In this document: piece by piece, positions 1 through 24,000 of the stretch
Layout: each line of letters begins with the position of its first letter
Position numbering within the stretch: position 1 is the stretch's first letter
NCBI GenBank assembly: GCA_024654305.1
Contig: JANLIU010000041.1
Span: 1-24,000, forward strand
Reading direction: 5' to 3'
Length of the DNA stretch: 24,000 bases
Source: Candidatus Parcubacteria bacterium
Lineage (GTDB): Bacteria; Patescibacteriota; Minisyncoccia; Phycocordibacterales; Phycocordibacteraceae
The notes under the pieces: model-generated
Databases searched by the model: none
What the model was told of the DNA's origin: nothing
Seen by the model: the letters and a program-made list of their open reading frames with translations, nothing else
Program-made: the position numbers and the translations under genes

Positions 1-135
1 GTGCATCACGCGGTCGAGTTTGATGATGCCCGTCGCCTTATCTATCTCATACTTATTATGAGACCCTTTCGGTATCTCGATGACGACGTTCATCTCTTCC
101 TTCGTGCCCGGGTCAATATCGTGCAGTAGGTTCAT
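1..135 (-). CDS. ppa: Inorganic pyrophosphatase (family I), N-terminal 45 codons; continues past the window start
   Basis: My translation of the minus strand from ATG at 135-133 gives [45 protein letters not shown]. The VVIEIPxGSxxKYEIDKxxGxxxLDR block is the hallmark N-terminus of soluble PPases. Too short to appear in the ORF track. Confidence 0.8.
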
Positions 136-150
136 AGAAGCAAGTATAGC

Positions 151-1515
151 TCATTCGTCTTTCGCTTTGTCGCGATCTTCCTCTTTATCGGCGACGGTCT
201 CGTCGCCAGCTGGAAGTTCCGTGAGTTCCTCTTCAGCTGGAAGCTCGGTTACTTCCGGAATCACATTCTCAATGTTCTCGATACTCTCAGTCGGCATGAT
301 TCCAATCGCTTCAGCAGGTGATTCTTCAGCCGGCGCCATAGCAACCGTCTCACCATCGGACTCGGCGACTTCAGAACCGCCGGTAGAAATGATGTCGATA
401 TTCCAACCAGTGAGCTTCGCAGCGAGGCGCACGTTCTGACCGCCGCGCCCGATGGCGAGCGACTGCTCATCCTCGGCGACCGTCACGGTTGCGCGGTGGT
501 CGGCTTCATCAAGCACGACTTCTATCGGGGTGGCGGGGGAGAGAGCCTCCTTCACGAATTCTTTTGCGTCGTCGTTCCATTCGATGATGTCGATACGTTC
601 GCCACCGAGCTCGCTCATCACGGTAGAAACGCGCACACCGCGCTGGCCGACCAGTGAGCCGACCGGGTCCACATGAGGATCAGTCGAGGCGAGCGCTATC
701 TTAGTGCGGCTACCCGGCTCGCGCGCAAGTGCCTTCACTTCAATGGCGCCACTGGCAAGTTCGGGCGCTTCCATTTCAAAAAGCTTCACGACGAACTTCG
801 GATGTGCACGAGAAAGACGCAGGTACACGCCGCGGAAACCCTCGTCCACCGCATAAAGGTACGCGCGAATACGCTCACCCATGCGATACCGCTCGCCCGG
901 TATCTGCTCCTCGTAGGGAATGATGCCGGTCGTACGACCGAGGTCGACGAATATCGCCCCGCGCTCCATGCGTTGGACGATACCCGACACGATCTGGCCC
1001 TTCTTCTCGCCGAATTCCTCCATCATGGAGAGCTTTTCGGCCTCGCGCACCTTCTGGATGACGACCTGCTTGGCAGTTTGTGCGGCAATGCGGCCGAAAT
1101 CGTCCTGTGGTTCAAGCGGGAAAATAATTTCTTCGCCCACGGTGGCGCCGCGCTTAATGAGCTTCGCGTTCTCAAGAAGGATGTGCTTTTCCGTGTCGAA
1201 ACGGGGCAACTCACCCTCGGCGAGCTGTTCTTCATCGGCATGATAGGCATGCGTGTGCATATGTTCCTCGGGAATCTCTTCGCCCTCGGCAGGGAAACGC
1301 ACCGTTGTGTCGTCCACGACGGTTTTTACTTGTTCAAAGGAGATGGTGCCGGTATTGAGGTCGAGCTTTGCGTGGACGACTTGTCCGCGCTTGCCGTATT
1401 CGCGCTTGTAGGCGGTCGCCATCGCGCTTTCGATGGCTTCTATCATCGTCGGGCGGCTGATGCCCCGGTCCTCGAATTCCCCGAGCACTGCATTGATGGT
1501 TTTGAGGTCTATCAT
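151..1515 (-). CDS. nusA: Transcription termination/antitermination factor NusA
   Basis: ORF 151..1611 (-). S1 domain (SGIVQRMERGAIFVDLG), KH1 (VDPVGSLVGQRGVRV) and KH2 (LAIGRGGQNVRLAAKLTGWNIDI), followed by an acidic tail. Start trimmed to MIDLKTINAVLGE (ATG 1515-1513), because the upstream 32 codons run through the promoter and leader. Confidence 0.92.
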   Translation of the reverse strand: MIDLKTINAVLGEFEDRGISRPTMIEAIESAMATAYKREYGKRGQVVHAKLDLNTGTISFEQVKTVVDDTTVRFPAEGEEIPEEHMHTHAYHADEEQLAEGELPRFDTEKHILLENAKLIKRGATVGEEIIFPLEPQDDFGRIAAQTAKQVVIQKVREAEKLSMMEEFGEKKGQIVSGIVQRMERGAIFVDLGRTTGIIPYEEQIPGERYRMGERIRAYLYAVDEGFRGVYLRLSRAHPKFVVKLFEMEAPELASGAIEVKALAREPGSRTKIALASTDPHVDPVGSLVGQRGVRVSTVMSELGGERIDIIEWNDDAKEFVKEALSPATPIEVVLDEADHRATVTVAEDEQSLAIGRGGQNVRLAAKLTGWNIDIISTGGSEVAESDGETVAMAPAEESPAEAIGIMPTESIENIENVIPEVTELPAEEELTELPAGDETVADKEEDRDKAKDE

Positions 1516-1536
1516 ATGGATTGTGTATGTCGCTCT

Positions 1537-1562
1537 TTTTATAAAGAAAGCCCCGAAGGGGC
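1537..1562 (-). promoter_or_regulatory. Terminator-like hairpin in the nusA 5' leader (possible attenuator)
   Basis: The minus-strand RNA reads GCCCC-UUCG-GGGC followed by UUUCUUUAUAAAAAG. It lies between the predicted nusA promoter and the ATG at 1515. Confidence 0.45.
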
Positions 1563-1577
1563 AATCACGTGCGGGGA

Positions 1578-1605
1578 AGTATACCAGATGCTTCGTGCGC
1601 GTCAA
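1578..1605 (-). promoter_or_regulatory. Sigma70-type promoter for nusA
   Basis: Minus strand has TTGACG (1605-1600), a 16-nt spacer, then TATACT (1583-1578), about 60 nt upstream of the nusA ATG. Confidence 0.55.
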
Positions 1606-1626
1606 TAACACACCTAGAACACGGAC

Positions 1627-1653
1627 TTGACACTAAATCAACAATAGTATAAC
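1627..1653 (+). promoter_or_regulatory. Candidate promoter for the RAMP-like gene and possibly the whole downstream locus
   Basis: TTGACA (1627-1632), then TATAAC (1648-1653) after a short 15-nt spacer. Divergent from the nusA promoter. Confidence 0.4.
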
Positions 1654-1729
1654 ATTTCTCTCGGCTATATGGCATTCCGCCATCGTGCTTCAGTACCTTC
1701 AACCAACCTACAGACAAGGAGAAGTTCGC

Positions 1730-2341
1730 ATGAAAACGTTCAAAATCCGCTGTGCTGGTATCTCGCCCCTGCTGATGGACCAAATGTCGAAGGCAACTCT
1801 GGAGTCGCTCGCCACCGGCGTGCGCCTGCAGGTCGCCAAGGACCGTCCCGCCGAAGACGTCGCTAAGGAGAAAATCTACCGCGACCCGAACGGCCGCATC
1901 GCCCTCCCCGCCGAGATGCTCTTCGCTGCGCTCGTCGGAGCTGGCAGGAACGTCAAGATCGGCAAGAAAGGCGTCAGCACCGCGACCACCACCCAGCTCC
2001 CGGACTTCCTGTCCATCGCGGAGTCGCATCTGCCGCTCACCAACATCCCCGCGAACGCCAACGGTGCCGAGAAAGACTTCTGGGCCGCCGACATGCGCAA
2101 AGGGATGGGCTACAACGGCAAGACGCCGACCGCCGTCGCAATCATCCGGCCGAAGTTCCCGAACTGGGAATTCGAGGTCACGGTGAAGCTCGACGAGAAG
2201 AAAGCCGGGCAAGACACGGTGATGGCGCTCTTCCAGAACGCCGGCTCCACGCAAGGACTCGGTTCGTTCCGCCCGAACAAAAAAGGCATGTTCGGACGCT
2301 TCGAGGTCGCCGAGATGAAAGAAGTCAAAGCGGCCGCGTAG
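1730..2341 (+). CDS. Hypothetical 203-aa protein with RAMP/RRM-like sequence features (possible RNA-binding protein)
   Basis: ORF 1685..2341 trimmed to MKTFKIR (ATG 1730), which has AAGGAGAAG 8 nt upstream. N-terminal strand plus SPLLM, a LPAEMLFAALVGAGR segment, and a C-terminal glycine-rich loop GLGSFRPNKKGMFGRFEV. These resemble the Cas5/6/7 RAMP pattern, judged by eye only. Confidence 0.75.
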   Translation: MKTFKIRCAGISPLLMDQMSKATLESLATGVRLQVAKDRPAEDVAKEKIYRDPNGRIALPAEMLFAALVGAGRNVKIGKKGVSTATTTQLPDFLSIAESHLPLTNIPANANGAEKDFWAADMRKGMGYNGKTPTAVAIIRPKFPNWEFEVTVKLDEKKAGQDTVMALFQNAGSTQGLGSFRPNKKGMFGRFEVAEMKEVKAAA

Positions 2342-2360
2342 TAACTCGGCTCTGTCGGGG

Positions 2361-2394
2361 ACGGGGGTCGAAAGGCTCCCGTTTGTTTTTTATT
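2361..2394 (+). terminator. Intrinsic terminator after the 203-aa gene
   Basis: ACGGGGGUC-GAAA-GGCUCCCGU forms 9 bp (two G-U pairs) with a GNRA loop, followed by UUGUUUUUUAUU. Confidence 0.7.
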
Positions 2395-2448
2395 GCGTAC
2401 ATTACTGAAGAGCGAACTATCGTGCTCTATACGTCCACTAGACTGTCG

Positions 2449-2526
2449 AGCTGGGGCAAATGAAAATTTGTCCCGCTGTTCGGGAAATGTGTATTTCCCC
2501 TGATGAGCTCGAAAGAGCGAAAACAG
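2449..2526 (+). ncRNA. Hammerhead ribozyme H1 (type III) with 5' clamp hairpin
   Basis: AGC-U-GGGGCAAAU/AUUUGUCCC-GCU hairpin, then GUUC with predicted cleavage after C2481. Stem I GGGAAAU/AUUUCCC, core CUGAUGA, stem II GCUC-GAAA-GAGC, then GAAA-ACAG pairing with CUGU (stem III). Confidence 0.9.
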
Positions 2527-2584
2527 TGTTTCAATAGAGTCTTCTAGTGCTAACTTCATTTCAGTTACCTACAGTACTGTGCAG

Positions 2585-2690
2585 AGTTGGGAGTTCTTCG
2601 GGACTCCCACTGTTCTCCCGATGTGCGTCGGGACTGATGAATCCCCGCCTCCGTTCCACTTCGGACAGGCAGGCGAAAGGACGAAAACAG
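2585..2690 (+). ncRNA. Hammerhead ribozyme H2, variant with a 31-nt insertion in loop II
   Basis: Clamp AGU-U-GGGAGUUC-UUCG-GGACUCCC-ACU (AGU/ACU covaries with AGC/GCU). Cleavage predicted after C2615. Stem I UCCCGA/UCGGGA, core CUGAUGA. Stem II UCC...GGA carries an inserted hairpin (CGCCU...AGGCG), and position 10.1 is A opposite C. Confidence 0.6.
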
Positions 2691-2753
2691 AAATGTTCTG
2701 GTGCGAAGTATGGCACCCTGTTGTGTTGTAGCCTTAGCTCTTCTGAAGTGCAG

Positions 2754-2828
2754 GTCGGAGCTTGCTCCGACAACTTAAGTGCATTCTTACGAGCGCACTT
2801 AAGGCAGTGCTTTCGAAAGAGAGTGCTG
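2754..2828 (+). ncRNA. Module B copy B1: conserved three-hairpin RNA of unknown class
   Basis: Hairpin 1 GUCGGAGC-UUG-CUCCGAC. Hairpin 2 CUUAAGUGC...GCACUUAAG with an apical UUC-UUAC-GAG. Hairpin 3 GCAGUGCUUUC-GAAA-GAGAGUGCUGU. Confidence 0.7.
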
Positions 2829-2886
2829 TAATCCAGTTAACTACTATTCTCTGTTTTAGCCCGCTGTTCTCTCTGTTATTGTATAG

Positions 2887-2963
2887 AGCTGGGGATTCCT
2901 TGCGAATCCCCGCTGTTCGGGAAGTATGGGCTTCCCCTGATGAGCTCGAAAGAGCGAAAACAG
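2887..2963 (+). ncRNA. Hammerhead ribozyme H3 (type III) with 5' clamp hairpin
   Basis: Clamp GGGGAUUC/GAAUCCCC. Cleavage after C2918. Stem I GGGAAG/CUUCCC, CUGAUGA, stem II GCUC-GAAA-GAGC, GAAAACAG. Confidence 0.9.
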
Positions 2964-3061
2964 ATGTTCTAGAAATGAAAGAGTGGTAACGGCCTACACT
3001 CCGCTGTCCTAGGCTGGTCCAAACCACTGCTGACTAGAGTGTCTCCCCCACTCCACTACAG

Positions 3062-3136
3062 GTCGGGGCCTGCTCCGACACCTTAAGTAAATTCGAGGGA
3101 GTTTATTTAAGGCGGTGCTTTCGAAAGAGAGTGTTG
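3062..3136 (+). ncRNA. Module B copy B2
   Basis: Hairpin 1 GUCGGGGC-CUG-CUCCGAC. Hairpin 2 CUUAAGUAAA/UUUAUUUAAG, which covaries with B1. Hairpin 3 GCGGUGCUUUC-GAAA-GAGAGUGUUGC. Confidence 0.7.
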
Positions 3137-3196
3137 CAAATTAAAGTGTGTTCCGCTGGCCTGGTCCATTGTTCGTTTCTCCGGGGTCCACTAAAG

Positions 3197-3271
3197 GGCT
3201 GGGGATTTGTAAAATCCCCGCTGTTCCACGGATGTGAGTCCGTGCTGATGATTCCGAAAGGATGAAAACAG
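3197..3271 (+). ncRNA. Hammerhead ribozyme H4, variant with a U:U pair at 10.1/11.1
   Basis: Clamp GGGGAUUU/AAAUCCCC. Cleavage after C3226. Stem I CACGGA/UCCGUG (covaries). CUGAUGA-UUCC-GAAA-GGAU-GAAAACAG, so the usual G10.1-C11.1 pair is replaced by U/U and the copy may be impaired. Confidence 0.6.
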
Positions 3272-3328
3272 AATCCAGTTACGTGCAGTTACCTCAACTG
3301 TTCTCAAGTTTTCTCCCGTAGACTGCAG

Positions 3329-3406
3329 AGCTGGGATTCTCGCAAAAGAATCCCGCTGTTCGCGGAATGAATGTTCCGCCTGATGAGTCGGAAACGACGA
3401 AAACAG
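3329..3406 (+). ncRNA. Hammerhead ribozyme H5 (type III) with 5' clamp hairpin
   Basis: Clamp GGGAUUCU/AGAAUCCC. Cleavage after C3361. Stem I GCGGAA/UUCCGC, CUGAUGA, stem II GUCG-GAAA-CGAC, GAAAACAG. Confidence 0.9.
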
Positions 3407-3470
3407 ATATCGGCATGCTGTAGGCTTATGCGGAGTTCTCTGTAGTATGGTCAACTCCAGTACTGTCCCG

Positions 3471-3546
3471 GTCGGGGATTCGTCCCCGACACTTAAGTAA
3501 ATTCGAGAGAGTTTATTTAAGGCAGTGCTTTCGAAAGAGAGTGCTG
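3471..3546 (+). ncRNA. Module B copy B3
   Basis: Hairpin 1 GUCGGGGA-UUCG-UCCCCGAC. Hairpin 2 CUUAAGUAAA/UUUAUUUAAG. Hairpin 3 GCAGUGCUUUC-GAAA-GAGAGUGCUGU. Confidence 0.7.
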
Positions 3547-3610
3547 TGAATCAAGTGCCCCTGTGTACAGTATTGTATTCTGCGTTGCACCAAACTCGTG
3601 TGGAGTAAGG

Positions 3611-3686
3611 AGCTGGGGCGAAGTAATTCGCCCCGCTGTTCGCGAGATGTGAGTCTCGCCTGATGAGTCCGAAAGGACGAAAACAG
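3611..3686 (+). ncRNA. Hammerhead ribozyme H6 (type III) with 5' clamp hairpin
   Basis: Clamp GGGGCGAA-GUAA-UUCGCCCC. Cleavage after C3641. Stem I GCGAGA/UCUCGC, CUGAUGA, stem II GUCC-GAAA-GGAC, GAAAACAG. Confidence 0.9.
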
Positions 3687-3749
3687 AAATTAAGTTAAGT
3701 TATGTCGAGTTTAGTACACTAATCACCTCTGCTGCCAGGTTGAGTACAG

Positions 3750-3825
3750 AGCTGGGGCAAAGCAATTTGCTCCGCTGTTCGGAAGATGTATGTCTTCCCT
3801 GATGAGCTCGAAAGAGCGAAAACAG
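3750..3825 (+). ncRNA. Hammerhead ribozyme H7 (type III), immediately upstream of the helicase RBS
   Basis: Clamp GGGGCAAA-GCAA-UUUGCUCC. Cleavage after C3780. Stem I GGAAGA/UCUUCC, CUGAUGA, stem II GCUC-GAAA-GAGC, GAAAACAG. Ends 21 nt before the AAGGAG at 3847. Confidence 0.9.
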
Positions 3826-3859
3826 TTTTGATCTTTGAATCACTACAAGGAGAACTAAT

Positions 3860-5638
3860 GTGGAACATCTCGATCCAGTGCGGTTTTTCCCGCGCAATCG
3901 GTACTCGGCAGTGCTGGGTAATCAAAAGTCTGCATTCAACTTCATCAAAGAAAGCGCCGCGAGCATCCTGGTGCTTGAATGTCCGACGGGAACGGGTAAA
4001 ACCGCCATCGGCTATTCGTATCTGCGGGCCATGCTCGCAAGTGGAGTGAAGCAACCCTTCTACCTCGTGCCAAACAAGACGCTCGCCGAACAAGTGAAAG
4101 GGCTTCATCCTGATGTGCACGCGGTCTACGGGCGGAACGAGCATCCGTGCTTGTTCTATCCGGGAGAAAATCTGCGTGCCGACGAGATACCGTGCTCATT
4201 GCTTCAAGAATGCCCGCACCGCGTCAACCAGGAAACTGGCGAAACGAAGGAGTCGGACGCAGAACGCTGTCCGTACCTGCAACAAAAGTACGAAGCAAAG
4301 CAGGGCAGAGGCATTATCGTCGCAACGCACGCGTTCTACCTCTACTCGGTCTTCTTCGCGAAAGAGTTCGAGCCCGGAGCGGTCGTCATTGACGAAGCGC
4401 ACGGCATCGCGAAGTCTATCCGGTCGGTACTTGAATTTCATATTACCGACTGGAATCTGGGGCGAATGGTGGAGCTCTTAGCTACCATCCTCTCAAGCCA
4501 GGCCGAGGTGCTCGACACCTTCCGTAAGCGGATGATCGCAATCATCAAGGCCAAAGAGGCGTCTAAGAAGACGATTCTCGAGGCCGATGAGATCAGGGAA
4601 CTCCTTGACCTCACGAACGCAATCGATACGCGCGCGGTTGATGCCGAGATTCGGGCGGCCATAGCCGTTGGGCTGGTCGATCGGAAGAAAGACCGTCTAG
4701 CATTAAAGCAACTCGAAATTCTTGGCCGCGATCTACGGATGTACATGCGGTCGTTTGAGTTCGCTCTGCCTACCGAAGCACGCCACCCTCTCAACTTCAC
4801 CTTCGCTTTCTGGAAGCGCGAGCTCGAAGAAGGGAAGCGGGTTCAGTATGAACTCGTGGTGAAGTCGTATTACGTCGCACCGTTGGTGAAGAAGATGCTC
4901 CCCAAGAACGTGCTCGCCTACTCGGCGACTATCGGCAATCCGGAGATTTTCAGCCATGAGACGGGGATTAAGGGAGAGTTTCTTTCCCTGCCGTCCACCT
5001 TCTCGTCTGACAATACTCGGATATTCATGCCGACGGACACGCCGAACTTGTCGGTCAAGGAACGCAATCGTCGTGATAAGACGAAATCGCTTCGTATGAT
5101 CGCCAAAGCGTGTGCAACGTTTGCGAAGAAAGGCATCCGCTCGCTGGTCGTCGTCGCATCAAATGAGGAACGTCAAAAATTCCTCATGCTCGCAGTCGAG
5201 GAGGGTGTGAAAGCGCTTTCCTATGGCGAAGGAGTCACTCCGCGCGCATGCGCAAAGCGATTCCGCGAGGGTGAAGGCGATGTACTCGTCGGCACTGACT
5301 CGAATTACGGCGAAGGTGTGGATCTGCCGAAAGGCATCGCACCGGTCATCTTCTACTACCGCCCGAGCTATCCGCGCCCTGACGACCCTGCATCGGTCTT
5401 TGAGGAACAGCGCTTCGGCGGCCAGCGCTGGCATGTCTGGAATTGGCGGGTGATCATTGGTCTTTTGCAGGTCCGTGGTCGCAATATCCGCTCTGTTGAA
5501 GATACTGGGGTAACATTCCTGATATCTCAGCAGTTCCGGCGCTTCGCTTATGGTTCGCTCCCCGAGTGGCTCAAGCCGGCGTATGTCGGCGGCAAGACAT
5601 TCGAGGAGTGCGTGAAGGACACGGTCAAAATGTTATAG
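3860..5638 (+). CDS. XPD/Rad3/DinG-family SF2 helicase with a predicted 4-Cys Fe-S domain (592 aa)
   Basis: GTG start at 3860, 7 nt after AAGGAG. Walker A CPTGTGKT and DEAH box VIDEAHG. Four Cys lie between motifs Ia and II (HPC, IPC, ECP, RCP), as in XPD/DinG Fe-S domains. C-terminal motifs VLVGTDSNYGEGVDLP and LLQVRGRNIRSVEDTG. Confidence 0.85.
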   Translation: MEHLDPVRFFPRNRYSAVLGNQKSAFNFIKESAASILVLECPTGTGKTAIGYSYLRAMLASGVKQPFYLVPNKTLAEQVKGLHPDVHAVYGRNEHPCLFYPGENLRADEIPCSLLQECPHRVNQETGETKESDAERCPYLQQKYEAKQGRGIIVATHAFYLYSVFFAKEFEPGAVVIDEAHGIAKSIRSVLEFHITDWNLGRMVELLATILSSQAEVLDTFRKRMIAIIKAKEASKKTILEADEIRELLDLTNAIDTRAVDAEIRAAIAVGLVDRKKDRLALKQLEILGRDLRMYMRSFEFALPTEARHPLNFTFAFWKRELEEGKRVQYELVVKSYYVAPLVKKMLPKNVLAYSATIGNPEIFSHETGIKGEFLSLPSTFSSDNTRIFMPTDTPNLSVKERNRRDKTKSLRMIAKACATFAKKGIRSLVVVASNEERQKFLMLAVEEGVKALSYGEGVTPRACAKRFREGEGDVLVGTDSNYGEGVDLPKGIAPVIFYYRPSYPRPDDPASVFEEQRFGGQRWHVWNWRVIIGLLQVRGRNIRSVEDTGVTFLISQQFRRFAYGSLPEWLKPAYVGGKTFEECVKDTVKML

Positions 5639-5691
5639 AGTAGCGTTCTGTGTCGTGTCCTGCTCCTGTGGTTCTCTAACGTCACCTACGG

Positions 5692-5780
5692 GGCGGCCTC
5701 TGTCAGTAATGACATTGGTCGCCACTTAAGTGCATTCGCAAGAGTGCATTTAAGATAGTCCTTTTGCAAAAGAGGATTGC
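5692..5780 (+). ncRNA. Module B copy B4 (divergent, in the helicase 3' UTR)
   Basis: Hairpin 1 is replaced by the longer GGCGGCC...GGUCGCC enclosing GUCA-GUAA-UGAC. Hairpin 2 CUUAAGUGCA/UGCAUUUAAG with apical UUC-GCAA-GAG. Hairpin 3 UAGUCCUUUU-GCAA-AAGAGGAUUG has a different sequence but the same fold. Confidence 0.6.
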
Positions 5781-5862
5781 GAACGAAGTGTCGTGCTCTT
5801 TCGTCAAGTAAAATATTCAACTCTCTCGTGCATTGTCGTGACTTATCGCGAACTAATCTAAA

Positions 5863-5940
5863 GAGCTGGGACTTTCTCGTAAGGTCCCGCTGTTCGGGAA
5901 GTGTGAGCTTCCCCTGATGAGTCCGAAAGGACGAAAACAG
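5863..5940 (+). ncRNA. Hammerhead ribozyme H8 (type III) with 5' clamp hairpin
   Basis: Clamp GGGACUUU/AAGGUCCC. Cleavage after C5895. Stem I GGGAAG/CUUCCC, CUGAUGA, stem II GUCC-GAAA-GGAC, GAAAACAG. Confidence 0.9.
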
Positions 5941-6019
5941 CAAACATCGTTATCTATTCTGGTGTTTTCTGTTGCCAAGCGTCCTACTGTTGGACATCGT
6001 ACGCAATGCCACAGTGCAG

Positions 6020-6096
6020 GTCGGGACTTCGGTTCCGACACTTAAGTACATTCTCGTAAGTGTACTTAAGGCAGTGCTTTCTCAAGAGAGCGCCGC
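6020..6096 (+). ncRNA. Module B copy B5
   Basis: Hairpin 1 GUCGGGAC-UUCG-GUUCCGAC. Hairpin 2 CUUAAGUACA/UGUACUUAAG. Hairpin 3 GCAGUGCUUUC-UCAA-GAGAGCGCCGC (one A/C mismatch). Confidence 0.65.
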
Positions 6097-6153
6097 AAAT
6101 GTGGTTACGTGGACTAATGTCGAGTTCTCTTCACCAAGCTAGACCTCTCTACG

Positions 6154-6229
6154 GGATGGGGATTCGCGAGAATCCCTGCTGTTCGGGAAGTGTGCACTTC
6201 CCCTGATGAGCCGGAAACGGCGAAAACAG
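6154..6229 (+). ncRNA. Hammerhead ribozyme H9 (type III), clamp base slightly degenerate
   Basis: Clamp GGGGAUUC-GCGA-GAAUCCCU, with GGAU in place of AGCU at the base. Cleavage after C6184. Stem I GGGAAG/CUUCCC, CUGAUGA, stem II GCCG-GAAA-CGGC, GAAAACAG. Confidence 0.85.
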
Positions 6230-6303
6230 AGCATTACTCTAGAGTGAATTACAGTTCTGTATTGCACGGCTGACTCCACTGCGATAGTCTGTTCTACCCC
6301 GCA

Positions 6304-6381
6304 GGTCGGAACTCCGGTTCCGACAACTTAAATGTATTCGCGAGAGTACATTTAAGGCGGTGCTTTCGAAAGAGAGTGCTG
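6304..6381 (+). ncRNA. Module B copy B6
   Basis: Hairpin 1 GUCGGAAC-UCCG-GUUCCGAC. Hairpin 2 CUUAAAUGUA/UACAUUUAAG with apical UUC-GCGA-GAG. Hairpin 3 GCGGUGCUUUC-GAAA-GAGAGUGCUGC. Confidence 0.7.
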
Positions 6382-6449
6382 CAATCCACTTGAGTGTCCT
6401 AGTGTGGCGTTCTCTGCGTTTCTGTGAGTTCCACTTTTCTCCTGTATAG

Positions 6450-6527
6450 AGCTGGGATTCTTTTCGAAGAATCCCGCTGTTCGCGGAATGAATGTTCCGC
6501 CTGATGAGCTCGAAAGAGCGAAAACAG
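6450..6527 (+). ncRNA. Hammerhead ribozyme H10 (type III) with 5' clamp hairpin
   Basis: Clamp GGGAUUCUU-UUCG-AAGAAUCCC. Cleavage after C6482. Stem I GCGGAA/UUCCGC, CUGAUGA, stem II GCUC-GAAA-GAGC, GAAAACAG. Confidence 0.9.
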
Positions 6528-6582
6528 CATCCCAGCAGAGTAGAGTGAGTCGGAGTACACTGTCGCACAGTAAATTCCTCTA

Positions 6583-6658
6583 GGCTGACTTTCTAGCCAC
6601 CACTTAAGTGCATTCTCACGAGTGTATTTAAGGCAGTGCTTTCGTAAAGAGAGTGTTG
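6583..6658 (+). ncRNA. Module B copy B7 (weak hairpin 1)
   Basis: Hairpin 1 is reduced to GGCU...AGCC. Hairpin 2 CUUAAGUGCA/UGUAUUUAAG. Hairpin 3 GCAGUGCUUUC-GUAAA-GAGAGUGUUGC. Confidence 0.6.
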
Positions 6659-6737
6659 CAAATCTGTAGGATCTACTATCCTGTTGCGTCCTGCAGTACA
6701 CTGTCGTGACCTGCATCCCTACCAATGTTCTCTACCG

Positions 6738-6773
6738 AGCTGACCCCGCCCACGGCGGGGTTGCTTTTTTGTG
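6738..6773 (+). terminator. Intrinsic terminator closing the second array, built on the clamp-hairpin frame
   Basis: AGCU-G-ACCCCGCC-CAC-GGCGGGGU-U-GCU-UUUUUUGUG. This has the same AGC...GCU framing as the hairpin preceding every hammerhead, but is followed by a U-tract instead of GUUC plus a ribozyme. Confidence 0.75.
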
Positions 6774-6808
6774 TATCAATATTACCGACCAGTGCTAGTA
6801 TTGAGAAC

Positions 6809-7672
6809 ATGCCTGAAAAACAGCCCATCTACCGTAATACCGAAGACGAACGCATGTACGAGAGTTCTTATTTGAAGCCAGAAGAAGCTCATGCGCGCGC
6901 CACGGGAGCTCTGGCTGAATATGAAATCAAGCCCGAGATATTCGCCGGCCTCTATGGCGAAGACATCCTCAAACGCGATGCCGACGAGGTGGCACACCTC
7001 GAAAAAGCTTTTGAAAAAACACCTGCAAAGATTTACGGCGATATCCTCGAGGCTGTCGCGTGCGAACACGGGGAATTAAGCGATTGGTTCGGATCGAAGT
7101 CGCAGGTCATCAAGACGGCCCGTTTTGACGATTACAAGAACAAGATTGATATGATTGTTGAAACGGAGTCGGACAATAACCAATTTTCCCATCTGGCTCT
7201 TGGTATTGATGTCACGTTCGGGAGTCGGGACTTGCATAAAAAGTTTGATGCGATAAAAGCGAACATAGACGGAGGGCGACTCGGGCAAGTAAAATATTTC
7301 CATTCAGACCGTCAACATATCACCGGGCGCTTGAGGAAGATCCCGCAGGTGGTCGTCGGAGTCGAGATCGAGAGAGTGAAGGAGCTCGGTCTCTTGTGGA
7401 TGAATCGGCGGAATAAAGAGCTCGCTGAACACCCGGTGCAGATGGCAATTCTTGAAGAATCGGCATTACAGCTAAAAACATTTGCTGAATACGCAAAAAG
7501 CATCGGTAAAAATGATCTCACTGCCATCTTTGAGAGAGAATTGCAAAAAATAAATGAGATGCTGGAGGAGAAGAGGGAAGCCGGCATCATGAGCCTAGAA
7601 CAGGATAAGGTTTTTGAAGAGATAGAAAGGAATCTCGCCTCGTTTGCCACTCCCGCCACCGCACAAATTTAA
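6809..7672 (+). CDS. Hypothetical protein (287 aa), no family recognised
   Basis: ORF 6725..7672 trimmed to MPEKQPIY (ATG 6809), because the first 28 codons overlap the array terminator. TAGTAT sits 7 nt upstream of the ATG. The sequence is charged and helix-rich. Confidence 0.6.
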   Translation: MPEKQPIYRNTEDERMYESSYLKPEEAHARATGALAEYEIKPEIFAGLYGEDILKRDADEVAHLEKAFEKTPAKIYGDILEAVACEHGELSDWFGSKSQVIKTARFDDYKNKIDMIVETESDNNQFSHLALGIDVTFGSRDLHKKFDAIKANIDGGRLGQVKYFHSDRQHITGRLRKIPQVVVGVEIERVKELGLLWMNRRNKELAEHPVQMAILEESALQLKTFAEYAKSIGKNDLTAIFERELQKINEMLEEKREAGIMSLEQDKVFEEIERNLASFATPATAQI

Positions 7673-7727
7673 TAAACAAAAAGAAAGCCACTCCGAAGAG
7701 CAGCTTTGGGCAAAGAGCAAGGTGGCT
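7673..7727 (-). terminator. Possible terminator for the minus-strand gene 7731..8207
   Basis: Minus-strand AGCCAC...GUGGCU stem with a structured interior, followed by UUUCUUUUUGUUUA. The large loop makes this tentative. Confidence 0.35.
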
Positions 7728-7730
7728 GGT

Positions 7731-8207
7731 TCAGGCAGAAGAGTTCAGAACTCCGCCGAGATGAGCTTCTCCGGTAGAGACTGTGTTCTTGGATTTGGAT
7801 GCGACTTCCTTCGGCTCGGCAAACCTGAAGAGATCGCCGGTCTCAGCGATGGATGTGTCCAAGCACAATGTCCAATCGCTACAAAACACGAACGGTTTGT
7901 GAACGAACACCGGATATTGCCGCAAGATCTCGTTCCGGAAGAGGCGCCCAACGATGTCACAGAGGTCCACCTTCATCGCAAACGCGTCTGCATCTTTTTG
8001 CGGGCTCAGCTTCTGGCATTCCAGGTCCAGCATGTGCTGGAGCGTGTAGAGGCGTTTGATCTTGTGTCCTGCTTCGCCGACCGCAACATGCTGCTTTTCG
8101 CGCTGCTGTAATGGCGCGATGAATTGCTTTGCCGAGATGGCCGCGAATCTGCCGTTTATTTCTGACAAGATTCCGACGGCGTTCGTTGCACTTTTGATAT
8201 TTTCCAT
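7731..8207 (-). CDS. Hypothetical protein (158 aa)
   Basis: ORF 7731..8288 (-) trimmed to MENIKSATNAV (ATG 8207), which has GGAAAGGAA upstream. Its composition looks more protein-like than the overlapping + ORF 7644..8111. Confidence 0.5.
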   Translation of the reverse strand: MENIKSATNAVGILSEINGRFAAISAKQFIAPLQQREKQHVAVGEAGHKIKRLYTLQHMLDLECQKLSPQKDADAFAMKVDLCDIVGRLFRNEILRQYPVFVHKPFVFCSDWTLCLDTSIAETGDLFRFAEPKEVASKSKNTVSTGEAHLGGVLNSSA

Positions 8208-8354
8208 TACGTTCCTTTCCCAAAAGTTAAAAGATCTAGGCACGACTTCACCTGACGTAGGTATAGCGAGAGAATCGTTCCTCTGCAAGTTTTCGGCACA
8301 ATGCTGTGAAATGCGCGCCTCACGGAGGGCAGGGCGCGCTATACTTTACTGCAT

Positions 8355-10103
8355 ATGCACGTTTCGGAAGGCGAGCTGAAAGAGTTCATCACTGATTCGG
8401 GCCTCGTCGCCAAGAAAGAGATAGATGCGGCAGACGAGGAGGCGAAAAAGAAAGGGCAGTCGCTCGGCGATATCCTCGTATCGCGCGGTTCACTCACCGA
8501 GGACGCGCTCCGGCGTATCCAGGCGTATGTGCTCGGCATCCCGTTCGTCAATCTGAAAGACCACCACATCCCGGTCGACGTGCTCTCGCTCATTCCGGAA
8601 CCGATTGCCCGCACGCACAACATCATTGCGTATAAAAAAGGCGATGATTCACTTGAAGTGGCGATGCTCGATGTAGAGGACCTCGCCTCCATTGATTCAG
8701 TGCGTAAAAAAACGGGGCTGAAAATATTATCGCGCCTCACCGACACCGAGAGCATCAAGTATGCGCTCCTGCAATACCAAAAATCGCTCAAGGATGAATT
8801 CGGCGATATCATTTCGGCCGAAGCGGGCAAAATAAAAGTCATCGCAGAAGGCAACAAAGACCTCTCGGGTGACGACCTCAAGAAAATGGCGGAGGACTTG
8901 CCCATCGTGCGCATCGTGGACACACTCCTGCGCCACGCCATCGTGCAAGGCGCGTCCGATATTCACATAGAGCCGATGGAGGACCAAGTGATGGTGCGCT
9001 ACCGCATTGATGGCATCCTGCATGATGCGATGACACTGCCAAAAGCTGCGGCGGCCGGCATCGTCGCGCGCATCAAGGTGCTTTCCAATTTGAAACTCGA
9101 CGAGAAGCGCCTGCCGCAAGACGGACGTTTCAAAATGGAGACTGAAGCAGACCGCGTGTCGTTCCGCGTGTCCATTCTCCCGACCTTTTTCGGCGAGAAA
9201 ACCGTTATGCGTCTTCTACGCGAGACCGGCGAAGGGTTCACACTCGATGTGTTGGGTTTGCACGGAGAGAACATGGAGCGCATTCACCATGCACTGAAAC
9301 AGACGACGGGTATTATTCTCGTTTCCGGACCAACGGGCTCCGGAAAAACGACGACGCTTTACACCATGCTCGATATTCTGAACCGACCAGATGTGAATAT
9401 CTCAACCGTCGAAGATCCTATCGAGTATCAGATGAAGCGCGTGAACCAAACGCAAGTGAATCCGCAAATAGGTTTCACATTCGCCAACGGACTCCGCTCG
9501 CTCGTGCGTCAGGACCCGGACATCATCATGGTCGGCGAGATACGCGACAGCGAGACGGCATCGCTCGCCATCAATGCCGCACTCACCGGTCACCTCGTAC
9601 TCTCGACCATCCACACCAATAGCGCCGCCGGCGCCATACCGCGCCTCATTGATATGGGCGTGGAGCCGTTCCTCCTTGTGTCGACCATCCGCGTCATCAT
9701 AGGGCAACGGCTCGTGCGGAAGCTCTGTGAAGGAAAGGAAGCATACACGCTTGATGCGACCACGCGCGCGAAAATCTCAAGCGAAGAGGGATTCAATATC
9801 GCGTTCAAAGCCCTAAAGGATGAGAAGCTTGTGAAAGCGGGGTCGACGCTCGATGACATCGCATTCTATCGGCCGGTACCGTCGCCTGAGTGCGTTGATG
9901 GATATAAAAGCCGCATCGGCATCCATGAAGTGCTCGCGGTGACGCCGACCATCCGCGAGATCATCCTCCATTCGAGTACGAGCGATGCTATCGAAGCGCA
10001 AGCGAAGAAGGAAGGAATGCTCACGATGCGCGAAGACGGTCTCTACAAAGCCGCGCGCGGCATCACCAGCCTTGAGGAAGTGCTCCGTGCCATATCCGAA
10101 TAG
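8355..10103 (+). CDS. pilB: Type IV pilus assembly ATPase PilB (GspE family)
   Basis: N-terminal T2SSE_N-like domain, Walker A GPTGSGKTTT and His box LTGHLVLSTIHTN. 582 aa. Confidence 0.9.
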   Translation: MHVSEGELKEFITDSGLVAKKEIDAADEEAKKKGQSLGDILVSRGSLTEDALRRIQAYVLGIPFVNLKDHHIPVDVLSLIPEPIARTHNIIAYKKGDDSLEVAMLDVEDLASIDSVRKKTGLKILSRLTDTESIKYALLQYQKSLKDEFGDIISAEAGKIKVIAEGNKDLSGDDLKKMAEDLPIVRIVDTLLRHAIVQGASDIHIEPMEDQVMVRYRIDGILHDAMTLPKAAAAGIVARIKVLSNLKLDEKRLPQDGRFKMETEADRVSFRVSILPTFFGEKTVMRLLRETGEGFTLDVLGLHGENMERIHHALKQTTGIILVSGPTGSGKTTTLYTMLDILNRPDVNISTVEDPIEYQMKRVNQTQVNPQIGFTFANGLRSLVRQDPDIIMVGEIRDSETASLAINAALTGHLVLSTIHTNSAAGAIPRLIDMGVEPFLLVSTIRVIIGQRLVRKLCEGKEAYTLDATTRAKISSEEGFNIAFKALKDEKLVKAGSTLDDIAFYRPVPSPECVDGYKSRIGIHEVLAVTPTIREIILHSSTSDAIEAQAKKEGMLTMREDGLYKAARGITSLEEVLRAISE

Positions 10104-10110
10104 TATGAGT

Positions 10111-10228
10111 CCCGTTAGAAATCGCGGACGCTTTGGTACAATACAGAACATGAGTTCGTTTATTAACGATAATCGGATAGGGTTCGGCCGCGGCATTTGC
10201 TGCGCGTCCGCGTCCTATTTCTAACGGG
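10111..10228. mobile_element. MITE-like palindromic element E1 (118 bp) between pilB and pilC
   Basis: Terminal inverted repeats CCCGTTAGAAAT+CGCGGACGC and GCGTCCGCG+(tcct)+ATTTCTAACGGG. Flanked by direct ATGAG / ATGAG. Its core is homologous to E2. Confidence 0.7.
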
Positions 10229-11446
10229 ATGAGATTTCGCATTACGGTACGAAAAGAAGGTGCACCGGATGATAAACGGGTCGTTGAGGCGCCATCGCGT
10301 TTTGATGTGTATGAACAAATACGGAATGAAGGCGGTTTCGTCACGGCGATTGAAGAACTGCATGGATTTAGCTTGGATGCGCTTTCTCGTTTCAACATAT
10401 CTATCGGCACCGGCATCAAGCGCATGGAGATCATCCGCACGGCGAAGAATCTTTCCGCCATGCTCTCCGCCGGCCTTTCCATCTCACGCGCGCTTTCGGT
10501 CATTGAACGGCAATCGAATAACAAACATTTGAAAGCAATAGCCACAGGTATCGCCGAATCGGTGAAGAAAGGTTCTTCATTCCACGAGGCACTCGCCATG
10601 CATCCGGATGTATTCCCGGAGATATTCGTCGCGATGGCGCGGGCGGGAGAAGAATCAGGCTCTCTGGCAGACTCGCTCACGGTCGTCGCGCTCCAGATGG
10701 AACGTTCCGAAGAACTCATACGCAAGATAAAAGGTGCAATGATCTATCCGGCGATCGTCATCACTGCGGTCGTTGTCGTGGGCATCCTCATGCTCATTTA
10801 CGTAGTGCCGACGTTGACCAGCACATTCACTTCCCTCGGGGTGAAGGTTCCGCTTGCCACACGCGTCATCGTGGCACTTTCAAATTTCATGGTCGCGAAT
10901 GTGATGCTCGTGCTTGTGTCCTTGTTTGCGATCGTGGTCGGCGGCATTCTTTTCGTTCGTTCAAAAATCGGGAATAGGATCGTCCTTGCTGTCGCACTTC
11001 ATATGCCGGTCATCAACGAGCTCGTGCGCGAGACGTACACCGCGCGCGCCGCGCGGACACTCTCATCGCTCCTCTCCGCGGGAGTGCCGGTGCTTGACGC
11101 ACTTTCAATAACCAAAGCCGTCGTGCATGCAGAATCATTCGCGGATGTCGTCGCTGAAGCTGAAGCGCATGTGAAAAAAGGGGAATTGCTTTCCACCGCG
11201 TTCAGCGAACATCCGAAATTATATCCGATATTGATGAGCGACATGCTCGCGGTAGGGGAGGAGACTGGCAAAGTCGCCGAGATGCTGAAACAAATCGCGG
11301 AATTCTATGAAGAGGATGTGGCGCAGAAGACGAAGGACCTCTCGACCGTCATTGAGCCGCTCCTCATGCTTGTCATCGGCGCGGCCGTCGGTATCTTTGC
11401 GGTCGCGGTAATCTCACCTATTTATCAGCTGTCATCGGCTATCTAG
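10229..11446 (+). CDS. pilC: Type IV pilus platform protein PilC (GspF family)
   Basis: 405 aa with two T2SSF-type repeats and polytopic TM segments. Sits immediately downstream of pilB. Confidence 0.9.
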   Translation: MRFRITVRKEGAPDDKRVVEAPSRFDVYEQIRNEGGFVTAIEELHGFSLDALSRFNISIGTGIKRMEIIRTAKNLSAMLSAGLSISRALSVIERQSNNKHLKAIATGIAESVKKGSSFHEALAMHPDVFPEIFVAMARAGEESGSLADSLTVVALQMERSEELIRKIKGAMIYPAIVITAVVVVGILMLIYVVPTLTSTFTSLGVKVPLATRVIVALSNFMVANVMLVLVSLFAIVVGGILFVRSKIGNRIVLAVALHMPVINELVRETYTARAARTLSSLLSAGVPVLDALSITKAVVHAESFADVVAEAEAHVKKGELLSTAFSEHPKLYPILMSDMLAVGEETGKVAEMLKQIAEFYEEDVAQKTKDLSTVIEPLLMLVIGAAVGIFAVAVISPIYQLSSAI

Positions 11447-11447
11447 C

Positions 11448-11834
11448 ATGACCACACGCCTCACTCGAGGATTCTCTCTCATTGAAGTAACCGTCGCTGT
11501 CGCTATCATTGGCACCATGATCGTCGCGACGAGTGCACTCTTGCAGCGGCTCCCGGTGAGCGGCAGGGAAGTGCGCGACCAGGATATTGCGCTCAAGATA
11601 GCGCGGAATGAAATCGAGGTATTGCGCGCCGGTGGCTATGATGCCTTGCCTGCAAGCGGTGCGTTCGCGAATTCACTGTTGAGTTCACTTGCCTCTGGCT
11701 CTGCATCTGTCACGATCGCCGTGTATGACCCGAAGACAAAACGCGCAGATGTCGCAGTGTCGTGGACCGGCACCGGTTCCGTCACGCGTTCAGTTTTGCT
11801 TACGACGCTCATCGCGCAAAACTCCGGCCTATGA
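11448..11834 (+). CDS. Prepilin-type pseudopilin / minor pilin
   Basis: N-terminus MTTRLTRGFSLIEVTVAVAIIG carries the class III signal (G/FSLIE) plus a hydrophobic helix. Confidence 0.8.
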   Translation: MTTRLTRGFSLIEVTVAVAIIGTMIVATSALLQRLPVSGREVRDQDIALKIARNEIEVLRAGGYDALPASGAFANSLLSSLASGSASVTIAVYDPKTKRADVAVSWTGTGSVTRSVLLTTLIAQNSGL

Positions 11835-12394
11835 TAAAGCGTGGATTCACCCTCGTTGAGACATTCGTCGTCATCGCAATAAGCGTGGTTGCACTCATCG
11901 CGCTTGTAAATCTTTTTCTTATTTTCAATACCACGTACGGAAATCAGCAAGCGTTCATGGCCGCCGCCGGCTCCGCCGGCGGCGCGATGAACGCATTCGA
12001 AGCGGCGATCATGCCCGCGGACCACGTACTTGCTTCGCACAGTTTTAGCGGCACAACGTATTCTTCCGGCGCAACAGTGCTCGTTCTTTCTATTCCCGCC
12101 GCCGATGGTTCCGGCAATATCATTGCCGGAGTTGAGGATTACATCGTTTTTTATTCTTCTTCCGCTAAGCTCTACCGCTTGACCCAAGCGGGCGCAGGCA
12201 GTACTCGCATCTCCGGACTGAAAGAATTGAGTTCGACGCTGAATTCCATTTCATATACCTATGACAATGCCGACTTCACGAAAGTCACGAACGTGACGGC
12301 CGACATCGTGACGCAAGCACAATTTAAACAGCAGATAGTACAAAGTCATTTGAACGAACAGATATACCTGCGTAATCTCCCACTCTCACCATGA
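11831..12394 (+). CDS. Prepilin-type pseudopilin / minor pilin
   Basis: ORF 11762..12394 trimmed to MIKRGFTLVETFVVIAISVV (ATG 11831). It has an ATGA overlap with the upstream stop. Confidence 0.8.
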   Translation: MIKRGFTLVETFVVIAISVVALIALVNLFLIFNTTYGNQQAFMAAAGSAGGAMNAFEAAIMPADHVLASHSFSGTTYSSGATVLVLSIPAADGSGNIIAGVEDYIVFYSSSAKLYRLTQAGAGSTRISGLKELSSTLNSISYTYDNADFTKVTNVTADIVTQAQFKQQIVQSHLNEQIYLRNLPLSP

Positions 12395-13728
12395 CACACT
12401 CCACTTCACCTCTTTATTCGCGAGGGCAGATCATACTGCTCGCGCTCGTTCTCGCGGGAGTATTTGCGATGGTCTCCACGGCGCTCGTAGGATTCGTAAA
12501 TTCATACGGTCGCGCGGAACGTGTGACTGTTGCGGCAGCCCAGGCGCTCGCCATCGCCGAAGGCGCTTTGGAGAATGCAATAGGGAAACTGAACCAAAAT
12601 CCCGCATATGCCGGAGAAACGAACATAACTCTCGGTCCCGGAACTTTTACCATAACGGTGGAGAGCATCGATTCTGCTACGAAACGCATCACCGCGACCG
12701 GCTCTGTGCCGAACAGTTCTAATCCGACGGCAACCAAAATCGTGAAGGCAGACGCCGGTATCAATAATGCCACCATCTCATTTCATTATGGAATCCAGTC
12801 CGGAAATGGCGGATTCTCCATGGATAACAGCTCGCTCGTGAGAGGAAATGTGTTCTCAAGCGGTTCCGTGATCGGAACAAGCCAGAACTACATATATGGT
12901 GATGTTGTTTCGTCCGGTCCGAACGGGCTCGTTTACGGCATTCATGCTACGAGTTCTGTCTACGCACACACCATCGGAAATGCCTCCGAAAACACTATCA
13001 TTGATAAAAACGCGTATTACGCCTCTACCAACAAAACCAACACGACCGTACGAGGAACTTCATTCCCGGGCAGTCCCGACCAGCCAATCGTAGATCTGCC
13101 GATATCGGACGATCAGATAAACCAATGGGAAGCGGCGGCGGCGGCGGGAGGGACCGCTACCTGTTCAGGGGGTTCCTATTCTCTTTCTGGTTCTCAAAGC
13201 GCTACTCTCGGACCGATTAAAATACCCTGTAATCTTGTTATGAGCAACAGCTCTGTCTTAACCGTGACCGGTCATATCTGGGTAACCGGAAATATTACGG
13301 TCCAAAATTCGGCTAAAGTGAAAATGGACCCGGCCTTGGGAGCAACAAATGTGGCAATCATAGCCGACAACCCGGCTAATCGGCTCACGAATAGCACTAT
13401 AAAAGTAAAAAATACCTCGACATTCGAAAACTCCGGAACACCCGGTTCATTTGTCTTTTTGATATCGCAGAACAATAGCGCCGAGACCGGTGGGGACGAG
13501 GAAGCATTTGAGTTGAGCAATAGCGCCTCAGCCCTGGTCGCTTATGCGGCGCACGGACTTATCCCGCTCGAAAACATGGTCTCTTTGAAAGAAGTCACGG
13601 CCTATAAGATCCGCCTGAAAAATTCTGCGAACGTAACCTACGACAGCGGTCTGCCGAGTGCTGTATTCGAATCCGGTCCAGGGGGAAGCTGGGCCTTCGT
13701 ACCCGGTAGCTACGCCATAACGCGCTGA
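12391..13728 (+). CDS. Pilus-associated protein with a PilX_N-like N-terminal anchor (445 aa)
   Basis: N-terminus SRGQIILLALVLAGVFAMVSTALVGFVNS resembles PilX N-terminal domains. The rest is Ser/Thr/Asn/Gly-rich and beta-rich. ATGA overlap with the upstream gene. Confidence 0.5.
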   Translation: MTHSTSPLYSRGQIILLALVLAGVFAMVSTALVGFVNSYGRAERVTVAAAQALAIAEGALENAIGKLNQNPAYAGETNITLGPGTFTITVESIDSATKRITATGSVPNSSNPTATKIVKADAGINNATISFHYGIQSGNGGFSMDNSSLVRGNVFSSGSVIGTSQNYIYGDVVSSGPNGLVYGIHATSSVYAHTIGNASENTIIDKNAYYASTNKTNTTVRGTSFPGSPDQPIVDLPISDDQINQWEAAAAAGGTATCSGGSYSLSGSQSATLGPIKIPCNLVMSNSSVLTVTGHIWVTGNITVQNSAKVKMDPALGATNVAIIADNPANRLTNSTIKVKNTSTFENSGTPGSFVFLISQNNSAETGGDEEAFELSNSASALVAYAAHGLIPLENMVSLKEVTAYKIRLKNSANVTYDSGLPSAVFESGPGGSWAFVPGSYAITR

Positions 13729-13761
13729 CTCTGGCGCGGGTTATCCTGGTATCATATAGGC

Positions 13762-14505
13762 ATGCTCATTGTTGCTAATTGGAAGGCATATGTGGAGGAA
13801 CTTGCGAAAGCGAAGAAGCTTTTTGCGCTTGCGAAGCGTTTGCAGAAGGCTACCGGTGTATCTATCGTACTCGCGCCGCCGGCCCCGCTTCTTGGCGCGC
13901 TTGCGGTGAGGAACAGATCAGCGGTCGCTTTTGCCGCACAGGATGTGTCGCTCACGACTGGCGGCGCTCACACCGGCGAAGTCACTGCGCAAGTATTTTC
14001 AGCAGCCAATGCAACTTATGCAATTATCGGACATTCGGAGCGGCGAGCGGCGGGAGATACCGATGCCATCGTTGCGGAGAAGCTCGCGCATGCGCTTGCG
14101 CACGGACTCATCCCAATACTGTGCGTCGGCGAGCAGGAGAGAGACGGCGAAGGGCACTACCTCGCTATGGTCCGCGAAGAATTGACACTCGCGATAGAAC
14201 CGCTTCCGCCAAAGGAGCGTGCGAAAGTCATTGTCGCGTATGAACCTTTATGGGCGATAGGGAAGACTGCTGATGCCGCCATCGGACCGAACGACCTTGC
14301 CGAAATGGCACTCTACATCCGCAAAGTGCTTGCGGAACTCCTGCCGGGGAAAAGTTTCTCGCATTCTCTCGTGCTGTACGGCGGTTCGGTTGAGTCTGAC
14401 AACGCGCGCTCTCTCGCGGCCGCCTCCGGTATTGATGGGTTGCTTGTCGGACACGCATCGGTGGATCCGCACACATTCTCGCTCCTGGTAAAGGAGTTAT
14501 CGTAA
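13762..14505 (+). CDS. tpiA: Triose-phosphate isomerase
   Basis: Motifs ANWK, IIGHSERR, YEPLWAIGK and YGGSV. 247 aa. Confidence 0.92.
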   Translation: MLIVANWKAYVEELAKAKKLFALAKRLQKATGVSIVLAPPAPLLGALAVRNRSAVAFAAQDVSLTTGGAHTGEVTAQVFSAANATYAIIGHSERRAAGDTDAIVAEKLAHALAHGLIPILCVGEQERDGEGHYLAMVREELTLAIEPLPPKERAKVIVAYEPLWAIGKTADAAIGPNDLAEMALYIRKVLAELLPGKSFSHSLVLYGGSVESDNARSLAAASGIDGLLVGHASVDPHTFSLLVKELS

Positions 14506-14519
14506 TTCATGATATGCGT

Positions 14520-14635
14520 CCCGTTAGAAATCACGAACACGTCTGTTAAAATTATTGCGAACATGAATTTCATTATCACTAATCAGATAGGCCACGATGT
14601 CTCCTTCGCGACGTTCGTGTTCTGTTTCTAACGGG
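14520..14635. mobile_element. MITE-like palindromic element E2 (116 bp) between tpiA and pgk
   Basis: Same termini as E1 (CCCGTTAGAAAT... / ...GTTTCTAACGGG). Flanked by direct ATGCG / ATGCG. The core GAACATGAATTTCATTATCACTAATCAGATAGG is homologous to the E1 core. Confidence 0.7.
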
Positions 14636-15805
14636 ATGCGAACTATTCGCGACATAAAAGTTTTTGAAAATATTCCGATACTGGTGCGTGCGGCATTGAA
14701 TGTGCCTATCGAGAATGGACGGGTCGTTAATGATTATCGCTTGCGCCGAGCGGTGCCGACCATTACCTACCTGCAAGAACGAGGAGCGAAAGTCGTGCTC
14801 ATCAGCCACATCGAGGGAACAAGCCTGCCTGCCGGCAGGCAGGGGACCGAGACGCTTGCACCGGTCGCAGCAGCTCTCTCGGGGCTCGTCCAAGGCGTTT
14901 CATTTTTCCCCGAAACCATAGGGGAACGGGCGCGCGCCGCCGTTCGTGAGCTCGCTCCCGGACAAGTCCTGGTGTTAGAAAATTTGCGCCGCGACAAGGG
15001 CGAGACTCGGAACGAACCGGCATTTGCGAAAGAACTCGCAGCGCTCGCGGACATTTTCGTGGAAGATTCTTTTGATACGTGCCATCGCCCGCATGCGTCC
15101 ATCATCGGCGTACCGAAATTGCTCCCTTCCTATGCCGGCCTTTTGCTTGAGCAAGAAGTTGAAGCGTTGTCACAGGCGCTCACGCCGAAGCATCCGGCGT
15201 TCGCCGTCATTGGTGGGGCGAAGTTCAATACAAAAGAGAACGTCCTCTCGACTCTTCTCAAAGTCTACGACCATGTGTTCGTCGGCGGTGCGCTCGCAGA
15301 TGATTTTCTCAAAGCTTCGGGGCAGGAAGTGGGGGCTTCACTCGTTTCGGATGCTGATGAGAAATCGATAAAAAAACTTCTCGCCAATCCGAAGCTCGTA
15401 TTGCCGGTGGACTCCATCGTCATGCCCGCCACCGCAGTTGGCACGATGAACGCACGCACCGAAGCGCGCATCGCATCATTGGGGCAGGTGCGGCCCGATG
15501 AGACTATTCTGGACCACGGACCCGGCACCATCGCTCTCCTTTCCAATCTCGCGCAGAAAGCAAAAACCATTCTCTGGAACGGCCCGTTGGGGAATTATGA
15601 AAACGGATTCAGTGATGCGACCGATTCGTTCGCACGCGCTGTCGCCGCTTCCGGTGCGCATTCAGTGGTAGGCGGCGGCGACACGGTTGCCTCCATAGAA
15701 GGGCTCGGTCTTCTCCCGCGATTCTCATTTGTCTCCACCGGCGGCGGTGCAATGTTGGATTTCCTCGCCAAAGGCACGCTCCCGGGTATTGATGCTTTAC
15801 AGTAG
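14636..15805 (+). CDS. pgk: Phosphoglycerate kinase
   Basis: ORF 14597..15805 trimmed to MRTIRDIKVF (ATG 14636, directly after E2). Motifs RAALNVP, GGAKFNTK and FVSTGGGAMLDFL. Confidence 0.9.
   Translation: MRTIRDIKVFENIPILVRAALNVPIENGRVVNDYRLRRAVPTITYLQERGAKVVLISHIEGTSLPAGRQGTETLAPVAAALSGLVQGVSFFPETIGERARAAVRELAPGQVLVLENLRRDKGETRNEPAFAKELAALADIFVEDSFDTCHRPHASIIGVPKLLPSYAGLLLEQEVEALSQALTPKHPAFAVIGGAKFNTKENVLSTLLKVYDHVFVGGALADDFLKASGQEVGASLVSDADEKSIKKLLANPKLVLPVDSIVMPATAVGTMNARTEARIASLGQVRPDETILDHGPGTIALLSNLAQKAKTILWNGPLGNYENGFSDATDSFARAVAASGAHSVVGGGDTVASIEGLGLLPRFSFVSTGGGAMLDFLAKGTLPGIDALQ
14824..14843. repeat. Perfect 20-nt palindrome inside pgk
   Basis: CCTGCCTGCCGGCAGGCAGG is its own reverse complement. 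It encodes the LPAGRQ segment of pgk. Confidence 0.9.
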
Positions 15806-16129
15806 TTTTTTAGTATCGTCGAATTTCCTCGGTATGAGATGCATATGCACATGCGGTACATCCTTCCCCACGATAGAGAGCTGGATGTAGTCGGCCCCTG
15901 TTTTTTCTTTCAACTCACCTGCGAGCTTTCGTGCAACTTTGAATAGGTCGTTTGCGATGTCGTCCGGTAATTCCCAAAACCATTGATAATGTTTCGCGGG
16001 AACTACAAGCGTGTGGCCCGGCCGTACCGGTTGAAGGTCTGGAAATGAAACTATCCTGTCATCCTCGTGATGCGCCTTCTCGCTCGGGACCTCGCCCGAA
16101 ATTATTTTGCAGAAAATGCAGTCATCCAT
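15797..16129 (-). CDS. HIT-family (histidine triad) hydrolase
   Basis: MDDCIFCKIISGE N-terminus and the HVHMHLIPR triad. Start set at ATG 16129, which has TATACT 8 nt upstream. 9-nt convergent overlap with pgk. Confidence 0.85.
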   Translation of the reverse strand: MDDCIFCKIISGEVPSEKAHHEDDRIVSFPDLQPVRPGHTLVVPAKHYQWFWELPDDIANDLFKVARKLAGELKEKTGADYIQLSIVGKDVPHVHMHLIPRKFDDTKKLL

Positions 16130-16156
16130 TGCGAAACAGTATACAATGCTTTGCAC

Positions 16157-17938
16157 ATGTTCCCGCTCCATGATCCGCTTGATGAATTAGTGCGCGCAGA
16201 GCTTGCAGCATATGACGATTTGACCGCGGCGCTGCTTGCGCGACGCGGCGTTGTGACAAAAGAAGATGCGGAAAAATTCCTCAATCCCTCCTATGACTTG
16301 CATCTGCATGACCCTCTTTTGATGACTGACATGCCAAGGGCCGCACGAAGATTTGCCGACGCGATTATTTCGGGAGAAAAAATTGCGGTGTGGAGCGACT
16401 ACGACTGCGACGGCATCCCGGGCGGTGTGCTCATGCATGATTTCTTGAAAAAAGCCGGTGCGAATTTTGAAAATTATATTCCGCATCGCCATGACGAGGG
16501 ATATGGTATGAATGTCGCAGGCATCGAAAAATTAGCAAAGGGAGGAGCAAAACTTGTCGTCACCGTGGATTCCGGTATCACGGATGTGGAGCCTATCAAG
16601 CGTGCGAACGAGCTCGGTATGGAAATCATCGTCACCGACCATCATCTGCCCGGCGAGACACTCCCTCCAGCATACGCAATTTTAAACCCAAATGCTCGCC
16701 CCGTTAGAGACAAGACATCTCTGATGTCTGGCCCATCGAAGACGGGCATCTCTAATGGGGAAACGTATCCATTCAAATCGTTGTGCGGCTCGGGCGTCGC
16801 GTGGAAACTTATCTGCGCGACACTCGCCGTCGCTCCCGAACTTCGGACACGCATACCGGAAGGATGGGAGAAATGGCTCCTCGATATGGTCGGGCTCGCG
16901 ACCGTTGCCGATATGGTCCCGCTTGTGGGCGAAAATCGCTTGCTCGCCACCTATGGCCTCTTGGTGATGCGTAAATCGCCAAGAATTGGACTCCAGAAAC
17001 TCCTGCGCGGGATGCGGGTGGAGCAGCGCGCCATCACCGAAGACGATATCGGCTTTATGATAGCCCCGCGCGTGAACGCTGCGAGCCGGATGGGGGAAGC
17101 TCGTGATGCATTTCGATTATTCACTACCGACGATGAAAACGAGGCCGACCTACTCGCGAAAAAATTAGAAGCGGCAAATCGTCAACGCAAAGCGGCAGCC
17201 GGCGCCATCACGCGCGCCGTGCATTCGCGACTGAAAGAACGCGGCGAAGTACGGAGCATCATCGCGCTCGGCGACCCCGAGTGGCGCCCCGCGCTCCTTG
17301 GCCTCGTCGCGAACACCATCGCTGACGAATATGAACGCCCGGTATTCCTCTGGGGTCGGGAAGGGAACTTGAGTCTCAAAGGTTCATTTAGAAGCGGCGG
17401 GTTCACGCAGACGATGGAACTCCTGCGCACGACCGAGAACACCTTTGCGCAATTTGGCGGCCATGCGGCCGCAGGCGGTTTCACCGCCATTGATACTGAA
17501 GTGTTCTTCCTCGAGGACCGGTTGGTCGAAGCACACGCGCGACTGCTTGAAGGGAAAACTATTGAGGACAGTCTCGCGATGCGTGCTGATGCAGTCGTCA
17601 CTCCAGAAGAAATCAACATGTCGTTCCTCCGAAGCGTGGAGAAGCTCGCACCTTTTGGCATACAGAACTCAAAACCGGTGTTCTTGCTCCGCGATGTCGC
17701 GTTGCGCGAGATTTCACGCTTCGGAAAAGCACAGGAGCATTTGAAATTGAAAATTGACGTGAACGAGGGGAATGGAAGTATTGATGCGGTCACCTTTTTC
17801 GTCAAAGGTGCAGTCGCGCGCGCGACAGAAAATCTTTCAACGGGTAGCCGCGTAAACCTGCTCGCGCACCTCGAGCGCGACACGTTCTCTCGTGGCTCTC
17901 CCGTCCGCCTGCGACTTTTAGATATCAGAGTTGTATAG
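16157..17938 (+). CDS. recJ: Single-stranded-DNA-specific exonuclease RecJ
   Basis: DHH family motifs VWSDYDCDG, TVDSGI, IVTDHH and GGHAAAGGF. The start at ATG 16157 (MFPLHDPL) is less certain than the call itself. Confidence 0.85.
   Translation: MFPLHDPLDELVRAELAAYDDLTAALLARRGVVTKEDAEKFLNPSYDLHLHDPLLMTDMPRAARRFADAIISGEKIAVWSDYDCDGIPGGVLMHDFLKKAGANFENYIPHRHDEGYGMNVAGIEKLAKGGAKLVVTVDSGITDVEPIKRANELGMEIIVTDHHLPGETLPPAYAILNPNARPVRDKTSLMSGPSKTGISNGETYPFKSLCGSGVAWKLICATLAVAPELRTRIPEGWEKWLLDMVGLATVADMVPLVGENRLLATYGLLVMRKSPRIGLQKLLRGMRVEQRAITEDDIGFMIAPRVNAASRMGEARDAFRLFTTDDENEADLLAKKLEAANRQRKAAAGAITRAVHSRLKERGEVRSIIALGDPEWRPALLGLVANTIADEYERPVFLWGREGNLSLKGSFRSGGFTQTMELLRTTENTFAQFGGHAAAGGFTAIDTEVFFLEDRLVEAHARLLEGKTIEDSLAMRADAVVTPEEINMSFLRSVEKLAPFGIQNSKPVFLLRDVALREISRFGKAQEHLKLKIDVNEGNGSIDAVTFFVKGAVARATENLSTGSRVNLLAHLERDTFSRGSPVRLRLLDIRVV
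16699..16760. repeat. Structured palindromic segment E3 in-frame within recJ, possibly related to E1/E2
   Basis: Termini CCCCGTTAGAGA / TCTCTAATGGGG enclose hairpins AGACATC-TCT-GATGTCT and GCCCATC-GAA-GACGGGC. It encodes PVRDKTSLMSGPSKTGISNGE. Confidence 0.55.
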
Positions 17939-17946
17939 TAGGCGAC

Positions 17947-18378
17947 ATGACGCATTTCACTATTCATGCTGACGGCGGGTCGCGGGGGAACCCCGGCCCC
18001 TCCGGGGCGGGCGCAATGATACGCGACCGTCTCGGCAACTCGGTCGCGAGCGTCTCGCAGTTCCTCGGTACGCGCACAAACAATTTCGCAGAATATGAAG
18101 CAGTCATCCTCGCTTTTGAAACATTGGCGAAACTTCTGAAAGGGAAGACGAGTGCCATAGAAGTGATAGTGAAGATGGACAGTCAGCTCGTCGTAAAACA
18201 AATGAAGGGAGAATATAAAGTGAAACATCCGGTTATGAAAGGACAGTACGCACGGCTCATTCACGCCATCGGCGCATTCGGCAAAGTCACTTTCACGCAC
18301 GTATTCCGTGAAGAAAACTCCGACGCCGACGCCCTCGCCAACGAAGCGATGGATCGTGGCTTGAACCTATCAATCTAA
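17947..18378 (+). CDS. rnhA: Ribonuclease HI family protein
   Basis: Catalytic pattern ADGGSRGNPGPSGAG, NNFAEYEA, MDSQLVV and REENSDADALAN. 143 aa. Confidence 0.8.
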   Translation: MTHFTIHADGGSRGNPGPSGAGAMIRDRLGNSVASVSQFLGTRTNNFAEYEAVILAFETLAKLLKGKTSAIEVIVKMDSQLVVKQMKGEYKVKHPVMKGQYARLIHAIGAFGKVTFTHVFREENSDADALANEAMDRGLNLSI

Positions 18379-18379
18379 A

Positions 18380-18997
18380 ATGGAAACTTTTATAAATAAC
18401 TCTTACTATATTTTCGCCAAAGATATAATCACTTTTTTATTTACCGGCACAGGACTCGTAATTGCGGGTATGGGGCTCGCTACTTGGAAGAAACAAATTA
18501 AAGGTGTTAAGGAATTCGAGACTGCTCATGATTTGCGTTATTCCATTCTGAAACTGCGAAATGCGATTAGGAATGTCCGCAATCCTGTTATTTGGCCTTC
18601 GGAAAGCTACCAAGCAATGCAAGACTACAAGATTAAGTATCCGAACAAATTGGAAACTGACGCGGAAAAAGATTCTCACGCGTATGTTTATGAAATTAGA
18701 TGGAAAGCAATTCTGGCTGCTACAGCAGAAATGGAGTCACATCTGCTCGCGGCAGAAGTGTTGTGGGGTCCAGAAATATTAAGTTTGATAAAGCCACTGA
18801 ATAAAGAAATCGGTGAACTAAACATCTCCTTGAGACAATATTTCCAACCCGAGTTAAGGACGAAAGATTTCATGGAACTTCATAACGTTATTTATTACAA
18901 AGGAGATTATAACGAGGACGGCACAGATGATTTTGACAATCGTGTACTTCAAGCTATTGACGGGGTTACGTCGTATATAAAAAACAAAATCTCTTAG
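18380..18997 (+). CDS. Hypothetical membrane-anchored protein (205 aa) in an AT-rich island
   Basis: One N-terminal TM helix (IITFLFTGTGLVIAGMGLATW). No recognisable family. Markedly AT-rich compared with its neighbours. Confidence 0.55.
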   Translation: METFINNSYYIFAKDIITFLFTGTGLVIAGMGLATWKKQIKGVKEFETAHDLRYSILKLRNAIRNVRNPVIWPSESYQAMQDYKIKYPNKLETDAEKDSHAYVYEIRWKAILAATAEMESHLLAAEVLWGPEILSLIKPLNKEIGELNISLRQYFQPELRTKDFMELHNVIYYKGDYNEDGTDDFDNRVLQAIDGVTSYIKNKIS

Positions 18998-19026
18998 GTG
19001 CTGTAAAAAGTTGATACAATAGATCT

Positions 19027-19299
19027 ATGCCAAATTTAACTCGAGAAGGAAAAGAGAAACTGTACATCTCAAAAATGACTGAACTCCAACGGAGGTGGGG
19101 AAATCCTATTGATGATGATTGGAATTTCACCGACTGGACTGATGGGCAACTGGATAAAGGATTAACAGACACAATCGGGCAACTTAGGTTCGAAAAAGGT
19201 CTCTCCTTTATAAAAACTACTATCTCTTACATCTTTTACCTTTTCGTGATTCTTGGTGTGGGTGGACTTTTGATTTTTGGAATTAAACAACTTTTTTAG
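19027..19299 (+). CDS. Hypothetical small protein (90 aa) with a C-terminal TM anchor
   Basis: C-terminal ISYIFYLFVILGVGGLLIFGI. TACAAT lies 6 nt upstream of the ATG. AT-rich. Confidence 0.5.
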   Translation: MPNLTREGKEKLYISKMTELQRRWGNPIDDDWNFTDWTDGQLDKGLTDTIGQLRFEKGLSFIKTTISYIFYLFVILGVGGLLIFGIKQLF

Positions 19300-19303
19300 T
19301 TGG

Positions 19304-20797
19304 ATGAGTATTCTTATCGCCATCGTTTCAGGATTCGCGAGCGGGATATTTTTCCGCTCGCTTTTTAATTTCAGTTGGGAGCCGGTTGTTTTTGTTTTAA
19401 TTCTCGCGGCGCTGTTTGGTGGAGCAATACTCTTTGCGGAATCGCGGCGAGTGTACTCACTCGCCGCGATGTTTTGTTTGTTCGTCGCGTTCGGAATGGT
19501 ACGCGCAATGATTGCTGATACACCAGTACCCGATGCGTTTGCGAAAGATTTAAAACACCGCGTATCGTATGACGCAGTAGTTGTGGCTGACCCCGATGTG
19601 CGCGAGAAAAATCAGCGCATCGGAATTGAAGTGGGGAATGTGGGTATGCTCGCCGTGATGCCACTCTCCTCCGATGTGCGCGTGGGCGACCGCGTGCGCG
19701 TGTATGGGACGCTTTCTCTTCCGCAGGCATTTGAAACAGATAACGGCCGCACGTTTCGTTATGATAAATATCTGCAGGCGCGGAATATCCGCTTCCTCAT
19801 TTCATTCGGCTCAATATATACGGTGGAGCCGGCGCCGTGGTATTCAGTTTCTGCGGCACTCGCGCGCGTGAAGCATTCATTTCTCGACGGACTCAATCGT
19901 GCATTGCCAATGCCGGACAGCGCGCTCGCAGGAGGCATCGTGATAGGAGGGAAGGCGGGGCTCGGCACCGCGCTCCAGGACGCCTTCACACGCTCGGGGC
20001 TCGTGCAGATAATAGTGCTCTCCGGCTACAACGTGATGATAGTGGCCGAGTGGGTGATGGCATTTCTCGCGCTCCTTGCACTCCCGAAAAGGCTCCAGTT
20101 CTTCGCCGGCGGCGCGGCGCTTCTCTTGTTTGTCGGCATCGCCGGCATCTCCTCCACAGCTGTGCGCGCCGCAATCATGGCGGTCATCGCACTCTATGCG
20201 CGCGCAACCGGGCGCTCCTACGCCGCGAGCCGCGCGCTACTCTTCGCCGTCCTGCTGATGCTCATATGGAATCCTCTCTATCTCATCTTTGACCCGGGCT
20301 TCGGACTCTCCGTCGCCGCGACCGCGGGCATCATCTGGCTCGCACCTATTATCGAGCGTCGCCTACAGCGTTTCTGGAAGGCGGGATTCTGGGCAAATGC
20401 AGTTGCGACAACACTCGCCGCACAAATTTCTGTCTTGCCGCTCCTCTTGTATAACATCGGGCTCCTCTCCCTTGTCGCTCTGCCGGCGAACCTTCTCGTC
20501 AACCCGCTCGTACCCCTCGCGATGGCATGGGCCGCCGTTGCAGGCGTCGTCGGTATGACCATAGGAACTTTCATTCCGCTTATCGCCACCATCGCGGGAG
20601 CTCCCGTCCTCATCCTTATGCGTTATTTCATCTTCATAGCAGAAAAAAGTTCCGCACTACCATACGCGGCGTTCAATCTCCCATTATTTTCATTCTGGCT
20701 CGTCCTCGCCGCCTATGCGACACTCATTTATATAGTTGCGTCGAAACGTTTTTCAACAACAGACCAATTCAAGTTCGCGAAGAAAGCATCAATATAA
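19304..20797 (+). CDS. comEC: ComEC/Rec2 DNA internalisation channel protein
   Basis: ORF 19277..20797 trimmed to MSILIAIVSG (ATG 19304). Polytopic membrane protein with an N-terminal OB-like region and a competence-domain motif GLVQIIVLSGYNVMIV. Confidence 0.75.
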   Translation: MSILIAIVSGFASGIFFRSLFNFSWEPVVFVLILAALFGGAILFAESRRVYSLAAMFCLFVAFGMVRAMIADTPVPDAFAKDLKHRVSYDAVVVADPDVREKNQRIGIEVGNVGMLAVMPLSSDVRVGDRVRVYGTLSLPQAFETDNGRTFRYDKYLQARNIRFLISFGSIYTVEPAPWYSVSAALARVKHSFLDGLNRALPMPDSALAGGIVIGGKAGLGTALQDAFTRSGLVQIIVLSGYNVMIVAEWVMAFLALLALPKRLQFFAGGAALLLFVGIAGISSTAVRAAIMAVIALYARATGRSYAASRALLFAVLLMLIWNPLYLIFDPGFGLSVAATAGIIWLAPIIERRLQRFWKAGFWANAVATTLAAQISVLPLLLYNIGLLSLVALPANLLVNPLVPLAMAWAAVAGVVGMTIGTFIPLIATIAGAPVLILMRYFIFIAEKSSALPYAAFNLPLFSFWLVLAAYATLIYIVASKRFSTTDQFKFAKKASI

Positions 20798-21327
20798 TTT
20801 TTCTTCTCCGCCGGCACATAGTCCACCATAAAGGCGTGCTCCCACATATCGAGTGCGAGCAGTATCGGTAGCCCTGCGAGCTGGCCAACTTCATGATCAC
20901 CCACGAACGTCGTGTGAATCGTATTCGCCACAGTATCTTTGTAGACAACAACCCAGCCGATGCCGCGCGTTCCCGCAACTTCCCGAATATGCACTTCAAG
21001 ACCCTTTTCTCCATATTTTTCGGCAACCGCATTCGCGAGCGCTCTCTCTGGGTTTAGCAAGGTTAAACCTTGCTGAAATTGCTCAAAATAATATTCGTGC
21101 ATGCGCATGCCATCAAATTCAAAGCCGAACCGTCGGCGCAATTCCGCAATCGCGAGCTTGTCGCCTTCGGTTGCTTTATCGCCATAAGCCGCATAGCCCT
21201 TGAGCGTTTCGAGGATAAGATTCACGTTCTTCACATAGCCCTCGTAGAGAGCAAGATGCACTTTTATTTGTTTCTCCGACAGCCCCGTGAGGGCAGGGAG
21301 GTTGAATGTTTTGGTTGAATAAGTCAT
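20728..21327 (-). CDS. Fe/Mn superoxide dismutase
   Basis: LPALTGLSEKQIKVHLALYEGYV and LALDMWEHAFMVDY motifs. Start is ATG 21327 (MTYSTKTF), or possibly 21345. 70-nt convergent overlap with comEC. Confidence 0.88.
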   Translation of the reverse strand: MTYSTKTFNLPALTGLSEKQIKVHLALYEGYVKNVNLILETLKGYAAYGDKATEGDKLAIAELRRRFGFEFDGMRMHEYYFEQFQQGLTLLNPERALANAVAEKYGEKGLEVHIREVAGTRGIGWVVVYKDTVANTIHTTFVGDHEVGQLAGLPILLALDMWEHAFMVDYVPAEKKNYIDAFFANLNWSVVEKRFDATI

Positions 21328-21354
21328 AGACCTAAAATGTACCACACGTAAAAA

Positions 21355-21390
21355 GTAAAACCCCTCTTTACGGGGTTTTACTTTTTGTGT
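21355..21390 (-). terminator. Intrinsic terminator after rpmB (U-tracts on both strands)
   Basis: GTAAAACCCC-tctttac-GGGGTTTTAC, flanked by A-run and T-run. Confidence 0.75.
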
Positions 21391-21395
21391 GTTTG

Positions 21396-21638
21396 TTAGA
21401 TAGCCCCGGCTTTCTTGAGGGCGGCGAAGGCGCCGTTCTTCTTGATGGTTTTGAGGCCTTTCACCGAAACATCCACAATAATGGTCTTCTTGAGTTCCGG
21501 TACATAAATGCGACGCTTCTGGAGATTAGCCTTTCGGCGGACCTTGCCGGTAGGGTTGAATTGCGTCGCGCGGGTGCGGTTAGAGTACCGCCCGCCGATT
21601 TGCGTGCTCTTGCCAGTGATTTCGCAGGCTCGTGACAT
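21396..21638 (-). CDS. rpmB: 50S ribosomal protein L28
   Basis: MSRACEITGKSTQIGGRYSNRTRATQ... is a typical L28 N-terminus. 80 aa. Confidence 0.9.
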   Translation of the reverse strand: MSRACEITGKSTQIGGRYSNRTRATQFNPTGKVRRKANLQKRRIYVPELKKTIIVDVSVKGLKTIKKNGAFAALKKAGAI

Positions 21639-21678
21639 AGTCGTCGCATGGTAACATTAAGCCTCTAAACCAGCAAAC

Positions 21679-22314
21679 ATGGCCACTATTCTTGCCCTCA
21701 TCGTCCTTATCCTCTCCATCATCGTCCACGAGGTAGCGCACGGCTATGCTGCCAATTCCTTGGGCGACCCTACCGCTCGGCTCGCCGGCCGCCTCACCCT
21801 CAATCCCATTCCGCATTTGGATCTTATGGGCTCCATCATCATCCCTGCATTACTCGTGTTTACCCAGTCACCGATCATGTTCGGCTGGGCGAAACCCGTT
21901 CCCTATAATCCGTACAATCTCACGAATCACCGGTGGGGCGAGGCGCTCGTTGCACTCGCGGGAAGCGCTACCAACATCTTGCTCGCTGTTATCTTCGGAC
22001 TCATCGTGCGTTTTTCTTCAACGCTCGGACTTGATCAAACCGCGCTCTCATTCGCCGCAACTATTGCGTTCATAAATCTCTTTCTCGGCCTTTTCAACCT
22101 CATCCCATTTCCTCCGCTCGACGGCTTCACCGCACTCCGCTCTGCACTCCCCTGGCATCTCGCTTCCGGTTTGAACCGTCTTGAACAGCAGGTCCGCAAT
22201 GCGGGCGCATTCTCGCTCATCCTCTTTCTGCTTGTTTTCTCCTATATCTTCGCCGGACCGTTTTTAAATCTCGTCCTCTGGCTCTTCGGGCTCCTGACGG
22301 GTAGCAGTATATAA
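21679..22314 (+). CDS. Site-2 protease family (peptidase M50) membrane metalloprotease
   Basis: HEVAH zinc motif in TM1 and NLIPFPPLDG motif. 211 aa, polytopic. Confidence 0.8.
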   Translation: MATILALIVLILSIIVHEVAHGYAANSLGDPTARLAGRLTLNPIPHLDLMGSIIIPALLVFTQSPIMFGWAKPVPYNPYNLTNHRWGEALVALAGSATNILLAVIFGLIVRFSSTLGLDQTALSFAATIAFINLFLGLFNLIPFPPLDGFTALRSALPWHLASGLNRLEQQVRNAGAFSLILFLLVFSYIFAGPFLNLVLWLFGLLTGSSI

Positions 22315-22340
22315 AAAGCGAGAGGGGTCATTGACCCCTC
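22311..22340 (-). terminator. Hairpin terminator for the minus-strand small gene
   Basis: GAGGGGTCA-T-TGACCCCTC inverted repeat. On the minus strand it is followed by CGCUUUUUAUA. It overlaps the stop codon at 22339-22341. Confidence 0.55.
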
Positions 22341-22545
22341 AGGAAACGGAAGAAACATCGTCATACCAGAAAATTTCCACTCGCTGCTCTCTCAGTCTTC
22401 TCAGAAAAAGAGTAAGACAGTCTGGAGCCTCGGGTGAATATTTGCCGGGACAGAAACGATGCACCGCTCCATTGATTCGCTTGACTTGTGGTTTGCCGTA
22501 TTTTTCGTCAAGCAGAGTATTGCAGTGTGCACATTTCCATTCCAT
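22339..22545 (-). CDS. Small Cys-rich (zinc-ribbon-like) hypothetical protein, 68 aa
   Basis: ORF trimmed to MEWKCAHCNTLLDEK (ATG 22545), with a strong AGGAGG 5 nt upstream. Has CxxC plus a later C...C. Confidence 0.55.
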   Translation of the reverse strand: MEWKCAHCNTLLDEKYGKPQVKRINGAVHRFCPGKYSPEAPDCLTLFLRRLREQRVEIFWYDDVSSVS

Positions 22546-22644
22546 GTTTCCTCCTTTCCGACCGAAAGAACTGGTCGCACATATAAAGAATATACCCACT
22601 ACAACCGCGCAATACCGTTATGCACTCCTGCTATACTATGCGGA

Positions 22645-23091
22645 ATGGAGTACCAAGTGCCGCAGTTCATTGAGGTCGAAGACAAGATCATCGGGCCTTT
22701 GACCTTGAAGCAGTTCATCTACATCGCCGGTGCGACCGGACTTTGCATCGTCTTTTTTGCGTATCTTCAGATACTCATTGCGATTTTCCTTTCTCTGCCG
22801 GTAGTAGCACTTGCCGCGGCGCTCGCTTTTTACCGATTGAACGGGAAACCATTCATTGAAGTGCTCGAAGCGGGATTCAATTATTATGTCGGCGCGAAAT
22901 TATTCCTCTGGAAGCATCAGGAGCCGACAGCGGGGGAGACGAGTTCCGCGGCCGCCGCTGCGGCGGCCGCTGAAACTGCCGCCCGCATCCCGCGCGGCAC
23001 CCCAAAACTTACCCGCGGGAGACTTTCCGAGCTCGCGTGGTCACTCGACGTAAAACCGGTAGGGGGCTTGTCGCCGAGTTCAAAATCCTGA
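22645..23091 (+). CDS. PrgI-family (VirB3-like) type IV secretion membrane protein
   Basis: ORF 22459..23091 trimmed to MEYQVPQFIEVEDKIIGPLTLKQFIYIAG (ATG 22645), which is the typical PrgI-family N-terminus, followed by two TM helices. TATACT lies 7 nt upstream. Confidence 0.65.
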   Translation: MEYQVPQFIEVEDKIIGPLTLKQFIYIAGATGLCIVFFAYLQILIAIFLSLPVVALAAALAFYRLNGKPFIEVLEAGFNYYVGAKLFLWKHQEPTAGETSSAAAAAAAAETAARIPRGTPKLTRGRLSELAWSLDVKPVGGLSPSSKS

Positions 23092-23092
23092 T

Positions 23093-23728
23093 ATGGCAAC
23101 AAAACCCGCAGGTGCAACACAACAATTCGTTCCGGTGAAAGAGATCCGGAACGGCGTCATCGTCCTCAAAGACGGTGGATATCGCGGTGTGCTCATCTGT
23201 TCTTCCATCAACTTCGGGCTTAAATCGGCTGACGAACAACATGCCATCACGCTCGGTTTCCAGAATTTCCTCAACACGATAGATTTCTCCATCCAGATAG
23301 TTGTGAATTCGCGTAAAATGGACCTGCGCCCCTACCTCGCTCTTCTCGAAGAAAAAGCTCCAGAGCAGAAGTCCGAGCTCATGCGCATCCAGCTCCATGA
23401 ATACATAGAATTCGTTCGGTCATTCACCGACCAGGCGAATATCATGACGAAGTCGTTCTACATTGTCGTGCCGTACACTCCTCGAGTTTCGGTGATGGGC
23501 GCCACGAGTTTTTTGCGGCACGAAAATTCGTCGGCAAAGAATGCTACGGCGGAGACCTCGTTCGAGGAGAGTCGCGCCCAGCTGGAGCAAAGGCTCTCGC
23601 TCGTCGCGGGAGGCCTTTCCGGCACCGGCGTGCGTGCGGTCCCGCTCGGCACCGAGGAGATCATCGAGCTTCTGTACCGCTCGTTCAATCCGGGCGAGCT
23701 TGAAAATCCTATCCGCCTCGACACCTAA
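23093..23728 (+). CDS. T4SS-associated protein resembling the extreme N-terminal region of Gram-positive VirB4/TrsE-like ATPases
   Basis: QQFVPVKEIRNGVIVLKDGGYRGVLICSSINFGLKSADEQ and FQNFLNTIDFSIQIVV follow the pattern I recall from conjugative ATPase N-termini. 211 aa. Confidence 0.45.
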   Translation: MATKPAGATQQFVPVKEIRNGVIVLKDGGYRGVLICSSINFGLKSADEQHAITLGFQNFLNTIDFSIQIVVNSRKMDLRPYLALLEEKAPEQKSELMRIQLHEYIEFVRSFTDQANIMTKSFYIVVPYTPRVSVMGATSFLRHENSSAKNATAETSFEESRAQLEQRLSLVAGGLSGTGVRAVPLGTEEIIELLYRSFNPGELENPIRLDT

Positions 23729-23730
23729 TT

Positions 23731-24000
23731 ATGGCTCTACTCGATTTCCTGAAACGCAAAAATGAACAGACATCGATGGTGGTGCCGGTGTTGCCCAGAG
23801 ATATCTATAAGCAGGGAGCCCTGAACCTTGTTGATACTATTGCTCCGACGGCACTTAAAATCGGTTCGCGCGAACTTGAACTCGGAGAGAAATTCGTCCG
23901 CGCTTTTTATACTATTTCCTATCCGCGGTTCCTCTCCGACAGTTGGTTCTCGCCGGTCATTAATTTAGACAAGGTCCTCGATGCCTCCCTGTTCATCCAC
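23731..24000 (+). CDS. VirB4/TrbE-like conjugative ATPase, N-terminal 90 codons; continues past the window end
   Basis: My translation from ATG 23731 gives MALLDFLKRKNEQTSMVVPVLPRDIYKQGALNLVDTIAPTALKIGSRELELGEKFVRAFYTISYPRFLSDSWFSPVINLDKVLDASLFIH with no stop. The IAPxxL...FxRxFxxxxYPRxLxxxW pattern is typical of VirB4-like proteins. Confidence 0.55.
   Translation, partial: MALLDFLKRKNEQTSMVVPVLPRDIYKQGALNLVDTIAPTALKIGSRELELGEKFVRAFYTISYPRFLSDSWFSPVINLDKVLDASLFIH

Follow-up and report, generated by a model that had tools for sequence, protein, structure and literature searches.

Genes and structured RNAs of the locus

Within the window (the whole 24,000-nt stretch analysed), the + strand carries, in order, a promoter, the gene of a 203-aa RAMP, a terminator, array 1 (seven hammerheads and three RNAs of a second kind, module B), the gene of a 592-aa helicase, array 2 (three hammerheads and four module-B RNAs) and a terminator (Table 1). 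A previous sequence-only reading had proposed this architecture, and every element of it was found in place, including a promoter-like site and both terminators (predicted at 2359-2384 and 6741-6763, with slightly longer extents in Table 1); no clear promoter was seen ahead of array 1, in the stretch that follows the vipr terminator. Also as described there, the arrays are non-coding and lower in GC than the genes (0.45-0.51 vs 0.55-0.66), gaps between structured elements are regular (measured here as 55-64 nt in array 1, where a single one reaches 96 nt, and as 53-81 nt in array 2), and neither cas1/cas2 nor an integrase or reverse transcriptase occurs in the window.

Table 1. Features of the locus, in window coordinates
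Feature	Positions	Strand	Evidence
Sigma-70-like promoter TTGACA-17-TAACAT, upstream of vipr	1627..1655	+	
vipr gene, 203-aa single-domain RAMP, C-terminal G-loop GLGSFRPNKKGMFGRF	1730..2341	+	phrog_4652, profile and fold matches
Intrinsic terminator 3' of vipr	2359..2394	+	
Array 1 leader, poor pentamer periodicity (7.5/20)	2400..2449	+	
Clamp + hammerhead 1, predicted cleavage after C2481	2450..2526	+	Rfam E-value mode, reading, covariance model
Putative vrRNA tract, 12 pentamers NNN[G/C]U	2527..2585	+	
Clamp + hammerhead 2, variant core CUGAUGAA, long stem II insert, predicted cleavage after C2615	2586..2690	+	reading, covariance model (59 bits)
Putative vrRNA tract	2691..2751	+	
Module B copy 1 (P1-P2-P3), probable vrRNA 3' tail	2752..2832	+	
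Putative vrRNA tract	2833..2887	+	
Clamp + hammerhead 3, predicted cleavage after C2918	2888..2963	+	Rfam E-value mode, reading, covariance model
96-nt segment, weak periodicity (14.5/40)	2964..3059	+	
Module B copy 2	3060..3140	+	
Putative vrRNA tract	3141..3197	+	
Clamp + hammerhead 4, variant U/U at 10.1/11.1, predicted cleavage after C3226	3198..3271	+	reading, covariance model
Putative vrRNA tract, unstructured (z -0.4)	3272..3329	+	
Clamp + hammerhead 5, predicted cleavage after C3361	3330..3406	+	Rfam E-value mode, reading, covariance model
Putative vrRNA tract	3407..3470	+	
Module B copy 3	3471..3550	+	
Putative vrRNA tract	3551..3611	+	
Clamp + hammerhead 6, predicted cleavage after C3641	3612..3686	+	Rfam E-value mode, reading, covariance model
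Putative vrRNA tract, 13 pentamers, unstructured (z +1.9)	3687..3750	+	
Clamp + hammerhead 7, predicted cleavage after C3780, 79 nt before helicase start codon	3751..3825	+	
Accessory helicase, 592 aa, XPD/DinG family, Walker A GTGKT, DEAH, Cys97/112/118/137	3860..5638	+	
Putative vrRNA tract, first of array 2	5641..5692	+	
Module B copy 4, long P1	5693..5783	+	
Putative vrRNA tract	5784..5864	+	
Clamp + hammerhead 8, predicted cleavage after C5895	5865..5940	+	Rfam E-value mode, reading, covariance model
Putative vrRNA tract	5941..6018	+	
Module B copy 5	6019..6099	+	
Putative vrRNA tract	6100..6154	+	
Clamp + hammerhead 9, predicted cleavage after C6184	6155..6229	+	Rfam E-value mode, reading, covariance model
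Putative vrRNA tract	6230..6304	+	
Module B copy 6	6305..6385	+	
Putative vrRNA tract	6386..6450	+	
Clamp + hammerhead 10, predicted cleavage after C6482	6451..6527	+	Rfam E-value mode, reading, covariance model
Putative vrRNA tract	6528..6580	+	
Module B copy 7	6581..6662	+	
Last repeat tract, leads into terminator hairpin	6663..6735	+	
Intrinsic terminator at locus end	6741..6773	+	

The vipr gene encodes a RAMP of the Vipr family. The AlphaFold2 model of this 203-aa protein (pLDDT 89) has Csm3, Cmr4 and type VII Cas7 as best PDB matches (E about 1e-6, TM about 0.5), in line with the RAMP-like character first ascribed to it, and the protein also matches viral RAMPs. Moreover, its profile aligns with phage SUSP1 Vipr (AVU07_agp039) over 130 columns that include the G-loop (hhalign 97.3%, E 2.2e-11), and orthologues in Felixounavirus were matched by tblastn. 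The G-loop residues D177 and W178, with which SUSP1 Vipr reads two guanines, are replaced by S and F. The 592-aa protein is confirmed as a member of the XPD/DinG family with four conserved cysteines of the XPD-like Fe-S type, and its top defence-model match, over the full length, is PADLOC typeIV_DinG (CAS-IV-A associated, 1.3e-40).

At the gathering score Rfam returned zero matches in the window, and in E-value mode it gave eight type III hammerhead matches of 22-38 bits (gathering score 48.5), hammerhead 7 among them. Ten copies are recognised by reading the sequence, the number given originally; eight share the canonical core CUGAUGAG...CGAAA and copies 2 and 4 are variants. When the upstream hairpin (clamp) and the hammerhead were combined in one covariance model, it recovered 10/10 window copies and 34 further ones in 12 related loci, all on the gene strand. 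In the resulting alignment 97.9% of cells pair, compensatory changes occur in 21 of 23 pairs, and none of 500 shuffles reached the observed score. The earlier proposal of maturation by self-cleavage, in which the hammerheads would cut guide-type arrays apart, is supported. The predicted cut falls after C17, 7 nt beyond each tail hairpin, and would give products of two sizes. Those of 134-139 nt would consist of a hammerhead remnant, a tract and a hairpin; those of 280-308 nt would hold a hammerhead, then two tracts with module B between them, and a hairpin. Cleavage at the last hammerhead of array 1 would also free the helicase mRNA. The seven module-B copies, also counted before, each fold into three hairpins (P1 variable, P2 of 13 bp, P3 of 11 bp; fold z = -6.65) and are confined to the clade of the window locus.

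Pentanucleotide repeats between the structured elements

The segments between structured elements are made up of pentanucleotide repeats NNN[G/C]U, a feature overlooked in the sequence-only reading; these repeats match the YNNNG class of vrRNA repeats. In the window tracts 0.41 of GT-GT distances are divisible by 5, vs 0.20 expected (z 5.7; 0/2000 shuffles), and the 5-nt periodicity reaches z = 12 for [GC]T and z = 16 for T (0/1000 shuffles per word in the word-wise test). The repeats of relatives read NNNGU, with G at 0.90, U at 0.91 and near-uniform positions 1-3 (logo of 1907 pentamers), and their arrays show 4-6x autocorrelation at lags 5-25. Relatives show a very strong periodicity, and the window (z 5.7-16) a modest one; this difference, together with the two non-consensus hammerhead cores, suggests that some window units may be decaying.

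The two arrays together comprise up to about 17 tracts, each 10-17 pentanucleotide repeats long and continuing in register into a structured element on its 3' side. This element is module B or else a GC-rich hairpin with a type III hammerhead directly behind it. Folding leaves the tracts unstructured and the tails structured, and SUSP1 vrRNAs have the same tract-plus-tail layout. The hairpins and module B had been taken as the repeats of the array; the informative part is instead the supposed spacer, and module B, like the tail hairpins, most likely forms vrRNA 3' tails. With less confidence, module B may be a lineage-specific tail or a second processing signal.

About 30 independent CPR loci combine Vipr, the helicase and periodic arrays. 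Where the flank is long enough, nearly every locus has all three, with the arrays on the same strand, and the chromosomal neighbourhoods differ. The two proteins are the only conserved ones among about 50 loci compared. In the reverse direction, a search of IMG/VR viral contigs with the repeat pattern alone, (GTNNN)x10, gave 120 loci, about 70 of them not simple repeats, and in 35 of these a Vipr homologue adjoins the repeats. Likewise, (NNGGY)n arrays adjoin distant Vipr homologues in phage contigs and in Mycobacterium phage Zizzle.

Relationship to VIPR and other known systems

The available text of two April 2026 bioRxiv preprints (10.64898/2026.04.26.720920,.720927) describes VIPR (Viral Interference Programmable Repeat) systems, of seven types and 25% chromosomal, in which a RAMP of ~20 kDa, experimentally characterised for SUSP1 and placed outside the Cas5/6/7 clades, is accompanied by RNAs of 9-16 pentanucleotide repeats plus a 3' tail. 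Alternative YNNNG repeats, hammerhead-interspersed vrRNA arrays confirmed by sRNA-seq, and vap accessory genes for a helicase or nuclease are also reported there, together with a structural basis of one protomer per repeat. The window locus has the same small single-domain G-loop RAMP, tracts of about 10-17 repeats with a structured element 3' of each, arrays flanking genes on the same strand, YNNNG-class repeats interspersed with hammerheads, a helicase accessory gene and no adaptation genes. It is very probably, judged from sequence, a chromosomal VIPR system of a Kaiserbacteria-like CPR/Patescibacteria host. Since the family is already covered by the preprints, this is not a new kind of system: of the sequence-only interpretation, the RAMP, the helicase and the guide-type arrays stand, while the undescribed status, type IV-A membership, hairpins as repeats and satellite or circular RNAs do not. 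Possibly new are the CPR chromosomal setting (the preprint text available makes no mention of CPR or Patescibacteria), the Fe-S helicase, the [G/C]U anchor in place of GGY and the clade-restricted module B.

By extension from the type II systems published for SUSP1 and P. fulva, each 5-nt repeat would be covered by a single Vipr protomer that sequesters the conserved anchor bases and presents the variable ones. The resulting helical filament would read duplex DNA, that of a rival phage or mobile element. The helicase may act as an effector (vap) recruited to the bound target, a role that is pure inference by analogy with CasDinG.

Two other known systems share parts of this architecture. The clustered type III hammerheads of prophages (Perreault et al. 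2011, PMC3088659) likewise comprise several active-looking copies per transcript, one just upstream of a helicase gene, whereas the window copies separate putative non-coding guide RNAs and are each joined to a tail hairpin on their 5' side. TIGR-Tas (PMC12045711) also has non-CRISPR guide-RNA arrays in phages and CPR bacteria, including variable stem-loop arrays, but the window locus lacks its Nop-domain proteins, box C/D motifs and dual 8-12-nt spacers.

Alternative explanations

The alternative that survives best, although improbable, is a TRAP-like assembly or sponge RNA, in which anchor dinucleotides would serve as the scaffold for RAMP polymerisation, with the variable bases as mere spacers that target nothing. 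Positions 1-3 are indeed near-uniform and evolve about neutrally, arrays are unalignable between strains with 85-89% identical genes, and adaptation genes are absent. Target searches agree, and count against the VIPR reading: decoded tracts gave chance matches only against 50,697 phage genomes (0-skip), four exact IMG/VR scans (0- and 1-skip) gave no target, and 70 guides performed no better than shuffled guides against 3.6 Mb of collected loci. The pairing rule is demonstrated for GGY/NN repeats only. Nevertheless, units differ from one another instead of being homogenised and, according to the available preprint text (bioRxiv 10.64898/2026.04.26.720920,.720927), the RNPs of homologous type II VIPR systems bind whatever DNA the variable bases dictate, silence it and are reprogrammable, and published type III and V vrRNAs do have IMG/VR targets.

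A degenerate or minimal type IV-A-like CRISPR-Cas (Cas7 plus CasDinG), with ribozymes replacing Cas6 in crRNA maturation, is still less probable. The locus resembles type IV-A (Csf complex and CasDinG) in its RAMP backbone protein of nearest Csm3/Cas7 fold, in a DinG-family helicase with the typeIV_DinG match and in the lack of a nuclease, so that binding or unwinding would be the likely outcome, not cutting. The kinship does not extend to membership: CRISPR-type direct repeats are absent and the hairpins vary between units, the supposed spacers are pentamer-periodic and not arbitrary captured sequence, the register is 5 nt instead of 6 nt, and Cas5, Cas6, Cas8, Cas11 and acquisition machinery are missing. 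CasDinG has a vestigial Fe-S domain, whereas the window helicase retains its four cysteines. The Vipr alignment of the 203-aa profile also points away from the Cas5/6/7 clades.

Slightly less plausible again are ordinary clustered hammerheads that split a phage-derived polycistronic transcript into mRNAs of one gene each, the RNA in between being functionless. Gene-flanking clusters are known in prophages, in haloviruses HF1/HF2 a helicase gene is preceded by a hammerhead at a distance of 13 nt, and hammerhead 7 lies just upstream of the helicase ribosome-binding site both in the window and in locus L001; but 9 of 10 hammerheads flank non-coding tracts, arrays persist in relatives without any hammerhead, and the periodicity and the Vipr linkage are left unexplained.

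A satellite-like tandem repeat whose circular RNAs would measure about 135 or 290 nt is most unlikely, with units that are not mutual copies (conservation is limited to ribozymes and tails), a chromosomal locus that is syntenic between relatives and tied to two proteins, and no replicase. What supports it is end-joining geometry: in the centroid fold of 2482-2615 the 3' CUGUUC of the cleaved unit can pair with ACAG of its own 5' hammerhead remnant, so that hammerhead-catalysed ligation could be allowed.

Family assignment and layout of the locus

VIPR (Viral Interference Programmable Repeat) was proposed in 2026 as a pre-CRISPR system of RNA-guided DNA recognition with a gapped code, and the preprint (10.64898/2026.04.26.720920) and its structural companion (10.64898/2026.04.26.720927) set out the features with which the locus can be compared. 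Together they describe Vipr as a RAMP of ~20 kDa with a G-loop and a thumb, and guide RNAs (vrRNAs) of 9-16 YNNGG repeats followed by a structured 3′ tail. Each repeat is bound by one protomer that sequesters GGY (10.64898/2026.04.26.720927), and double-stranded DNA is read through pairing with the NN bases, which skips every third target base (10.64898/2026.04.26.720920). In that preprint this pairing rule is given only for GGY/NN repeats; seven VIPR types are distinguished, with NNNGG, YNNNG and NNNNG as alternative repeats, hammerhead ribozyme-interspersed arrays, confirmed by small-RNA sequencing, occur in types I and V, accessory (vap) genes of types III-V include DNA nucleases or helicases, and 25.5% of the systems reside in prokaryotic chromosomes (10.64898/2026.04.26.720920).

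The locus belongs to the VIPR family on four grounds, namely a ~20 kDa single-RRM RAMP with a G-loop that is homologous to a characterised Vipr, an RNA of tandem pentanucleotide repeats with hypervariable N positions, a minimal layout of vipr plus one vap gene flanked by non-coding arrays, and a hairpin element after every repeat tract, either the GC-rich clamp hairpin or the three-hairpin module B, which would act as the 3′ tail. The published layout itself was recovered exactly at SUSP1 AVU07_agp039, with one (NNGGT)n-plus-tail unit upstream and three downstream. The sequence-only reading had grouped a RAMP, a DinG-like helicase and ribozyme-processed guide arrays into an undescribed system; that combination holds in spirit, but its family and novelty do not, VIPR having been published, and the locus opens no new category. 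The particular traits of this lineage may or may not already appear in the supplementary figures of the preprint.

CPR bacteria have tiny genomes and few known defences, and the locus is a clean chromosomal VIPR example from one of them. It unites three less-studied variants of the family (repeats of the YNNNG type, a helicase as partner and arrays processed by ribozymes) and offers ~17 natural guides, ~30 related loci and G-loop residue changes that track the change in anchor motif, a resource that could be used to learn by which rule this repeat class pairs and what the helicase does.

Features of the locus and its upstream neighbour (window positions)
Feature	Position	Strand	Remarks
NusA gene	151-1611	-
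Promoter-like site	1627-1655	+	sequence reading
203-aa ORF (vipr)	1730-2341	+
Terminator after 203-aa ORF	2359-2384	+
Array 1	between terminator 2359-2384 and 592-aa ORF	+	non-coding, 1.45 kb
592-aa ORF (helicase)	3860-5638	+
Array 2	between 592-aa ORF and terminator 6741-6763	+	non-coding, 1.1 kb
Terminator closing the locus	6741-6763	+

The window is chromosomal DNA, and the locus sits on the plus strand between NusA and PilB, followed by PilB and PilC of the type IV pilus, phosphoglycerate kinase and RecJ. As already perceived from the sequence alone, the arrays are lower in GC than the genes (0.45-0.51 vs 0.55-0.66). Beyond read-through of the terminator that follows vipr, no promoter for array 1 was found in the window. 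A listed 315-aa ORF (6725-7672), with neither Pfam nor PHROG match, begins within the closing terminator, so its true start is probably further downstream, at an ATG near 6810; in relatives other genes occupy its position. Farther away, at 18300-19500, GC drops to 0.39-0.43 from ~0.55 in the surroundings, and the AT skew is strongly positive before it reverses; this stretch covers ORFs 18380-18997 and 19027-19299.

The Vipr protein and its helicase partner

The 203-aa protein has no match in Pfam, NCBIfam or PADLOC and matches phrog_4652 (4e-20), a family of unknown function. Its description as RAMP-like was nevertheless correct: an AlphaFold2 model for which 25 homologues were used (pLDDT 89.4) finds its best PDB matches in the Cas7 family (Csm3, Cmr4 and the Cas7 of type VII, at E ~1e-6 and TM ~0.5) as well as viral RAMP proteins in BFVD, the C-terminal motif AGSTQGLGSFRPNKKGMFGRF is the RAMP glycine-rich loop, and the G-loop reads GLGSFRPNKKGMFGRF. 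Aligned by hhalign to a profile of the family to which the window protein belongs, SUSP1 AVU07_agp039 reached 97.3% probability and an E of 2.2e-11, G-loop included, and Felixounavirus orthologues are matched directly by the window protein. In SUSP1 Vipr, D177 and W178 read the two guanines of the anchor (10.64898/2026.04.26.720927); these residues align to S/F in the window protein, which fits the loss of the anchor's first G. The nearest homologues come from MAGs of Kaiserbacteria, Staskawiczbacteria and other Parcubacteria.

The 592-aa protein falls in the XPD/DinG family of SF2 helicases, with Helicase_C_2 (PF13307, 3e-11), DEAD, ResIII and DEAD_2 domains and a match to phrog_2488. The iron-sulphur assignment made at first reading was likewise sustained: Walker A (GTGKT) and the DEAH box are conserved in homologues, and Cys97/112/118/137, kept in 10 of 12 homologues, form a four-cysteine domain between motifs I and II, as would be expected of an Fe-S helicase from its sequence. 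Set beside CasDinG of type IV-A, it matches PADLOC typeIV_DinG over its full length (1.3e-40), but among solved structures it is closest to archaeal XPD (PDB, 6e-9), and the four Fe-S cysteines are kept.

Repeat tracts, hammerheads and module B

The segments between the structured elements, whose nature had escaped the sequence-only reading, are pentanucleotide repeats. Their regular spacing had been pointed out and was reproduced, with gaps of 53-81 nt and a single one of 96 nt, and each tract holds 10-17 pentamers of consensus NNN[G/C]U. The 5-nt periodicity (z 5.7 for GT, 12 for [GC]T and 16 for T) was reached by no shuffle. Autocorrelation at multiples of 5 nt is 1.5-2.3 times expectation in the window, and 4-6 times at lags 5, 10, 15, 20 and 25 in the relatives L005 and L007, where GT recurs every 5 nt between hairpins. 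When 1907 in-phase pentamers, drawn from 21 loci, are compiled into a logo, positions 1-3 are near-uniform, position 4 is G (0.90) and position 5 is U (0.91); since NNNGU read from its U is UNNNG, the repeat falls in the YNNNG class. In the window lineage [G/C]U takes the place of the GGY anchor. Tracts of relatives are mostly 7-14 pentamers long. Every window tract is continued, in register, by a clamp hairpin or by the P1 hairpin of module B, and two of the tracts are predicted to be unstructured (fold z -0.4 and +1.9). The word GUUCUC or CUGUUCUC occurs about once per window tract (e.g. 2862, 3300, 3436, 6126, 6410, 6725) and resembles the stem III/cleavage-site strand of the hammerheads, CUGUUC. 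As for array turnover, strains ~99% identical are colinear and those with genes 85-89% identical share only tails and ribozymes in their arrays, which fits roughly neutral drift and by itself does not demonstrate spacer acquisition.

Ten hammerheads were read in the window. Rfam gave no match there at gathering score and, in E-value mode, eight type III hammerheads of 22-38 bits, all below the gathering score of 48.5 bits. Each of the ten is preceded by a clamp hairpin, 7 nt ahead of the cleavage site. A covariance model that joins the hairpin to the hammerhead confirmed the ten proposed copies and recovered another 34 from twelve related loci, all on the same strand as the protein gene. Of the cells in this alignment 97.9% pair, and compensatory changes occur at 21 of the 23 pairs (8/8 in the clamp hairpin, together with covariation of stems I-III), slid and shuffled controls falling far below these values. 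The pair U16.1-A15.1 is invariant in all 43 aligned copies. Together with a cleavable site and three stems of which stem III is open, the core and this pair identify them, as far as sequence can tell, as type III hammerheads. Eight of the ten have the full canonical core (CUGAUGA...GAAA) and cleavage site UUC, and two have non-consensus cores, one with A at 10.1 and a 30-nt insert in stem II (2586-2690), the other with U/U at 10.1/11.1 (3198-3271); these two may be inactive or slow, so that some units stay joined.

Module B was rightly recognised as present in seven copies; it folds into three hairpins, with P1 of variable sequence, P2 of 13 bp and P3 of 11 bp, a fold z-score of -6.65 and some covariation. 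No Rfam family matched it even at E ≤ 10. Strong copies by a P2+P3 model (7 in the window, 2 each in L001 and L017, 1 in L018) are restricted to the window's own clade.

Relatives, alternative systems and predicted function

A metagenome scan for the 203-aa protein found 261 relatives, of which 80 loci were kept. The co-occurrence of the arrays with homologues of both proteins, put forward earlier as a check, was observed: nearly all loci of at least 35% identity with enough flank have a helicase, 40-58% identical, and periodic arrays on the same strand. In all-against-all ORF clustering only the RAMP and the helicase were conserved (53 and 32 loci), with no third conserved gene other than an unannotated ~125-aa protein in 6 loci. 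This recurrent protein (~125-175 aa; L054 7397-7786, L048 1977-2348, L062 10561-10926, L051, L053, L005 13894-14430) sits within or after the arrays, has weak DUF2809 and SHOCT hints and may be an optional third component. The cassettes of L005 and L007 (protein 55-58% identical) repeat the order protein, ~2.2 kb of non-coding DNA, helicase and more non-coding DNA in unrelated chromosomal neighbourhoods; hammerheads are absent from them, and a hairpin occurs roughly every 100 nt. In four Saccharibacteria MAGs the helicase and the arrays run divergently to the protein gene.

More distant homologues (26-33% identical) lie on phage-like contigs. In one of these, L097, a phrog_2488 helicase and a 180-aa protein precede the Vipr homologue, and 1.6 kb of unbroken (NNGGY)n without hairpins (6555-8140) lies downstream and may represent what the preprint calls a 'staggered array'. 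Five further loci (L078, L079, L080, L083, L088) have period-5 spectral peaks flanking the gene, and such peaks also flank gene 54, the Vipr homologue of the cultured Mycobacterium phage Zizzle (L099). Immediately ahead of gene 54, on its upstream side, a (NNGGC)n tract of ~240 nt (L099 5585-5825; MZ274306, about 37307-37547) overlaps the annotated CDS of gene 53, a hypothetical protein and probably a mis-called ORF over a vrRNA. Conversely, a pattern-only IMG/VR scan for (GTNNN)x10 returned 120 loci, ~70 of them not simple microsatellites, and in 35 of these a Vipr homologue adjoins the repeat.

Several individual loci show peculiarities. L011 (11846-12373) and L020 (8992-9507) have a second, divergent Vipr paralogue (29-34% identical) between vipr and helicase; L001, the closest well-assembled relative, has a ribosome-binding site and a 62-aa ORF (11856-12044) after the last array-2 hammerhead, where the window has a terminator. 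In L017 a toxin of the PemK family, along with a small partner gene (4460-5016), adjoins the cassette, its Vipr is 99% identical in protein and only 85% in DNA, and cassette flanks differ among close relatives. A LOOT RNA (RF03000; 71 bits, above gathering score) lies at 852-975 in L054, ~5 kb upstream of the VIPR locus.

Among other systems, a TRAP-like scaffold or sponge, first suggested by the periodicity, gave way to VIPR in the light of the preprints on that family. The likeness to type IV-A CRISPR-Cas drawn at first reading does not amount to membership: the locus lacks an array of identical direct repeats, and what recurs in it are ribozymes and hairpins that have diverged (mean column identity 76%); the "spacers" are pentamer-periodic rather than captured, and Csf1 (Cas8-like), Csf3 (Cas5) and Cas6/Csf5 are missing, no further genes being conserved and PADLOC matching the helicase only. 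TIGR-Tas stem arrays, with a Nop-domain Tas and box C/D motifs flanking dual spacers, are ruled out by protein, motifs and unit architecture, no locus protein having a Pfam match to Nop, and the 12-bp repeats of Tweety gp54 in cluster F mycobacteriophages are a different feature.

For the VIPR locus, by analogy with the published type II systems, Vipr protomers would coat each tract, one per pentamer, holding the [G/C]U anchor and offering three variable bases to the DNA of competing phages or mobile elements. With less confidence, the helicase would be the effector and module B an alternative tail or processing signal, and the third variable base may pair with the base that type II skips. A bolder proposal, which we consider rather doubtful, is that the helicase-linked CPR clade forms a functionally distinct VIPR branch in anchor and code, effector and module B jointly. 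With the anchor reduced from GGY to [G/C]U and SUSP1 residues D177/W178 of the G-loop replaced by S/F, three variable bases would be exposed, and the code might consist of contiguous triplets (0-skip) instead of NN plus a skipped base; the Fe-S XPD-like helicase could act in place of simple repression, and module B, which alternates with the hammerheads, could serve as a novel RNA for tails or processing, possibly a ribozyme or RNase signal. The target searches found none: guides decoded at 0-skip gave only matches of E ≥ 1 in INPHARED, four exact IMG/VR scans (0- and 1-skip, with one guide each from the window and L005) gave none, and 70 guides compared with all fetched loci were indistinguishable from shuffled ones.

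Regarding maturation, the hammerheads are predicted to cut after C2481, 2615, 2918, 3226, 3361, 3641, 3780, 5895, 6184 and 6482. Short products of 134, 135 and 139 nt would comprise a hammerhead remnant, a tract and a hairpin, and long ones of 280-308 nt a hammerhead, tract, module B, tract and hairpin, and the helicase mRNA would start at 3781 and, up to the cut at 5895, have units of array 2 on its 3′ side. In the fold predicted for the cleaved unit 2482-2615, the 3′ CUGUUC pairs with ACAG of its own 5′ hammerhead remnant, a pairing that could bring both ends together in a geometry for self-ligation.

Follow-up and report, generated by a model that had tools for sequence, protein, structure and literature searches.

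Arrays of hammerhead ribozymes in a bacterial chromosome raise the question of what kind of RNA they release. The arrays considered here lie in a 24,000-nt stretch of chromosomal DNA (the window) from a bacterium of the candidate phyla radiation, a relative of Candidatus Kaiserbacteria. An initial annotation had proposed type III hammerheads generating discrete fragments under selection for size. The ribozymes are confirmed below, and the fragments and their ends are supported in silico; selection on product size is not. The sequence evidence makes it highly probable that positions 1617–6773 constitute a single cassette of a VIPR (Viral Interference Programmable Repeat) system, in which hammerhead-cut arrays would yield guide RNAs. 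In order, the cassette comprises a vipr gene, guide array 1, a gene for a DinG/XPD-like helicase (the accessory gene), guide array 2 and a terminator. Coordinates refer to the window, and all the features described lie on the + strand.

Ten type III hammerhead ribozymes

A search for the pattern CTGTTC-N10-30-CTGATGA returned ten matches in the window, with 0.04 expected from shuffled sequences; every one is on the + strand, between 2476 and 6507. Each copy was then parsed in full as CTGTT|C, an 18-nt stem-loop I, CTGATGA, stem-loop II, GAAA and ACAG, and the sites obtained are identical to those of the initial annotation. Hammerheads 1 to 10 span 2476–2526, 2610–2690 (45.6 bits), 2913–2963, 3221–3271, 3356–3406, 3636–3686, 3775–3825, 5890–5940, 6179–6229 and 6477–6527, and are predicted to cleave after C17, at positions 2481, 2615, 2918, 3226, 3361, 3641, 3780, 5895, 6184 and 6482, respectively. 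Spacings between sites (134, 303, 308, 135, 280, 139, 2115, 289 and 298 nt) agree exactly with those given earlier, and every stem I and stem II sequence quoted there is found in the parse. Hammerhead cleavage leaves 5'-OH and 2',3'-cyclic phosphate ends, and through this established chemistry the ends proposed for the fragments are supported in silico.

Covariation in stems I and II, also claimed at the outset, is strong. When nine window copies were aligned with three from one relative, 99.4% of cells paired, with compensatory changes in six of six pairs in stem I and three of four in stem II, and an invariant stem III. The proportion is likewise 99.4% among 126 related copies (98 distinct), where compensatory changes affect 13 of 15 pairs. 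The covariation score of this larger set is 0.676; shuffles score 0.197 and slid controls no more than 0.128. The G10.1-C11.1 pair is absent in two of the ten ribozymes: copy 2 carries A.C at 10.1/11.1, together with a 30-nt insertion in stem II, and copy 4 carries U.U. Because of these mismatches, both copies may cleave poorly. Neither irregularity was mentioned in the initial annotation.

An Rfam search gave no match at the gathering score for any copy; eight copies match RF00008 at 22–38 bits, under the cut-off of 48.5. The resemblance to the viroid, satellite and retrozyme hammerheads of that family covers the catalytic core, a stem III that is open while stems I and II are closed, a stem I of 6–7 bp with a small loop, a stem II of 4 bp closed by a GAAA loop, and the occurrence of tandem copies predicted to free unit-length RNAs. 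Beyond their lower scores, the copies described here differ in being encoded by bacterial-chromosome DNA, for what we propose to be guide-RNA maturation, and nothing indicates a circular or replicating RNA.

A pentamer code between the ribozymes

The apparently variable segments of the arrays are tracts of 10–19 pentanucleotide repeats of the form N-W-S-U-N. A 5-nt periodicity is seen at lags 5, 10 and 15 (z of 8.5–8.9 for GT and 5–7 for CT), exclusively on the + strand of the arrays. In array 1, the tracts are u1 (2527–2581, 11 repeats, with the N-W-S-U-N register fixed to the tail), u2a (2691–2750, 12), u2b (2829–2883, 11), u3a (2967–3061, 19, degenerate), u3b (3139–3193, 11), u4 (3276–3325, with S-U in ten of ten), u5a (3408–3467, 12), u5b (3548–3607, 12) and u6 (3687–3746, 12). 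Those following the helicase gene are lead2a (5639–5698, weak, 5 of 12), lead2b (5786–5860, 15 repeats), u8a (5942–6016, 15), u8b (6102–6151, 10), u9a (6232–6301, 14), u9b (6387–6446, 12), tail2a (6528–6582, 11) and tail2b (6669–6738, 14, weak). In a logo of 109 repeats, positions 1 and 5 hold about 0.03 bit, position 2 is A or U in 86 of the 109, position 3 is G (62) or C (47) and position 4 is U. S-U is missing from 95 of 204 pentamers, roughly half, which counts against the VIPR reading.

Homologous guides in three arrays retain their NN positions while the inner triplets drift. The u9b guide recurs in a relative, L087, with all 24 NN positions intact and 3 of 36 inner positions changed. 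Comparison of u2b with two related arrays finds 12/14 and 11/14 NN positions the same, versus 10/21 and 11/21 inner positions; over its first six or seven repeats, the NN positions are common to arrays L087 and L050. A search of a viral collection for DNA targets, using five 18-base gapped patterns, gave 0, 2, 0, 0 and 0 matches (about 0.6 each expected by chance); both matches were lost on extension, leaving no target in that collection, another point against the VIPR reading. The initial annotation had recognised neither the pentamer code nor the genes that flank the arrays.

Modular architecture of the units

Directly 5' of the cleavage sites, RNAfold predicts tail hairpins (module A) at 2450–2476, 2588–2609, 2888–2913, 3201–3219, 3330–3356, 3612–3636, 3751–3775, 5865–5890, 6158–6177 and 6451–6477; at the end of array 2, an intrinsic terminator (6741–6773) stands in for the last one. 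Some tracts are separated by module B, a covarying element of three hairpins (P1, P2, P3), found at 2748–2837, 3055–3143, 3465–3555, 5697–5788 (where P1 and P3 are divergent, with compensating changes), 6014–6103, 6299–6389 and 6578–6665. Measured from either the tail hairpin or P1 of module B, the pentamer register does not vary.

A short unit (~135 nt) thus consists of a ribozyme, one tract and a tail hairpin; in a long unit (~290 nt), module B and then a second tract lie between the first tract and the tail hairpin. As claimed originally, module B is missing from the three ~135-nt units and present exactly once in each ~290-nt unit; array 2 has one further copy in its leader and one in its trailer. 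The two size classes correspond to one-tract and two-tract units, and selection on length need not be invoked, since modular composition suffices to explain their regularity.

Such units could also be viewed as precursors of small circular, viroid- or retrozyme-like RNAs closed by RtcB or by self-ligation, the circles being the functional product. Each monomer is predicted to have the appropriate 5'-OH and 2',3'-cyclic phosphate ends, and its 3' CUGUU could re-pair with its own 5' AACAG in the geometry of viroids and retrozymes; moreover, discrete unit lengths (144–152 and 273–314 nt) recur in relatives. However, the units are filled with what is predicted to be a protein-binding pentamer code, in a register set by the 3' hairpin, and the conserved cassette around them also encodes a RAMP and a helicase. 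Arrays associated with the same Vipr family contain no ribozyme at all in L004 and L007–L010 and only one in 1.5 kb in L050, so that neither cleavage nor ligation is the essence of the system. Neither a reverse transcriptase nor a replicase was seen in the cassette, and nothing at the locus points to RtcB-type circularisation. We consider this explanation very unlikely. The vipr gene, its conserved helicase partner and the 5-nt code lead us instead to identify the predicted array products as VIPR guide RNAs (vrRNAs) rather than size-selected or circular RNAs.

The vipr and helicase genes

Homology with L087 begins at 1617, marking the left edge of the conserved cassette, and a promoter-like site (TTGACA-17-TAACAT, 10/12 matches) is found at 1627–1655. 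The vipr gene (1730–2341), followed by a terminator-like hairpin (2359–2384), encodes 203 aa. Its family profile matches PDB 36pp, "SUSP1 Vipr protein", over the full length (residues 1–198 versus 1–195; E=1.6e-10), and an AF2 model (pLDDT 89) has its best Foldseek matches in Csm3 and type VII Cas7 (E~1e-6). The product is thus a homologue of SUSP1 Vipr, a ~20 kDa ancestral RAMP with a predicted Cas7/Csm3 fold that would bind RNA. It also matches phrog_4652 (E=4e-20), and homologues about 25% identical occur in ~85 kb phages of Salmonella and E. coli. As many as 53 of the 56 nucleotide differences from the L087 gene fall at third codon positions, the signature of strong purifying selection.

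The accessory (vap-like) gene (3860–5638) encodes a DinG/XPD-family Fe-S SF2 helicase of 592 aa, with matches to the Pfam families Helicase_C_2, DEAD and ResIII, to phrog_2488 and to XPD structures; Pfam and PADLOC profile searches found no nuclease domain in it. The two genes lie side by side in each of the eight distinct related loci with long enough flanks, in at least four different neighbourhoods (loci named for the pairing: L001, L004, L007, L008, L009, L087 and L089; L016 is the L001 contig). The helicase therefore stays the partner of vipr across unrelated genomic contexts.

The pairing recalls type IV-A CRISPR-Cas, where a Cas7 (Csf2) filament on crRNA works with the DinG helicase Csf4. 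A RAMP filament on a guide RNA is proposed here as well, the helicase is of the XPD/DinG family, and an obvious nuclease is absent from both. One might thus regard the locus as a degenerate type IV system, outside the VIPR lineage, that has lost its CRISPR array and other Cas genes: Vipr has a Cas7-like fold, and the best PADLOC match of the helicase, over its full length, is a DinG profile labelled type IV-A-associated (typeIV_DinG PDLC01439, E=1.3e-40). Of three type IV DinG profiles, however, just this one is matched strongly; the matches to the canonical Csf4 profiles are weak (2e-4 and 2e-7). The RAMP matches SUSP1 Vipr by sequence and none of the PADLOC, Pfam or NCBIfam Cas profiles. CRISPR repeats, Cas5, Cas6 and Cas8 are absent at the locus, and the RNA period is 5 nt versus the 6 nt of Cas7 backbones, with pairing proposed to be gapped rather than contiguous. 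Type IV-A systems reside mostly on plasmids, whereas tblastn with the helicase gave no plasmid matches. A type IV origin is less probable still than circular RNAs, and we retain the VIPR assignment.

Relation to described VIPR systems

Published VIPR systems combine Vipr, vrRNAs with 9–16 pentamer repeats and a 3' tail, and a vap gene; 25% of them are chromosomal (bioRxiv 10.64898/2026.04.26.720920). Comparisons with that preprint made here refer to its main text, methods and legends. For types I and V it describes "hammerhead ribozyme-interspersed arrays", with sRNA-seq support (legend to fig. S19), and for types III–V helicase or nuclease vaps, type V being said to have a nuclease. The present cassette resembles types I and V in having a Vipr RAMP gene with one accessory gene, long non-coding flanks, arrays of pentamer guides with structured 3' tails, and hammerheads between neighbouring guides. 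It differs in that the accessory gene encodes a DinG/XPD-like helicase lacking a nuclease domain, and in that module B replaces the ribozyme at some junctions, giving two-tract units. The combination of hammerhead arrays, reported for types I and V, with such a helicase, where type V is said to have a nuclease, leads us to assign the cassette to no particular VIPR type.

The repeat consensus is W-S-U/NN as opposed to GGY/NN, which also counts against the VIPR reading; among the alternative forms listed in the preprint (NNNGG, YNNNG and NNNNG), YNNNG is the nearest. As in SUSP1 and the Pseudomonas fulva type II system, a homologous Vipr of ~200 aa accompanies guides of ~10–16 pentamers with a 3' structure as cap, a structure that caps the filament according to a cryo-EM preprint (10.64898/2026.04.26.720927). 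Identity to those Vipr proteins is ~25% or less. Residues R32, R140, F180 and R181 align with K33, R138, W178 and R179 of SUSP1 Vipr, but H17 and D177, which read the first G of GGY in SUSP1, correspond to D17 and S179, suggesting replacement in step with the change of that repeat base from G to A/U. A simple hairpin, rather than a pseudoknot, forms the tail, the vap of SUSP1 is predicted to bind DNA rather than to be a helicase, and the preprint text does not describe SUSP1 arrays as ribozyme-interspersed. The ribozyme-cut guide-RNA arrangement is thus already known, having first been described in 2026 (bioRxiv 10.64898/2026.04.26.720920); the W-S-U/NN consensus, module B and a host related to Candidatus Kaiserbacteria go beyond the main text, methods and legends of that work.

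Hammerhead 7 lies just 5' of a ribosome binding site (AAGGAG, 3848–3853) preceding the helicase ORF, and its cleavage would make the 5' end of the helicase mRNA. The hammerheads might accordingly be general operon- or mRNA-processing elements that separate cistrons, the repeats being incidental and the ribozymes having no specific tie to guide RNAs. The same subtype occurs in 73 other metagenome loci without a Vipr homologue, where the ribozymes lie between ORFs, as do five between ~200-aa genes in L058. Nine of the ten copies in the window, on the other hand, adjoin no plausible ORF, the segments between them carry a strand-specific 5-nt code and conserved tails, and exactly such arrays are described in the VIPR preprint. 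We regard an exclusive processing role as the least improbable of the alternatives, though still very unlikely; it is in any case compatible with a guide-array role, and the hammerhead looks like a general tool co-opted by the guide array.

A model for guide maturation

In our model, the arrays would be transcribed into long precursors, which the ten hammerheads would cut after C17. The RNA upstream of each cut would end in the tail hairpin and GCUGUUC>p, and the one downstream would begin with a ribozyme body of ~45 nt. Each freed RNA would contain one or two tracts of 10–19 N-W-S-U-N pentamers, the ~135-nt class being a single guide and the ~290-nt class two guides linked by module B, which may serve as another type of tail or handle or else as a non-ribozyme processing site. 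Since lead2a and lead2b have no ribozyme on their 5' side, hammerheads alone cannot free all guides. By analogy with SUSP1 VIPR, each Vipr protomer would take up one repeat, with the conserved W-S-U triplet flipped out and the two hypervariable bases, at position 5 of one repeat and position 1 of the following one, offered for gapped pairing with double-stranded DNA. The 3' hairpin would cap the filament and set its register, and the helicase would then work on the bound target.

In engineered ribozyme-gRNA-ribozyme (RGR) cassettes, hammerhead self-cleavage frees defined CRISPR guides from one polymerase transcript. Unlike these, the present arrays are natural, do without an HDV ribozyme, and have one ribozyme per junction, kept 5' of the next guide.

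A predicted VIPR locus

From its sequence, the feature is a predicted hammerhead-processed guide-RNA (vrRNA) array of a VIPR (Viral Interference Programmable Repeat) system. Such systems are described in two 2026 preprints (10.64898/2026.04.26.720920; 10.64898/2026.04.26.720927) and can be outlined as follows. Vipr, an ancestral RAMP protein of about 20 kDa, polymerises on a vrRNA made of 9-16 pentamer repeats with the consensus GGY/NN or "a related consensus", including YNNNG (10.64898/2026.04.26.720920). A structured 3' tail of the vrRNA caps the filament, and the NN dinucleotides pair with double-stranded DNA by a 1-nt-skip rule (VIPR preprints, 2026). The loci contain one vap (accessory) gene, a nuclease or helicase in types III-V, and "hammerhead ribozyme-interspersed arrays" confirmed by sRNA-seq occur in types I and V (10.64898/2026.04.26.720920). 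In the window all of the testable VIPR-defining features are found except two: proof of a target, and GGY as the exact consensus.

Hammerhead ribozymes of the two arrays

The initial annotation had proposed ten type III hammerhead ribozymes, and these withstood a systematic search. The pattern CTGTTC-N10-30-CTGATGA matches the window ten times, on the plus strand only, where shuffled sequences lead one to expect 0.04 matches. Every element parses as CUGUU|C, an 18-nt stem-loop I, CUGAUGA, stem-loop II, GAAA and ACAG. The full parse places C17 at 2481, 2615, 2918, 3226, 3361, 3641, 3780, 5895, 6184 and 6482, identical to the cleavage sites originally listed, and the predicted spacings of 134, 303, 308, 135, 280, 139, 2115, 289 and 298 nt agree exactly with the fragment ladder deduced at that time. 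The catalytic core (CUGAUGA ... GAAA, that is, C3-U4-G5-A6-N7-G8-A9 and G12-A13-A14) and the UUC cleavage triplet are present in all ten copies as claimed, and the topology is indeed that of type III, with stem III open and stems I and II closed by loops. The A15.1-U16.1 pair is U-A in all 86 scorable related sequences; one relative (L001, position 9030) carries U17.

The covariation reported earlier is equally real. When nine window copies are taken together with three from a relative, compensatory changes are seen in all stem I pairs and in three of the four stem II pairs; stem III is invariant in this set. A covariance model built from these copies, also used to find hammerheads in related loci, retrieved 126 copies from the window and metagenome loci. 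Here pairing is maintained in 99.4% of cells, compensatory changes affect 13 of 15 pairs, and the covariation score is 0.676, as compared to 0.197 for shuffles and no more than 0.128 for slid controls. At gathering score, Rfam returns no match anywhere in the window. At permissive thresholds, eight copies are reported by RF00008 (Hammerhead_3) with 22-38 bits against a cut-off of 48.5, and two go unreported; the same scan gave only these sub-threshold matches, with no other ribozyme class covering module B, the three-hairpin element of the long units. A tRNA search found none, so the hammerheads are not tRNA-linked.

The G10.1-C11.1 pair is present in eight of the ten copies; among related sequences, 95 of 98 have G-C there. 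Hammerhead 2 (2610-2690) has A.C at these positions and a 30-nt hairpin inserted in stem II, and hammerhead 4 (3221-3271) has U.U. Judging from these features, the two may be poor cleavers; should both lack activity, unit 1 would remain linked to unit 2 and unit 3 to unit 4, giving RNAs of 437 and 443 nt. The closing G-C of the hairpin that precedes each cleavage site (2450-2476 and nine others) uses the same C that begins the 5' strand of stem III. Because of this shared residue, folding of the hairpin and formation of the outermost stem III pair are mutually exclusive, and this may act as a small kinetic switch that decides whether the RNA cleaves or forms its tail. An exact copy of the tail-end and cleavage-site context, CCCGCTGTTC, is found at 2860-2869 within u2b (the guide tract following module B in unit 2), with no ribozyme after it. 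As C17 must be joined to stem I, this site is not cleavable in trans by a type III hammerhead; a chance occurrence or a remnant is the probable explanation.

Pentamer-repeat tracts and structured elements

Alignment of the units revealed two conserved elements: module A, the hairpin immediately 5' of each cleavage site, and module B, a set of three hairpins (P1, P2 and P3) in the long units. Folding of module B is strong (z ~ -5), and compensatory changes in 15 of 24 pairs among 18 copies from three arrays show covariation of helices P2 and P3. A 5-nt period of GT (z 8.5-8.9) and CT (z 5-7), seen at lags 5, 10 and 15, is restricted to the plus strand and to the array interior. When the units are aligned at the tail hairpin, or at module B P1, the pentamers share one register over the whole stretch between the hairpin and the preceding ribozyme or module B. 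The repeat logo is N-W-S-U-N: A or U occupies position 2 in 86 of 109 repeats, position 3 is split between G (62) and C (47), U stands at position 4, and the information at positions 1 and 5 amounts to about 0.03 bit. Written as W-S-U/NN, the window consensus differs from GGY. There are 17 tracts of 10-19 repeats, each in fixed register with a hairpin, which compares with about 9-16 repeats and a conserved structured 3' tail in VIPR. Short units contain one tract and long units two. The two size classes, previously ascribed to selection on product size, are therefore one-tract and two-tract units, and the selection argument is not supported; neither is the suggestion that the array products circularise.

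In close relatives the hammerheads are spaced by 144-152 and 273-314 nt, which repeats the two size classes, and outside the shared modules and shared guides the arrays are only about 70% identical to those of the window. Guide u9b, after module B in unit 9, differs between the window and the related array of L087 by three substitutions, every one outside NN. The first six to seven repeats of u2b recur in L087 and in a second relative, L050, with NN kept at 12 of 14 and 11 of 14 positions and the inner triplets at 10 of 21 and 11 of 21, figures that come from a small sample located by searching on NN matches. Within that limit, the pattern fits what would be expected if NN carries the information.

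Several arrangements indicate that ribozymes are not the sole maturation route: the two tracts that follow the helicase gene have no ribozyme on their 5' side, the paired tracts of the long units have none between them, and L050 has nine module B-like junctions for one hammerhead. This last locus is a 1.5-kb contig (1-1547, minus strand) consisting almost entirely of array, in which three-hairpin junctions separate the pentamer tracts; with the only hammerhead at 842-904, module B rather than the ribozyme is the usual junction. Two roles can be envisaged for module B: that of a processing site, or that of a tail or handle of a second type. A tentative reading for this clade, which would go beyond what has been published and which we regard as possible but less likely than not, combines module B as a distinct non-ribozyme junction with a repeat code rewritten from GGY to W-S-U. 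P1 would then cap the upstream guide, and P2 and P3 would serve as handle or processing site; the outcome would be either vrRNAs of two parts with two guides or a further route of maturation, in L050 the main one.

A different arrangement is seen in a Staskawiczbacteria-like relative. In L004 (8603-10834; also in L005 and L006), the gap between vipr and the helicase gene holds about ten pentamer-repeat units, all of them terminated by a hairpin and then CATTGCAATCAT, and lacks hammerheads. The gap also contains several internal terminator and promoter-like pairs and a small, very basic ORF (9988-10308). A first impression of a 6-nt, Cas7-like periodicity in L004 was discarded, the period being 5. 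Rfam gave no match on the ribozyme-free arrays of relatives. The L004 arrangement looks like another way of maturing guides that is used by members of this Vipr family.

The Vipr protein

The ORF upstream of array 1 (vipr, 1730-2341) ends in a RAMP-like glycine-rich loop, GLGSFRPNKKGMFGRF, and has no match in Pfam, PADLOC or NCBIfam. We collected 62 homologues; those named by their source all belong to candidate-phyla bacteria except for one labelled Dehalococcoidales. A profile of 37 homologues aligns over the full length with PDB 36pp, "SUSP1 Vipr protein" (E=1.6e-10). The nearest structural neighbours of the AlphaFold (AF2) model (pLDDT 89) are Csm3 and type VII Cas7. The protein also matches phrog_4652, and ORFs with about 25% identity to it occur in phages of about 85 kb infecting Salmonella and E. 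coli. Altogether, the sequence and the model point to a small RAMP with RRM core, G-rich loop and thumb, homologous to the characterised Vipr.

In the 36pp profile alignment, the SUSP1 residues that read the first G, H17 and D177, correspond to D17 and S179, and the backbone and stacking residues are kept (K33 as R32, R138 as R140, W178 as F180). Replacement of H17 and D177 would fit the change from G to A/U at that position of the repeat. If true, the rewritten code together with the H17 to D and D177 to S changes would be a natural example of altered Vipr scaffold specificity. In a Saccharibacteria contig (L007), pentamer tracts are flanked by two Vipr paralogues about 3 kb apart, at 6001-6657 (profile E=8e-91) and 9768-10403 (2e-37).

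The helicase partner and the genomic setting

The ORF between the arrays (3860-5638) encodes a DinG/XPD-family helicase. Its best PADLOC match is the type IV-associated DinG profile PDLC01439 (E=1.3e-40); Csf4_0_IVA and Csf4_3_IVE match weakly (2e-4 and 2e-7, respectively). Together with the G-rich loop of the RAMP, the DinG match raised the possibility of a degenerate type IV CRISPR system. This interpretation was dropped in view of the profile match to SUSP1 Vipr and of the VIPR literature. Whereas a type IV-A locus would have a CRISPR array built from unique spacers and short direct repeats, the repeated elements here are 51-nt ribozymes, hairpins and the 90-nt module B, in units of 134-308 nt. 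Csf1, Csf3 (Cas5) and Cas6/Csf5 accompany Csf2 in type IV-A; the cassette in the window has two genes only, and none of the Cas profiles in Pfam, PADLOC and NCBIfam matches its RAMP. A VIPR system accommodates this content, the minimal locus consisting of vipr and one vap gene without CRISPR array or other cas genes, as found here.

The DNA of the window is chromosomal and comes from a candidate-phyla-radiation bacterium; it carries genes for NusA, type IV pilus, glycolytic enzymes, RecJ and ComEC; the nearest named relative is a Candidatus Kaiserbacteria genome. A search against plasmids found no homologue of the helicase. The vipr and helicase genes are adjacent in every related locus with sufficient flanking sequence, and the pair occurs in at least four neighbourhoods: beside NusA, a ribosomal-protein operon, a PemK toxin gene, or a gene for a protein with weak matches to ATPase domains of type IV secretion (DUF87, TrwB). 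The PemK gene lies downstream in L087; the ribosomal-protein operon adjoins the L088 locus, and NusA is the neighbour in L089 and in the window. Homology to L087 (window 1617-5961, L087 598-4240) delimits the cassette: one stretch begins at 1617 and reaches hammerhead 1, another lies between hammerheads 7 and 8. In this comparison the Vipr protein is 98.5% identical and its DNA 91%, with 53 of the 56 nucleotide differences in vipr at third codon positions. The differing neighbourhoods and the protein conservation suggest that the cassette is mobile or frequently rearranged, and under strong purifying selection.

Two ORFs just 3' of array 2, at 6809-7672 (plus strand, 287 aa) and 7731-8288 (minus strand, 185 aa), have no Pfam or PADLOC match and nothing above weak, sub-cut-off scores in NCBIfam. 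Since the 287-aa ORF is absent from related loci and has no PHROGs match, it is probably not part of the VIPR system.

Proposed maturation of the guides

We envisage one or two long transcripts, beginning after the vipr terminator (2359-2384) and ending at the terminator at 6741-6773. The hammerheads are predicted to cut these after each C17. The upstream RNA would acquire a clean 3' end seven nucleotides beyond the tail hairpin, and the downstream RNA would still begin with the ribozyme body of 45 nt. Cleavage by hammerhead 7 would also create the 5' end of the helicase mRNA. By analogy with the SUSP1 work, Vipr would cover the pentamer tracts, starting at their capped 3' end, and the helicase would act on the bound DNA.

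No new category is opened by this locus, VIPR systems and their hammerhead arrays having been reported in 2026. What it offers is a VIPR cassette that is complete and well delimited, from a bacterium related to Candidatus Kaiserbacteria. It comprises vipr and a DinG-like helicase gene together with ten hammerheads and 17 candidate guides; its putative natural ribozyme-processed guide-RNA array was recognisable to a reader of the sequence without tools. The locus is a compact test bed for guide maturation, for recognition of a non-GGY scaffold and for the contribution of the helicase partner, and it would provide one concrete job for the many bacterial hammerheads of unknown role. Three local peculiarities are worth pursuing: the W-S-U/NN code, module B and the DinG-like partner.

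Search for targets

Exact blocks of nine NN from five guides, read with the 1-nt-skip code, matched a viral collection at chance level only. As 18-base gapped patterns, the five gave 0, 2, 0, 0 and 0 matches in this collection, and no target. The two matches (L085 and L086) were rejected because flanking NN positions disagree; one also lies outside any ORF. A 16-base pattern gave ten matches, none of which extends, setting the chance expectation at about 0.6 per 18-base pattern. Within 1.2 Mb of local sequence, skip rules of 0-3 recovered only self-matches and the shared guides, and no self-target.

The same ribozyme outside VIPR

Vipr was sought in 74 metagenome loci sharing the ribozyme motif (L011-L084) and was present only in the already known relative. 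The other 73 have the same hammerhead subtype, with its 4-bp stem II, GAAA loop and CUGUU/AACAG stem III, located between ORFs; the ribozyme is thus not a marker of VIPR. The motif was not found in viral contigs. These data suggest that the subtype separates cistrons generally in these bacteria. One such locus, L058, has a series of consecutive ORFs of about 190-230 aa, none with a Pfam match, and five plus-strand copies of the hammerhead (4286, 5583, 6389, 7150 and 9041) lie between them.

What the first reader, a model, noticed from the sequence alone, without database searches (positions are those of the whole stretch)
2754..6658. Module B: a ~75-nt three-hairpin RNA repeated seven times, of no class I can recognise
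The consensus has three parts. First is a GC-rich hairpin 1 (GUCGGNNN-loop-NNNCCGAC). Second is a 13-bp hairpin 2 on a conserved CUUAAG base with an apical UUC-NNNN-GAG. Third is a 10-11-bp hairpin 3 (GCRGUGCUUUC-GAAA-GAGAGUGYUGY), followed by AAAU-like sequence. Compensatory changes are clear. In hairpin 2 the internal triplets are UGC/GCA, UAA/UUA, UAC/GUA and UGU/ACA. In B4, hairpin 3 is entirely re-written (UAGUCCUUUU-GCAA-AAGAGGAUUG) but still folds. Apical loops are often GNRA (GAAA, GCAA, GCGA). This could be a protein-binding scaffold or a new self-cleaving or ligating motif. New ribozyme classes have historically been found next to hammerheads and twisters.
Basis: seen in the sequence. 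Interest (0 to 1): 0.85.

Follow-up and report, generated by a model that had tools for sequence, protein, structure and literature searches.

The report
Structured tail of VIPR guide RNAs
The seven-fold "three-hairpin RNA" is real, but it is not a free-standing new RNA class: it is the conserved non-guide part of guide RNAs in a hammerhead-punctuated array. That array belongs to a VIPR system, an RNA-guided DNA-recognition system related to CRISPR and first described in a 2026 preprint, here carried by a Candidatus Kaiserbacteria genome.

Summary
**Observation:** confirmed. There are seven + strand copies at 2754-6659. Each folds into three hairpins, with real compensatory changes, and none has an Rfam match.

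**Context:**
- The 204-aa gene upstream (1730-2341) is a Vipr protein, a RAMP/Cas7-like fold. Its profile hits PDB "SUSP1 Vipr protein" at E 2e-10.
- The 592-aa gene in the middle is a DinG/XPD-type helicase. It accompanies vipr in every related locus that holds enough DNA to judge.
- All 17 "variable" segments between the repeats are runs of 9-19 pentanucleotide units, NNN-S-Y. This is the vrRNA guide code described for VIPR (bioRxiv 10.64898/2026.04.26.720920), which also reports hammerhead-interspersed arrays.

**What module B is:**
- Hairpin 1 is the 3' tail that caps the preceding guide tract.
- Hairpins 2 and 3 form a double hairpin found only in the Kaiserbacteria-type loci. It sits exactly where a type III hammerhead sits at the other junctions.
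- Its role (extended cap, boundary or processing signal) is inferred, not shown.
- Nothing supports a new ribozyme. All conserved positions lie in helices and the loops vary.

**Verdict:** a new structural variant within a recently described kind, of moderate interest.

The parts
1730..2341 (+). vipr gene (204 aa; RAMP/Cas7-like Vipr protein, G-loop GLGSFRPNKKGMFGRF)
   Evidence: The profile of 37 homologues hits PDB 36pp_D 'SUSP1 Vipr protein' at E 2.3e-10 over the full length. The AF2 model has pLDDT 90. The top Foldseek hits are Csm3 and type VII Cas7.
2359..2394 (+). terminator-like hairpin plus U-run directly after vipr
   Evidence: consensus scan only
2449..2526 (+). tail hairpin (AGC-U-GGGG..CCCC-GCU) plus hammerhead HH1 (type III); predicted cleavage after C2481
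   Evidence: (RF00008, 38.2 bits, below the gathering score)
2527..2586 (+). guide tract T1 (11 pentanucleotide units NNNSY)
2587..2690 (+). tail hairpin plus HH2 (hammerhead with about 30 nt inserted in helix II); CUGUUC ends at 2615
   Evidence: (D6)
2691..2753 (+). guide tract T2 (11 units)
2754..2829 (+). module B1 (hp1 2754-2771, hp2 2774-2803, hp3 2804-2829)
   Evidence: (81.4 bits)
2830..2886 (+). guide tract T3 (11 units)
2887..2963 (+). tail hairpin plus HH3; cleavage after 2918
2964..3060 (+). guide tract T4 (about 19 units, with register slips)
3061..3137 (+). module B2
   Evidence: (80.5 bits)
3138..3194 (+). guide tract T5 (11 units)
3195..3271 (+). tail hairpin plus HH4 (U.U at positions 10.1/11.1); cleavage after 3226
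3272..3329 (+). guide tract T6 (11 units); the only tract with a candidate target under the NNx rule
   Evidence: (z5 = 4.7)
3330..3406 (+). tail hairpin plus HH5; cleavage after 3361
3407..3469 (+). guide tract T7 (12 units)
3470..3547 (+). module B3
   Evidence: (85.9 bits)
3548..3609 (+). guide tract T8 (12 units)
3610..3686 (+). tail hairpin plus HH6; cleavage after 3641
3687..3748 (+). guide tract T9 (12 units)
   Evidence: (z5 = 5.9)
3749..3825 (+). tail hairpin plus HH7, 34 nt before the helicase start codon (RBS aaggag)
3860..5638 (+). DinG/XPD-type SF2 helicase (592 aa; Walker A CPTGTGKT, DEAH, 4 Cys); the probable vap accessory gene
   Evidence: Supported. The best family match is PADLOC typeIV_DinG, at E 1.3e-40 over the full length. 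The helicase co-occurs with vipr in 14 related loci (L001-L006, L008-L012, L015-L017) at 48-93% identity.
5639..5691 (+). guide tract T10 (10 units)
5692..5780 (+). module B4 (extended hp1 with an inner hairpin; hp3 rewritten with compensation)
   Evidence: (76.8 bits)
5783..5862 (+). guide tract T11 (16 units)
5863..5940 (+). tail hairpin plus HH8; cleavage after 5895
5941..6019 (+). guide tract T12 (15 units)
6020..6096 (+). module B5
   Evidence: (79.1 bits)
6098..6152 (+). guide tract T13 (11 units)
6153..6229 (+). tail hairpin plus HH9; cleavage after 6184
   Evidence: (36.1 bits)
6230..6304 (+). guide tract T14 (14 units)
6305..6382 (+). module B6
   Evidence: (84 bits)
6383..6449 (+). 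guide tract T15 (13 units); the only tract shared with a sister locus (L015 4076-4143, 96% identity)
6450..6527 (+). tail hairpin plus HH10; cleavage after 6482
   Evidence: (35.1 bits)
6528..6582 (+). guide tract T16 (9 units)
   Evidence: (Y fraction 1.0)
6583..6659 (+). module B7 (weak hp1, GGCU..AGCC)
   Evidence: (80.5 bits)
6660..6736 (+). guide tract T17 (15 units)
6737..6775 (+). last tail hairpin (GAGC-U-GACCCCGCC..GGCGGGGUU-GCU) followed by a U-run; doubles as the intrinsic terminator of the array
   Evidence: the same arrangement occurs in L007

Best explanation
Window 1730-6775 is one VIPR (Viral Interference Programmable Repeat) locus in a Candidatus Kaiserbacteria chromosome. It comprises vipr (a RAMP protein), a guide-RNA array, a DinG/XPD-type helicase gene, and a second stretch of array ending in a terminator.

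**The guides (shown).** The guides (vrRNAs) are the 17 stretches of 9-19 pentanucleotide units, NNN-S-Y. This corresponds to the published Y-NN-N-G type of unit.

**How they act (by analogy with the SUSP1 system; inferred).**
- One Vipr protomer binds each unit, sequestering the conserved N-S-Y.
- The two variable bases that follow are presented to read DNA with one base skipped per unit.

**Junction elements (shown from sequence).**
- Each tract ends in ..AG(R) and is capped at its 3' side by a G-rich tail hairpin.
- After the tail comes one of three things: a type III hammerhead that would cut right after the tail (..CCCCGCUGUUC|); the double hairpin hp2-hp3; or, at the end of the array, a U-run.

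**What module B is.**
- Module B is therefore hp1, the 3' tail of the upstream vrRNA, followed by hp2-hp3.
- hp2-hp3 is a clade-specific pair of abutting, possibly coaxially stacked helices of 13 and 11 bp. It fills the slot of the hammerhead body between one vrRNA and the next.

**Most likely role of hp2-hp3 (inferred).**
- It is a protein-recognised cap or boundary element. It would stop the Vipr filament and exonucleases at the junction, or direct an RNase there.
- As a result, each hammerhead-to-hammerhead transcript of about 290 nt carries two guides separated by B.
For: **Protein and locus.**
- The 204-aa protein is a Vipr homologue with a Cas7-like fold.
- The helicase is best matched by the type IV CasDinG model. 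It is syntenic with vipr in Kaiserbacteria, Saccharibacteria and Paceibacterota loci.
- The published description of VIPR fits: 9-16 pentanucleotide repeats followed by an invariable structured 3' tail; variant repeat consensuses such as YNNNG; hammerhead-interspersed arrays; and helicase or nuclease accessory genes.

**Guide tracts.**
- Period-5 signal is present in the 17 inter-element segments, with a mean z of 1.8 against -0.08 in coding controls.
- The Y fraction in the best phase is 0.71-1.0.
- Among parsed units, position 4 is S in 86% and position 5 is Y in 94%.
- A tract detector flags 17 array segments on the + strand, 2 places elsewhere on the + strand and 1 on the - strand in 24 kb.

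**Register and position of B.**
- The pentanucleotide register runs directly into hp1 (..GCAG|GUCGG), and restarts at the last bases of hp3.
- The tail hairpins before the hammerheads have the same preceding ..CAG(A) and a G-rich 5' arm.
- In L014, hp2-hp3 follows a GCUGGG-type tail that elsewhere precedes a hammerhead.
- All 14 B copies are preceded by a hammerhead or by the helicase stop codon. Each is followed, one tract later, by a hammerhead or by a tail hairpin that doubles as the terminator (B7 and L007). B is never adjacent to another B.

**Comparison with other loci.**
- Distant loci of the same VIPR type have tails made of a single hairpin and no hp2-hp3.
- Guides turn over while B stays conserved: only 1 of 18 window segments tested (the 17 tracts plus the short stretch before HH1) is shared with a locus whose Vipr is 98% identical.

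**Structure of hp2-hp3.** It is supported by covariation.
Against: - There are no expression or end-mapping data. Whether hp2-hp3 stays attached to the upstream vrRNA, to the downstream one, or to both is unknown.
- The repeat consensus has S (G 47%, C 39%) where the published variants have G. My unit parse was optimised for that pattern.
- The target search under the 1-nt-skip rule was essentially negative. One tract (T6) matches a CHAP lysin gene of an Erysipelothrix phage SE-1-like virus at 21 of 22 guide positions, with the skipped bases on codon third positions. About 0.02-0.1 such hits are expected by chance, and that host is ecologically implausible.
- I could not see the preprint's figures or data tables. 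I therefore cannot say which VIPR type this is, or whether a B-like tail is already drawn there.
- Only 14 B copies from closely related genomes were available, so part of the sequence conservation may simply reflect recent common descent.
Confidence: 0.8

Rival explanations
1. hp2-hp3, with or without hp1, is a new class of self-cleaving ribozyme. It would replace the hammerhead at alternate junctions and release the upstream vrRNA.
For: - It occupies exactly the slot of the hammerhead body and is of similar length (about 57 nt against about 55 nt).
- In L014 it follows the tail type that normally precedes a hammerhead.
- New ribozyme classes have historically been found next to hammerheads (my own knowledge of Weinberg et al. 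2015).
- Its helices contain invariant or nearly invariant U.G wobbles.
Against: - Every conserved position lies inside regular helices. The junctions are 0-3 nt and not conserved.
- The apical loops vary freely (UUAC, GAGG, GCAA, UCGU, CCAAAAA...), so a loop-based pseudoknot or catalytic core is unlikely.
- No Rfam ribozyme model matches, even at E <= 10.
- No ribozyme class other than the hammerhead occurs in seven related arrays.
- Related arrays manage with no element at all after the tail.
Confidence: 0.07
2. hp2-hp3 is a recognition site for a host double-strand-specific or hairpin-specific RNase, such as RNase III acting on the stacked 13 + 11 bp helices. It would separate the two vrRNAs of a hammerhead-to-hammerhead unit. 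This is a more specific version of the 'boundary' reading.
For: - The two perfect helices abut, with at most one nucleotide between them.
- Stem sequence is conserved beyond what pairing alone requires, which is typical of protein sites.
- Two guides per unit would otherwise remain joined.
Against: - There are no end-mapping data.
- Each helix alone is shorter than a canonical RNase III substrate.
- Related arrays without hp2-hp3 or a hammerhead are presumably processed some other way.
Confidence: 0.2
3. B is an independent small RNA or protein-binding scaffold, unrelated to the guide array, that merely shares the transcript.
For: Its structure is strongly conserved and supported by covariation. 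It is rare outside this clade.
Against: - It is never found outside VIPR arrays in any locus examined.
- It is always in register with the tracts on both sides.
- Its hp1 is interchangeable with the array's other tail hairpins.
Confidence: 0.03
4. This is a DNA-level repeat, such as a REP/MITE-like palindrome or a recombination site, rather than an RNA structure.
For: CTTAAG is a palindrome and hp2 is a near-perfect inverted repeat.
Against: - Invariant and frequent G.U wobbles would be C.A mismatches on the other strand.
- CM scores are 60-86 bits on the + strand against at most 28 on the - strand.
- The reverse strand folds worse.
- All copies have one orientation inside one transcription unit that ends in a terminator.
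Confidence: 0.02

Closest known systems
VIPR systems: vrRNA 3' tail (SUSP1 / P. fulva clades; bioRxiv 10.64898/2026.04.26.720920 and 10.64898/2026.04.26.720927)
   Same: - A Vipr RAMP protein is present.
- The guide is made of tandem pentanucleotide units with a conserved pyrimidine.
- A conserved structured element lies directly 3' of the tract.
- An accessory gene lies next to vipr.
- Several guides are arranged in arrays on both sides of the genes.
- There are no CRISPR repeats.
   Different: - The tail here is a plain G-rich hairpin, extended by two further hairpins, rather than a ~40-nt pseudoknot.
- The unit consensus is N-S-Y-N-N rather than G-G-Y-N-N.
- The accessory gene is a DinG/XPD-type helicase.
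- The host is a Patescibacteria chromosome rather than a phage.
Hammerhead ribozyme-interspersed vrRNA arrays (VIPR types I and V; fig. S19 of the same preprint)
   Same: Type III hammerheads lie between adjacent vrRNAs, and the predicted cleavage defines vrRNA ends.
   Different: - Here only about half of the junctions carry a hammerhead. The others carry the hp2-hp3 double hairpin, or a terminator at the end of the array.
- I could not see the figure, so I cannot say whether such mixed arrays are shown there.
CRISPR repeat hairpins / crRNA 3' handles bound by Cas6-type RAMPs (class 1 systems)
   Same: A conserved hairpin flanks a variable guide, recognised by or associated with RAMP proteins. 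Arrays are cut into unit RNAs.
   Different: - The 'repeats' here are not identical in sequence; their stems covary.
- The guides are 45-95 nt of gapped code rather than 30-40 nt contiguous spacers.
- Cutting is by ribozymes.
- No cas genes are present and no adaptation module is known.
Type IV-A CRISPR CasDinG (Csf4)
   Same: The helicase's best profile match is to this family (E 1.3e-40, full length). In both cases the helicase sits beside a RAMP-based RNA-guided module.
   Different: No Csf1, Csf2, Csf3 or Csf5 genes are present. The four cysteines suggest an Fe-S domain like XPD/DinG. NCBIfam DinG, YoaA and Rad3 models match only far below their cut-offs.
Drum RNA motif and other structured RNAs found beside self-cleaving ribozymes (Weinberg et al. 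2017; from memory)
   Same: It is a conserved structured RNA, of unknown catalytic status, that clusters with hammerheads.
   Different: There is no Rfam match to Drum or to any other family. Here the genomic logic, a guide-RNA array, explains the clustering.

Membership tests
VIPR system | Vipr protein: a minimal RAMP (RRM core, G-loop, thumb) homologous to the SUSP1 Vipr | tested here: met
   The profile hits PDB 36pp_D at E 2.3e-10, covering residues 1-198 against 1-195 and including the G-loop. The AF2 model has pLDDT 90 and a Csm3/Cas7-like fold.
VIPR system | vrRNA tract: at least 4 tandem pentanucleotide units with a conserved GGY or related consensus, alternating with variable NN | tested here: met
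   There are 17 tracts of 9-19 units. The consensus is N-S-Y (S 86%, Y 94%), closest to the published 'YNNNG' variant but with C as well as G.
VIPR system | An invariable structured 3' tail directly after the tract | tested here: met
   Every tract runs into a G-rich hairpin: hp1 of B, the AGC-U-GGGG..CCCC-GCU hairpin, or the terminator hairpin.
VIPR system | A minimal locus of vipr plus one accessory (vap) gene, with no CRISPR array or cas operon | tested here: met
   The locus is vipr plus a helicase, conserved in 14 related loci (L001-L006, L008-L012, L015-L017). The window has no CRISPR-like identical repeats. The neighbours are housekeeping genes.
VIPR system | vrRNAs are expressed, processed and bound by Vipr | not testable with these tools
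   This needs sRNA-seq or pull-down experiments.
VIPR system | DNA targets obey the 1-nt-skip (NNx) rule | tested here: inconclusive
   - Seven exact-pattern scans of IMG/VR used five tracts.
- One candidate was found, for T6: 21 of 22 guide positions, with skip bases on codon third positions in a CHAP lysin gene.
- About 0.02-0.1 such hits are expected by chance.
- The matching virus infects an ecologically unlikely host.
Hammerhead ribozyme, type III (RF00008) | Core CUGAUGA ... GAAA, an NUH cleavage triplet, closed stems I and II and an open stem III | tested here: met
   - Ten copies carry CUGAUGA, GAAA and UUC|, with a 5-bp stem III CUGUU/AACAG.
- Eight of the ten copies are detected by the Rfam model at E 8e-6 to 0.29.
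- Their scores of 22-38 bits are below the 48.5-bit gathering score.
- Cleavage itself was not tested.
Known small self-cleaving ribozymes (twister, twister-sister, pistol, hatchet, HDV-like, hairpin, hovlinc) | Module B matches the family's covariance model | tested here: not met
   There is no hit on B at gathering scores or at E <= 10. None is found in related arrays either.
Type IV-A CRISPR-Cas | Csf1/Csf2/Csf3/Csf5 effector genes and a CRISPR array next to CasDinG | tested here: not met
   Only the helicase resembles CasDinG. The neighbouring genes are NusA, PilB, PilC and others, and there is no CRISPR array.

The most novel reading that the evidence does not exclude
hp2-hp3 is a previously unknown RNA-processing element: either a new self-cleaving motif, or the dedicated substrate of an unknown nuclease. 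It would have evolved to replace the hammerhead at alternate junctions of a natural ribozyme-flanked guide-RNA array. That would make the array a natural two-system 'ribozyme-guide-ribozyme' cassette.
Probability: 0.08. Interest if true: 0.8.

Novelty: new variant of a known kind. Interest (0 to 1): 0.42.

Why it matters
- VIPR was described only months ago as an RNA-guided DNA-recognition system proposed to be older than CRISPR.
- This locus shows a helicase-associated form in Patescibacteria. It carries at least 17 guides, natural hammerhead processing, and a second, non-ribozyme junction element.
- How vrRNA arrays are cut into units, and what defines the 3' cap recognised by the Vipr filament, are open points. 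B gives a compact, covariation-supported element on which both can be tested.
- For the genome scan, the main value is that an apparently unclassifiable RNA is explained by its context.

Tried and rejected
**Known RNA families.** I searched Rfam at gathering scores and at E <= 10. Only sub-threshold hammerheads were found, and nothing on B.

**Searches for more B copies.**
- A B DNA pattern scan of IMG/VR found nothing.
- The same approach on JGI metagenomes gave 6 loci, of which 5 are chance matches and 1 is the known L001 type.
- So I could not enlarge the alignment beyond 14 copies.
- blastn of the array against the phage collection found no match.

**Other ideas considered.**
- CRISPR-like array: rejected, because the 'repeats' are not identical and the spacers are periodic.
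- Integron attC sites: rejected, because the elements are too short and lack the R'/R'' cores.
- ToxIN-like RNA antitoxin repeats: rejected, because there is no toxin gene in the locus.
- tRNA-like elements: ARAGORN found none.
- hp2-hp3 as a degenerate hammerhead: rejected, because there is no CUGAUGA or GAAA in the junctions.

**Literature.** Searches for hammerheads in Patescibacteria/CPR found nothing relevant.

**Target searches.** Ten-unit exact patterns for tracts T6, T7 and T9 gave nothing. Eight-unit patterns for T7, T14 and T15 gave only hits that do not extend.

**VIPR type.** I could not assign one. The preprint's supplementary tables and figures are not held.

Full report
**1.

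Region 2400-6775 of the + strand contains two interleaved repeat families.
- One family is a ~55-nt type III hammerhead. It is always preceded by a hairpin with the conserved base GAGCUGGGG...CCCCGCUGUUC. There are ten copies. Rfam's Hammerhead_3 model detects eight of them at 22-38 bits, below the 48.5-bit gathering score.

Each B folds by itself into three hairpins, with z-scores of -3.6 to -7.1. The opposite strand folds worse. Rfam has nothing for B, even at E <= 10.

**2. Covariation with more homologues.**

Loci found through the two neighbouring proteins gave seven further distinct B copies: L001 x2, L014, L015 x2, L016 and L007. On the 14-sequence alignment of hairpins 2 and 3:
- 97.3% of cells pair.
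- 10 of 24 pairs carry compensatory double changes. Examples are U-A to G-C inside the 'CUUAAG' base in L007, and several changes in hairpin 3.
- None of 500 shuffles reaches the observed value on any measure. Slid registers give 37-53% pairing.
- RNAalifold returns the same structure.

U.G wobbles (invariant at one pair, in 13 of 14 copies at another) and the covariance-model scores (60-86 bits on +, at most 28 on -) fix the strand.

Hairpin 1 is a hairpin in all 14 copies, but its stem sequence differs widely between them.

The set is small and phylogenetically narrow. A metagenome-wide pattern scan added nothing new. The structure is therefore well supported, but the sequence conservation is weakly informative.

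**3. What the surroundings say.**

The window is a bacterial chromosome carrying NusA, PilB, PilC, PGK and RecJ. It comes from a Candidatus Kaiserbacteria lineage; the nearest helicase, at 92% identity, is from GCA_001781305.1.

*The 204-aa protein.*
- It is encoded at 1730-2341 and has no Pfam, NCBIfam or PADLOC match.
- A profile of 37 homologues hits one PDB entry over its whole length: 36pp, 'SUSP1 Vipr protein', at E 2.3e-10. The match includes the C-terminal glycine-rich loop.
- Its AlphaFold model (pLDDT 90) is most similar to the Csm3 and type VII Cas7 backbone subunits.

*The 592-aa protein.*
- It is an SF2 helicase with Walker A, DEAH and four cysteines in the position of the XPD/DinG Fe-S domain.
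- Its best family match is the type IV CRISPR CasDinG model, at E 1.3e-40.
- It accompanies vipr in every related locus long enough to tell. These span Kaiserbacteria, Saccharibacteria and Paceibacterota, at 48-93% identity.

**4. The published system.**

Two 2026 preprints describe VIPR (10.64898/2026.04.26.720920 and 10.64898/2026.04.26.720927). According to them:
- A Vipr RAMP protein polymerises along a vrRNA made of 9-16 pentanucleotide units (YNNGG, with variants NNNGG, YNNNG and NNNNG).
- It sequesters the conserved triplet and presents the NN bases, which read double-stranded DNA with one base skipped per unit.
- An invariable structured 3' tail caps the tract. In SUSP1 this is a pseudoknot.
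- Loci are minimal: vipr plus one accessory gene.
- Some types have 'hammerhead ribozyme-interspersed arrays', and some carry nucleases or helicases.

**5. The 'variable spacers' are the guides.**

All 17 segments between the repeated elements show pentanucleotide periodicity.
- Period 5 gives the strongest Fourier power in most segments. Mean z is 1.8, against -0.08 for coding controls.
- The best phase has 71-100% pyrimidine.
- A parse that allows slips gives 9-19 units per tract. Position 4 is G or C in 86% of units, and position 5 is T or C in 94% (T in 78%).
- A simple detector flags these 17 segments, and only 3 other places on either strand, in the 24 kb.
- The same detector finds 24 tracts in L008 and 43 in a Saccharibacteria locus, L010.

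The tracts are hypervariable. Of 18 window segments compared (the 17 tracts plus the short stretch before HH1), only one recurs in L015, although its Vipr is 98% identical.

**6. Where B sits.**

- The pentanucleotide register runs straight into hairpin 1 (..GCAG|GUCGG).
- The hairpin in front of each hammerhead is entered in the same way (..CAGA|GCUGGGG) and has the same G-rich 5' arm.
- In L008 and L010 the tail is such a hairpin alone, and the next tract follows directly.
- Hairpin 1 is therefore the vrRNA tail.
- Hairpins 2-3 are an addition seen only in the Kaiserbacteria-type loci, where the helicase is at least 78% identical. The covariance model finds none in L008 or L010-L013.

hp2-hp3 occupies the slot that the hammerhead body occupies at the other junctions.
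- The lengths are similar.
- Each is followed directly by the next tract.
- In L014, hp2-hp3 follows the GCUGGG-type tail that elsewhere precedes a hammerhead.

All 14 B copies are preceded by a hammerhead or by the helicase stop codon. Each is followed, one tract later, by a hammerhead or by a tail hairpin that doubles as the terminator (B7 and L007). B never neighbours another B. After hammerhead cleavage, a unit would therefore read: 5'-hammerhead body, tract, B, tract, tail-GCUGUUC-3'.

At the end of the array, the tail hairpin carries a U-run and serves as the terminator (window 6737-6775, and also L007).

**7. Mechanism: shown and inferred.**

*Shown from sequence.*
- The protein homologies.
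- The periodic tracts.
- The tail hairpins.
- The intact hammerhead cores with an NUH site directly after the tail.
- The structure of B and its fixed position.

*Inferred from the SUSP1 work.*
- Vipr forms a filament on each tract.
- The tail caps that filament.
- The two bases after each pyrimidine read DNA.

*Inferred from anatomy only.*
- hp2-hp3 is a rigid double helix recognised by a protein. It would act as a cap, an insulator or a nuclease signal between two guides.
- The helicase would act on the bound DNA. That idea rests only on analogy with type IV CasDinG.

A ribozyme function for hp2-hp3 is unlikely, though not excluded, for three reasons.
- All conserved positions are base-paired.
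- The junctions are 0-3 unconserved nucleotides.
- The loops vary.

**8. Targets.**

I used the published NNx rule and took the two bases after each Y as the guide positions.
- Exact 10-unit patterns for three tracts found nothing in IMG/VR.
- Eight-unit patterns gave 5, 16, 3 and 15 hits.
- Only tract T6 extends. Two related contigs match 21 of 22 guide positions: L024 and L026, which are 94% identical to Erysipelothrix phage SE-1.
- The match lies in a CHAP-domain lysin gene, over the catalytic motif ALGNCTWYAFG. All skipped bases fall on codon third positions.

The codon phasing mirrors what the preprint reports. However, about 0.02-0.1 such hits would be expected by chance across my scans, and the host is an unlikely partner for a groundwater Kaiserbacterium. 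I treat this as a lead, not a finding.

**9. Comparison and novelty.**

The locus meets every sequence-level criterion of a VIPR system (see the membership table). It resembles the published hammerhead-interspersed arrays.

What I did not find described in the text available to me:
- the three-hairpin tail, that is, the hp2-hp3 module alternating with hammerheads;
- the G/C alternation at the fourth unit position;
- the tail hairpin doubling as a terminator.

Some of these features may already be shown there, and I cannot assign the type. Helicase accessory genes are mentioned for types III-V, and hammerhead arrays for types I and V.

I therefore rate this a new variant of a known kind, of moderate interest. 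Neither occurred. The interpretation changes because of context, not because the RNA is unreal.

Noticed in passing
window 3272-3329 (tract T6); L026 1751-1782; L024 9704-9726: Under the NNx rule, T6 matches 21 of 22 guide positions in the CHAP-lysin gene of Erysipelothrix phage SE-1-like viral contigs. The match covers the catalytic motif ALGNCTWYAFG, with every skipped base on a codon third position. About 0.02-0.1 such hits are expected by chance, and the host is ecologically odd.
   Followed up: partly
window 2400-6736 compared with L015 1320-4300: Guide content turns over very fast. Only tract T15 (6383-6450) is shared, at 96% identity with L015 4076-4143, with a locus whose Vipr is 98% and helicase 93% identical. 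The number of array units also differs: 10 hammerheads and 7 B here, against 6 hammerheads and 2 B in L015, and 3 hammerheads and 2 B in L001.
   Followed up: partly
L010 9768-16593 (uncultured Candidatus Saccharibacteria, CAYVFG010000001.1): This is a very large array of the same VIPR type: 43 detected tracts, spaced about 80 nt apart. The tails are GAGCAAG..CUUGCUUGUGUUAU hairpins. No hammerheads were seen within the array and there is no B, with the helicase gene in the middle (13535-15376).
   Followed up: partly
L008 4009-4395 and 4871-5185: Two small ORFs (128 and 104 aa), with good ribosome-binding sites and no family match, lie inside the vrRNA array of a more distant locus. The second is directly preceded by a hammerhead (4797-4851, 45.9 bits). 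They may be extra accessory genes released from the transcript by the ribozyme.
   Followed up: no
window 2610-2690 (HH2) and 3221-3271 (HH4); L015 ~4170-4217: There are two atypical hammerheads. HH2 carries a ~30-nt insertion that extends helix II. HH4 has U.U instead of the conserved G10.1-C11.1 pair, and the same variant recurs in L015. Their activity is uncertain.
   Followed up: no
window 3860-5638: The helicase has four cysteines (C96, C112, C118, C136) between Walker A and DEAH, as in the Fe-S domain of XPD/DinG. Yet it is far better matched by the type IV CRISPR CasDinG profile (E 1e-40) than by DinG, YoaA or Rad3 models (E 1e-16 or worse). Hundreds of homologues at 50% identity or more exist in Patescibacteria.
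   Followed up: partly
window / L001 / L016 (NusA-PilB), L014 (ribosomal protein operon), L015 (PemK toxin), L007 (amidase), L008 (SNF2 helicase, Fic): The vipr-array-helicase module sits in different chromosomal neighbourhoods in related genomes. This suggests it moves as a unit. No integrase or other mobility gene was seen in the flanks examined.
   Followed up: no
window 2359-2394: A terminator-like hairpin plus U-run lies right after vipr and before the first tract. No promoter-like site was found for the array itself; the only good sigma-70-like match is upstream of vipr, at 1627-1655. How the array is transcribed is unclear.
   Followed up: no
window 10104-10234 and 14513-14641: This is unrelated to the finding. 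It is a ~130-nt intergenic element with long terminal inverted repeats (TATGNGTCCCGTTAGAAATC ... GATTTCTAACGGGATGNGA), in two copies that are 78% identical. Each folds into one long hairpin (z about -5). One copy lies between pilB and pilC, the other before pgk. It looks MITE-like or could be a structured RNA.
   Followed up: partly
phage records OQ594955.1, MG969404.1, OM386665.1, MG251391.1, OP820472.1: The Kaiserbacteria Vipr finds weak but full-length tblastn matches (24-26% identity, E 3e-6 to 7e-4). They fall in unannotated or hypothetical genes of Pseudomonas, Salmonella, Escherichia and Gordonia phages, in line with the phage distribution reported for VIPR.
   Followed up: no

What the first reader, a model, noticed from the sequence alone, without database searches (positions are those of the whole stretch)
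3750..5940. The helicase mRNA is formatted as an array unit and would be excised by ribozymes on both sides
H7 cleaves after C3780, 66 nt upstream of the AAGGAG RBS and 79 nt before the GTG start. No terminator follows the helicase stop codon (5636-5638). Instead module B4 and hammerhead H8 (cleavage after C5895) follow. The predicted helicase transcript, 3781-5895 (2115 nt), therefore has the same layout as the ~290-nt units. That layout is a 5' hammerhead remnant, a payload, module B, a spacer, and a 3' clamp hairpin. The CDS occupies the position of the first spacer. Either helicase expression is coupled to ribozyme activity, or the gene is cargo of the repeat unit.
Basis: partly seen in the sequence, partly recalled or inferred. 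Interest (0 to 1): 0.65.

Follow-up and report, generated by a model that had tools for sequence, protein, structure and literature searches.

The report
Helicase gene inside a ribozyme-cut guide-RNA array
The helicase gene is the accessory gene of a recently described RNA-guided (VIPR) system in a tiny Patescibacteria bacterium, and it sits inside a guide-RNA array that self-cleaving hammerhead ribozymes cut apart, so its mRNA is released like one more array unit with guide-RNA repeats attached to its tail.

Summary
Ten type-III hammerheads lie on the + strand between two intrinsic terminators (2359-2394 and 6741-6773). H7 cuts after C3780, 79 nt before the GTG start. H8 cuts after C5895. No terminator-like site lies between the stop codon and H8.

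This is a VIPR system (bioRxiv 10.64898/2026.04.26.720920). ORF 1730-2341 is a Vipr protein: its profile matches SUSP1 Vipr at E=4.5e-10, and its predicted fold matches Cas7-family RAMPs. The "spacers" are vrRNA tracts of 5-nt repeats, with a pyrimidine at position 3 in 91% of pentamers. The XPD/DinG-like helicase is the accessory gene.

A vipr homolog lies near the helicase in 52 of 58 Patescibacteria loci. Hammerheads occur in about 14 lineages; at least one other lineage (L053) appears to use a promoter and terminator for each unit.

The helicase is therefore a conserved system component, not cargo of a repeat. The CDS does not replace the first spacer. A repeat tract starts at the stop codon, and this is conserved across lineages (p~1e-18).

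The preprint already reports hammerhead-interspersed arrays and helicase accessory genes. The possibly new detail is an accessory mRNA embedded in the array with guide repeats in its 3'UTR.

The parts
1730..2341 (+). vipr gene (203 aa): a Vipr/RAMP protein that binds the repeat tracts of vrRNAs
   Evidence: A profile of 23 homologs matches PDB 36pp_D 'SUSP1 Vipr protein' at E=4.5e-10 over the full length, with a shared GLGSFRP..FGRF loop. The single sequence gives E=2.3e-5. The AF2 model has pLDDT 88.7. Top Foldseek matches are Csm3, Cmr4 and type VII Cas7, at probability 1.0. A homolog lies next to the helicase in 52 of 58 loci.
2359..2394 (+). Intrinsic terminator after vipr; upstream boundary of the array
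   Evidence: Stem of 11 pairs followed by a T-run. The hairpin is conserved in L001 and L079.
2475..2527 (+). Hammerhead H1 (cleavage after C2481)
   Evidence: Covariance model R1, 75.0 bits; Rfam 38.2 bits.
2609..2691 (+). Hammerhead H2 with a long insertion in stem II (cleavage after C2615)
   Evidence: R1 44 bits; python scan.
2912..2964 (+). Hammerhead H3 (cleavage after C2918)
   Evidence: R1 69.1 bits.
3220..3272 (+). Hammerhead H4, a variant with U10.1/U11.1 (cleavage after C3226)
   Evidence: R1 68.6 bits; alignment.
3355..3407 (+). Hammerhead H5 (cleavage after C3361)
   Evidence: R1 72.4 bits.
3635..3687 (+). Hammerhead H6 (cleavage after C3641)
   Evidence: R1 75 bits.
3774..3826 (+). 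Hammerhead H7 (cleavage after C3780); it makes the 5' end of the helicase mRNA
   Evidence: R1 74.5 bits; Rfam 33.5 bits. Its 3' end lies 33 nt before the GTG start.
3847..3852 (+). AAGGAG ribosome-binding site, 7 nt before the GTG start
   Evidence: Read from the sequence. It is only weakly paired in the fold of 3781-3880.
3860..5638 (+). XPD/Rad3/DinG-like SF2 helicase (592 aa); the VIPR accessory (vap) gene
   Evidence: Pfam Helicase_C_2, DEAD and ResIII. Weak DinG, YoaA and rad3 matches. Archaeal XPD structures are the closest solved relatives. Walker A, DEAH and four cysteines are invariant or nearly invariant across 16 orthologs.
5639..5690 (+). First vrRNA-like pentamer tract, starting at the helicase stop codon
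   Evidence: Pentamers AGTAG CGTTC TGTGT CGTGT CCTGC TCCTG. This tract alone is not significant (4 of 10 GY pentamers, p=0.26); the support is comparative. The tract has diverged from L001 although the flanks are conserved. The same arrangement is seen across 57 loci.
5691..5786 (+). Module B4: three conserved hairpins that probably form a constant vrRNA tail
   Evidence: Repeat family with 7 copies. Consensus fold of 8 copies has 27 pairs, 7 of them with compensatory changes. Nearly invariant against L001.
5787..5861 (+). Second vrRNA-like tract in the helicase 3'UTR
   Evidence: In segment 5791-5862, all 14 pentamers have a pyrimidine at position 3, and 6 of 14 are GY pentamers (p=0.006).
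5863..5889 (+). Clamp hairpin that ends 7 nt before the H8 cleavage site; the 3'-terminal hairpin of the helicase fragment
   Evidence: Fold of 5636-5895 has z=-4.8. Most other hammerheads of this type also have a hairpin just upstream.
5889..5941 (+). Hammerhead H8 (cleavage after C5895); it makes the 3' end of the helicase mRNA
   Evidence: R1 74.6 bits; Rfam 39.1 bits.
6178..6230 (+). Hammerhead H9 (cleavage after C6184)
   Evidence: R1 69.5 bits.
6476..6528 (+). Hammerhead H10 (cleavage after C6482)
   Evidence: R1 75.2 bits.
2395..6775 (+). Whole hammerhead-interspersed vrRNA array. It holds short units of about 136 nt (tract plus clamp), long units of about 290 nt (tract, module B, tract, clamp), and the helicase unit.
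   Evidence: Repeat families. No 3-nt periodicity, so the array is non-coding. The dinucleotide GT is enriched 1.6-2.3 fold at lags 5 and 15, more weakly at lag 10 (1.1-1.8 fold). Pentamer consensus is W-S-Y-N-N.
6741..6773 (+). Intrinsic terminator that closes the array
   Evidence: Stem of 10 pairs, 7 of them G-C, followed by a T-run.

Best explanation
The window holds a chromosomal VIPR (Viral Interference Programmable Repeat) system of a Candidatus Kaiserbacteria (Patescibacteria) bacterium. It has three components: a vipr gene (1730-2341), a hammerhead-interspersed vrRNA array (about 2395-6775), and an XPD/DinG-like helicase gene (3860-5638) embedded in that array as the accessory gene.

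Inferred mechanism:
1. The array is transcribed as one long precursor that ends at the terminator at 6741-6773.
2. Ten type-III hammerheads cut themselves out co-transcriptionally.
3. Each released fragment starts with a 5'-OH hammerhead body. It carries one or two tracts of 5-nt repeats plus constant hairpins, and it ends in a clamp hairpin with a 2',3'-cyclic phosphate.
4. One fragment (3781-5895) is the helicase mRNA. H7 gives it a defined 79-nt leader. Its 3'UTR is a complete long unit whose first repeat tract begins at the stop codon.

By analogy with the characterised VIPR systems, Vipr protomers polymerise on the repeat tracts. The variable dinucleotides then specify a DNA target, and the helicase would act at the bound target.

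Shown here: the sequence features, ribozyme covariation, Vipr homology, and the conserved vipr-array-helicase synteny.

Inferred: a single transcript, actual cleavage, Vipr binding, and the role of the helicase.
For: Vipr identity:
- Profile E=4.5e-10 over the full length to SUSP1 Vipr.
- RAMP/Cas7 fold at Foldseek probability 1.0.
- The family has 6,266 representatives at E<=1e-3.

vrRNA tracts:
- The dinucleotide GT is enriched 1.6-4 fold at lags 5, 10 and 15 in most of the helicase-flanking arrays tested across diverse lineages, including the window. It is not enriched in the helicase CDS.
- The window pentamers have a pyrimidine at position 3 in 91% of cases.
- Orthologous loci L009 and L053 show canonical GGYNN repeats.
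- The preprint defines vrRNAs by GGY/NN repeats 'or a related consensus'. It reports hammerhead-interspersed arrays confirmed by sRNA-seq, and helicase accessory genes.

Hammerheads:
- Covariation and a conserved core.
- 48 hits in 59 sources, all on the helicase strand and none further than about 1.7 kb from the helicase gene.

Single transcription unit:
- Strong terminators occur only at the two ends of the array.
- No promoter-like site lies next to the CDS.

Conserved linkage:
- A vipr homolog is present in 52 of 58 helicase loci; in 45 it lies upstream on the same strand.
- The hammerhead 3' end lies 27-44 nt before the start codon in 9 of 13 lineages.
- A repeat tract begins within 55 nt of the helicase stop codon in most of 57 loci. 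At least 5 GY pentamers occur in 56% of loci against 3% of CDS control windows (p~1e-18).
- Between the window and L001 (92% identical helicases), module B and the hammerhead are conserved. The tracts have diverged.
Against: - There is no RNA data for this locus.
- The promoter of the array was not found. The 50 nt between the vipr terminator and H1 are not conserved.
- The window repeats are a degenerate W-S-Y-N-N consensus, not canonical GGY.
- No DNA target was found for any tract, either locally or as an exact match in IMG/VR.
- H2 and H4 lack the usual G10.1-C11.1 pair and may cleave poorly.
- The VIPR type could not be assigned, because the preprint's figures and data tables are not held as text.
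- In lineage L053 the helicase appears to have its own promoter. Ribozyme coupling is therefore lineage-specific, not essential to the system.
Confidence: 0.72

Rival explanations
1. The hammerheads are generic gene punctuation with no special link to the helicase. In these genomes a 'hairpin plus type-III hammerhead' module is a general device that defines the 3' end of the upstream RNA and insulates the 5' leader of the next gene, much like the engineered RiboJ insulator. On this view the helicase is just one of many genes treated this way.
For: A metagenome scan with the window-type hammerhead pattern found 103 loci. Only one of them carries the helicase and only that one carries Vipr. Most of these hammerheads also have a hairpin directly upstream. 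They precede diverse genes: a DEAH/HA2 helicase, a radical SAM protein, an AAA_28 protein and hypothetical proteins.
Against: This does not explain why ten ribozymes crowd into 4.3 kb here. It also does not explain the 5-nt repeat tracts and constant hairpins in the fragments between them, or why vipr, the array and the helicase stay together in lineages without hammerheads. It is compatible with the best explanation as a description of what the ribozyme does, but it is incomplete.
Confidence: 0.15
2. The helicase gene is cargo of a mobile or retrozyme-like repeat unit. The units flanked by hammerheads would be excised, possibly circularised by an RNA ligase, and would propagate. The helicase would have been captured inside one unit.
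For: The helicase fragment has the same ends and the same module order as the roughly 290-nt units. The array changes fast in copy number: 10 hammerheads in the window against 3 in L001, at 92% helicase identity.
Against: - The helicase is an ortholog held in the same synteny with vipr across lineages down to 43% identity, including arrays without ribozymes.
- No reverse transcriptase, transposase or integrase hit was seen among the ten window ORFs scanned; minus-strand and downstream ORFs were not scanned.
- Copies of a unit differ by covarying stems rather than being near-identical, so recent transposition is unlikely.
Confidence: 0.04
3. The helicase is transcribed independently. It would have its own unrecognised promoter and a non-canonical terminator, and the flanking ribozymes would process only the neighbouring small RNAs.
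For: In L053 each unit, and apparently the helicase too, has a promoter-like TTG..N17..TATAAT element and a hairpin plus U-run terminator. Patescibacteria promoters are poorly known, so the simple scan could miss one.
Against: Only 33 nt separate the 3' end of H7 from the GTG start, and there is no promoter-like match in 3642-3860. No hairpin plus U-run lies between 5638 and 5895. The tight 27-44 nt spacing between hammerhead and start codon recurs in 9 of 13 lineages.
Confidence: 0.08

Closest known systems
VIPR systems with hammerhead-interspersed vrRNA arrays (bioRxiv 10.64898/2026.04.26.720920; structures in 10.64898/2026.04.26.720927)
   Same: - A Vipr RAMP protein homologous to SUSP1 Vipr.
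- Guide RNAs built of 5-nt repeats followed by constant structured parts.
- A minimal locus of vipr plus one accessory gene.
- Hammerheads between the vrRNAs.
- Helicase accessory genes are reported for some types.
   Different: - The characterised systems (SUSP1, P. fulva) are phage-borne type II systems with DNA-binding accessory proteins and no ribozymes.
- This locus is chromosomal and lies in Patescibacteria. Neighbouring genes include type IV pilus, TIM and NusA genes.
- The repeat consensus here is W-S-Y-N-N.
- The accessory helicase gene lies inside the array, and guide repeats abut its stop codon.
- The text of the preprint does not mention Patescibacteria or an accessory mRNA flanked by ribozymes. 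Its figures could not be read.
Type IV-A CRISPR-Cas (Csf complex with the CasDinG helicase)
   Same: A Cas7-like RAMP that multimerises on a guide RNA is paired with an XPD/DinG-family helicase rather than a nuclease. This comparison rests on general knowledge of type IV systems; the fold match to Cas7 proteins is.
   Different: - There is no CRISPR array of identical direct repeats.
- No Cas5, Cas6 or Cas8-like genes were detected.
- The guide has a 5-nt gapped code instead of a contiguous spacer.
- The helicase is far below the DinG/YoaA equivalog cut-offs (58 bits against 598).
Engineered ribozyme-flanked guide RNAs and the RiboJ insulator (from general knowledge)
   Same: Self-cleaving ribozymes release guide RNAs or give an mRNA a defined leader that does not depend on upstream sequence.
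   Different: Those are synthetic designs. Here the arrangement is natural, uses one ribozyme type for both ends, and processes an mRNA and its guide RNAs from the same precursor.
Hammerheads flanking ORFs in bacterial and phage operons (surveys of about 2010-2011, from general knowledge)
   Same: Hammerheads in intergenic positions of polycistronic transcripts would cut out single-gene mRNAs.
   Different: Those cases are isolated ribozymes, mostly type II, with no associated guide-RNA units. Here they are type III, each preceded by a clamp hairpin, and ten occur in 4.3 kb.

Membership tests
VIPR system | A Vipr protein: a minimal RAMP (RRM core, G-loop, thumb) homologous to characterised Vipr proteins | tested here: met
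   Profile against PDB sequences: SUSP1 Vipr at E=4.5e-10, residues 1-199 aligned to 1-196. The AF2 model (pLDDT 88.7) matches Csm3, Cmr4 and type VII Cas7.
VIPR system | vrRNAs next to vipr with at least 4 tandem YNNGG (GGY/NN) repeats or a related consensus | tested here: met
   The window shows the related consensus W-S-Y-N-N, with runs of 4-8 pentamers matching G-Y at positions 2-3 per tract (out of about 10-18 pentamers per segment). GT is enriched at lags 5, 10 and 15. Orthologous loci L009 and L053 have canonical GGYNN repeats.
VIPR system | A constant structured 3' tail after the variable tract | tested here: inconclusive
   Module B (three hairpins) and the clamp hairpin are conserved or covary. 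Which of them is the tail, and whether a long unit yields one or two vrRNAs, is unknown.
VIPR system | A minimal locus of vipr plus one accessory (vap) gene, not associated with a CRISPR array | tested here: met
   A vipr homolog is present in 52 of 58 helicase loci. The ten window ORFs scanned gave no Cas family hit. The repeats in 1-8000 are not CRISPR-like.
VIPR system | vrRNA binds Vipr and guides DNA recognition through the NN dinucleotides with a 1-nt skip | tested here: inconclusive
   Binding cannot be tested with these tools. The target search by the 1-nt skip rule did no better than order-shuffled controls in 2.7 Mb of local sequence (both strands counted). It gave no exact hit in IMG/VR.
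Hammerhead ribozyme, type III | Conserved catalytic core (CUGANGA, GAAA, U16.1, H17 not G) with stem III open | tested here: met
   All 10 window copies have the core.
Hammerhead ribozyme, type III | Three helices supported by covariation | tested here: met
   95% of cells are paired and 14 of 16 pairs carry compensatory changes. Slid controls give 37-45%.
Hammerhead ribozyme, type III | Reaches the Rfam RF00008 gathering score | tested here: not met
   Scores are 30.7-39.1 bits against a cut-off of 48.5. The short 4-bp stem II with a GAAA loop and the 6-nt loop I differ from the Rfam seed. The custom model scores 44-75 bits.
Hammerhead ribozyme, type III | Self-cleavage at the predicted site | not testable with these tools
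   The preprint reports sRNA-seq confirmation only for other hammerhead-vrRNA arrays.
XPD/Rad3/DinG helicases (SF2, Fe-S) | Walker A, DEAH box, four-cysteine cluster and the Helicase_C_2 domain | tested here: met
   G44, G46, K47 and T48 of Walker A, the DEAH box at 178-181, and C97, C118 and C137 are invariant; C112 is nearly invariant. Helicase_C_2 scores 44.1 bits against a cut-off of 25.3.
XPD/Rad3/DinG helicases (SF2, Fe-S) | Orthology to DinG, YoaA or Rad3 (NCBIfam equivalog cut-offs) | tested here: not met
   Scores are 20-58 bits against cut-offs of 247-789. DEAD_2 scores 17 bits against 21. The helicase is a distinct Patescibacteria clade.
Type IV-A CRISPR-Cas | A CRISPR array of near-identical direct repeats, plus Cas5/Cas6/Cas8-like subunits | tested here: not met
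   The repeat families are covarying hairpins at 60-86% identity. The ten window ORFs scanned gave no Cas family hit.
Retrozyme / viroid-like circular RNA | Monomers flanked by hammerheads that circularise and replicate or retrotranspose | not testable with these tools
   Only the flanking by hammerheads is met. No reverse-transcriptase hit was seen among the scanned ORFs, and the units are not near-identical.

The most novel reading that the evidence does not exclude
The helicase mRNA is a bifunctional molecule. It encodes the accessory enzyme, and its 3'UTR is a guide-RNA precursor whose repeat tract begins at the stop codon. Vipr filaments that nucleate on the constant hairpins and grow 3' to 5' would then reach the end of the reading frame. 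This would couple helicase synthesis or mRNA stability to guide loading. It could act as feedback between effector and guide, or as co-assembly of the helicase with the ribonucleoprotein. The arrangement is conserved across Patescibacteria whether the units are punctuated by hammerheads or by terminators.
Probability: 0.2. Interest if true: 0.7.

Novelty: new member of a known kind. Interest (0 to 1): 0.45.

Why it matters
VIPR systems were described only in 2026 and are proposed to be ancestors of CRISPR RAMP effectors. Their helicase-bearing types have not been characterised. This locus and its roughly 55 Patescibacteria relatives offer three things:
- A compact, chromosomally conserved example in which guide RNAs and the accessory helicase mRNA come from one ribozyme-processed precursor.
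- A natural comparison between ribozyme punctuation and promoter/terminator punctuation of the same system.
- A conserved mRNA-guide fusion that suggests a testable regulatory link between the effector and its guides.

It also identifies the helicase flanked by ribozymes as a VIPR system component, not a stand-alone curiosity.

Tried and rejected
- Rfam at gathering threshold found nothing. The hammerheads only appear at the E-value threshold.
- There are no tRNA or tmRNA genes.
- A phage origin was rejected. Neighbouring genes are type II/IV secretion, pilin, TIM and NusA genes, and IMG/VR holds no window-type hammerhead.
- Coding potential of the array was rejected because it has no 3-nt periodicity.
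- I first thought the hammerheads were specific to the helicase. This was rejected: 102 of 103 metagenome loci with the same hammerhead type lack both the helicase and Vipr.
- I considered a TRAP-like ring protein, and a type IV CRISPR system, as explanations for the 5-nt periodicity and the DinG-like helicase. The Vipr match superseded both.
- Five hammerhead-free loci were searched against Rfam for another ribozyme class, and none was found.
- Target searches for 11 window tracts by the 1-nt skip rule did no better than order-shuffled controls. One exact-pattern IMG/VR scan was empty.
- No conserved promoter lies between the vipr terminator and H1.
- Literature searches for hammerhead plus Patescibacteria or CPR gave nothing relevant.
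- UniProt accessions of the Vipr homologs (A0A1F6DV40, A0A1G2IB87) are not among the five seeds named in the preprint.
Full report
**1. Checking the observation**

Read directly from the sequence, C3780 and C5895 are the cleavage-site nucleotides of two type-III hammerheads. AAGGAG lies at 3847-3852, the GTG start at 3860 and the stop at 5636-5638.

- The hammerhead core pattern occurs nine times on the + strand, against zero expected from shuffles.
- A tenth copy has a long insertion in stem II.
- Rfam's Hammerhead_3 model recognises seven copies, but at 30-39 bits, below its gathering score of 48.5. The default Rfam scan was therefore empty.

I collected 35 copies from the window and nine related lineages. 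In that alignment the three helices pair in 95% of cells, and 14 of 16 pairs show compensatory changes. Structures slid by 1-3 columns pair in only 37-45% of cells. The catalytic core is invariant or nearly so. A covariance model built from the alignment finds all ten window copies at 44-75 bits.

The only strong terminator-like sites in 2000-7200 are at 2359-2384 and 6741-6763, the two ends of the array. No promoter-like site lies between H6 and the helicase start. The arrays show no 3-nt periodicity, unlike the helicase CDS, so the small ORFs within them are spurious.

**2. Where the window comes from**

The helicase is 92% identical to a protein of a Candidatus Kaiserbacteria genome, and it has hundreds of 50-60% identical relatives in Patescibacteria. 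Neighbouring genes are type II/IV secretion ATPase and platform genes, a pilin gene and triosephosphate isomerase; relatives also have NusA, ClpP and ribosomal protein genes nearby. The locus is chromosomal, not phage.

The helicase has Helicase_C_2, DEAD and ResIII domains. Walker A, the DEAH box and four cysteines are invariant or nearly invariant. It gives weak matches to DinG, YoaA and Rad3, and archaeal XPD structures are its closest solved relatives. It is an XPD/DinG-like Fe-S helicase but not an ortholog of the named enzymes.

**3. The comparative survey**

I fetched 55 further Patescibacteria helicase loci from species-representative genomes, plus close relatives from metagenomes.

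- Hammerheads flank the helicase in about 14 lineages.
- All 48 model hits in 59 sources lie on the helicase strand, none further than about 1.7 kb from the helicase gene.
- In 9 of 13 lineages with an upstream copy, the ribozyme's 3' end lies only 27-44 nt before the start codon.
- Eight lineages also have a downstream copy, 165-710 nt after the stop.

The bracketing of the helicase by ribozymes is therefore conserved, not an accident of this genome.

Most helicase loci have no hammerhead and no other Rfam ribozyme. Many still have long non-coding arrays beside the helicase, 1-3.6 kb long. These arrays are made of repeated, covarying hairpins. In L053 each unit has its own promoter-like element and a hairpin plus U-run terminator, on both sides of the helicase.

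**4. What the 'spacers' are**

The variable stretches are not random. The dinucleotide GT recurs at lags 5, 10 and 15 at 1.6-4 times expectation in most of the arrays tested, including the window. It does not recur in the helicase CDS.

In the window, phased pentamers have a pyrimidine at position 3 in 91% of cases and G or C at position 2 in 79%. The consensus is W-S-Y-N-N. Loci L009 and L053 show canonical GGYNN repeats.

**5. The third component**

The 203-aa ORF upstream of the array (1730-2341) has no Pfam or NCBIfam match. A homolog of it is nonetheless present in 52 of 58 helicase loci, and in 45 it lies upstream on the same strand.

- The single sequence hits one PDB entry, 'SUSP1 Vipr protein'.
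- A profile of 23 homologs aligns with that entry end to end at E=4.5e-10, including the glycine-rich loop.
- The AlphaFold model (pLDDT 88.7) matches Csm3, Cmr4 and type VII Cas7 backbone subunits at probability 1.0.

The name led to two 2026 preprints describing VIPR systems. Their main points are:

- Vipr is a minimal RAMP that polymerises on vrRNAs made of 9-16 GGY/NN repeats followed by a constant tail.
- The NN dinucleotides read double-stranded DNA with a one-nucleotide skip.
- There are seven types.
- Array architectures include 'hammerhead ribozyme-interspersed arrays', confirmed by sRNA-seq.
- Types III-V carry accessory nucleases or helicases.

The 5-nt periodicity that I found independently is the vrRNA signature. 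The window is therefore a VIPR locus: vipr, a hammerhead-interspersed vrRNA array, and a helicase accessory gene.

**6. Back to the finding**

The helicase fragment (3781-5895) does have the layout of a long array unit, with one correction. The CDS does not replace the first tract.

- A repeat tract starts at the stop codon (5639-5690).
- It is followed by module B4 (three hairpins), a second tract of about 14 pentamers (5787-5861) and the clamp hairpin.
- The 3'UTR is strongly structured, with z=-4.8.
- Against the 92%-identical relative, module B and the ribozyme are conserved, two stems covary and the tracts have diverged. This is the pattern expected for constant and variable parts of a guide.

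Across 57 loci, the 55 nt beginning at the helicase stop codon hold 6.9 of 11 S-Y pentamers, against 4.1 in CDS controls. At least five GY pentamers occur in 56% of loci against 3% of controls (p~1e-18). A helicase mRNA fused to vrRNA repeats is therefore conserved with or without ribozymes.

**7. Mechanism**

The most likely mechanism is one precursor running from just after the vipr terminator to 6773, cut co-transcriptionally at ten sites. Each product begins with the folded hammerhead body and a 5'-OH. Each ends with a hairpin 7 nt from a 2',3'-cyclic phosphate.

The same 'hairpin then hammerhead' module is widespread in other contexts in metagenomes. Of 103 loci with the window-type ribozyme, only one carries the helicase and Vipr. 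The others precede diverse genes. The ribozyme is thus a general punctuation device that this VIPR lineage uses in place of a promoter and terminator for each unit.

Not shown here:
- cleavage itself;
- a single transcript;
- Vipr binding;
- the helicase's action at targets;
- any target, since searches by the skip rule gave nothing above controls.

**8. Novelty and verdict**

The kind of system is already described, including ribozyme-interspersed arrays and helicase accessory genes. Its 'expression coupled to ribozyme activity' idea is plausible for this lineage only.

Three points may go beyond the preprint's text: the conserved, chromosomal spread of the locus across diverse Patescibacteria; the accessory mRNA lying inside the array; and the conserved abutment of guide repeats to the helicase stop codon. 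The preprint's figures and data tables could not be read. The Vipr-like family is large, with 6,266 representatives at E<=1e-3.

I rate this a new member of a known kind, of moderate interest.

Noticed in passing
window 3220-3272 (H4); L012 5068-5120; L054 5182-5234 and 8140-8221: A recurrent hammerhead variant has U10.1/U11.1 instead of the usual G10.1-C11.1 pair at the base of stem II. It appears in three separate lineages. It may be a slow-cleaving form that has been deliberately kept.
   Followed up: no
window 2609-2691 (H2); L054 5880-5961 and 8140-8221; L033 5855-5955: Some hammerheads carry a 30-50 nt insertion in stem II. The window and L054 insertions begin with a similar CCCCGCCTCCG sequence. 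In L054 these variants are the two copies that bracket the helicase.
   Followed up: no
L071-L173 (metagenome contigs): About 100 contigs carry the same hammerhead type, each with a hairpin just upstream, but no Vipr and no XPD-like helicase. Downstream genes include DEAH/HA2 helicases (L101, L072), a radical SAM protein, an AAA_28 protein, and unknown proteins that share a C-terminal ...SLGDAFAKLGL motif. The host organisms were not identified.
   Followed up: partly
L053 3850-6000 and 7840-8460: In this hammerhead-free relative, each vrRNA unit has its own promoter-like element (TTGTAA..N..TATAAT-like) and a GGAGCG-stem-CGCUUUUU terminator. That terminator resembles the window's clamp hairpin (GAGCUGGGG..CCCCGCU). 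The ribozyme seems to have replaced the U-run terminator, or the reverse.
   Followed up: partly
L034, L041, L031, L038, L050: Five loci encode two vipr paralogs near the helicase, at 23-57% identity to the window protein.
   Followed up: no
L032 2750-5520: A very long array has at least 23 hairpins of the form GGTCAG-stem-GAAA-stem-CTGACAATT, most often 76-118 nt apart (commonly 86). They resemble the first hairpin of the window's module B (GGTCGG..CCGACA). In this locus vipr lies on the opposite strand.
   Followed up: no
window 2744-6668 (module B copies); B4 at 5691-5786 and L001 7838-7934: The module B copy linked to the helicase has an extended first hairpin with a nested GTCAGTAATGAC stem. 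The six other window copies lack this. The extension is conserved between the window and L001.
   Followed up: partly
window 8355-11834: A type II/IV secretion ATPase gene (T2SSE), a platform protein gene (T2SSF) and a pilin-like gene lie directly downstream of the VIPR locus. The same is true in L001. No functional link was examined.
   Followed up: no
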